Assembly (NCBI GenBank): GCA_963676105.1
Contig: OY781039.1
Location: 660,001 to 692,000 of the forward strand
Length of the DNA: 32,000 bases
Direction of reading: 5' to 3'
Source: Erysipelotrichaceae bacterium
Lineage (GTDB): Bacteria; Bacillota_I; Bacilli_A; Erysipelotrichales; Erysipelotrichaceae
A model generated the notes under the pieces. It was not told where the DNA came from and searched no databases. It was given only the letters and a program-made list of their open reading frames with translations. Made by a program: the position numbers and the translations under genes. Positions 1 through 32,000 of this stretch are shown piece by piece; position 1 is the stretch's first letter; the number at the start of each line of letters is the position of its first letter.

Positions 1-13
1 TAAAGTATAGCAT

Positions 14-517
14 TTACCTCGTAAATATCACGATATAGTTATACCCAAGCTTTTGTGCACATTCAGGGCATGTTGTATGAAATACAAACTGTTCTTTTAT
101 ACTTATACCCTTTAGTGACCATTCTTCTTGGATAAGTCGTTTCCATTTTGGTATCTGTTTAACACTTCCTTCAAAGACACGTGCCCTAAAAACCCCTTTG
201 ACTTTCCTTAAGGGGAAGTTACTGATTTGATGAGGAACATGAAAATAATGTGTGGAAGAAAAGAGAGAATCCTTACTTAAACTAAAGTGAATATGATCTT
301 TAGTTTTATCTTGTTTATGGATAAACTGTCGATATCTTTTAAGTACACTAAATAAATTAATATGCATGAAAAAGAAAGCACTAGATCCAACGCGTATAAA
401 ATCTAATTTTGAAAAATCAAAAAGTTTTCGATCCCATTGCCCAGGATCAAAGACGTGACAACATGAATCATTTTGATTATCATCTTCAATTTTCGGTAAT
501 AGATAATTGATTGTCAT
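14..517 (-). CDS. Cys-rich conserved hypothetical protein (N-terminal CC plus C-terminal CPxC), paralog 1 of a tandem pair
   Basis: 167-aa ORF. A GGAGG box (nt 525-529, minus strand) lies 7 nt upstream of the ATG at 517. It aligns end to end with the neighbouring ORF through shared CC..F.P..WDRK.FDFS.L.F, RVFEG and KEQFVF.TTCP.CA..G.NYIVIFTR blocks. I recognise the family, which is usually annotated only as hydrolase or hypothetical. No function is assignable from sequence. Confidence 0.7.
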   Translation of the reverse strand: MTINYLLPKIEDDNQNDSCCHVFDPGQWDRKLFDFSKLDFIRVGSSAFFFMHINLFSVLKRYRQFIHKQDKTKDHIHFSLSKDSLFSSTHYFHVPHQISNFPLRKVKGVFRARVFEGSVKQIPKWKRLIQEEWSLKGISIKEQFVFHTTCPECAQKLGYNYIVIFTR

Positions 518-624
518 AGATATCCCTCCACTCTTTTGAAGAAGGATACCATAGTTTTCGATATGGATGGGTTATACTTGTATACCAATTAAGTATAAAA
601 GAGAGTTATAACTTTAATACGCTT

Positions 625-1131
625 TTATCGAGTGAAAATTACAATGTAATTATGTCCATACGTTTTTGCGCACTTTGGACAGGTTGTATAGAAGACAAAT
701 TGTTCTTTGATAGCTTTACCTTTTGTACTCCAATCAGTTTCTATTTCTTTCATCCATGAAGGTATTTCATTGAAATTCCCTTCAAAGACACGTGCACAAA
801 ATGTGCCTTTTACTTTCTCTAAAGGCATCTTAGTCATTTGATTATTGACCATAAAATAATGAACTGAAGAAAAAGCAGACAAGTCTTTGCTTAAAATAAG
901 GTATTGATGATCAGGTTGAGCATCATCTTGATCAATCTTTGCTTGTACCACGGTCATAACTTTTCCTAAGTTTAATGGCATATGCATAAATGATTTACTA
1001 AAAGCTTTCACAAAAGAAAGATCTGAAAAGTCAAAAAACTTTCGATCCCATCTTTCCGGATAAAATTTAGGGCAACAACCCGTTAACATATCTGCATCGC
1101 TATAACTTGGAATCGTTTTTAAAACAGTCAT
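625..1131 (-). CDS. Cys-rich conserved hypothetical protein, paralog 2 of the tandem pair
   Basis: The ORF track gives 625..1137 (MNMTV...). The AGAGGA box at 1138-1143 (minus strand) directly abuts the first ATG but lies 6 nt from the ATG at 1131, so 1131 is the likelier start. The four Cys (GCCPKF, TTCPKCAK) and the overall alignment match ORF 14..517. Confidence 0.7.
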   Translation of the reverse strand: MTVLKTIPSYSDADMLTGCCPKFYPERWDRKFFDFSDLSFVKAFSKSFMHMPLNLGKVMTVVQAKIDQDDAQPDHQYLILSKDLSAFSSVHYFMVNNQMTKMPLEKVKGTFCARVFEGNFNEIPSWMKEIETDWSTKGKAIKEQFVFYTTCPKCAKTYGHNYIVIFTR

Positions 1132-1210
1132 ATTCATTCCTCTTTTTTTATATTATATCGTTTTGTTTACTTTAAGTGCATTATTCTTATCTTCACGTTA
1201 AAATAATGTC

Positions 1211-2176
1211 ATGGAAAATCATACACACAATCACGATAAACATGATCATCATGAACACAATCATGATCACAATCATGATAAACATGATCACAATCATCAT
1301 CACCATGATGTCACTCAACTCTCAGGCAAAAAGATTGCGGGGGTTACTTTATTAAATGCGATTATTACGATTACTGAAATTATAGGTGGTTTAGTTTCAG
1401 GCTCTTTAGCACTTTTATCAGATGCGATGCATAACTTATCGGATACCTTATCGATCGTCATTAGTTATGTAGCCTTTAAAATTGCTCAAAGACCAAAAAA
1501 CAAACACAAAACTTATGGTTATAAACGAATTGAAATACTAACCGCAAGTATTAACTCATTAGTTTTAGTTGTTATATCTACATTACTTGTAAAGGAAGCG
1601 ATTGATCGCTTTAGTAATCCTCAAGAAATAGATACAGGATGGTTACTTATTGTTGCGGTGATTGGACTTCTCGCAAATCTCTTTTCTGTTTTCCTTTTAG
1701 AAAAGGATTCACATCATAACTTAAACATTAAATCATCTTACTTACACTTGATGGCAGATACCCTTTCCTCAGTTGGTGTTATCATTGCAGGTTTAATTAT
1801 TTACTTCTTTAATATCCTTTGGATTGATAGTGTAATTACATTGATTATCGCTATCTATATCTTTAAAGAAGCAGCTAAGATATTACTTGTTACCTTTGAT
1901 ATCTTAATGCAGGCATCACCAAACTTAGACTATGATGCGATAAAAACAGAGATTGAAACAGTAGATCATGTTAAAAACATTCATCATGTTCATGCATGGC
2001 GTATGGATGAAAAGAACATTTTCTTTGAAGCCCATATCGACTTTGAAGATTTACCATTATCAACCCTACAAAAATCCCTTCATAAAATAGATCATATTTT
2101 AAAAGAACACTATGGTATTTACCATACAACACTTCAAGCTGAATGTGATGCATGTAGTACCAAGGAACTGTTTTAA
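1211..2176 (+). CDS. Cation diffusion facilitator (CDF) family divalent-metal efflux transporter (CzcD/ZitB-like) with a His-rich N-terminus
   Basis: 321 aa. 16 His fall within residues 4-32. Six hydrophobic segments are present, with CDF signatures (LLSDAMHNLSD in TM2, HLMADTLSS in TM5) and a C-terminal cytoplasmic domain (HHVHAWRMD...). No Shine-Dalgarno is visible upstream. Confidence 0.9.
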   Translation: MENHTHNHDKHDHHEHNHDHNHDKHDHNHHHHDVTQLSGKKIAGVTLLNAIITITEIIGGLVSGSLALLSDAMHNLSDTLSIVISYVAFKIAQRPKNKHKTYGYKRIEILTASINSLVLVVISTLLVKEAIDRFSNPQEIDTGWLLIVAVIGLLANLFSVFLLEKDSHHNLNIKSSYLHLMADTLSSVGVIIAGLIIYFFNILWIDSVITLIIAIYIFKEAAKILLVTFDILMQASPNLDYDAIKTEIETVDHVKNIHHVHAWRMDEKNIFFEAHIDFEDLPLSTLQKSLHKIDHILKEHYGIYHTTLQAECDACSTKELF

Positions 2177-2677
2177 ATGTTGTCTGTGATAAAAACTAGC
2201 ATTACAGATTTAAAGGTTGACGCAATGGTTAATGCGGCCAATACATATCTCAGTCGAGGATCAGGTGTTTGTGGTCATATTTTTAAGGTAGCGGGACCTG
2301 AACTCGATCAAGCGTGTGCTCAAATTGGTTATTGTAACATTGGTGAAGCAGTTATTACCCCAGGTTTTAATTCTAAGGCAAAATACATTATTCATACTGT
2401 GGGGCCTAAATATTTTGAGAATCATCCTGATAAAGCCTTACAGCTTAGAAACTGTTATATAAACTCATGTCAGTTAGCATTAGATAATCACTGCACATCA
2501 ATATCATTCCCAGCTATAAGTACTGGTATTTATGGCTATCCACTTGATGAAGCTGCTGAAATAGCTGTAAAAGCTTGTAAAGATTTCCTAGATAAAACAA
2601 AAGACAGTTTAGACATTGTCTTAACTGCCTTTGATGAAAATACGTATTTAGAATTAATGAAGCAACTTAAACAATAA
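2177..2677 (+). CDS. Macro-domain protein (O-acetyl-ADP-ribose deacetylase / ADP-ribose-binding, YmdB-like)
   Basis: 166 aa. Motifs VDAMVNAANTYLSRGSGVCGHIFKVAG and SISFPAISTGIYGYP are typical of the macro fold. The ATG directly follows the CDF stop (TAAATG), implying co-transcription. Confidence 0.85.
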   Translation: MLSVIKTSITDLKVDAMVNAANTYLSRGSGVCGHIFKVAGPELDQACAQIGYCNIGEAVITPGFNSKAKYIIHTVGPKYFENHPDKALQLRNCYINSCQLALDNHCTSISFPAISTGIYGYPLDEAAEIAVKACKDFLDKTKDSLDIVLTAFDENTYLELMKQLKQ

Positions 2678-2731
2678 TTTCAATAAACTGCATGAAACTT
2701 AAACTGTAGAGGATTACCTCTACTTTTTTAT
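2677..2731 (+). repeat. Direct repeat copy 1: a relic addA 3' end plus a terminator hairpin
   Basis: Matches 3500-3554 at 46 of 55 positions (hand alignment, constant offset of 823 nt). Read on the minus strand it gives NKKVEVILYSLSFMQFIEIIV*, against the real AddA terminus HKKVEGYLYSLRLKQFIEIK*. Confidence 0.8.
2706..2729 (+). terminator. Rho-independent terminator of the CDF/macro operon
   Basis: GTAGAGG-atta-CCTCTAC (2706-2723) followed by T6 (2724-2729), 29 nt after the macro gene stop. Confidence 0.75.
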
Positions 2732-2786
2732 TTAGGACTTATTAAACAAAAAGCGTAAATAAAAGTAAGTTCAAAATTAAATATTC

Positions 2787-2815
2787 TTGAATATATGGAA
2801 TATATTCCATATAAT
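2787..2815 (+). promoter_or_regulatory. higBA promoter with an embedded palindromic operator
   Basis: The -35 is TTGAAT (2787-2792) and the -10 is TATAAT (2810-2815), with a 17-nt spacer. A perfect 22-bp palindrome, TATATGGAATA|TATTCCATATA (2792-2813), fills the spacer, as expected for TA autoregulation. Confidence 0.7.
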
Positions 2816-2846
2816 AATAAGTAAATTGAACTTTGAATGGATAAGA

Positions 2847-3218
2847 ATGAAATTTAAAGTTCAATATTATATTAAAAGTAATGGTGAAATCCCTGTATCA
2901 GATTTTCTCGATAAACTTGACTCAAAAATGCGAGCAAAAATGATTCGAAATATTCAACTTCTTGAAGAAAATGGAAATTATCTTTCTATGCCTTATAGCG
3001 AAGCTTTAAGCAAAGGATTATTCCAGTTAAGAGCTCAATCCGCCGGAAACATTACTAGAATTATTTATTTTTTCTACCATGATAATACAATTATTTTAAC
3101 TAATGGCTTTATTAAAAAAACTAACAAAACACCTATTAAATATTTACTAATCGCACAAAAATACAAAGATGAATATATAAAATACATGAGGCACAAGCAT
3201 GAAAACAATGAACTTTGA
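2847..3218 (+). CDS. higB: Type II toxin, RelE/HigB superfamily (phage Gp49-like)
   Basis: The 123-aa product starts at ATG 2847. The TTG start at 2787 in the ORF track lies inside the promoter and is rejected. The pattern MKFKVQYYIKSNGEIPVSDFLDKL...LFQLRAQSAGNITRIIYFFYHDNTIILTNGFIKKTNKTP is typical of Gp49/HigB toxins. The toxin-first order and 20-nt overlap with the antitoxin fit this call. Confidence 0.85.
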   Translation: MKFKVQYYIKSNGEIPVSDFLDKLDSKMRAKMIRNIQLLEENGNYLSMPYSEALSKGLFQLRAQSAGNITRIIYFFYHDNTIILTNGFIKKTNKTPIKYLLIAQKYKDEYIKYMRHKHENNEL

Positions 3219-3492
3219 AGATGATTTAAAACGAAGATTAAAAGATCCTGAATTCAAAAAAGAATATGATGACTTAGAGCAAGAATACACTATTATCCAA
3301 GCCATCATTGATGCACGTGCTTCTAGAAACTTAACGCAAAAACAATTAGCAAAGTTAACTGGTATAAATCAAGCAGATATTAGTAAACTTGAAAGAGGTA
3401 TGACAAATCCTTCAATAAAACTATTGAAGAAATTTGCTGATGGTTTAGATATGGATTTACATATCAGTTTTACACCAAAAATCCACCAATAA
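3199..3492 (+). CDS. higA: XRE-family HTH antitoxin (HigA-like)
   Basis: 97 aa. The HTH is NLTQKQLAKLTGINQADISKLERGMTNPSIKLLKKFADGL. It overlaps the toxin gene. Confidence 0.85.
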   Translation: MKTMNFEDDLKRRLKDPEFKKEYDDLEQEYTIIQAIIDARASRNLTQKQLAKLTGINQADISKLERGMTNPSIKLLKKFADGLDMDLHISFTPKIHQ

Positions 3493-6400
3493 TTATTTGA
3501 TTTCAATAAATTGTTTTAATCTTAAACTGTAGAGGTAACCCTCTACTTTTTTATGTGGGTATTGAATTCGCAGTACTTCCATATAGTTTTCTATCTGTTC
3601 ATGGTAAAGCTCAATAAAAGTTTGTGGATCATCTAGTCCATCGGTTTTATAGTCAATGCAGTAAACTGTTGAATCCGTTATCGCAATACAGTCCATATAA
3701 CCATGTAAAACGTAATTATTTATCAAGGCATGGAAAGCATATTCATGTTTAATATCACCTTTTAACATTGACTGATAGATATCAGACTTATAGTAAGTCA
3801 TAAAAGCCTCTTGATCAGATTCGCTTAAATCAGGCTTATACTCTAAAAGTACATCTATTGTCCAATCTCTTAATGGTAAATCTTCAAAGAGTTTATGGAT
3901 TTCAGTTCCATGAACGGTTCCTTTATTTTGATTGAAATTTAAATGAACTTCAGTGAGTTTTGGATGGGTAGAACTTGGCGTTTTAAATTCTAGTGAATTG
4001 ATTGGTTTAGCAGTATATTTAAACTCTTTCTTTTCTTTTATTTTCTTTTCATTAAAAGAATAAGTTTGATCAATAATTTCTAGAATATGTTCAACCTTAA
4101 CTTTGCCTAATGATGCATTAATAGCGGCTTCAATTAAATAGGTACTTCCCCAACCATCTAACATGACACTATCAACTAAAGGAATATTAAATTTAGGTGT
4201 TTGATCAATAATGATTAGTTTGTCGACTGCACGCGTTAAAGCGACATAGATTAAACGAACCTGCTCTAAGATATCTTCCACCCTTGTTTTCATTTCAATC
4301 GCAATTCTTAATGGATTTTTACGTGTTCCTAAGTTTGGAAATTGAATCGTCTTCAACATAAAGCCAAGTTCACTATCCGCAATTAAAGCTGCATCATTAT
4401 CTTTTACACTTGCCCTTAAACGTGACCAATATAAAACCACTGGAAATTCTAAACCCTTAGATTGATGAATGGTCATAACTCGTACGACATCATCTTCTTG
4501 AGTAAACGGTATCGCTTCTGTACTTTCAGTATCACTAACTGATGTTATTTGAGAAACAAACTCTGATAATGACATCGCTTGATCTCGATAGATTACAGTT
4601 TTTTCAAAGAGTAGATCTAAGTTAGCACGTGCTTGTTTATCACAGAAATCATCATAATAGTTGTTGTATCTGAAAATAGCTTTGATAATGGATAATAAAT
4701 CTGTTGATTTAACAGAATAAATAAAGTCCATCAGTTCTTGGTGTTTTTCAGGAAAGTCTTCTTTAAAGACTTGTACGAAGAAGCGATTATGTCGATGTAA
4801 TGCCATATTGGCCAAGTCTGTATCACTTAAACCAATAAACTTGGATAAACACAAGCCGACAAAGTTTAGATCATCATAAGGGTTTAAAATCGCTTTGATC
4901 ATCAGTAATACATCTTGTACAGCTGGCGCATTAAAGAAACCCGTTTTTGCGCTGATATGATGCGGGATATTTGCTTTTTCAAATAAGTCTTGTAGATATT
5001 CTTTTTCAGCATTCGATCTGACTAAGACAACATAATCACTATATTTCTTAAACTCAGTTTCAGCTCTCATCTTTTCAATGGTGTTAACCATATGAATGAC
5101 ATGTAACTTCGCATTTGGATCCACTTGGGTATCTGTATTTGTTGTTTCATCAGAATCATCAGAATCATTCGATGACGCTTCACTCTCTTCTTGTTTATTT
5201 AAGAAGTGTACTTCAATCGCTTCACCACCACTTTGTTTCTCTGTTCCAATTTTAACCGTATCAGAAGCATGAAAATATGAACCTAGATTTTCAAAGTCCA
5301 TGAGTTGTTTAAAGATATGATTATTAAACTCAACAATCGATTCTTTAGAACGATAGTTTTCATCTAAGAATAATACTTTATTGTTTTCATCGTTAATTCT
5401 CATAAGTCCTTGCATGAGTTGTGGTTGAGCATTTCTAAAACGATAAATACTTTGTTTAACATCCCCTACTCTAAAGACATTAGACCCACAACTAATGAGT
5501 TGAACAATTTGATTTTGAACTTCATTGGTATCTTGGAATTCATCAACCATGATTTCTTTGATTTTATCTTTGAAAACTTGATCAATTCTAAATTTCTCAT
5601 TCTTTAAGATATCAATCGCTAAATGTTCCATATCATCAAAATCAATGGCTAAAGCTTTTGCCTTGAGTTCTTTATAGAGTTCCATGCTAAGTTGTGTTAA
5701 ATCGATCAAAGTCTGTTGACGACTCTTTAACAAGCTCATATCACTAAACCAATCACTCTCTTCAAAATTCATATGAAGCATACGTTCATAGGCTTTTTTA
5801 TATGTATCCCATTGATGTTTAAGAATCTCTTTCCCTCGTTGAGGTGGACCATCAAACTCAAATGAAGAAGACATTTCAAGTAAAACATTATGATATTTAG
5901 CATAGTCAAAATTAACACTCAATTGTTTAAGTTGATTGTAATAAACTGATTTTCTTAATTCAGTGTCGATAAAGATGTCTCGTTTTTCTAAATCTTTTTT
6001 ATAAGATCTTCCTGCTTCTAAAAAAGCGACGTACTCTGCCCCTTCTACCACTTTCATAAGGGCACTATGGCGATATAAAAAGTGTTCAATATACCACTTA
6101 TATTGCATATCAAAATAGCGTTTATGGCTATCTTTTAAATCAGCATAAGTTTGTATATCACCTAAAGCTAAACTCATTTCAATCCATGCATCTTGATCTT
6201 CGATGGTATTAAGTTTGTTTTTAAGTTTATCTACGGCTTCTTTTAGATTAAAAGAAGAACTTAAACCTAAATCAAAATGCCAAGCGAGTTCACTCATAGC
6301 TTTTTCATCTTTTAAAATCATGGTTTTATAAGCCTGTGTAAAAGCTTCATCCCATAATCTTTTCTTTGATGGTTCATCTAAGACATTACGTACCTGATTA

Positions 6401-6768
6401 GGATCAATACCACTGACATAAGAATAGTTTTCAATAATCTTTAAACAGAAGGCATGAATGGTGGTGATATAAGCTGAAGGTAAGAGAGATAATTGTTGAG
6501 TTAAATGTGCTTTTATTTCAGGATCATCAACTTTTTTAATACGTTTATTCAAGTTTTCAGCTAAACGCTTACGCATTTCACTAGCCGCAAGCTCAGTAAA
6601 AGTAATCGCCACTACTTCATCAAGTGATATACGATCTGTTTCTAGGCGTTTCATTAATCGACCAATTAATACTGCTGTTTTACCAGCACCAGCTGATGCA
6701 CTAACAAGTACATTCGTATTTAAGGCATCAATCGCTGCTTGTTGTTTAGGACTCCAAGTAAAACTCAT
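3493..6768 (-). CDS. addA: ATP-dependent helicase/nuclease subunit A (AddA/RexA; UvrD-type SF1 helicase plus C-terminal RecB nuclease)
   Basis: 1091 aa. Walker A is ASAGAGKT, motif II is MVDEFQDTN, and VGDVKQSIYRFR and TIHQSKGLEFPVV are present. The C-terminal PD-(D/E)xK motif is GYMDCIAITDSTVYCIDYKTD. It overlaps addB by 4 nt. Confidence 0.9.
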   Translation of the reverse strand: MSFTWSPKQQAAIDALNTNVLVSASAGAGKTAVLIGRLMKRLETDRISLDEVVAITFTELAASEMRKRLAENLNKRIKKVDDPEIKAHLTQQLSLLPSAYITTIHAFCLKIIENYSYVSGIDPNQVRNVLDEPSKKRLWDEAFTQAYKTMILKDEKAMSELAWHFDLGLSSSFNLKEAVDKLKNKLNTIEDQDAWIEMSLALGDIQTYADLKDSHKRYFDMQYKWYIEHFLYRHSALMKVVEGAEYVAFLEAGRSYKKDLEKRDIFIDTELRKSVYYNQLKQLSVNFDYAKYHNVLLEMSSSFEFDGPPQRGKEILKHQWDTYKKAYERMLHMNFEESDWFSDMSLLKSRQQTLIDLTQLSMELYKELKAKALAIDFDDMEHLAIDILKNEKFRIDQVFKDKIKEIMVDEFQDTNEVQNQIVQLISCGSNVFRVGDVKQSIYRFRNAQPQLMQGLMRINDENNKVLFLDENYRSKESIVEFNNHIFKQLMDFENLGSYFHASDTVKIGTEKQSGGEAIEVHFLNKQEESEASSNDSDDSDETTNTDTQVDPNAKLHVIHMVNTIEKMRAETEFKKYSDYVVLVRSNAEKEYLQDLFEKANIPHHISAKTGFFNAPAVQDVLLMIKAILNPYDDLNFVGLCLSKFIGLSDTDLANMALHRHNRFFVQVFKEDFPEKHQELMDFIYSVKSTDLLSIIKAIFRYNNYYDDFCDKQARANLDLLFEKTVIYRDQAMSLSEFVSQITSVSDTESTEAIPFTQEDDVVRVMTIHQSKGLEFPVVLYWSRLRASVKDNDAALIADSELGFMLKTIQFPNLGTRKNPLRIAIEMKTRVEDILEQVRLIYVALTRAVDKLIIIDQTPKFNIPLVDSVMLDGWGSTYLIEAAINASLGKVKVEHILEIIDQTYSFNEKKIKEKKEFKYTAKPINSLEFKTPSSTHPKLTEVHLNFNQNKGTVHGTEIHKLFEDLPLRDWTIDVLLEYKPDLSESDQEAFMTYYKSDIYQSMLKGDIKHEYAFHALINNYVLHGYMDCIAITDSTVYCIDYKTDGLDDPQTFIELYHEQIENYMEVLRIQYPHKKVEGYLYSLRLKQFIEIK
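3500..3554 (+). repeat. Direct repeat copy 2: the functional addA 3' end containing the higBA terminator hairpin
   Basis: Partner of 2677-2731. It lies wholly inside the last ~20 codons of addA. Confidence 0.8.
3529..3552 (+). terminator. Rho-independent terminator for higBA, embedded in the addA coding sequence
   Basis: GTAGAGG-taac-CCTCTAC (3529-3546) followed by T6 (3547-3552), 37 nt after the higA stop. On the minus strand the run precedes the stem, so it acts only on the plus strand. Confidence 0.65.
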
Positions 6769-9359
6769 GATTGTGACTTCCTTAACTTAGAATTCTTCGT
6801 TGTGATATTTTTTAATTTAACTTCATCACCTCTATATTGACAGAAATGAAGATATGGACAATACTCACATGAATGATCAATGTTTTGTTTATGAATATCA
6901 CCAGAACTCATATCTTCATAGATTTGAGTATAAATTTCTTTTAGTCTTTCTAAAACTAAAACTTCATCATAGGCATTCGTTGTATAGAGTCCTTTAGCTT
7001 CTGTATTTTTCCATTGATTGATGTGTGAAGCATTATCAAAGTCCACATCAATATCAAATGTTATACCTTTAAGCTGTCGTTTCTTTTGTTTTTCATCTTC
7101 AAAATTGAAACCTGCTTTTGTGGTCAAATCCACACGTTCTGGTTTTTGAGAAAAATAGCCTGCAAAGATAACTTTTTTATCAATCTTAGAATAAGCCCAT
7201 AAATAAGTCGCAAGTTGTAGTGATAAACCTGCTTCAAAAAGTTTTTCACTAAAGTTCTTTACACTAGATTTATAATCAATCACGCTAAAGGCTGTAGAAG
7301 ATTCATCTATTCGATCGATTTTACCTTTTAACTGAAGTGATTGATCATTATTTAAAATCATCTCATCATTAAATTCATATTCTTGTTTGTCAGGATTAAA
7401 GCTCTTTACATTTTCCCAATCCAAAAGGAATTCTAAGGACAGTTTTAAGGTTTCTATTAACTTATATTCAATAAGCTTTAATTCTTCCTTAAAGTTTGGA
7501 TATAAGCCCTCTACAGCTTCGATATAAGGTTTTATACGCTCTTTAATTTCTGCTTCAAACATTGAAGCATAATCTTTACCTTTATCTTTAATTGCCATCT
7601 CTAAAAAGGAATGAACAATATTCCCTAATAAGGCAGAATCTAATTCATAAGATGGTTTTTCATACAAAGATAAGCCTCTTTGTAGAAAATACTTATATGG
7701 ACAATGCGTATAGGTTTCAAAAGAAGTGATACTTCCTTTTAATCCATTTCTCATAAATAATGATTGACTTAATTCAGAAGAGAGTTGATGCTCACCTTCT
7801 ACAAAGTCATTTTCATTCTCTATTAAATCCCAAGCGGCTTTATCCGCATCCTTTAAAATACTCTCTAATTCAAATGGCATCTTTTGTGCTTTACCATCAT
7901 AAGAGCCAATCGAATAGGAATAGATAATCTCATCACTAATCTTTTGAGTATGGATTAATCGTTCCATATGATAGTTATAACGTTTACTAATATCATAGCC
8001 TTTGATTTTCTTTAAATAATCCAAATCAAATAAACCACTAACATTTTCAATTTGTGGATAGTTCTTTTGAGTACAAGCTAACCAAATTTGACGTTTAAGA
8101 CCTGGAATTAAAGCATGTTTTAAATCAGTCAGGATTAAACCTGTCTTTGATTTGGATTTCAAAGTTAATTTATCTAACGCATATAAAAGAACATCAAGTT
8201 TTCTTTCACTTTGATCAATGTTTTGTAAATTAGATGATTCTAAGAACTCTTTTATGACATACATGGATGAAACTTGTTCATCATTCTCAGAATCTATACA
8301 CTTTGTATAGACTTCAAAACACTGTGATACAAATTCAATAATTCCACTACTCTCATTAGATAAATCAGTAATAATCCATCTTAGTTCACTCAAAGCTTCT
8401 TCAGCATGAGCTTCTAAGATTTCAAAGTCAGCTTGTCGTACTAAACCTTTTAAAACATCATTATTAAAAGCTGTAGGCATGTGTTGTAGTTCATTCACTA
8501 AGTCATCAACACTTGGTTTAAAGACTTCACAGTATTTGATGAGTTCTAACTTATATTTGGATTGGATCACATTGTTGTGTAGGATTTGAATAAAGTTATC
8601 TAAACTTGGTTCAGCTTTAAACATCACTAATCGTTCAAACAAACGTAGCGCTGGATGTTTTAAGCTTCCACCTACTTTTTGATAAGGTACTCCATATTGA
8701 TTTAAAAAGACTTCAACTTGATCCATCATTGATGAATCTAAACAAACAATCGATTGATCTTCATAAGCTAAATCATCATTCACAACAAATTGAACAGCTG
8801 CTTGTATTTCACTACGAGGATTTGAAGCATATCTCAATTTTCTTTTAACATCTTTTTCTTTAATTAATATTTGTTTAACACTACAATTATCTAATCGTGT
8901 TTGAATCGGATAATCATAGAAATGTTCTAATATAGAAAGTTTGCTTAAATCAGATTTTTCAAATTCAATCCATTGTCTAAATAGAGCTTTATAGATTGGC
9001 AATACAGTATCAATAACTAAAAATAAATCCTTCTCTTTATCAGTTTCAGTAGGTAAATCCCCTTGATTCCAGCCTTCATTTGCCATTAAAGATATAAATG
9101 ATGTGACTTGATCAACAGTAATTGGAAACTTTAGTACATCATTTAATACACTAACTCTTTTATCATGACTCAATACTTCTAATGCAGAAGCACATTTAAA
9201 CCAATTCTCTTCACGATGATTTTCACTTAGTGTATTTAGATACACTGAAAGTGATACAAATTCTGTATCACCTATAATGGATTGTTTCTTGAGTAAATCA
9301 AGAACATATTTTTGTTTAGATTGTGTTGGTAGTATGGTTTTCATATGTAAAATTTTCAT
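6765..9359 (-). CDS. addB: Helicase-nuclease subunit B (AddB/RexB-type; inactivated helicase scaffold plus Fe-S nuclease domain)
   Basis: 864 aa, immediately upstream of addA. The RecB-type nuclease motif is GKIDRIDESSTAFSVIDYKSS. Four Cys are arranged as in the AddB iron-staple (THCPYKYF ... CEYCPYLHFC). No N-terminal Walker A is seen. An alternative start lies at 9344, and no SD precedes either start. Confidence 0.85.
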   Translation of the reverse strand: MKILHMKTILPTQSKQKYVLDLLKKQSIIGDTEFVSLSVYLNTLSENHREENWFKCASALEVLSHDKRVSVLNDVLKFPITVDQVTSFISLMANEGWNQGDLPTETDKEKDLFLVIDTVLPIYKALFRQWIEFEKSDLSKLSILEHFYDYPIQTRLDNCSVKQILIKEKDVKRKLRYASNPRSEIQAAVQFVVNDDLAYEDQSIVCLDSSMMDQVEVFLNQYGVPYQKVGGSLKHPALRLFERLVMFKAEPSLDNFIQILHNNVIQSKYKLELIKYCEVFKPSVDDLVNELQHMPTAFNNDVLKGLVRQADFEILEAHAEEALSELRWIITDLSNESSGIIEFVSQCFEVYTKCIDSENDEQVSSMYVIKEFLESSNLQNIDQSERKLDVLLYALDKLTLKSKSKTGLILTDLKHALIPGLKRQIWLACTQKNYPQIENVSGLFDLDYLKKIKGYDISKRYNYHMERLIHTQKISDEIIYSYSIGSYDGKAQKMPFELESILKDADKAAWDLIENENDFVEGEHQLSSELSQSLFMRNGLKGSITSFETYTHCPYKYFLQRGLSLYEKPSYELDSALLGNIVHSFLEMAIKDKGKDYASMFEAEIKERIKPYIEAVEGLYPNFKEELKLIEYKLIETLKLSLEFLLDWENVKSFNPDKQEYEFNDEMILNNDQSLQLKGKIDRIDESSTAFSVIDYKSSVKNFSEKLFEAGLSLQLATYLWAYSKIDKKVIFAGYFSQKPERVDLTTKAGFNFEDEKQKKRQLKGITFDIDVDFDNASHINQWKNTEAKGLYTTNAYDEVLVLERLKEIYTQIYEDMSSGDIHKQNIDHSCEYCPYLHFCQYRGDEVKLKNITTKNSKLRKSQS

Positions 9360-10404
9360 ATAATGCTGAATACATTAATATTAATTTATCTGAATTTGTT
9401 AAATCATCATGTAACTCAAAAAATTTAAATAAAAAATCTTCATAAAACAACTTAAAAGATTTACTCCCTATTTCTAAATTGTTACTTATATTTTTTAAAT
9501 ATAATATACTTTTTTCTACATAATAGTTATATATTGGTTTGTCTGTTGGTATATGTATATCAAACAATTTTAAAAATTTATGTTCATAAATTTTTTCATC
9601 TAAAGAATTTGTTGAATCAACAAATTCTTTAAAATGTTTTATTAAATCTTTTTTAAATAACATTACTAATTCTTTATTTTTTTCAATTAAATCTTCAAAG
9701 TTATAAATATCTTTAAATAGTTCAAGTATTATCACTATACTATTTTCATATCTCCTTTTATATTCAATAATTAAATTATCAATCGTTTCATTAATGTTAA
9801 TGTGATTGTAATTAATGATTTTTTGTCCTGATGATAAGTATTCAATTTCAAGCTTTTTTAAATTTTCTGCAATAATTTCTATTACATTATATTTATTTGT
9901 TACATATTCAAAAAAATCTTTTTTTAGCAATTTAATTCTGACATCTTCACTTTTTCGAATATTCGAATATACTTCAATATGTATCATATGAGGATCAAAA
10001 TTATCATCAACAAATGGTGTATATAATAATTCACCTTTCTTTTGCCATTTACTTTTAAATTTTGAATTTAAACTATGAGCATATACAAGTTTTCTTAGAT
10101 GTTGAAAATATCCATCAAACTCATCATGATCAATCTCTAAATTTAATGAATCATTTAGTTCAGATATTCCTACACGCAATATATCGACATATACAAATAA
10201 AATTATGATATTTCCCATCCCTGATTTGGTTGATTCTGAAAATTCTAATTCATTTATATGACTAACTGAATCTTCAATTCTATCCATGAAAGCACAAATT
10301 AAATTCCATTTGTTTGAATTTTTCATACTCTCATAATAATAATTTGAAGAATTTATTAAATCTCTTAATGCTATTATTAATTTTGGATCTAAATATAATT
10401 TCAT
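9316..10404 (-). CDS. Hypothetical 362-aa helical protein; possible N-terminal HEPN-like domain (Rx5H: LRKLVYAHS)
   Basis: Long uninterrupted ORF in a very AT-rich segment (12 G+C in nt 9361-9420). Its ATG at 10404 lies 1 nt after the upstream gene's stop (TAAaATG). Its 3' end overlaps the addB start by 44 nt. R104-x5-H110 (nt 10095-10075) sits about 105 aa into a helical N-terminal region. No other motif is recognised. Confidence 0.6.
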   Translation of the reverse strand: MKLYLDPKLIIALRDLINSSNYYYESMKNSNKWNLICAFMDRIEDSVSHINELEFSESTKSGMGNIIILFVYVDILRVGISELNDSLNLEIDHDEFDGYFQHLRKLVYAHSLNSKFKSKWQKKGELLYTPFVDDNFDPHMIHIEVYSNIRKSEDVRIKLLKKDFFEYVTNKYNVIEIIAENLKKLEIEYLSSGQKIINYNHININETIDNLIIEYKRRYENSIVIILELFKDIYNFEDLIEKNKELVMLFKKDLIKHFKEFVDSTNSLDEKIYEHKFLKLFDIHIPTDKPIYNYYVEKSILYLKNISNNLEIGSKSFKLFYEDFLFKFFELHDDLTNSDKLILMYSALYENFTYENHTTNTI

Positions 10405-10405
10405 T

Positions 10406-10996
10406 TTATTTAATTCTGCCTTTAATAAAATTAGCTATCTCAATATTCACTTCATTAACTGCATCTACTTCATAATTTATAAATGAAGTTCCAATATTTA
10501 CTGATTGTCGTTTTGAGTCTATTTCACCATTTTTATTTAGATAGTCCCATTGAAGATTATAAAATTCTTGTGATGATATATTTGAACTGAACAAATACTC
10601 TTCCATTTTTACTAACAAATCTGTATATTTCCCAATAGCAGATCTAACCTTACCATCTTCTTCAAAAACTAGACTTTGACTTTGTATTTGAGAAACTGTT
10701 GATGTAAATTTCATCCGATATTCAGTTTTATGATTAATTTTACTTCTAAAAAGTTTTTTTTCATTAAAATAATCTTCAATTATTTTTATCAATAGCATAT
10801 GGTTTTCAATTAAAATTTTCCTTGTATCATTTAACATATGATATCTTTCTATTTTCTTTTCTAGTGAATACGAATATCGAAATGCTATAATAGCCCCTAA
10901 AAATAACAAAAAAATAGATATGAAAAAATCAACAAAATTAATTTTCATAAATAGATTTTCGAAAATATTTGAAATAAATTCACTAGTACCCGACAT
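10406..10996 (-). CDS. Hypothetical membrane-anchored protein (single N-terminal TM helix)
   Basis: ATG at 10996 is preceded by GGGAGGTG (11005-11012, minus strand). The ORF-track TTG at 11014 would start inside that SD. A hydrophobic helix, FVDFFISIFLLFLGAIIAF, is followed by ~155 hydrophilic residues with no recognisable motif. Hand count of 12 G+C in nt 10801-10860. Confidence 0.6.
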   Translation of the reverse strand: MSGTSEFISNIFENLFMKINFVDFFISIFLLFLGAIIAFRYSYSLEKKIERYHMLNDTRKILIENHMLLIKIIEDYFNEKKLFRSKINHKTEYRMKFTSTVSQIQSQSLVFEEDGKVRSAIGKYTDLLVKMEEYLFSSNISSQEFYNLQWDYLNKNGEIDSKRQSVNIGTSFINYEVDAVNEVNIEIANFIKGRIK

Positions 10997-11066
10997 ATTA
11001 CATACACCTCCCAATAAAATAAAAACTTTTAAATAATAATTCCCTGTTTAATATTAAATAATATCT

Positions 11067-14000
11067 TCAAACCCCACTATACTTCTCAAAATACTCATAC
11101 ATTAAACTGATAATTCTATTCTTAATTTCATCTCTATTCCCTCTAAATCGTGGAATAGCTGGTAACACTTGATCTATATCAGTTCCAGATGTTTTCATTG
11201 AACCATCTGTCAATGATCTACTCATAAACCATAATGTTTTCTCTTCATTTAAGTTCTCAGAAATTATTAGATTACTTAAGTCTTTTTCTTTTTGCTCTTC
11301 AATGTATTGAGTCCAATCAGATTTTTCCTCTAATTGTAGATTTACTCTTTCTAAGAAACCTTCAATGAGTTCTTTTTTACTTCTTAGTTCTAAACTTGAA
11401 CCAATAGCTTTTTGAATACTTACTAATATTTCTTTATCTTTGCAATTTGAATTAACATATTGTTCAATGAGTTTAAGAATATAATCAATATTTACTTCTA
11501 TTTGTTTTATAAGCTCAATTTCAAAGACTAGATCATCATTGATATTTTCTTTTTCAGGTCCTGGTCTTCTTTGCCTATATAAATCAATGTACATACTTTG
11601 ATAATCTTGGAAATCTCTTTCAGATAAGATTTGATTCCCTTCAAATTCATCAAAGGATACTAAGATATTTTTTATTTTAAGGATAGCTCCAAAAAGTTTT
11701 ATAAATGCTTTCTGATCATCTTCACTTAAGATAAGTTCTCCTAATTTAAAGTCTCTTTGTAATCTTTCAATAAAATCAACATAACCTTCTTTATGTACAT
11801 CTTGATCATCATATCCATAATAATAATCATTATAGGTTCTAAGTAATATAAGTCCTTTTGCTTCTCTATTACCAAATAAAGCTAATGCTTCATCAGTTGC
11901 TTTAGAAAGATTTCTAAAACAAACAATATTACCATAGGTCTTAACTGAGTTTAATATTCGATTAGTTCTTGAATAGGCTTGAACTAACCCATGATATTTA
12001 AGATTTTTGTCTACCCATAAAGTATTAAGTGTTGTCGCATCAAAACCTGTTAAAAACATATTAACTACAATTAAAATATCAATTTCTCTTTGTTTAACAC
12101 GTAAGGATAAATCTTTATAGTAGTTTTGAAACTTATCACTTGTATCAAAATTAGTTTTAAAGTAATCGTTATAATCATGTATTGCTTTATCTAAGAATTC
12201 TCTTTGACTGGTATTTAATTGACTTGTATCTAAATCTTCATCAGGTAAGAAATCTTCTGGTTCATCTTCATTGATGGAAAAGCTAAAGATTGTCGCTATT
12301 TTATAATCTAGATTCTTTTCAGTTATCTGTTTCTTTAATTCATTGTAGTATCTCATTGCATTCGCAATAGATGACACAGCAAAGATTGAATTAAAACCTT
12401 TTTGATAAGTATTGTGAGCACTGTATACTTTGTTTCTTCGTGTCTTTTGATCAAAGTGTTCTAGGATATATGCACTCACTTCACTAATTCTTCTAGGATC
12501 TGATAAAGCTTCTTCTTTATCAATCGCTGATATCTTTTCATCATCGATATCTTTAGATGTTTTTATAGTATTGATAAAATCAACTCTAAACTTTAATACA
12601 TTCCCATCATTAATCGCATCAATAATGGTATATGTATGTAACTTATCACCAAAAGCTTGTTCAGTGGTTTGTAAATTTGGGTTAGTCCCAGAATTCGCAT
12701 TTACCGCAAATATAGGCGTACCTGTAAAACCAAAAATATGATATTTTTTAAAAATTCTAGTAATATCTTGGTGCATTTGTCCAAATTGAGAACGATGACA
12801 CTCATCAAACACTAAAACCACATGTTTACTATAGATTTCATGTGTTTTATTTTGACTGATAAAATTATGGAGTTTTTGAATCGTTGTTATAATTATTTTT
12901 GCATTATTATCACTTAGTTGTTTAGTCAAAATCTTAGTTGATTTATTACTATTAGCAGCGCCTTTTTCAAATCGATCATATTCTTTCATCGTTTGATAAT
13001 CTAAGTCTTTACGATCAACCACAAAGAGTACTTTTTCAATTGAATTATTTAAAGTAATTAGTTGTGCTGTTTTAAAACTCGTTAATGTTTTACCAGAACC
13101 TGTTGTATGCCATATATAACCACCAGCTTGTACTTTGCCCCACGTTTTATAATTGGATGAAATCTCGATTCGATTTAAGATTCTCTCAGTAGCGGCAATT
13201 TGATAAGGCCGCATAACTAATAATAAATCTTCACTAGTAAAGACACAGTATTTGGTAATGATATTTAATAACGTATGTTTAACAAAGAATGTTTTAGTGA
13301 AATCTTCTAAATCTAAGATTTGCTTATTATTTGCATCAGCCCAATAAGAAGTAAACTCATAACTATGACTTGTTTTATTCTCAGTTCCTTTATTCCCTTT
13401 AGTTGATTCTTCAATACGTTTAAAACGTGTTGTATTGGAATAATACTTAGTATGAGTACCATTACTGATCACAAAAATTTGGATAAACTCAAATAAACCA
13501 GAATCAGCCCAAAAGCTTTCTCTTTGATAACGATTAATTTGATTAAAGGCTTCTTTTAATTCAATACCACGTCTTTTAAGCTCTATATGAATGATTGGTA
13601 AGCCATTAATTAAAACAGTAACATCATAACGATTCTTATGAGTACCACCTTCTGTTTCATATTGGTTTATAACTTGTAGAGTATTATTATGAATATTCTT
13701 TTTGTCTATTAAAGTTATATTCTTAGTTAACCCATCATCTTTAACTAAGTTTTTAACATAATCAGTTTGTATAGTTTTAGTTTTCTCAACAATACCTTCA
13801 TTCTTATTAGCTAAATAGTTTTTAACAAATTGATCCCATTCAGTATCAGAAAATTGATAATTATTCAATTTCTCTAACTGAACTTTAAGATTACTAAAAA
13901 GATCTTGTTCAGATTTGATTTCTAAGTAGGTATATCCTTGTCCTACTAGTTGTTGAATAAATTTATTTTCAAGTTGAGCTTCACTTTGATATTCAGTTGT

Positions 14001-14075
14001 TCGTTTTTTATCACTTGTGTATTCAGCAACAACTGTAGCCTCATTTGAAGCCATTACAATATTAAACTGTGTCAT
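11067..14075 (-). CDS. hsdR: Type I restriction enzyme, R subunit (HsdR)
   Basis: 1002 aa. The N-terminal PD-(D/E)xK motif is YDVTVLINGLPIIHIELKR. SF2 motifs are HTTGSGKT (I) and VFDECHRS (II), with FGFTGTP and VNMFLTGFD also present. It overlaps hsdS by 4 nt (ATGA). Confidence 0.95.
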   Translation of the reverse strand: MTQFNIVMASNEATVVAEYTSDKKRTTEYQSEAQLENKFIQQLVGQGYTYLEIKSEQDLFSNLKVQLEKLNNYQFSDTEWDQFVKNYLANKNEGIVEKTKTIQTDYVKNLVKDDGLTKNITLIDKKNIHNNTLQVINQYETEGGTHKNRYDVTVLINGLPIIHIELKRRGIELKEAFNQINRYQRESFWADSGLFEFIQIFVISNGTHTKYYSNTTRFKRIEESTKGNKGTENKTSHSYEFTSYWADANNKQILDLEDFTKTFFVKHTLLNIITKYCVFTSEDLLLVMRPYQIAATERILNRIEISSNYKTWGKVQAGGYIWHTTGSGKTLTSFKTAQLITLNNSIEKVLFVVDRKDLDYQTMKEYDRFEKGAANSNKSTKILTKQLSDNNAKIIITTIQKLHNFISQNKTHEIYSKHVVLVFDECHRSQFGQMHQDITRIFKKYHIFGFTGTPIFAVNANSGTNPNLQTTEQAFGDKLHTYTIIDAINDGNVLKFRVDFINTIKTSKDIDDEKISAIDKEEALSDPRRISEVSAYILEHFDQKTRRNKVYSAHNTYQKGFNSIFAVSSIANAMRYYNELKKQITEKNLDYKIATIFSFSINEDEPEDFLPDEDLDTSQLNTSQREFLDKAIHDYNDYFKTNFDTSDKFQNYYKDLSLRVKQREIDILIVVNMFLTGFDATTLNTLWVDKNLKYHGLVQAYSRTNRILNSVKTYGNIVCFRNLSKATDEALALFGNREAKGLILLRTYNDYYYGYDDQDVHKEGYVDFIERLQRDFKLGELILSEDDQKAFIKLFGAILKIKNILVSFDEFEGNQILSERDFQDYQSMYIDLYRQRRPGPEKENINDDLVFEIELIKQIEVNIDYILKLIEQYVNSNCKDKEILVSIQKAIGSSLELRSKKELIEGFLERVNLQLEEKSDWTQYIEEQKEKDLSNLIISENLNEEKTLWFMSRSLTDGSMKTSGTDIDQVLPAIPRFRGNRDEIKNRIISLMYEYFEKYSGV

Positions 14076-15316
14076 GATTCTAACTCCTTAAAAGTAAGAA
14101 GTTTATCCCTATAGTACTCATATTGTTTTTGTCTTGCTTCGATTTCAGCTGGTAAACCAATTTTGATATCATTCACTAATGAATCATATTGATCTAGAAT
14201 TCTTACAATCTCTTCTTGAACTTCTAGAGAAGGAAATGGAATGGTAAAGTTTCTGATAGATTCAATTGTTAAACTTGCTTGTCCAGTTCCTTTTATATTA
14301 TTTCTTATTTGGTTTTGTCCTCTTGCGGAATTCAAATAATGATAAATATAATCAATATTTATATTTTTATTAATTTTCAAAACACCAATTGCGCCACCTA
14401 AGAATGCTTTATTTTTATTAGGGAACAATCCAATATTTCCAATACTAGCACCAACAATTGATAATAATATACATCTATTATCAAGCACAATTTTAGGAAA
14501 TTTTTCTGCAACTTTAATTGGTATGTAGTAATCAGTATTAAAATTAAATTGTTTGCCAGAAAAAAACTTGGTTTGAATATAAGGTAATGAGTCACGTGAT
14601 TTTTTTAATGTTAATGATTTTTTTATATGATTAGAATAATCAAAACCAGTTTGTTTAGTAATAATGTCACACAAGCCTTCTAGTCTAATATTTTCTATTT
14701 TTGTATTATCAAAAAACTGATTAAGATAATACTCGTATTGTTTTTTTCTTGCTAAAAGTTCAGAATCAAGAACATCATTTAATTCAGTGAATTGATCTAA
14801 AATCCTAACAATTTCATTTTGAATTTCAATTGGTGGTAGTGGAATACTAAAATTTCTTAAACTCTTCATATCGACTGAACTAAAATTCCCTTGCACAAGA
14901 TTATTCTTGCACCATTCACTTACTAGTTGAAAAGCAAATAAAACAAATTCAATATTTAATACATTTTTGTATTTCGCTTTAAGAGAAAATATTGTGAATC
15001 TTTGATTCGCGACAAAGTTTGTTTTTATTAAAGCAAATTCACCAATTGTTGCAGAAGTACTTATAATAATTGAATCCTTTTTAAATGGATTGTTTTTAGC
15101 ACCTTTTAGTGTAATATGTTGTTCAGAATCATACAAAATTCTACCTTTTAATCTAATATCTTCAATCCGGTACCAAGGAACATTTCCATCATTCCAAAAT
15201 TCTTCATTTTTCTTTGAAGGAGTGTATCCACCTTTAATGTCAAATAATTCCATTAAAGATTTAAACTCAACACCATCAGGACAATATTGTTGAATAAGCT
15301 CATCTAATTTACTCAT
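14072..15316 (-). CDS. hsdS: Type I R-M specificity subunit (HsdS) with two dissimilar target-recognition domains
   Basis: 414 aa. Two variable halves are separated by the conserved repeats EIQNEIVRILDQFTEL...ARKKQYEYY (central) and EVQEEIVRILDQYDSL...ARQKQYEYY (C-terminal). It overlaps hsdM by 8 nt. Confidence 0.9.
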   Translation of the reverse strand: MSKLDELIQQYCPDGVEFKSLMELFDIKGGYTPSKKNEEFWNDGNVPWYRIEDIRLKGRILYDSEQHITLKGAKNNPFKKDSIIISTSATIGEFALIKTNFVANQRFTIFSLKAKYKNVLNIEFVLFAFQLVSEWCKNNLVQGNFSSVDMKSLRNFSIPLPPIEIQNEIVRILDQFTELNDVLDSELLARKKQYEYYLNQFFDNTKIENIRLEGLCDIITKQTGFDYSNHIKKSLTLKKSRDSLPYIQTKFFSGKQFNFNTDYYIPIKVAEKFPKIVLDNRCILLSIVGASIGNIGLFPNKNKAFLGGAIGVLKINKNINIDYIYHYLNSARGQNQIRNNIKGTGQASLTIESIRNFTIPFPSLEVQEEIVRILDQYDSLVNDIKIGLPAEIEARQKQYEYYRDKLLTFKELES

Positions 15317-16880
15317 TAGAATAGCCTTCTAATTCTTCAATAATTGAATCAATTGAGGATCTCAATTCATTAGATTTTAGTACAATTTCTTTAATTTCTT
15401 CATTTAGTACTTCGATATTAATAATTTCTCTTGTGTCTTCTTTTTCAACATAAGATGAAACAGATAAATTAAAATCATTTTCCTGAATATCTTTTAATGA
15501 GACTAATTTTGTTTTGTATTGAGCTTCTTCTCTATTTGAAAATAACTCAATAATTTTATCTTGATTATCTTGTTTGAGCTTATTATCTTTACCCTCTTTA
15601 ATGAATTCTTGAGATGCATCTATGAATAAAATATTGTTATCAGTTTTTGATTTCTTTAAAACTAGAATATCAGTCGTTATGCCTGTGCCATAAAATAGAT
15701 TTGAAGGTAGTTCAATAACCGCATCCACATAATTATTCTCAACTAAATACTTGCGGATTTGTTGTTCAGCTCCACCTCTATATAGAATGCCCGGAAATAC
15801 TACAATAGCTGCTACACCATTTGGAGCAAGCCAATGTAAACTATGCATTATAAAAGAGAAATCAGCTTTACTTTTAGGCGCAAGTGTTCCAGCCGGTGCA
15901 AATCGTGGATCATTTATAAGTAATGGATTATTGTCACCTTCCCATTTAATGGAATATGGAGGATTAGATACAATTGCTTCAAATGGTTCATCATCCCAAT
16001 GTAAAGGATTAATTAAAGTATCGCCTAAACCAATATCGAATTTATCGTAATCAATGTCATGTAAAAACATATTGATACGACATAAGTTGAAAGTTGTAGG
16101 ATTAATTTCTTGTCCATAAAATCCTTGTCTTACATTATCTTTCCCTAATATCTTTGCGAATTTTAAAAGCATTGATCCTGAACCACATGCTGGATCATAT
16201 ACTTTATTAATTGATGTTTTACCAACTAATGTAATACGTGTTACAACTTCTGATACTTCTTGTGGTGTAAAGAATTCACCACCACTCTTCCCAGCACCTG
16301 AAGCATACATACTCATTAAGAATTCATATGCATCTCCAAAGGCATCTATTGAATTATCTTGGAAATTACCTAAGTTCATGGACGCTACTCCATTCATTAG
16401 TTTAACTAATCGTTTATTTCGATCAGTTACAGTTCCACCTAATTTGTTACTGTTAACATCTATATCATCAAATAAACCCTTAAAATCTTTTTCACTTGGT
16501 GATCCTTGAGCGGATGCCTCAATATTATTAAAAACTCTTTCTAGAGTTTCATTAAGATTACTATCATTGTCAGCATTTTTATAAACATTTGAAAATAACT
16601 CACTTGGTAAAATAAAGAAACCTTTTGTAAGAATTAAATCTTGTCTTGCCTCTTCTGCTAATTTATCTTCTAGTAAACGATAATCAAAATCTTTAACTCC
16701 AGCTTTTATTTCACCAATATTTATATAATTAACTATGTTCTCTGATATATAACGATAAAACAACATACCTAGAACATATTGTTTAAAATCCCAGCCATCT
16801 ACACTACCTCTAAGGTCATTGGCTATTCCCCATATTGTCTTATGTAATTCAGCTCTTTGATTATCTCTATTCAGTGTCAT
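15309..16880 (-). CDS. hsdM: Type I R-M N6-adenine DNA methyltransferase subunit (HsdM)
   Basis: 523 aa. It has an HsdM_N-like N-terminus (LHKTIWGIANDLRG), AdoMet motif I VYDPACGSGSML and catalytic motif IV IVSNPPYS. The SD-like GGGTGGA lies upstream. Confidence 0.95.
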   Translation of the reverse strand: MTLNRDNQRAELHKTIWGIANDLRGSVDGWDFKQYVLGMLFYRYISENIVNYINIGEIKAGVKDFDYRLLEDKLAEEARQDLILTKGFFILPSELFSNVYKNADNDSNLNETLERVFNNIEASAQGSPSEKDFKGLFDDIDVNSNKLGGTVTDRNKRLVKLMNGVASMNLGNFQDNSIDAFGDAYEFLMSMYASGAGKSGGEFFTPQEVSEVVTRITLVGKTSINKVYDPACGSGSMLLKFAKILGKDNVRQGFYGQEINPTTFNLCRINMFLHDIDYDKFDIGLGDTLINPLHWDDEPFEAIVSNPPYSIKWEGDNNPLLINDPRFAPAGTLAPKSKADFSFIMHSLHWLAPNGVAAIVVFPGILYRGGAEQQIRKYLVENNYVDAVIELPSNLFYGTGITTDILVLKKSKTDNNILFIDASQEFIKEGKDNKLKQDNQDKIIELFSNREEAQYKTKLVSLKDIQENDFNLSVSSYVEKEDTREIINIEVLNEEIKEIVLKSNELRSSIDSIIEELEGYSNE

Positions 16881-17006
16881 ATTATATCCACCCTTTATTT
16901 CAACAATTCTATTTTACACTAAAAGTTGTTAATACCTTTTTAACTATCCAATATTTTGTACATAAATACTTCTTATAATTCATTCGTTTGTGATAACATT
17001 TTATTA

Positions 17007-20000
17007 ATGAACAATAATATCCCATTGCATAACGATATCTTTAATGCAATTCAGAATAATCAGTTGGTTCTTTTTTTAGGCGCAGGAGTTTCAAAATCTT
17101 TGGGACTTCCTGATTGGAAAGAGTTAACATCTAAATTACTTCAATCCTCTATTGATGATGAAGTAAGTACTTTTCTTGAAAATGAATTAATTCAGTCTTA
17201 CTTACAAAATGACTATAAAAAAATTATTTCAGTTATATTTGAGAAATATAAATTAATGAACAAAATAGATTTTTTTAATTTAAATCTTAGTCGATATTTA
17301 ACAATAACAGAATTTGATAAAACAAACCCAATATATAAATTTATAGAACTTACAAATCCGTTAGTTTTGACTACCAATATTGATAATGTATTTGATAAAC
17401 AATTCATGAAAGATAATATTTTCTATAAAGACAATTATATGGAATGGCCTAGAAGAGGCCCTTCTATAGTTCACATTCATGGAAAAATCAGTGAACCTGA
17501 TACAATTGTATTTACTGCAAGCCAATATGTTGAGAAATATTTCGATTTAGATTTTAAATATTACCTAGAAAGTATATTTACATCTGAAAAAACTATTTTA
17601 TTCTTGGGTTATAGTTTTAGTGAATTTGAATTATTAGAAAAAATATTGAGAACAATTGATAAAAAAGCAACATCTAAGATTTTCACTTTAAATGCATATT
17701 ATTCATTTCAACAAACATTAAAAGATAATATGTCAAACTATTATAAATCATTAAGAATCGAACAACTTGATTATTGTCTTGATAATTTTGGTTATAAAAA
17801 TTTTAACAACCAAATAGCAGATTGGGTACAATATTTAAAAAATCATTCTATTGATTTAACAAATCAAAAAAAAATCAGAGAGTATTTGAAAGATTACAAT
17901 AAAGAAAATTTGCATTTATTAAAACAAATAATAAAAGATAATGAAGAATACAAATTTTATGCTTTTAAGAAAATTGAACAACTTGTTAATCCAACTAAAT
18001 GGTTATTGGAATTTTCAAATAATTATTGGACTCCAATTTCTCGTGCGATTGGTTTAGATCAAAGTAAAACAAATGCAACTTGGTTTTATATTTTAACTCT
18101 ACATAGAGTTTATTTAACTACCAAAAATAAGGAAATTAAAAAATCTTTAATAAATAAAATCTTATCGCTTTCAAATAACAAAAAAATATATAAAACAAGA
18201 ATAAATTCTAATTTCATTGTGAATATTGTTTTAATCGTTATGTCATTCAAAGAATTAGTGAGCAATGAAGTAGTTAATAAGTTAATAATTTATTTTATTG
18301 ATACTCAACAAGTAGAAGATGAATTTATTATTTACCACCTAAATTCAAAAGATTATGTTAAAAGAACAACAAAAGAGCTTTATCCATTTGAATTAAAAAT
18401 TATCAAAAACTCAATTGTTTCAAATTTAGATAGTTCTATTAATAATTCTAATATCGAATTAATTACATATATAAAGAAAAATGATATTACTACATTATCC
18501 GGTTTCGAAATATGCAAATTATGCATAAACAAAATTAATGAATCAAATGATAATATTTTCTATAAATTCAACGAATTTGGAAGTATTAACAGAGTATTAA
18601 AAAACAACTATTCTTTAGATGGGCTTTATTTATTACATATTTTCTTTTATTTTTATGAAAATTTACTTACGAAAGACAAGAAAATTCTTTTAGAAATAAT
18701 TATAAAATCAAGAAAAAAAATATCTAAAAACATTTTGTTATATCTAATTTTAATAGATTACAATGAAAACAAAAAACTATTATTAACTAAAAATTTTAAC
18801 CCTTTTTATAATAGAAGTTACTTTAGTGAATTATATATATTATTAAAAGAAAAGCTTAATGATTTAGAACCAACTTTCATTGAATCATTAAAGTTCCAAA
18901 TAGATTATTATTTCAAAACCGAAAAAAATTATGATGCACATCTTTTATATATGATTGATTCAGTTAGCAAATTACTAGGATTAAAGAGCAATGATCATTT
19001 TATTGATAAAAAATATTTTAATCAATTTGAAAATTATGATAAACCTGAGGAATTTTCAGTAACAATTAAATCTTACTCTTATAGTTCAAACGATCTTGTT
19101 AGTTTTTATCACAGTAATTTCAGTAATATATATGATTTAAAAACTTTAAATAATAATTTATATAAAATAGAAATTATCTTTCCATTTACTTTGGAAGATC
19201 ATAAGCATGCTTTTGAATTGTATTTAAACAAACGAATTCACGAATTCAAAATAGATTTTTCTGAATATGAAAATTTCAATGTAGACTTTAAAGAAAATTT
19301 ATTTTGGTGTATTGCAAATAATTTAGAGAGAATTGAAAAATCGCCAGTCAAAATTATATTAAATTACTTCTTAACAAACATTGAAATATTTAATATTAAA
19401 AACCTAACAAGATTAATAAATGTATTAAGTGAGAAAGAAATTGACTTCTACTTTAATAAAGAATTCATTGATATTAAACAAAAATTAATCACTTTAATTG
19501 ATAAAGATAATTTAAAAGTTGAATTTTCTAATATTGATACTTATATTCAGAAAATAGAAAATAATTTTACATATTCTCTTTTTAGTCTTATTTTGAAGAA
19601 AGAAAAAGATATTAGCATACTAGAGAAATGTTTTAAGATTAATGATTTTTATTTTTCTTTTTTGTTAATAAATAATTATATTTTGTATGAATTAAATCCT
19701 GGTTGGTTTATTAAAATGTTTGAATCATTTATAAAAAATGCTTCAACAAAAGAAAAAAATAAATTGGTTTCACTTCTTTTTCTAAAGAGATGCACAGACA
19801 AAATATATGAATTAATAATATCAGAAAAATTTTTTATAGATTTTGTAAATTCTAACATCGATAAAGAAACATTTTATCTTTCACATTTAAAAAGAATATC
19901 TATACAATATATTTTACATAATCTTATTTTGAAAAATTATAAATCTGACTCGGTACTGTTATTAATTCTCAATAGAAATAACACTGTGAATATCGTGGAT

Positions 20001-20462
20001 GCTTTTGATGTTTTAAGATATTTACAAGAACTATATTCAAATAATAAAAACTATTTAAAAATTACAAATAATATTATCAATTTCTATTTATGTGAGTTAG
20101 AGACAGTTGAAATCTCGAAATCTAACGCAAATCATGTTTATATTTACTTTATTGATGTAATAAACAAATTAAATGTAATAAATATTAATACATTGAATTC
20201 CTTAGAAAATTTGATAAGATTTTATTCAGGTAGTTATACAAATGAATTTTACAAATTACTACTAAGAGTTGTAAAAAAATATCCGGAAAAAGTAATTAAT
20301 ATTATGAAAATTACAGCAAATAATACAGAGTCTTACAAACATGATGAAAATAATATTGTTAAAATATTAAAAATTTTAATTAAAATGAAAATTGAAAATG
20401 CTCATCAATTAATCTCAGAGTATCAAGCCATTGGTTTTGACTTGGAAGACATAAATTTCTAA
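17007..20462 (+). CDS. Large SIR2-domain protein (N-terminal SIR2_2-type NADase-like domain plus ~870-aa uncharacterised helical C-terminal region); DSR-like defence candidate
   Basis: The ORF track starts at TTG 16956. The first ATG is at 17007, just before the domain. SIR2 motifs are LVLFLGAGVS, LVLTTNIDNVFD, IVHIHGKISEPDTIVFTASQY and ILFLGYSFSEFE. The remainder has no recognisable motif. It is extremely AT-rich (10 G+C in nt 18661-18720). Confidence 0.85.
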   Translation: MNNNIPLHNDIFNAIQNNQLVLFLGAGVSKSLGLPDWKELTSKLLQSSIDDEVSTFLENELIQSYLQNDYKKIISVIFEKYKLMNKIDFFNLNLSRYLTITEFDKTNPIYKFIELTNPLVLTTNIDNVFDKQFMKDNIFYKDNYMEWPRRGPSIVHIHGKISEPDTIVFTASQYVEKYFDLDFKYYLESIFTSEKTILFLGYSFSEFELLEKILRTIDKKATSKIFTLNAYYSFQQTLKDNMSNYYKSLRIEQLDYCLDNFGYKNFNNQIADWVQYLKNHSIDLTNQKKIREYLKDYNKENLHLLKQIIKDNEEYKFYAFKKIEQLVNPTKWLLEFSNNYWTPISRAIGLDQSKTNATWFYILTLHRVYLTTKNKEIKKSLINKILSLSNNKKIYKTRINSNFIVNIVLIVMSFKELVSNEVVNKLIIYFIDTQQVEDEFIIYHLNSKDYVKRTTKELYPFELKIIKNSIVSNLDSSINNSNIELITYIKKNDITTLSGFEICKLCINKINESNDNIFYKFNEFGSINRVLKNNYSLDGLYLLHIFFYFYENLLTKDKKILLEIIIKSRKKISKNILLYLILIDYNENKKLLLTKNFNPFYNRSYFSELYILLKEKLNDLEPTFIESLKFQIDYYFKTEKNYDAHLLYMIDSVSKLLGLKSNDHFIDKKYFNQFENYDKPEEFSVTIKSYSYSSNDLVSFYHSNFSNIYDLKTLNNNLYKIEIIFPFTLEDHKHAFELYLNKRIHEFKIDFSEYENFNVDFKENLFWCIANNLERIEKSPVKIILNYFLTNIEIFNIKNLTRLINVLSEKEIDFYFNKEFIDIKQKLITLIDKDNLKVEFSNIDTYIQKIENNFTYSLFSLILKKEKDISILEKCFKINDFYFSFLLINNYILYELNPGWFIKMFESFIKNASTKEKNKLVSLLFLKRCTDKIYELIISEKFFIDFVNSNIDKETFYLSHLKRISIQYILHNLILKNYKSDSVLLLILNRNNTVNIVDAFDVLRYLQELYSNNKNYLKITNNIINFYLCELETVEISKSNANHVYIYFIDVINKLNVININTLNSLENLIRFYSGSYTNEFYKLLLRVVKKYPEKVINIMKITANNTESYKHDENNIVKILKILIKMKIENAHQLISEYQAIGFDLEDINF

Positions 20463-20828
20463 TATTGGCTAATGTATAAATCAATTAAGATAATATCTAA
20501 AATTATGCAATCATCTATTCTAGTGATTCCGAATTTAACATTATTTGGATTTCCTGCATTAATAACTAACATATTTTTCATAGAACCTTTGTTAAATATA
20601 ATTTCTTTTTATCGACTGGTATTTTTATTATTTCAGGTAGAACTCCTTCAATAGGCTCAGTAAATTATTTAGTAAATTATTGGATTTTTGTACTTTTACT
20701 ATTTTTTACTGATTGGTTAATAAATTTTATTAATATTCATGCGCTTCTAGTGTTTTTATTATTTCAATAATGTATATTACTTTTTATTTAAAAGTAATAA
20801 ATCAATGTTGATTCTGAATGATTTTTAA

Positions 20829-20852
20829 TATAAAAAATCGCTTTCGCGATTT
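20829..20852 (-). terminator. Rho-independent terminator of the bgl/PTS operon
   Basis: On the minus strand, AAATCGC-gaaa-GCGATTT (20852-20835) is followed by TTTA..T. The stem overlaps the EIIA stop codon. Confidence 0.6.
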
Positions 20853-21327
20853 ATAGTTCTAATAGATATTCAGCAGCTTTAATTGATTTGTTTTCAGGTT
20901 TAGGAATAGATTGACCTAATTTTGATGTAAAGATACAGACAATAGATGTGTCATAACCTACTTCCTTAATTTTTGATACATCTAGCTCAATAAGCTTTTG
21001 ATTTTGTTTAACAGTTTGTTTAGCTTTAACAAATGACTTAAAGTGTTTGCCATTAAGTTCAACGGTATCTATCCCAATATGAAGTAGAACTTCTAAGCCA
21101 TCTTCCCTTTTTAAGCCAATCGCATGTTTGGTTGGAAAGACAAATAGTATCTTACCTGCAAACGGTGCGACGACTGTATTGTCTGACGGATCAATCACTA
21201 TGGATGGACCCATGGTTTCTTGAGCCATAATGGGATCAGATAGTGTTGTTACATCTTTTATTTGACCTGTCGCAAAAGCAGTTAATGTTTTTGTAAATGC
21301 TTCTTTTTTGTTTAGAAATTTAAACAT
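20851..21327 (-). CDS. PTS EIIA component, glucose/beta-glucoside family
   Basis: 158 aa. EIIA-Glc signatures are FPTKHAIGL and LHIGIDTVELNGKHF. AAGGAG lies upstream (21333-21338, minus strand). Confidence 0.9.
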   Translation of the reverse strand: MFKFLNKKEAFTKTLTAFATGQIKDVTTLSDPIMAQETMGPSIVIDPSDNTVVAPFAGKILFVFPTKHAIGLKREDGLEVLLHIGIDTVELNGKHFKSFVKAKQTVKQNQKLIELDVSKIKEVGYDTSIVCIFTSKLGQSIPKPENKSIKAAEYLLEL

Positions 21328-21343
21328 AAGACTCCTTATAAGT

Positions 21344-21364
21344 AGAGCGGCTTTTGGCCGCTCT
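21344..21364 (-). other. GC-rich intercistronic hairpin between the PTS EIIBC and EIIA genes
   Basis: AGAGCGGC-N5-GCCGCTCT forms an 8-bp stem with 6 GC pairs. No U-run follows it on the coding (minus) strand. Confidence 0.5.
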
Positions 21365-21378
21365 TTAATTCTTTTATA

Positions 21379-22728
21379 TTATACCGTTTCGACGTCGTCG
21401 AAGCCAAGTACCCAAGTGACTACAAAGGCTACTACCATCGCAATAATCATGGTTGCGATTGCCATATACATGTTACCTAGTGAGCCATCAGGTGCAATGA
21501 ATGTAGGAAGTGCAAACCAACCTGGTGAAACAATACCATATTGTTTTAAACCAACAATACCTGCAAATAATCCACCAACTGCACCACCAGCAACTGCGCC
21601 AATGAATGGTTTTTTAAATGGGAGTAAGATCCCAAAGATTGAAGGTTCTGTAATCCCTAAGATACCTGTTAAACCAACAGATGAAGCTAATGCTTTGGTA
21701 TCAGTAACTTTTGATTTAGCGAATACTGCAAGTGCTGCTGCACCAACAGCTACGTTAGCTGCAAGCATACCAGGCATAACAAAGGCGTCATAACCAAATT
21801 CAGCAAACGAAGCGATAACAGGTGGGAATAATGCTTGGTTCATACCAGTCATAACTAAGAATGGAGTAAATGCACCCATTAATGATACTGATAACCAACC
21901 TAAGTAAGTATTAACCCATACTAAGAAAGCTGCTAACCATTGGCCTGCAATAACGCCAATTGGACCTAAAGCAATTAAGGTTACAGGAACCATGATAATC
22001 ATCACAAGTAATGGACGTAAGAAGAATTTAACCGCATTAGGTGTAAATTGATCAACATATTTGTCTACAAAGTACATCACGACAACACCAAAGATAATTG
22101 GTAATACAGATGAACTGTAGTTTTGTGCTGCAATACCCATACCTAAGAAGTTAAGTTCAACACCATTAATTGGAGCTGATAATAAAACAGCTGCTAAGAA
22201 AGCCCCCATGAATGGGTTTAAACCAATTTTACGAGCTGCTGAGAAACCAACAAATATTGGTAAGAAAGCAAAGCCTGCAGTATTAATGGATGATAAGACA
22301 GTATAGGTACCTGAGGTGGCATCCATTCCCATAAAAGTCGTACCGATGGTTAGTACAGCATTAATTAAACCTGCTGCAACTAAGATAGGTAGTAAAGGAA
22401 CAAAAGTTCCTGATACAAAATTAATAATGGTTCCCCAAATGGATTTTGTTCCATCATCATTGACTTTTCCACCTTTTTTGAAGTTTCCAAGTTTTACAAA
22501 TTCTTGATATAAATTAGGAACATCAGTCCCAATAACACATTGAATTTCATTTCCTCTTTCAACTAGACCCATGACACCTGCTACTTTTTTAACAGCTTCA
22601 TAATCTGCGTTTTTTGGATCATTTAATGTGATTCTTAAACGAGTTGCGCAATGATTTACGCCTCCTACGTTTGCTTCCCCACCGACTGCTTCTAAAATAT
22701 TATTAGCTAATTCTGTGTATTTACTCAT
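21379..22728 (-). CDS. PTS beta-glucoside-family EIIBC permease
   Basis: 449 aa. The N-terminal EIIB phospho-Cys motif is VNHCATRLRITL, followed by a polytopic EIIC domain. Confidence 0.9.
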   Translation of the reverse strand: MSKYTELANNILEAVGGEANVGGVNHCATRLRITLNDPKNADYEAVKKVAGVMGLVERGNEIQCVIGTDVPNLYQEFVKLGNFKKGGKVNDDGTKSIWGTIINFVSGTFVPLLPILVAAGLINAVLTIGTTFMGMDATSGTYTVLSSINTAGFAFLPIFVGFSAARKIGLNPFMGAFLAAVLLSAPINGVELNFLGMGIAAQNYSSSVLPIIFGVVVMYFVDKYVDQFTPNAVKFFLRPLLVMIIMVPVTLIALGPIGVIAGQWLAAFLVWVNTYLGWLSVSLMGAFTPFLVMTGMNQALFPPVIASFAEFGYDAFVMPGMLAANVAVGAAALAVFAKSKVTDTKALASSVGLTGILGITEPSIFGILLPFKKPFIGAVAGGAVGGLFAGIVGLKQYGIVSPGWFALPTFIAPDGSLGNMYMAIATMIIAMVVAFVVTWVLGFDDVETV

Positions 22729-24172
22729 TATTCATTTCCTTTCCCCAATCTTGTCCATTGGATTTAATGAGTTTTGAATACCAGTGATAAGATGCTTTTT
22801 TAACTCTTCTCAAATCTCTTACATCTTCATCAGTCGTATTTACGAATACTAATCCATAACGTTTTGCCATACCGTTTCCTGTGGAGAGGATATCGGTAAA
22901 GGACCATAAATTATAACCAAAGACTTCACAACCATCCTCAATTGCGAGTCCAATTTGATAGATTTGATCACGAAGGAAATCAATTCTTCCTTGATCATTG
23001 ACTTCTCCGTTTTCATCCAAGTCTTCATGTGCCCCAAAACCATTTTCAGTAATGATCATTGGTAGATGATAATGATCCCAGACATAACGAAGCATATAAC
23101 GCATTGCGACTGGATCAATTTCCCAATCCCAATCTGTTGTTTCAACAAATGGATTACTATCTAAGGCATATAATCCTGGATAGTTTGGATATTGGAAGTT
23201 TCCTTTTACACCTGATTTATTTAGACCTAATTTAACTTCTTTACTATCATGTGGTGCGTGTTTTGCGACATTTGAGCGATAACAATTAAGCGCAAAGAAA
23301 TCAATCTTCGCTTGTTTAATGAGTTCCATATCACCTTCACGAATATCAGGATGAATATCATTTTCTTCCCAATACTTTTTCACAAAGCCATTGTATTCAC
23401 CAAAAACATAAAGATCATTCCAAATCTTTTCAGTGAGCTCTTCAGCATTCATAGCTGCGATTTGATCTAATGGATTTCCACTTTGTGGATAAATAGGTAC
23501 ATAACCTGGTACAGGACCAATCTTTCCACCTTCAACCAATTCATGACAAGCAATAACAGCTTTGGCATGACATAAGTTCATGATGTGATTAACATCCCAT
23601 TTATCTTTAAACCAATTGGTACAACCTTTATCAACACCTAACCAATCACCATAAACGATTTGCATGTTTTGTTCATTAATTGATAACCAGTGTTTAACAC
23701 GATCACCAAACGCTTCAAAACAAACTTCTGCATAGTGTTCAAAAGCATCGATGACTTTACGATCGCGCCAGCCACCTAACTCTTCATCGACCCATACAGG
23801 CATATCATAGTGATATAGAGTTGGGATTGGTTCAATCCCATACTTTAATAATTCATTGATGAGATTGTTGTAGAAATCAATCCCCTCTTGATTTACTATG
23901 CCATCACTATGTGGAATAATGCGTGGCCAAGCAATTGAGAAACGGTAGGACTTAAATCCTGCTTCCGCCATTAAAGCCACATCCTCTTTATAGTGGTGAT
24001 AATGATCAGATGCGATAGAGTTATCCGCATAAGGTTTCTTCTTTTGACTGTTTAAGTCAATAATCGCTGGAGTACGACCTCCCTCAGTCGTTGCCCCTTC
24101 ACACTGCCAAGCAGCTGTGGAAGCACCCCAGAAAAACCCTTCAGGGAATTTTGGATTGTGTTTATAATACAT
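22721..24172 (-). CDS. 6-phospho-beta-glucosidase (glycoside hydrolase family 1)
   Basis: 483 aa. Motifs are FPEGFFWGASTAAWQCEG, LSINEQN (acid/base Glu) and IITENGFG (nucleophile Glu). It overlaps the PTS gene by 8 nt. Confidence 0.95.
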   Translation of the reverse strand: MYYKHNPKFPEGFFWGASTAAWQCEGATTEGGRTPAIIDLNSQKKKPYADNSIASDHYHHYKEDVALMAEAGFKSYRFSIAWPRIIPHSDGIVNQEGIDFYNNLINELLKYGIEPIPTLYHYDMPVWVDEELGGWRDRKVIDAFEHYAEVCFEAFGDRVKHWLSINEQNMQIVYGDWLGVDKGCTNWFKDKWDVNHIMNLCHAKAVIACHELVEGGKIGPVPGYVPIYPQSGNPLDQIAAMNAEELTEKIWNDLYVFGEYNGFVKKYWEENDIHPDIREGDMELIKQAKIDFFALNCYRSNVAKHAPHDSKEVKLGLNKSGVKGNFQYPNYPGLYALDSNPFVETTDWDWEIDPVAMRYMLRYVWDHYHLPMIITENGFGAHEDLDENGEVNDQGRIDFLRDQIYQIGLAIEDGCEVFGYNLWSFTDILSTGNGMAKRYGLVFVNTTDEDVRDLRRVKKASYHWYSKLIKSNGQDWGKEMNNE

Positions 24173-24189
24173 GTCTTGCCTTTCTTAAA

Positions 24190-24978
24190 TTAAGATTCTT
24201 TATAGGCATTTACATAAGCAGATAGAATAATATCGAAAACATAGTCAATTCCATATTTCCCATACATAAAGCTACTTTCTCCTGATACATCGTGTTTACT
24301 TAAGTGATATACCTTATCGTATCCTGCATTAAGCTTTGGATCACGATTTCCTGTATACAGTGTTTTATGAGCTTTTGAATCCTTAATAAAAGGATAAATT
24401 GCATTTGCAAATACCCCAGTAACCGATAGTGTTATCATGCAATCACGCTCATTTGCTTCACAAATCATGGTGTGATCTTCATAACTATCAGAAACTAAGT
24501 AAATAATTTTCCCATACAAAGCCATCGCTTGTTGGAAGTTTTTGATGACAGATGTCGAAGCATCTGACGTCAAGATAATGACATAGCGTGAATCATGTAG
24601 AACTTTGATAATTGAATCAACTTCTTCCGTATCCATACGATAATCTAGTTCTTCAATCATTTCATTGATTTCTTTCGTTAATTTCGAGCGATAATCTTCT
24701 CGTCCATAATGTTTAACAGATTGAGTCATCTTATCGTCGTATTCTTTAAATTCATTCTTGAGGTCTAAAAAGCTACCATAGCCTAAAGACTTACAAAAAC
24801 GACGAACACTTGATCGAGAAACAAAACATTCTGCCGCTACATCAAAAATATTGAGTTTTGAAAGTTCTTGATAATGCTCCAGAAAATATTTAGCGAGTAC
24901 TGCACTAGAATCATCTGGTGAATTGTCATTCAAAACGGTAAACAAAGAATTCAATAGGCCTAATCGGTTTATGCGCAT
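24190..24978 (-). CDS. RpiR/MurR-family transcriptional regulator (HTH_6 plus SIS domain)
   Basis: 262 aa. The HTH is IFDVAAECFVSRSSVRRFCKSLGYGSF, and the C-terminal part is a SIS-like sugar-phosphate sensor domain. AGGAGG lies at 24984-24989 (minus strand). Confidence 0.85.
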   Translation of the reverse strand: MRINRLGLLNSLFTVLNDNSPDDSSAVLAKYFLEHYQELSKLNIFDVAAECFVSRSSVRRFCKSLGYGSFLDLKNEFKEYDDKMTQSVKHYGREDYRSKLTKEINEMIEELDYRMDTEEVDSIIKVLHDSRYVIILTSDASTSVIKNFQQAMALYGKIIYLVSDSYEDHTMICEANERDCMITLSVTGVFANAIYPFIKDSKAHKTLYTGNRDPKLNAGYDKVYHLSKHDVSGESSFMYGKYGIDYVFDIILSAYVNAYKES

Positions 24979-25014
24979 AAGATCCTCCTATCAAGTCTAT
25001 TCAATCTAGTTTCG

Positions 25015-25059
25015 ATTATAGCAAGCGCTTTCTTTTGATGGGGTTCACAAACTGAACCC
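25015..25059 (-). promoter_or_regulatory. Extended -10 promoter (TGcTATAAT) of the rpiR-bgl operon with an upstream inverted repeat GGGTTCA-N5-TGAACCC
   Basis: On the minus strand, TGCTATAAT occupies 25023-25015, about 37 nt upstream of the ATG. A perfect 7-bp-arm inverted repeat at 25041-25059 covers the -35 region. Confidence 0.5.
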
Positions 25060-25354
25060 ATTGAAACAAATATTAAATAAATCTTGGATATTTGTATCAT
25101 TTTGGGTTCAATTTTTGCACCCAAAAATAATTCACTCTATTTTAACATGCAACATTATTATCAAAAATCACTATCTTGGAATAAGAATTGAATAGTTCTT
25201 TACTTATTTAAAGAGTATAAAATGAGGCAATCTAAAACCTTCATAATTTCGCATATAACACTTCTTTAAATATTTTTGAATTGCCTTGAATATTTTAATT
25301 TAAGCATTAATCAAGTATATCTCTCATCATTTCTTCAACTGATTTAAAAGTTTC

Positions 25355-25378
25355 TTTAAAAAACACTCTATTGAGTGT
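25355..25378 (-). terminator. Rho-independent terminator of the nuclease gene
   Basis: On the minus strand, ACACTC-aata-GAGTGT (25378-25363) is followed by a T-run (complement of A25358-25362). Confidence 0.6.
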
Positions 25379-26637
25379 CATTCCCCTACCATCCCATCAT
25401 TGTCTCCATCAATCATATAAGGATATAACCAATGATCTGAATGAATAGGCATACTAAAACCAGCCGCCTTTGCTTCAGCTATTGTGATGGTCCCGTTATG
25501 GTTTGTATCAATTGAACTAATATCATTGGTATCAGATATTTCTGAATTGTTGGCTGTTGTCACAGGATTAGGATTAACATTATCAAATTCGTCTGTTGTT
25601 AGGTGGCCATTGATGATATAGGAAAAATTATAATGAGACGGAATTTGTGTTTGAGTATTTGGATAAGTAATGATCGCAATAAACTGTGTCACAGCTAGTG
25701 CTGATCGAATACTGCTTTCCATATAGGCTTGATCTCCAAATCGATTCAAATTTGAATTTTGTGGTGTAATATTATAGGCATTCGCAACACCACCAAGTGA
25801 ATCTGCAATGACATGCCCTTGGTCTAAATCAGGATCTTCTGTTCCTTCAACATTGGCTTCATCACGACAATAACGACCTTCTCCTAAAAGTACTTCTGTA
25901 CTCTCATCTTGCCGTGTGATATGTTCTGCTAGTACAACTGTAAGTTGTCCATAATCATTGGTAAAGGCGTAATATTCACGATCACCATAACCGATATCAA
26001 CGACTACATTAGCCTCTCTTCCACCAGATAAATCACATTTATCAACTTCAATTAAACGATGTTCTAATAAATCTAAGTGTGAAAGTTGATCAACTAACCA
26101 ATCTGAGTCCATATCCAATTTTGCTTCATTGATATGAACGATTAATTGTTTTTCAAAATTATCAATCGAATAGCTAACCGTATAAGTACCTGCAAGTCGT
26201 GTGTTAACAGGATTGATGATATTAATATTTGGATCATTATTAATATAAGCTCTAGGATCAAAAACAGAACCATAGTCTAAACTTAATTCATCTATGGATA
26301 ATAAAATCGGTTCTTCTATAACTTTTACAAGCAGTGTTTTTTCATCATTTGAACTTGAATAAACAACCTGATATTCACCTACTTGATTTATATCAACATT
26401 ACTGGAAACACTTAATTGATTAATAATGGATGCATCTACGTATTCATAGGGATCAAAGTCATCACCAATGATAAGTTCAATGGAATCAAAAAGTAAATTG
26501 ATACTCAGTGTTTTATTTGAATTGACCGAACTTATTTCTTCATTTATACCTGTTGATGAACAAGCAGTTAATAATGTAAAAAACAAAAGCGTTAGAATGC
26601 TTTGTTTATGTAAAAAATGTTTTATTTGATTTAACAT
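25378..26637 (-). CDS. Surface lipoprotein nuclease (Ig-like repeats, DNA/RNA non-specific endonuclease core, C-terminal Ca-binding motifs)
   Basis: ATG at 26637 lies 9 nt after the AGGTGAT SD; the ORF-track GTG is at 26646. It has a signal peptide with lipobox LLTAC. Two ~50-aa repeats are present (DFDPYEYVD...YQVVYSS / VFDPRAYIN...YTVSYSI). The nuclease motif is DQGHVIADSLGG...NITPQNSNLN. An EF-hand-like loop (DTNHNGTITIAE) and an Excalibur-like terminal motif (DGDNDGMVGE) follow. Confidence 0.8.
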   Translation of the reverse strand: MLNQIKHFLHKQSILTLLFFTLLTACSSTGINEEISSVNSNKTLSINLLFDSIELIIGDDFDPYEYVDASIINQLSVSSNVDINQVGEYQVVYSSSNDEKTLLVKVIEEPILLSIDELSLDYGSVFDPRAYINNDPNINIINPVNTRLAGTYTVSYSIDNFEKQLIVHINEAKLDMDSDWLVDQLSHLDLLEHRLIEVDKCDLSGGREANVVVDIGYGDREYYAFTNDYGQLTVVLAEHITRQDESTEVLLGEGRYCRDEANVEGTEDPDLDQGHVIADSLGGVANAYNITPQNSNLNRFGDQAYMESSIRSALAVTQFIAIITYPNTQTQIPSHYNFSYIINGHLTTDEFDNVNPNPVTTANNSEISDTNDISSIDTNHNGTITIAEAKAAGFSMPIHSDHWLYPYMIDGDNDGMVGE

Positions 26638-26707
26638 ACACACCACATCACCTAAATATAGAATAACTTAAATAAGTTCTAAAAAAATATCATATTGTAA
26701 AAAACAC

Positions 26708-26736
26708 TTGACTTGGACTTAAGTCCAACGTATATA
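26708..26736 (+). promoter_or_regulatory. Promoter of the MFS gene with a perfect 16-bp palindromic operator
   Basis: The -35 is TTGACT (26708-26713), the spacer is 17 nt and the -10 is TATATA (26731-26736). The palindrome TTGGACTT|AAGTCCAA (26713-26728) fills the spacer. GGAGA lies 8 nt before the ATG at 26759. Confidence 0.65.
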
Positions 26737-26758
26737 GTAGTGCTTGGAGAAATAAACT

Positions 26759-27907
26759 ATGAAAAATTTGAAGAGATTATTATATGTCTTTGCATCAATG
26801 AGTTTTGTCATTGGTATGACAAACTTTATCTTTAACGGCATTCTAGATAAAATCGCATTTGATTTAGGTGTAAGTATTGCTGAGGCAGGTTTACTCATTA
26901 CTTCTGCTTCATTAGGTTCTGCCTTTGGTGCACCATTAGTTGTACTTGTTTTCGCTAAAGCGAATCGTAAACACTTGATGTTAGGACTTTTAATCATTAG
27001 TGCATTAACAATGGCAATTATTGGTTATGTACAAGACTACAACACCTTATTAATTATACGTTTCTTTAGTGGTTTAAGTATCAACAGCTACGGTATCTTA
27101 TCTTTCGCATCTGTTATATCTTTATCTGATCCTAAAAGACAAGGAAGATCATTGGCCTTCTTAATTACAGGAACTACCCTATCCTTAATAGTAGGTATTC
27201 CTTTAACACGTATTTTAGTTGATGTGATCAGTTGGCGTACTATTTTCTACGCCTTTGCTTTAGTCACCTTAGTGATTTCAGTTTTATTCTTTTATATGTT
27301 ACCTAAACCTAAAGATCATTATGAACGATTAGCACTAAAAGAAGAATTTAAATATCTAAAAAACGGAAGGATTCTATCCATTTATTTATTTACAATTTTA
27401 ATGTTTATAGGTTATGGCGTGATTTTAACGTATAGCACACCTTTTTTAATTGAACGCTTCACCTTTTTAGAAAAATGGATGAGTTTAATTTTAGTTGCGC
27501 TTGGATTTGCTACATTCTTTGGCAATAATGTTGGCGGTCATTTAACCGATAAGATTGGTTATGCGAAGGCCATGTGGTTAGGCTCAGTGCTTCAAACTGC
27601 TTCAGTCGCCTTCCTGATCCTTTTTGCCTCAAATGGGATTCTAAATGTTAGCTTTGTCGTACTAATCTATTTCTCAGCATGGTTAACAGGTCTACAAATG
27701 AATATTGGAATCATTCAACTGAGCCATCATGATGCAAACTTTGTATTATCAATTAATGGTTCAGGTATACAACTTGGCGTAACCATTGGATCATATTTAG
27801 GATCATTGATTATTGTTTCATTTGGTATTGCTTATATTCCTTATTTAGCTCTAGCTTCAGCACTCTCAATTCTCATCCTACAAAGTATCGTCATATCACA
27901 AAAATAA
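26759..27907 (+). CDS. MFS transporter
   Basis: 382 aa with about 12 hydrophobic segments and an MFS-type loop after TM2 (FAKANRKHLMLG). The substrate is not inferable. Confidence 0.85.
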   Translation: MKNLKRLLYVFASMSFVIGMTNFIFNGILDKIAFDLGVSIAEAGLLITSASLGSAFGAPLVVLVFAKANRKHLMLGLLIISALTMAIIGYVQDYNTLLIIRFFSGLSINSYGILSFASVISLSDPKRQGRSLAFLITGTTLSLIVGIPLTRILVDVISWRTIFYAFALVTLVISVLFFYMLPKPKDHYERLALKEEFKYLKNGRILSIYLFTILMFIGYGVILTYSTPFLIERFTFLEKWMSLILVALGFATFFGNNVGGHLTDKIGYAKAMWLGSVLQTASVAFLILFASNGILNVSFVVLIYFSAWLTGLQMNIGIIQLSHHDANFVLSINGSGIQLGVTIGSYLGSLIIVSFGIAYIPYLALASALSILILQSIVISQK

Positions 27908-27928
27908 AAGCTCATTTCGAGCTTTTTT
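27907..27928. terminator. Bidirectional terminator between the convergent MFS genes
   Basis: AAAGCTC-atttc-GAGCTTT (27907-27925) is flanked by an A-run on the left and a T-run on the right. It fills the 22-nt gap between the two stop codons. Confidence 0.75.
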
Positions 27929-27929
27929 C

Positions 27930-29144
27930 TTATAGACTATTCGCAAAATTTTCTTCAATATTATTGATGTGATTACGAAAAACAACAATAATAATGATAC
28001 CTAATAATAAAGGAATTATCATTGCTAACCACATGATTGAATAACCATAATTCTCTACAAAAAAGCCAGCAATCAATGGACCTATTAAATTAGATAAATC
28101 AATCCCAATAAAATTTGTAGATGTTGCTGAACCACTACGTTCTTCTTCAACTGTTTTAATGACTAATGTTTGGATAGCTGGAAATACAGCACCAAAACCA
28201 AATGCATTCACAAAGGCAGCTAGTAAATAGGTGTATAAACTATGCGCTTGACTGATAATAATAAATGACAAGACTGTCATGAGGATGGCGGGAATACCTA
28301 TTTTTACAAAACCAAATCGATCAACAAGATTAGTAATAAGAGGTCGTGAAACAAACATCGTTACGGCATAAGTTGTAAAGAATAATCCAATCCCATTCAC
28401 AACCCCATTTTCTGCCGCTGAAACGATTAAAAAGGCATTGATTGTCACAAATACCATTACCACAAAAAATGAGATCATCGTGGGTATAATCGCCTCTTTC
28501 GCAATGATACTATCAAGGCTAAAACTGAATTTACGTTTTAGTCTAAACGGCATCTGCATGGATAAAGTCAATATTGCAGAAACAAACATGATCATCGCAT
28601 TAATCAGATAAACGTTTGAATAGCCCACAAGATCAACCAAAAACAAACCGGTAGAGGGTCCTAAAGCTTGCGCCACAACCATAGCCAAGGAATAATAACC
28701 AATGCCCTTATTAAAGTGTTTTCGAGGAATGGCTTCTGTCGCAATCGCAAAACAACTAACCATCCCAAAGGCATTACCTATCCCTTGGATAAGTCTAAAT
28801 AGTATCAACATTTCATAGGTTGTTGAAAAACTAAAACCAAGGTAAGAAATGATCATGATAATAATTGAAAACAAGAGTAAATACTTTCGATTCATTGAAT
28901 CAAGTGCAGGTCCTGCAACAAATCTAAACGATAAACCAGTGATTGAAAAAACACCCATTAAAAATCCGATTTGAGATGCTGTCGATCCTATGGAATGTGC
29001 ATATACAGCTAATAATGAATTCGACATCATCGCCCCTAACCCAAAGGTCATATTTGCTAGAAAAACGGTCACAAAAAGTTTGTTGAAAATCTTGTCATTA
29101 TCTTTCTCTTTATAAATTACATTTTCATTTTCATATACAGTCAT
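27930..29144 (-). CDS. MFS transporter
   Basis: 404 aa with about 12 hydrophobic segments and an MFS motif-A-like GPALDSMNRKYLL between TM2 and TM3. Confidence 0.85.
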   Translation of the reverse strand: MTVYENENVIYKEKDNDKIFNKLFVTVFLANMTFGLGAMMSNSLLAVYAHSIGSTASQIGFLMGVFSITGLSFRFVAGPALDSMNRKYLLLFSIIIMIISYLGFSFSTTYEMLILFRLIQGIGNAFGMVSCFAIATEAIPRKHFNKGIGYYSLAMVVAQALGPSTGLFLVDLVGYSNVYLINAMIMFVSAILTLSMQMPFRLKRKFSFSLDSIIAKEAIIPTMISFFVVMVFVTINAFLIVSAAENGVVNGIGLFFTTYAVTMFVSRPLITNLVDRFGFVKIGIPAILMTVLSFIIISQAHSLYTYLLAAFVNAFGFGAVFPAIQTLVIKTVEEERSGSATSTNFIGIDLSNLIGPLIAGFFVENYGYSIMWLAMIIPLLLGIIIIVVFRNHINNIEENFANSL

Positions 29145-29340
29145 AAAATTCTACTTTCAATCATTTAATCATTCCGACTTAAAAATAATACTTCTATTTA
29201 CTGTTTTTGAAACAGAAAAAAATGCATATTATCAAACAAGTATAGAGTCATATTTTATAACTATCATAAATTTAATTATCACTAGATACATTTAGTTAAA
29301 TATATCTATAAACTAAAAACATGCGACTGATTCTTTAATA

Positions 29341-29362
29341 AAAAAACTCAAGATTGAGTTTT
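29341..29362 (-). terminator. Rho-independent terminator of diguanylate cyclase gene 1
   Basis: On the minus strand, AAAACTC-aatctt-GAGTTTT is followed by further T residues (complement of A29341-29342), immediately after the TGA at 29364-29366. Confidence 0.65.
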
Positions 29363-29363
29363 T

Positions 29364-30488
29364 TCAGTTACATACAATTTGGTTTTTACCTTGGTGTTTA
29401 GCTTTATATAGACGTTCATCAGCAAGCGACAATAACTTATCACCTGCATGATCTTTCAGTTCTGATAAGCCACCACTAATGGACATCTTAATATGATCAA
29501 ACTGAAGTTTTGAAACAGCTTCACGTATACGATTAGAAACAATACAAGCATTTTCTAAAGACGTCTCAGGTAGAATGACTAAGAACTCTTCCCCACCATA
29601 GCGACCAATTAAATCGGTATCACGAACCGATTTATATATACTCTTCGCAACTTCTAAGATAACTTTATCCCCTTCTTGATGACCAAAGGTATCATTGATT
29701 TCTTTAAAGTCATCTATGTCTAACATGAGAATGGATAAGTCTTGTCCATACCGTTGTGCTTGGGCAATCGCTTGTTCCATTTGAAGCAAGATACTTTCAT
29801 GATTATAAAAGCGTGTCATCGCATCTCGTTTATTTAATTCTTCGAGTTGTTCATTTAAATCAACTTGACGTTTATGGTTATACCAAAGTTCAACCGTCTT
29901 CTGATTAGATTTAATCCCTAAATACCAAGCAATCACGGTAAAGACGATAATATTATCGACCATGTGAAACATCGATTCTGGGTTATTGGACAATATGATA
30001 ATAAATACAACATTAATAATCAATGATAGTACTGTTAAAAAGGTTAATGAAACAACTGGTATATAGACTGTAACTGATAAAATCATAATCGTCGCAATAT
30101 ACATATGAACAAAATCAAAACGATTAATGGTCACAATATTTAAACAAGTCGCAAGTCCAATAAAATTGGCAATAATAATATGTTCTAGTTTAAACATGCT
30201 CATAAAATCAGACTTAAAGTGATTTCGTTTATGTTTAAAAGCTGGGATTAATAAAAGACCATTGCTCACGACAAACGCCATTGAAACATAACGAATTTTA
30301 AAATCTATACTAGGTAGAAATGCTAAGATAATTTCTAAGATTTCTAGGCCAATCATGATTTTATAGATCTGCTCAAAATTCTCTACTACTTTTTCATTTG
30401 AAAACTCATCCCGATAGTGTTCCATTTCCTCAGCTGTGTGGGTTGGTGATACTAAATGATAATAGAGATTTTTCACAGAGTTATTCAT
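29364..30488 (-). CDS. Membrane-bound diguanylate cyclase (GGDEF domain, GGEEF active site, RxxD I-site)
   Basis: 374 aa. The N-terminal ~200 aa carry about 6 hydrophobic helices. The C-terminal GGDEF domain has DIDDFKEINDTFGHQEGD and RDTDLIGRYGGEEF. Confidence 0.9.
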   Translation of the reverse strand: MNNSVKNLYYHLVSPTHTAEEMEHYRDEFSNEKVVENFEQIYKIMIGLEILEIILAFLPSIDFKIRYVSMAFVVSNGLLLIPAFKHKRNHFKSDFMSMFKLEHIIIANFIGLATCLNIVTINRFDFVHMYIATIMILSVTVYIPVVSLTFLTVLSLIINVVFIIILSNNPESMFHMVDNIIVFTVIAWYLGIKSNQKTVELWYNHKRQVDLNEQLEELNKRDAMTRFYNHESILLQMEQAIAQAQRYGQDLSILMLDIDDFKEINDTFGHQEGDKVILEVAKSIYKSVRDTDLIGRYGGEEFLVILPETSLENACIVSNRIREAVSKLQFDHIKMSISGGLSELKDHAGDKLLSLADERLYKAKHQGKNQIVCN

Positions 30489-30581
30489 ACATTTAATATA
30501 GCACTAGACATTACAAAAAAACGTAGTAATTGTATTAAAATCTTATTTTTTTATACAATTTATATCTATATTTAATGACTT

Positions 30582-31706
30582 TTAGATATTTAATCGAATT
30601 TGATTTTTACCACTGTGTTTTGCGGCATATAAATTCTTATCAGCTAGTTTTATTAAATCTTTACTACTGTGATTATTTGATTCTGATATTCCACCGCTAA
30701 TGGTTATTTTAAAATCTTTAAATTCAATATTTTGTACAGCTAAACGAATACGCTCTGCAATTTCATACGCTTGATTATGGGTCGTTTCTGGGAAAATAAT
30801 CATAAACTCTTCCCCACCATAACGACCAATTAAGTCATTATTTCGAACTTGTTGACGAATGGTTTTAGATACTTCGATTAAAACAGTATCGCCATATTGA
30901 TGACCATAAGTATCATTTACGTTTTTAAAGTCATCTAAATCTAAGATAAGAATGGATAAGTTTTCTTTGTTTAATTTCGCTTTTTCAATCGAGTTATCAA
31001 GGAGTTGGAAGATCTTTTCATGATTATAAAATTGTGTCATCGAATCTTTTTGAGCTAATTCCTCAAGTTGAATATTAGCTTCTTTTTGATTATGGTAATT
31101 CATCCAAATAATAATACGATTACGATTTGACAAAATACCTAGATACCACGCAAGCGCAATGAAAATCACAATATTCATAATTTCAAAGCGAACTACCAGC
31201 GGGTCAGTATGATAATACAAGACTCCGATAATATTAAAGATTTGACTAATGATTGCTAGCCAAGCTAGTGTATCTGATTTGATGTGCAGTATAACAGATG
31301 CAAAAACAAAGAACACAATAAAAAGATGCACTAAAACTAAACGATCTGCTTCAAATAAATTATAAATACTGGTTAAGAAAATAAAGTTTATAAGAATTAA
31401 ACTTTGAACTCTTAACATTGATTTATAACGAACACCGTAATTTCGTTTTCTAAAGTTATAAACAATCATTAAACAAAATGCATTCACAATTAGAAAAAAT
31501 ACAATCGCTAACTTTGTTTTGTAGGCAAAATCAAAAAAGAGTATCCCAATTTGAACAAAGTTTGAAATGAGCATTAAACCCCATAGATGCTCTAAATTGA
31601 TTTTTGTTTGTTCAAAAAGAAACTCAAAGCGATATGGGAATACAGCTTTGTGTTCAGGTTTCGGATAGGCAAAATCATAGAAGAATTCTATAAATTTTTT
31701 AATCAT
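30582..31706 (-). CDS. Membrane-bound diguanylate cyclase, paralog 2
   Basis: 374 aa with the same architecture: DLDDFKNVNDTYGHQYGD and RNNDLIGRYGGEEF. It is colinear with 29364..30488. Confidence 0.9.
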   Translation of the reverse strand: MIKKFIEFFYDFAYPKPEHKAVFPYRFEFLFEQTKINLEHLWGLMLISNFVQIGILFFDFAYKTKLAIVFFLIVNAFCLMIVYNFRKRNYGVRYKSMLRVQSLILINFIFLTSIYNLFEADRLVLVHLFIVFFVFASVILHIKSDTLAWLAIISQIFNIIGVLYYHTDPLVVRFEIMNIVIFIALAWYLGILSNRNRIIIWMNYHNQKEANIQLEELAQKDSMTQFYNHEKIFQLLDNSIEKAKLNKENLSILILDLDDFKNVNDTYGHQYGDTVLIEVSKTIRQQVRNNDLIGRYGGEEFMIIFPETTHNQAYEIAERIRLAVQNIEFKDFKITISGGISESNNHSSKDLIKLADKNLYAAKHSGKNQIRLNI

Positions 31707-31783
31707 AAACTAATTGTATCGAAAAAAGATTATATAAATATACTGACATGCACTTAATCGTATGAAAATACTTATTTTATCGT

Positions 31784-32000
31784 TTAATGTGATTCTATTC
31801 TATTCTTACCCATGCTTTTAGCTTTATATAGACGACTATCTGCTAGTTCAATCAGTTCATCTCTTGTATGATTATCCAATATTGATAATCCACCTGAAAT
31901 GGTTAGTCGGATTTTATCTATTCTCAGATTCTCAACGGTCTCTCTTATTCTTTCGGAAACATTTAAAGCTTGATTAAGATTTGCGCCTGGAAAGATAACC
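31784..32000 (-). CDS. Diguanylate cyclase paralog 3, C-terminal fragment (5' part beyond the window edge)
   Basis: This fragment is absent from the ORF track because it has no start within the window. Hand translation of the minus strand gives VIFPGANLNQALNVSERIRETVENLRIDKIRLTISGGLSILDNHTRDELIELADSRLYKAKSMGKNRIESH*. This aligns with the C-termini of the two upstream paralogs. Confidence 0.8.
   Translation of the reverse strand, partial: VIFPGANLNQALNVSERIRETVENLRIDKIRLTISGGLSILDNHTRDELIELADSRLYKAKSMGKNRIESH

Follow-up and report, generated by a model that had tools for sequence, protein, structure and literature searches.

A window of 32,000 nucleotides from an Erysipelotrichaceae bacterium carries two genes wedged between hsdR and addB that belong to no recognised family. 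Their position raises the question of whether they form a conserved two-gene abortive-infection system, with a membrane protein paired to a putative HEPN-type RNase as the original prediction suggested, or whether one of them acts alone. We addressed this question by reading the locus directly, collecting the relatives of both genes, and comparing their genomic contexts and predicted structures.

An AT-rich gene pair at the end of a defence island

The relevant features are given below, with positions counted from the first nucleotide of the window.

9316..10404, minus strand: gene 2, 362 aa, between hsdR and addB (ORF listing)
9316..9359, minus strand: 44-nt overlap of the gene-2 3' end with the annotated addB start (ORF coordinates)
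10075..10095, minus strand: Rx5H motif of gene 2, codons R104 to H110 (RKLVYAH; family alignment)
10279..10296, minus strand: second motif of gene 2, codons C37 to R42 (CAFMDR), in long helix 30-52
10402..10408, minus strand: TAAaATG stop/start junction of gene 1 and gene 2 (read from sequence)
10406..10996, minus strand: gene 1, 196 aa from its ATG (ORF listing)
10880..10936, minus strand: N-terminal transmembrane (TM) helix of gene 1, residues 21-39, followed by a soluble tail (hydropathy)
11005..11012, minus strand: Shine-Dalgarno GGGAGGTG, 8 nt 5' of the gene-1 ATG (read from sequence)
11067..16880, minus strand: complete type I restriction-modification (R-M) operon, on the strand of gene 1 and gene 2 and immediately upstream of them
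11067..14075, minus strand: hsdR (PADLOC REase_I, E = 0)
14072..15316, minus strand: hsdS (PADLOC Specificity_I, 5e-102)
15309..16880, minus strand: hsdM (PADLOC MTase_I, 1e-129)
16956..20462, plus strand: DSR1-type SIR2 defence protein, 1168 aa, at the opposite end of the low-GC island

Gene 1 and gene 2 lie directly downstream of hsdR, whose stop ends at 11067, with a 70-nt gap before the gene-1 ATG at 10996. The gap had been described as free of hairpin terminators, and a consensus scan of 9000-11400 likewise detected no minus-strand terminator-like hairpin. Direct reading recovered the strong Shine-Dalgarno previously proposed for gene 1 (at 11012-11005), as well as the stop/start junction, in which the gene-1 TAA (10408-10406) and the gene-2 ATG (10404-10402) are separated by a single A (10405). 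The gene-1 reading frame is open back to a TTG at 11014. The junction implies local translational coupling and, as judged from sequence, the two genes are co-transcribed and translationally coupled in the window. The longest stop-free stretch spans 372 codons, far above the maximum of 125 (mean of 67) in 500 shuffles of the region, so these are not chance ORFs.

Both genes are poor in G+C (20.6% for gene 2 and 23.9% for gene 1) relative to addBA (30-33%) and the PTS/GH1 genes (33-38%). The local counts on which the original prediction had relied, namely 12 G+C in nt 9361-9420, 12 in nt 10801-10860 and 18 in nt 9241-9300, are exact. The pair occupies one end of a low-GC island that also contains the type I R-M operon and the DSR1-type protein (Pfam SIR2_2, 1.5e-17; PADLOC Dsr1, 3e-58 over its full length; G+C 21%), and the presumed defence-island setting is thereby borne out within the window. 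The 44-nt overlap of gene 2 with addB, which had gone unremarked, coincides with a step in composition and forms the right-hand edge of the island.

Lactococcal-type single-gene Abi proteins are AT-rich, orphan-like and often membrane-associated. Gene 1 and gene 2 resemble them in their 21-24% G+C, poor conservation, and location in acquired DNA beside R-M genes, but differ in that no PADLOC Abi model matches either one. Indeed, neither gene had a match in PADLOC-DB v2.0.0 at E ≤ 1.

The gene-2 family and its Rx5H motif

An exhaustive search of 1.84 billion proteins yielded 87 representatives of the gene-2 family at 50% identity (E < 1e-3), with typical lengths of about 380-400 aa. All annotated homologues are named 'hypothetical protein', and gene 2 itself has no match in Pfam, NCBIfam, PADLOC, PHROG or PDB, in keeping with the prior view that it belonged to no familiar family. 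Hydropathy revealed no TM-like hydrophobic segment. Comparing 57 family members with the 5027 PADLOC v2 models (145 PDCs included) gave six stray single matches with E ≥ 0.001, which places the family outside the catalogued defence candidates. We read this family as rare, unnamed, mobile by horizontal transfer, and composed of single genes.

Conservation was counted over 57 aligned members. The segment FQHLRKLVYAHSLN begins at residue 100 of gene 2 and thus contains R104 and H110. This R104-x5-H110 pair, first noticed in the single sequence, proved to be the best-conserved element of a genuine family, with R104 invariant (57/57), H110 present in 56/57 and A109 in 54/57, within the consensus FFxYxR[SA]LxFAHP. 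The second motif is nearly as constant, with C37 and D41 each in 56/57 and R42 in 54/57. Elsewhere, E125, P130, Y146, R218, N243, Y294 and K298 are each conserved in about 90% or more of members. The window protein retains every one of these residues but, as a point against the reading favored below, lacks the near-invariant 'TDD' motif of the family. In its AlphaFold2 model (pLDDT 90.3, pTM 0.81), an N-terminal helical domain bearing the conserved polar residues is accompanied by a sheet of three strands and by a C-terminal half made up entirely of helices. R104 sits at the C-terminal end of helix 95-107, H110 in the next loop, and D41 on the earlier long helix 30-52.

How well these features agree with a HEPN assignment depends on the feature considered. 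The HEPN fold is a four-helix up-down bundle in which a polar N, D or H typically comes right after the Arg and the acidic residue of helix 2 stands as Ex3[KR]. Its Rx4-6H motif spans the C-terminal end of core helix-3 and the start of the next loop (PMC3710099). The conservation of R104-x5-H110 conforms to that motif, and so does its position, in the AlphaFold2 model only. In contrast, the position after R104 holds S (31 members), A (19), N (4) or K (1, the window protein), D41 stands as D-R rather than Ex3[KR], and the motif helix is short. Searches for a HEPN relationship were negative: hmmscan against Pfam (E ≤ 0.1) returned no common family and no HEPN_* model for the 57 members, PDB profile searches gave nothing relevant, no Foldseek match in PDB or BFVD had an E value under 0.29 or was a HEPN chain, for either model, and hhalign against two HEPN proteins (AbiU2-like and DUF86) gave probabilities below 1%. 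The motif underlying the earlier HEPN proposal is conserved and placed HEPN-like in the model, while the HEPN assignment itself is putative, with no match in Pfam, Foldseek or hhalign.

Single-gene HEPN families offer a similarly mixed comparison. AbiU2, Abi2/AbiD/AbiF, ApeA, AbiJ and HEC-08/DUF3644 share with gene 2 a single-gene organisation, an Rx4-6H motif, and occurrence in both R-M operons and prophages. AbiU2 even shares the Rx5H spacing with 'AH' (RDKLVAH in locus L003). In HEC-08, mutation of the motif His abolished defence (bioRxiv 10.1101/2024.01.29.577857). However, HEC-08 matched the PDB HEPN structure 5YEP whereas gene 2 matched no HEPN structure in Foldseek, and the gene-2 protein is twice the size of stand-alone HEPN Abi families, with an added beta-sheet and a 200-aa helical extension. 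We regard catalysis centred on R104 and H110 as an even proposition, and the identity of gene 2 as a true HEPN-type RNase as a tentative and somewhat doubtful one. The invariant D, R and H could also serve as structural salt bridges without forming an active site.

Gene 2 might instead be a defence effector with a new helical fold, neither HEPN nor RNase, whose conserved C/D/R...R/H/E/Y residues bind a ligand or carry out other chemistry (e.g., cleavage of DNA, or hydrolysis of nucleotides or NAD). A confident model without a known fold is consistent with this, as is the conservation of E125, Y146, S147, R218, N243, Y294 and K298 outside of Rx5H. The only recurring fold matches of the N-terminal domain were to all-alpha MazG/dCTPase-like NTP pyrophosphatases (2a3q, 7mu5, 2yfc and 2oie), with non-significant E values of 3.5-9.3. 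Yet these matches are at the level of noise, the best-conserved feature is an Rx5H pair in the position typical of HEPN, and R-M linkage marks many HEPN clades, at least 16 of them (PMC3710099). We consider an effector of this other kind rather unlikely.

Gene 1 and the upstream slot

Gene 1 has the single N-terminal TM helix that was originally proposed, its best 19-mer being FVDFFISIFLLFLGAIIAF at residues 21-39 (mean Kyte-Doolittle 2.59). It could act as a membrane anchor or sensor for gene 2, the two forming an obligate two-component abortive-infection system. Their arrangement favors such a pairing, since the genes share a strand and the TAAaATG junction with no terminator-like site between them, gene 2 lacks a good Shine-Dalgarno of its own, and both are extremely AT-rich. 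In one phage lineage (L005/L007), the gene just upstream of the family member likewise encodes a TM protein (244 aa, 2 TM helices), although its sequence is unrelated to gene 1.

The distribution of gene 1 argues against this arrangement being conserved. Among 5.8 billion protein clusters gene 1 matched only itself, and tblastn against plasmids and phages gave no match. No gene-1 homologue was found beside gene-2 relatives in about 30 non-redundant loci, even with phmmer --max. Sorting the genes upstream of these relatives gave 17 unrelated groups, with gene 1 in none of them, and even family proteins sharing at least 90% identity had five unrelated genes in this position. At R-M loci hsdS itself takes the upstream place, and many family members stand alone. 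With no homologue of gene 1 anywhere or beside relatives of its neighbor, the two-gene cassette is not conserved, and this part of the original prediction did not survive. Gene 1, a membrane protein specific to its lineage, fills the variable upstream slot seen in relatives and is not an obligatory partner, and an obligate two-component system is improbable.

Genomic contexts and a candidate role for gene 2

We examined the contexts of gene-2 relatives in the same small sample of about 30 non-redundant loci, which came mostly from metagenomes. In six lineages (L010/11/26, L014, L028, L029, L030 and L031) hsdS lies immediately upstream of the relative, and in four lineages hsdR lies immediately downstream, often with overlapping stop and start codons. 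Placement between hsdS and hsdR occurs in at least four lineages, while the window copy is directly downstream of hsdR. A variant order, hsdM-hsdS-152aa-TIR-kinase-X, is found in L041. Across 146 neighbors at 29 non-redundant loci, Methylase_S was the commonest Pfam family (7 matches), in agreement with PADLOC, and the R-M-linked members are spread over at least four clades of a rough NJ tree.

Other relatives are found beside McrBC with a PLD nuclease, PDC-S15, a SMEK-STAND NTPase, a Gabija-like OLD/UvrD pair, or NACHT and HEPN-MNT on a Bacillus thuringiensis plasmid. Still others are near Fic, PLD-helicase and BREX-like genes, or near toxSAS and NA-iREase2, and in L003 an AbiU2-like gene is directly upstream of the family member. 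Homologues had been expected in defence contexts, and the R-M, McrBC, Gabija-like, STAND, NACHT and TIR neighbors agree with that expectation. Phage-borne copies occur directly before terS in three prophage lineages and adjoin an orphan ParB-methylase and SAM synthetase. In Latilactobacillus prophage TMW 1.1381 P1, the gene is located between integrase and lysin, on the strand of repressor, sie and int. Overall, the family recurs inside type I R-M operons (typically as hsdS-X-hsdR), in other defence islands, and in temperate phages, where it takes up accessory or lysogeny slots.

These contexts also bear on two readings in which gene 2 is not an effector. It might be a type I R-M accessory or regulator, involved in restriction control or alleviation, or else a phage counter-defence (anti-restriction) factor. 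Translational coupling between hsdS and hsdR in several loci agrees with the former, and the position of phage copies in one block with ParB-methylase and SAM synthetase, both aids to restriction evasion, would suit a counter-defence gene. However, copies lie beside McrBC, Gabija-like, STAND and NACHT genes without type I R-M, one resides in the Latilactobacillus lysogeny module, an anti-restriction gene is unlikely in a host R-M operon, and the conserved polar pattern resembles an enzyme rather than a DNA mimic or small regulator, all of which leaves these roles quite improbable. It is very improbable that gene 2 is a mobile-element passenger with a non-defence role (e.g., phage late or packaging-associated) that is near defence genes only through shared mobile DNA: its place upstream of terS and its copies on plasmids and integrative elements are compatible with this, but hsdS-X-hsdR loci with overlapping codons have no phage genes, most phages lack the gene (one match among 50,697 phage records), and the Latilactobacillus copy is on the lysogeny strand rather than among late genes.

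The repeated occurrence in type I R-M operons, defence islands and prophage slots makes gene 2 a strong contender for an anti-phage gene of a new kind, and a defence function for the family is probable. Defence cargo is known to insert between hsdS and hsdR, as with DarTG2 in the EPEC RRDM island, which is inserted where gene-2 relatives are but is a toxin-antitoxin pair rather than a single gene (PMC12255303). 'Guilt by embedding' has been validated for finding defence genes, and the PADLOC 'PDC' candidates followed the same embedding logic (bioRxiv 10.1101/2024.01.29.577857), although the gene-2 family matches no PDC model.

A close parallel is the anticodon nuclease PrrC, which is encoded within the type I R-M operon of EcoprrI and has been proposed as a fail-safe once restriction is neutralised (PMC3710099). 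Like the gene-2 family, the PrrC/RloC/APECO1_4465 group occurs as a single extra gene in hsdM-hsdS-X-hsdR, at times with RhuM, and has relatives in prophages. Gene-2 relatives share the type I R-M embedding of PrrC, whereas the window copy follows hsdR instead of occupying the hsdS/hsdR gap. PrrC catalysis is Arg/His-dependent, to which R104/H110 would be a putative analogue. The two differ in architecture and have no sequence similarity: an N-terminal ABC-type ATPase regulates a C-terminal HEPN domain in PrrC, while gene 2 carries no NTPase domain (judging by Pfam, which gave no match, and by a helical model with a small sheet), its motif is N-terminal, and its candidate regulator is the C-terminal helical domain.

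On balance, we favor, with modest confidence, gene 2 as a stand-alone anti-phage effector of the abortive-infection type, from a mobile single-gene family and possibly a HEPN-like RNase. Its catalytic site would be formed by R104 and H110 in the N-terminal helical domain, perhaps assisted by D41, R42 and C37 on the neighboring long helix, and would cleave RNA without metal in the manner of HEPN enzymes. The all-helical C-terminal half may keep this site inactive until there is a phage cue or the neighboring restriction enzyme has been neutralised. Gene 2 would then provide a second line of defence behind restriction, as PrrC does for EcoprrI.

A low-G+C block adjoining addB

The original prediction read two minus-strand ORFs between hsdR and addB, gene 1 (196 aa) and gene 2 (362 aa), as a plausible abortive-infection pair with a tentative HEPN assignment for gene 2, and the sequence observations on which it drew were correct in each detail. 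The gap between hsdR and gene 1 is 70 nt, and a scan found no minus-strand terminator-like site there. Gene 1 has a Shine-Dalgarno sequence, GGGAGGTG, 8 nt upstream of its ATG, a transmembrane (TM) helix at residues 21-39, and a TAAaATG junction with gene 2. Residues R104 and H110 of gene 2 are placed by FQHLRKLVYAHSLN, and the reported G+C counts of 12, 12, and 18 were exact. Both ORFs are far beyond the length expected by chance for their composition: the observed stop-free run is 372 codons, whereas 500 shuffles averaged 67 and never exceeded 125. In the window's ORF list, the minus-strand ORFs from hsdM to addA form a tightly spaced or overlapping row, which includes a type I restriction-modification (R-M) system that PADLOC reports as complete.

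Features of the block and its addBA flank (coordinates, strand, identity)
16956-20462, plus, DSR1 (SIR2-type), 1168 aa, SIR2_2; PADLOC Dsr1 model matched over its full length, E = 3e-58
15309-16880, minus, hsdM, type I R-M (PADLOC)
14072-15316, minus, hsdS, type I R-M (PADLOC)
11067-14075, minus, hsdR, type I R-M (PADLOC)
10406-10996, minus, gene 1 (ORF)
9316-10404, minus, gene 2 (ORF)
6765-9359, minus, addB (ORF)
3493-6768, minus, addA (ORF)

The ORF at 16956-20462, transcribed divergently from hsdM, is identified by PADLOC as DSR1, an NAD-depleting type of defence gene. Whereas addBA and the PTS/GH1 genes have 30-38% G+C (30% in the flanking addB, 33-38% in PTS/GH1), the block at ~9316-20850 has 20-30%, with the lowest values in gene 2 (20.6%), DSR1 (21.1%), and gene 1 (23.9%). 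Together, DSR1, the type I R-M genes, and these two ORFs make up what looks like a single acquired island of defence genes. Given the drop in G+C and their place among the lowest values, gene 1 and gene 2 would be the end of the island nearest addB. No tRNA marking an integration site was found within the window.

At its 3' end gene 2 overlaps the annotated start of addB by 44 nt (9316-9359), or by 29 nt if the second ATG at 9344 is used; the 44-nt overlap therefore leaves no intergenic space between the island and addB, and transcription of gene 2 may continue into addBA. Within the gene-2 coding region, positions 9601-9631 contain a perfect 14-bp-stem palindrome, TAAAGAATTTGTTGAATCAACAAATTCTTTA, that was flagged as plus-strand terminator-like in the terminator scan. 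Beyond addA, a Gp49/HigB-like toxin gene (2787-3218, plus strand; Pfam Gp49, 3.6e-23) is overlapped by a 97-aa ORF (3199-3492, plus strand) whose sequence looks like that of an XRE-type HTH protein. Together they are a putative HigBA-like toxin-antitoxin pair converging on the addA end.

Conservation and predicted structure of gene 2

Gene 2 matched no Pfam, PADLOC, NCBIfam, or PHROG family beyond noise (hmmscan, E ≤ 1). A word-index search returned a single homologue with 33% identity, an exhaustive phmmer search yielded 87 family representatives, mostly of 380-400 aa, and a profile search of the word-indexed database added only 7 further proteins. All annotated copies are named "hypothetical protein", and hmmscan found no Pfam or PADLOC family common to the 57 aligned members. 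Conservation in this alignment is complete for R104, 56 of 57 for each of C37, D41, and H110, and 54 of 57 for each of R42 and A109. Residues E125, P130, Y146, R218, N243, Y294, and K298 are each found in ~90% or more of members, and the consensus motifs are NLICAVMDR and TDDxFFEYxRSLxFAHP.

Apart from the TDD motif, which it has lost by deletion or substitution, the window's gene 2 has every conserved residue. This near-invariant TDD precedes the FFxYxR helix elsewhere in the family, and its loss (10075-10130, residues ~92-110) reads, according to how the sequences are aligned, as either a deletion of 6 residues or a change from D to F. The K following R104 is unique to this copy among the 57 members. 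At another locus, L009, the family gene is split into three ORFs of 91, 112, and 119 aa (2305-3413), representing either a pseudogene or an organism with an alternative genetic code.

An AlphaFold2 model of gene 2, built with the family alignment as input, was confident, with a pLDDT of 90.3 and a pTM of 0.81. It places helices at residues 8-18, 30-52, 63-86, and 95-107, followed by a loop, three strands (127-160), and an all-helical region (161-361). R104 closes helix 95-107, H110 lies in the loop, and D41 sits on helix 30-52. HEPN domains carry their motif where helix 3 ends and the next loop begins, bear a conserved acidic residue on helix 2, and frequently have inserts between helices 2 and 3 (PMC3710099). 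The modelled geometry matches this description, with helix 63-86 as a possible HEPN-type insert, and this agreement supports HEPN at the level of motif and motif position. Profile searches of the PDB with the full-length protein and its N-terminal domain gave nothing relevant, the best matches being Ta0956 (E = 0.076) and designed Bcl binders. For the N-terminal profile, hhalign probabilities were under 1% against both an AbiU2-like neighbour (L003) and a DUF86 HEPN protein from L045, and no AbiU2 relatives for profile building were found in viral contigs. The predicted HEPN assignment is plausible but unproven: the motif and its position agree with it, and no profile or fold match accompanied them. 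A serious rival is that gene 2 performs other enzymatic chemistry on a new fold. Four weak Foldseek matches raised the possibility that the N-terminal domain is MazG/dCTPase-like and were rejected as noise (E = 3.5-9.3, TM ≤ 0.36).

Genomic settings of the family and the variable upstream gene

Several searches, among them a related-locus search with a 10-sequence subset of the alignment, gave ~45 loci bearing gene-2 relatives, ~30 of them non-redundant. Three settings recur: type I R-M operons, other defence islands or mobile elements, and temperate phages. In the first, hsdS lies directly upstream of the family gene (L010/L011/L026, L014, L028, L029, L030, and L031) or is separated from it by a 94-aa ORF (L027), and hsdR lies directly downstream (L010-type loci, L014, L027, and L029), where the genes often overlap by 1-20 nt. 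The order in L041 is hsdM-hsdS-152aa-TIR-kinase-X, where X is the relative. In the L010 operon, RhuM is encoded between hsdM and hsdS and a DUF5677 protein follows hsdR, with a gene for a HipA kinase close by. L010, L011, L014, and L026 are from gut alphaproteobacterial MAGs; L011 and L026 share the L010 gene order as judged by ORF size, and L014 resembles it only in an extra ORF between hsdM and hsdS that has no Pfam match. The L011 hsdS is divided between half-genes encoding 222 and 208 aa.

Defence neighbours of individual relatives include McrBC with a PLD nuclease and the PADLOC candidate PDC-S15; a SMEK-STAND NTPase; a Gabija-like pair; Fic, a PLD-helicase, and BREX-like genes; NACHT with HEPN-MNT; and toxSAS with NA-iREase2. 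Three phage lineages have the family gene immediately ahead of terS and preceded by ParB-methylase, SAM synthetase, and HNH genes; the copy in the Latilactobacillus prophage TMW 1.1381 P1 is on the lysogeny strand, with the integrase gene to one side and the lysin gene to the other. When up to three genes on each side of a relative were counted (146 neighbours in all), the commonest Pfam families were Methylase_S (7), HNH (6), and HsdR domains (5), and type I R-M is the family's commonest specific association. In a rough NJ tree, R-M-linked members spread across at least four clades, and the window's gene 2 groups with L001 (McrBC) and L006 (HNH). The genes upstream of these two closest relatives differ, being a partial PDC-S15 candidate in L001 (3-287) and, 9 nt before the family gene in L006, a 468-aa protein with a C-terminal HNH domain (857-2263). 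Genomic context therefore backs the predicted role in defence, and a mobile single-gene defence effector is the best-supported reading of the family. An R-M regulator or counter-defence factor is less likely, as is a non-defence phage role.

The proposed two-gene cassette found no support. Gene 1 is an orphan whose only match in a word-index search of 5.8 billion protein clusters was its own sequence. Searching 72,556 plasmids and 50,697 phage records by tblastn gave no match, and hmmscan matches in Pfam, PADLOC, NCBIfam, and PHROGs were at noise level only (E ≤ 1). No gene-1-like protein was found among neighbours of gene-2 relatives (phmmer --max), and the genes upstream of relatives sort into 17 unrelated groups. 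A 2-TM protein upstream of the family gene in L005 and L007 was considered as a diverged gene 1 and had no sequence support. In a single cluster of family proteins that share at least 90% identity, there are five unrelated alternative upstream genes, encoding AbiU2-like HEPN, HExxH 200-aa, 2-TM 244-aa, 226-aa, and 122-aa proteins (L003, L004, L005, L018, and L034). These five are phage or prophage loci of Tenericutes/Bacillota MAGs, and their interval between the HNH gene and terS is a cargo-exchange hotspot. What stays constant is the family gene, and variable cargo fills the slot before it; gene 1 fits this slot, with its TAAaATG coupling a local feature.

Candidate mechanism and significance

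Neither HEPN-type effectors embedded in R-M loci nor "guilt by embedding" is a new idea, and there are hundreds of comparable candidates. Gene 2 is a new family inside a known kind of system, a worthwhile experimental candidate rather than a conceptual surprise. We tentatively infer that R104 and H110 could form a HEPN-like RNase site gated by the C-terminal domain. In HEPN RNases, such sites are composites built where the two subunits of a dimer meet. Somewhat more doubtful is the broader proposal that gene 2 founds an undescribed clade of R-M-linked RNase effectors, HEPN-like or of an entirely new fold. Such a protein would be a PrrC-style fail-safe for type I restriction without an NTPase domain, switched by its own C-terminal helical sensor and sufficiently portable to function by itself in prophages and other defence islands.

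PrrC parallels the family in its type I R-M association but has an ATPase regulator, which the compact gene 2 lacks. At least 16 HEPN clades are likewise R-M-linked (PMC3710099), and the family's placement parallels that of the defence cargo housed in the hsdS-hsdR gap (PMC12255303; bioRxiv 10.1101/2024.01.29.577857). No PADLOC v2 model corresponds to the family; these models include the 145 embedded candidates of bioRxiv 10.1101/2024.01.29.577857. Our loci show that the phage slot just upstream of the family gene and the bacterial hsdS-hsdR gap are exchange points for defence cargo, and both are worth mining for more candidates. If the proposal is true, gene 2 would represent a new single-gene anti-phage family missed by Pfam, NCBIfam, PADLOC v2, and PHROGs, and another natural pairing of a restriction system with a back-up effector. 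Because it is compact and lacks the ATPase regulator of PrrC, it would also offer an easy system for studying how fail-safes sense defeated restriction.

What the first reader, a model, noticed from the sequence alone, without database searches (positions are those of the whole stretch)
16956..20462. Giant, extremely AT-rich SIR2-domain protein divergent from the type I R-M operon: a candidate single-gene NAD+-depleting defence with an unrecognisable ~870-aa C-terminal region
The first ~300 aa form a clear SIR2_2-type core. Its motifs are LVLFLGAGVS (GAG codons at nt 17079-17087), LVLTTNIDNVFD (Asn141, ORF-track numbering), IVHIHGKISEPDTIVFTASQY (His175, nt 17478-17480) and ILFLGYSFSEFE. The Asn/His pair that defence sirtuins (ThsA, DSR1/DSR2, SIR2-HerA) use to hydrolyse NAD+ is therefore intact.

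The remaining ~870 aa (about nt 17850-20462) contain no motif I recognise. They are rich in I, N, K, L and F and look all-helical and solenoid-like.

The gene stands alone on the plus strand, 126 nt from the divergent hsdM start. It is much more AT-rich than its neighbours: 10 G+C in nt 18661-18720, against 27 in nt 21541-21600 of the PTS gene and 24 in nt 12661-12720 of hsdR. This suggests foreign origin.

An N-terminal effector with a huge C-terminal putative sensor follows the logic of DSR-type abortive-infection sirtuins. The sensor part may belong to a new family.
Basis: partly seen in the sequence, partly recalled or inferred. Interest (0 to 1): 0.8.

Follow-up and report, generated by a model that had tools for sequence, protein, structure and literature searches.

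The report
Highly divergent DSR1 anti-phage sirtuin
This 1151-residue gene is a very divergent, rare member of the already known DSR1 family of single-protein anti-phage defences (an NAD+-destroying SIR2 enzyme fused to a large helical sensor), so it is a known kind of system and not a new one.

Summary
The likely start is ATG 17007 (1151 aa), not TTG 16956. Residues 1-285 form a SIR2_2 domain with the GAG loop, Asn124 and His158 intact. Residues 286-1151 are all-helical and match nothing in Pfam, NCBIfam or PDB sequences.

The "unrecognisable" C-terminal region is nevertheless homologous to the DSR1 C-terminal domain:
- PADLOC's Dsr1 model PDLC04166 aligns end to end (E 2.4e-58).
- Profile-profile comparison of the C-terminal region alone with canonical DSR1 C-terminal domains gives 99.2% probability, E 1e-19, over 836 collinear columns. 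Reversed and shuffled controls score no higher than 41, against 171.

I could not compare it directly with the experimentally tested EcDsr1.

The lineage is very rare. Only two other members and one fragment turned up among 1.84 billion protein representatives. One member is split into SIR2 and sensor genes.

Likely mechanism: a phage protein binds the helical sensor and switches on SIR2 NAD+ hydrolysis.

Verdict: new member of a known kind, low to moderate interest.

The parts
17007..20462 (+). DSR1-like gene: 1151 codons plus stop. The ORF-track start at TTG 16956 is probably not used.
17007..17861 (+). N-terminal SIR2 (SIR2_2, DSR1-subtype) NADase domain, residues 1-285. The model gives a Rossmann-type alpha/beta fold with pLDDT above 90.
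   Evidence: Pfam SIR2_2. PADLOC Dsr1 scores 177 bits on residues 1-300, against 68 for LmuA and 43 for ThsA. Foldseek TM 0.70-0.73 to the DSR2 SIR2 domain and to KomC. The split homologue ends its SIR2 gene at the equivalent of about residue 290.
17079..17087 (+). Gly25-Ala26-Gly27 codons of the NAD-binding GAGxS loop.
   Evidence: invariant in alignments A1 and A7
17376..17378 (+). Asn124 codon (TTN motif), a catalytic Asn of defence sirtuins.
   Evidence: aligns with the KomC TTN motif
17478..17480 (+). His158 codon (IHG motif), the catalytic His.
   Evidence: It aligns with KomC His146, the residue mutated in PDB 9xvc 'KomC(H146N)'.
17862..20459 (+). C-terminal all-helical solenoid, residues 286-1151. 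It is remotely homologous to the DSR1 C-terminal (sensor) domain.
   Evidence: hhalign 99.2%, E 9.6e-20, 836 columns; controls; single sequence 97.6%; all-alpha in the models; no Pfam or PDB-sequence match
16881..17006 (.). 126-nt AT-rich divergent intergenic region between hsdM and the DSR1-like gene; presumed promoters. There is no clear Shine-Dalgarno sequence before ATG 17007, whereas hsdM has one.
   Evidence: Only weak consensus promoter matches, not above shuffled expectation.
11067..16880 (-). Neighbouring type I R-M operon hsdM-hsdS-hsdR. It is a separate defence system in the same low-GC block, not part of the DSR1 unit.
9316..11014 (-). Two uncharacterised low-GC ORFs (362 and 202 aa) downstream of hsdR. 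They form the left end of the low-GC block and their function is unknown.
   Evidence: no Pfam, PADLOC, NCBIfam or PDB match; GC 21-24%

Best explanation
The gene encodes a deeply divergent member of the DSR1 (defence-associated sirtuin 1) family. DSR1 is a single-polypeptide anti-phage system.

Proposed mechanism:
1. In uninfected cells the roughly 865-residue helical C-terminal domain holds the N-terminal SIR2 domain inactive.
2. During infection a phage protein binds the C-terminal solenoid. By analogy this is a structural protein: major capsid protein for E. coli Dsr1, tail tube for DSR2.
3. The resulting conformational or oligomeric change activates SIR2.
4. SIR2 hydrolyses NAD+ through the Asn124/His158 site.
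5. Loss of NAD+ stops phage replication, with or without growth arrest of the cell.

Shown here: the domain architecture, intact catalytic motifs, homology of both halves to DSR1, the stand-alone gene organisation, and the position in a low-GC block next to type I R-M.

Inferred: NADase activity, autoinhibition, the nature of the trigger and the infection outcome.
For: **Family assignment**
- PADLOC Dsr1 PDLC04166 is the only defence model matching the whole protein: residues 7-1147 against model positions 12-1218 of 1227, 195.8 bits, E 2.4e-58.
- The SIR2 part is of the DSR1 subtype: 177 bits, against 68 for LmuA and 43 for ThsA.
- Catalytic Asn124 and His158 and the GAG loop are conserved. 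His158 aligns with catalytic His146 of KomC.

**C-terminal homology**
- A 3-sequence subfamily profile against 21 canonical DSR1 C-terminal domains: hhalign 99.2%, E 9.6e-20, 836 collinear columns.
- Controls scored 28 (reversed), no more than 18 (column-shuffled) and no more than 41 (block-shuffled), against 171 for the real alignment.
- The window C-terminal region alone against 48 canonical domains: 97.6%, E 2.9e-12, 800 columns. Its thirds map in order.
- All 23 full-length (about 1190-1370 aa) proteins used for this comparison match PDLC04166; two checked individually score above 1500 bits.

**Structure**
- The AlphaFold model has pLDDT 78.8 and pTM 0.64: a SIR2 fold followed by about 45 helices.
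- The best PDB matches are full-length DSR2 chains, E 6e-9.

**The C-terminal domain behaves as a swappable sensor module**
- It occurs fused to SIR2, TIR or other N-termini, and as a separate gene right after a roughly 300-aa SIR2 gene.

**Context**
- The gene is adjacent to type I R-M in a low-GC block.
- Homologue P0002 sits on an integrase-bearing element.

**Literature**
- DSR1 depletes NAD+ on phi29 infection (bioRxiv 10.1101/2021.12.14.472415).
- EcDsr1 is triggered by phage major capsid protein through its TPR-like sensor (PMC12803255).
Against: - The C-terminal similarity is very weak at sequence level: about 17% identity, and only 9 bits when the C-terminal region alone is scored against the PADLOC model.
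- An exhaustive HMMER search with the subfamily's C-terminal profile did not retrieve canonical DSR1.
- I could not compare it with the experimentally tested EcDsr1 or Garb's DSR1 sequences. The link to a validated protein therefore runs through PADLOC's family definition.
- PADLOC's three Dsr1 models cross-match only weakly in the C-terminal domain.
- Global structural superposition on DSR2 is poor, TM about 0.2.
- No Shine-Dalgarno sequence precedes the start codon.
- There are no functional data for this clade.
Confidence: 0.78

Rival explanations
1. One reading: a SIR2 effector fused to a genuinely new sensor family that is unrelated to the DSR1 and DSR2 C-terminal domains.
For: - No Pfam, NCBIfam or PDB-sequence match in residues 286-1151.
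- The C-terminal region alone scores only 9 bits, E 0.052, against the PADLOC Dsr1 model.
- An exhaustive HMMER search finds only 3 relatives and a fragment.
Against: - Collinear, end-to-end profile-profile match to canonical DSR1 C-terminal domains, with clean controls.
- Shared nearly invariant positions across 62 sequences: W900, W1027, Y968, N402, P744 and others.
- The same length and the same domain boundary as DSR1, including the same fused and split variants.
Confidence: 0.08
2. The gene works as part of a multi-gene system with its neighbours: the divergent type I R-M operon or the two unknown low-GC ORFs. It would not be an autonomous single-gene defence.
For: - It is immediately adjacent to hsdMSR, sharing a 126-nt divergent control region.
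- Two unannotatable ORFs lie in the same low-GC block.
Against: - Homologues P0002 and the L002-L004 loci have no R-M genes beside them.
- Canonical DSR1 is a validated single-gene system.
- Clustering of independent systems in defence islands is the norm (established knowledge).
Confidence: 0.07
3. It is an inactive relic, or a non-defence sirtuin such as a protein deacylase or ADP-ribosyltransferase with a scaffold domain.
For: - Extreme composition and no Shine-Dalgarno sequence.
- Very few relatives.
Against: - A 3.4-kb frame remains open at 21% GC, with a chance probability of about 1e-52.
- Catalytic motifs are conserved across homologues at 30% identity.
- It scores 10 bits against a 243-bit cutoff for CobB-type deacylase.
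- There is no Zn-ribbon cysteine motif; the SIR2 domain has a single Cys.
Confidence: 0.05
4. It is a DSR2-type protein: a tail-tube sensor with a HEAT-like C-terminal domain that forms tetramers.
For: Full-length DSR2 chains are the top Foldseek PDB hits, E 5e-8 to 6e-9.
Against: - No PADLOC Dsr2 model matches, even at E <= 1.
- TM is only about 0.2, with rmsd of 20-40 A.
- PDB sequence searches with the C-terminal profiles do not find DSR2.
- The similarity is one of architecture class only.
Confidence: 0.02

Closest known systems
DSR1 (defence-associated sirtuin 1), the clade modelled by PADLOC HMM PDLC04166
   Same: - N-terminal SIR2_2 of the same subtype, with catalytic Asn and His.
- A C-terminal helical domain of about 870-940 residues that aligns collinearly end to end.
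- Similar total length: 1151 aa against about 1190-1250.
- Stand-alone gene.
- Both fused and split (SIR2 gene plus sensor gene) forms exist in both lineages.
   Different: - About 17% identity in the C-terminal domain and about 30% in SIR2.
- HMMER alone cannot bridge the C-terminal domains.
- Extreme I/N/K/L/F/Y composition.
- The lineage has only 3 members and one fragment in 1.84 billion representatives.
E. coli Dsr1 (WP_029488749.1; Gao 2020; PMC12803255)
   Same: SIR2 effector plus a large helical-repeat sensor in a single gene. That sensor is reported to be triggered by phage major capsid protein and to be shared with other effectors (Avs7, nucleases, kinases). This parallels the effector swapping I saw for this C-terminal domain family.
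   Different: Direct homology of the C-terminal domains was not tested because no sequence was available. The trigger of the window protein is unknown. No STAND-fused relatives appeared in my C-terminal domain search.
DSR2 (Bacillus subtilis; e.g. PDB 8wkn, 8wy8, 8wya)
   Same: Architecture class: an N-terminal SIR2 NADase (TM 0.70-0.73 to the isolated domain) plus a long alpha-solenoid, activated by a phage structural protein.
   Different: No sequence or profile match in the C-terminal domain. Global TM is about 0.2. It is a different PADLOC family.
ThsA (type I Thoeris) and KomC SIR2 NADases
   Same: SIR2 catalytic core. His158 aligns with KomC His146. Significant sequence and fold matches to the first ~210-290 residues (sequence 16-214, fold ~290 columns).
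   Different: These have a SLOG domain or partner proteins and are activated by small-molecule signals. They lack the roughly 865-aa solenoid.

Membership tests
DSR1 | N-terminal SIR2_2 domain of the DSR1 subtype | tested here: met
   Pfam SIR2_2, E 1.6e-17. Residues 1-300 score 177 bits against PADLOC Dsr1 PDLC04166, against 68 for LmuA and 43 for ThsA.
DSR1 | Intact NAD-binding GAG loop and catalytic Asn and His | tested here: met
   G25-A26-G27, N124 and H158 are invariant in alignments with DSR1 proteins. The codons were verified. H158 aligns with KomC H146.
DSR1 | Large (about 900 aa) helical C-terminal domain homologous to the DSR1 C-terminal domain | tested here: met
   hhalign 99.2%, E 9.6e-20, 836 collinear columns. 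Controls scored no more than 41 against 171. Window sequence alone: 97.6%, E 2.9e-12. HMMER alone is marginal: 9 bits against the PADLOC model, 25.5 bits against my canonical profile.
DSR1 | End-to-end collinear match to the family model | tested here: met
   Residues 7-1147 against model positions 12-1218 of 1227, E 2.4e-58.
DSR1 | Single-gene system with no conserved partner gene | tested here: met
   It is the only plus-strand gene between hsdM and the PTS operon. Neighbours differ in the homologues' loci.
DSR1 | C-terminal domain homologous to that of an experimentally validated DSR1 (EcDsr1 WP_029488749.1, or the DSR1 of Garb et al.) | not testable with these tools
   The sequences could not be obtained: no supplements are held, and the E. 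coli collection cannot be searched by protein. Indirect evidence: the PADLOC Dsr1 clades PDLC04166 and PDLC04167 cross-match in the C-terminal domain, E 7.6e-10.
DSR1 | Infection-triggered NAD+ depletion and phage resistance | not testable with these tools
   This needs experiment. Literature basis for the family.
DSR2 | Match to DSR2 family models or the DSR2 C-terminal domain | tested here: not met
   No Dsr2 model matched at E <= 1. C-terminal profiles do not find DSR2 chains in PDB sequences. Foldseek hits to DSR2 have TM of about 0.2.
Thoeris ThsA | C-terminal SLOG domain and an adjacent ThsB (TIR) gene | tested here: not met
   ThsA models match only the SIR2 part, residues 8-224. No TIR gene lies nearby.
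SIR2-HerA | Adjacent HerA ATPase gene | tested here: not met
   The neighbours are hsdM/S/R, two unknown ORFs and PTS genes.
Classical sirtuin deacylase (CobB/Sir2) | Match to deacylase models and a Zn-binding Cys4 module | tested here: not met
   NCBIfam scores 10.2 bits against a 243-bit cutoff. There is only one Cys in residues 1-285.

The most novel reading that the evidence does not exclude
The window protein, P0002 and the split L002 pair form a distinct, extremely rare DSR1-like lineage. Its sensor has diverged so far (about 17% identity, beyond HMMER's reach) that it may recognise a different phage component from that seen by characterised DSR1 or DSR2. This would be in an under-sampled AT-rich host lineage. 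More broadly, the DSR1 C-terminal domain appears to be a portable sensor cassette. It exists fused, split at two conserved points, or attached to TIR and unknown effectors.
Probability: 0.3. Interest if true: 0.4.

Novelty: new member of a known kind. Interest (0 to 1): 0.25.

Why it matters
The locus adds a type I R-M plus DSR1 defence block to an under-sampled low-GC bacterium. It also shows how far DSR1 sequences can drift while keeping their architecture. That is useful for improving family models, since HMMER on the C-terminal domain alone misses the link.

DSR1 is still poorly characterised and has no solved structure. A compact, highly divergent member and its naturally split relative could help define the domain boundary, the conserved sensor positions and the range of triggers.

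It does not open a new class of immunity.

Tried and rejected
**Searches for relatives**
- The word-index homologue search saturated on low-complexity words and gave only 6 hits.
- An exhaustive HMMER search with the C-terminal profile returned only P0001, P0002, P0026 and a 92-aa fragment.
- No relative above 27% identity was found in 185k species-representative genomes or in JGI metagenome contigs; plasmids gave only SIR2-domain matches.
- There were no relatives at all in the phage collection or in IMG/VR.

**Structure comparison**

**Obtaining EcDsr1 or Garb's DSR1 sequence**
- No usable supplements are held.

**Identifying the organism**
- The exact-sequence look-ups carry no names. One look-up was wasted on wrong minus-strand coordinates.
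- The contig look-ups were not on record.

**Island boundaries**
- No tRNA gene was found.
- There are no convincing flanking repeats.
- No integrase family matched among the window ORFs scanned.

**Expression signals**
- The promoter and terminator scan was uninformative in this AT-rich DNA: 51 hits against 42 expected.

**Other ideas rejected**
- An early shallow hhalign (2 sequences against 3) gave only 20% probability. Deeper profiles superseded it.
- No Pfam family other than SIR2_2 (so no DUF4020) matches either this protein (E <= 1) or canonical PDLC04166-type DSR1 (E <= 0.01).
Full report
**Observation**

The ORF 16956..20462 (+) is present as described. No other frame across it stays open for more than 69 codons. 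At this composition (A 42%, T 36%), 1151 stop-free codons have a chance probability of about 1e-52. The coding frame is therefore maintained by selection.

The listed TTG start is probably not used. An identical 1151-aa protein beginning MNNNIPL at ATG 17007 is on record (P0001). The closest homologue also starts at the equivalent position.

All quoted motifs, codon coordinates and G+C counts are exact. In 1151-residue numbering the catalytic residues are Asn124 and His158.

**Composition**

The gene has 21.1% GC. Flanking housekeeping genes (addA/addB-like, PTS, GH1, rpiR) have 30-38%.

The low-GC block runs from about 9316 to 20850. It also holds two unannotatable ORFs (21-24% GC) and the hsdRSM operon (27-30% GC). 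GC3 in the block is 12-17%, against 19-29% outside it. This fits horizontal acquisition.

Much of the gene's extreme AT-richness lies in codon positions 1 and 2, because I, N, K, L, F and Y make up about 60% of residues. No tRNA or convincing flanking repeat marks the block, and no integrase family matched among the ORFs I scanned.

**What the protein is**

Pfam finds only SIR2_2, at residues 119-220, E 1.6e-17. PADLOC finds a single family, Dsr1 model PDLC04166. It aligns end to end: residues 7-1147 against model positions 12-1218 of 1227, 195.8 bits, E 2.4e-58.

I split the protein to see where that score comes from. The first 300 residues give 177 bits. That is far above LmuA (68 bits) and ThsA (43 bits). 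Residues 301-1151 alone give only 9.2 bits, E 0.052, though still collinear against model positions 314-1218. The PADLOC hit alone therefore does not settle whether the C-terminal domain is homologous.

**Testing C-terminal homology**

- The word-index search found one full-length relative, P0002 (1167 aa, 30% identity). It also found canonical DSR1 proteins P0003-P0005, which score above 1500 bits on PDLC04166.
- An exhaustive HMMER search of 1.84 billion representatives with the C-terminal profile of the window protein plus P0002 returned those two, P0026 (859 aa) and a 92-aa fragment. At plain-HMM sensitivity the C-terminal domain really is isolated.
- A genome scan supplied 23 full-length PDLC04166-type DSR1 proteins (about 1190-1370 aa).
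- Profile-profile comparison of the subfamily C-terminal domain (3 sequences) with 21 canonical C-terminal domains gave 99.2% probability, E 9.6e-20, score 171. It covered 836 aligned columns spanning both domains end to end.
- Controls scored 28 (reversed), no more than 18 (12 column shuffles) and no more than 41 (8 block shuffles).
- The window C-terminal region alone against 48 canonical C-terminal domains gave 97.6%, E 2.9e-12, 800 columns. Its three thirds map in order onto the profile.
- In a 62-sequence alignment a dozen positions are nearly invariant across both lineages, including N402, P744, W900, Y968, W1027 and Y1139.

I conclude that the C-terminal region is a remote but genuine homologue of the DSR1 C-terminal domain.

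**Structure**

With 62 sequences, AlphaFold gives mean pLDDT 78.8 and pTM 0.64. The SIR2 domain exceeds 90. It is followed by about 45 helices and no strands. A shallower run had given pLDDT 71 and pTM 0.36.

Foldseek against the PDB puts full-length DSR2 chains first, at E 6e-9. However, TM is about 0.2 and rmsd is 20-40 A. Isolated SIR2 domains of DSR2 and KomC superpose at TM 0.70-0.73.

**The C-terminal domain behaves as a module**

A search with the canonical C-terminal profile retrieved this domain in four settings:
- fused to SIR2_2;
- fused to TIR_2 (P0076, P0080, P0087, P0092, P0109);
- fused to unidentified N-termini;
- as stand-alone proteins of about 925-955 aa.

In about 40 of the 80 genome loci, a roughly 300-aa DSR1-type SIR2 gene is followed directly by a roughly 930-950-aa C-terminal-domain gene. 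The stop and start usually overlap by 1, 4 or 8 nt. Five Burkholderiales loci share a second split point (506 + 750 aa).

The window's own subfamily has a split member. In L002-L004 a 292-aa SIR2 gene ends in TAA and the 859-aa sensor gene starts 9 nt later in the same frame. This fixes the domain boundary near residue 285-300. It also supports an effector-plus-sensor division of labour.

**Context**

The gene is divergent from hsdM-hsdS-hsdR, a complete type I R-M system. Downstream lies a PTS/GH1/RpiR sugar operon.

P0002 lies on a 15-kb contig with a tyrosine integrase and several Cro/C1-type HTH genes, which suggests a mobile element. None of the homologue loci has an R-M neighbour, so I see no obligatory partnership.

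No relative above 27% identity turned up in species-representative genomes or JGI metagenome contigs, plasmids gave only SIR2-domain matches, and phage and IMG/VR contigs gave none. I could not identify the organism. It has a 1.96-Mb chromosome of about 30% GC.

**Mechanism**

From the literature:
- DSR1 expressed in B. subtilis depletes NAD+ transiently on phi29 infection and blocks the phage without culture collapse (10.1101/2021.12.14.472415).
- E. coli Dsr1 is activated by a phage major capsid protein through a bilobed TPR-like sensor shared with Avs7 (PMC12803255).
- DSR2 is activated by tail-tube protein.

By homology, I propose that a phage protein binds the helical C-terminal domain and relieves inhibition of the SIR2 NADase, whose active site includes Asn124 and His158. 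Loss of NAD+ then stops replication.

The architecture and homology are shown here. The activity, the trigger and the outcome are inferred.

**Limits**

I could not obtain EcDsr1 or the Garb DSR1 sequence. Membership is therefore established relative to PADLOC's Dsr1 clade PDLC04166. That clade cross-matches clade PDLC04167 in the C-terminal domain at E 7.6e-10. It is not established relative to a validated protein. DSR1 itself was still described as poorly characterised in 2026 (PMC13464706).

**Verdict**

The 'DSR-like single-gene NADase defence' reading is right. The 'new sensor family' reading is not supported.

A standard PADLOC run would probably label this gene Dsr1. It is a new, unusually divergent and rare member of a known kind. 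Interest is low to moderate.

Noticed in passing
Loci L016, L017, L022, L023, L025, L028, L032, L033, L035, L039, L043, L044, L046, L048, L049, L051, L052, L058-L060, L063, L064, L067-L070, L073, L077, L079, L083 (SIR2 ORF ends near locus position 10,900 in most): About half of the PDLC04166-type DSR1 loci in species-representative genomes are two-gene operons. A roughly 300-aa SIR2 gene is followed by a roughly 930-950-aa sensor gene, usually with a 1-, 4- or 8-nt stop/start overlap. This points to a naturally split DSR1, not to pseudogenes.
   Followed up: partly
L062, L065, L066, L072, L078 (ORFs 9965-11485 and 11482-13737 or equivalent): Burkholderiales loci (Massilia, Paraburkholderia, Ralstonia, Rhodoferax) share a second conserved split point. 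The first gene covers SIR2 plus the first ~200 residues of the sensor (506 aa). A 750-aa gene follows, overlapping by 4 nt.
   Followed up: partly
L002:828-4295 (also L003, L004): The window subfamily's third member is split. A 292-aa SIR2 gene ends in TAA, and the 859-aa sensor gene starts 9 nt later in the same frame. The arrangement is identical in contigs from two metagenome samples.
   Followed up: yes
Proteins P0076, P0080, P0087, P0092, P0109 (TIR); P0081, P0082, P0090, P0093 (unknown N-termini); P0107 (PF16289): The DSR1-type sensor domain is also found fused to TIR_2 and to unidentified N-terminal domains of about 150-350 aa. This suggests effector swapping on a common sensor. PADLOC recognises these proteins only through the Dsr1 C-terminal domain.
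   Followed up: partly
window 9316-10404 (-) and 10406-11014 (-): Two ORFs (362 and 202 aa; GC 21% and 24%) lie directly downstream of hsdR on the same strand. They have no Pfam, PADLOC, NCBIfam or PDB match. They could be uncharacterised defence or accessory genes of the same island. The 362-aa ORF overlaps the annotated addB-like start by 44 nt.
   Followed up: partly
window 2177-2677 (+): A macro-domain protein (O-acetyl-ADP-ribose deacetylase / ADP-ribose-binding type, E 3e-47) lies 14 kb from the SIR2 gene. It is probably unrelated housekeeping, but it acts on a sirtuin or NADase product.
   Followed up: no
window 3493-9359 (-): The AddA/AddB-like genes score well below NCBIfam's equivalog cutoffs (447 against 708 bits; 90 against 904 bits). 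Most window proteins sit in clusters of one to three members. The host therefore seems to be a poorly sampled lineage, and its identity could not be established.
   Followed up: partly
L001:7161-7685 and 13599-14729: Homologue P0002 is preceded by an Xre-type HTH gene on the same strand. It lies on a contig with a tyrosine integrase and further Cro/C1-type HTH genes, so it probably sits on an integrative mobile element.
   Followed up: partly
window 16987-17009 and 16881-16900: No Shine-Dalgarno-like sequence precedes ATG 17007 (TTTGTGATAACATTTTATTAATG). The divergent hsdM has one (AAGGGTGGA upstream of its ATG). This may indicate weak or unusual translation initiation of the acquired gene.
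   Followed up: no
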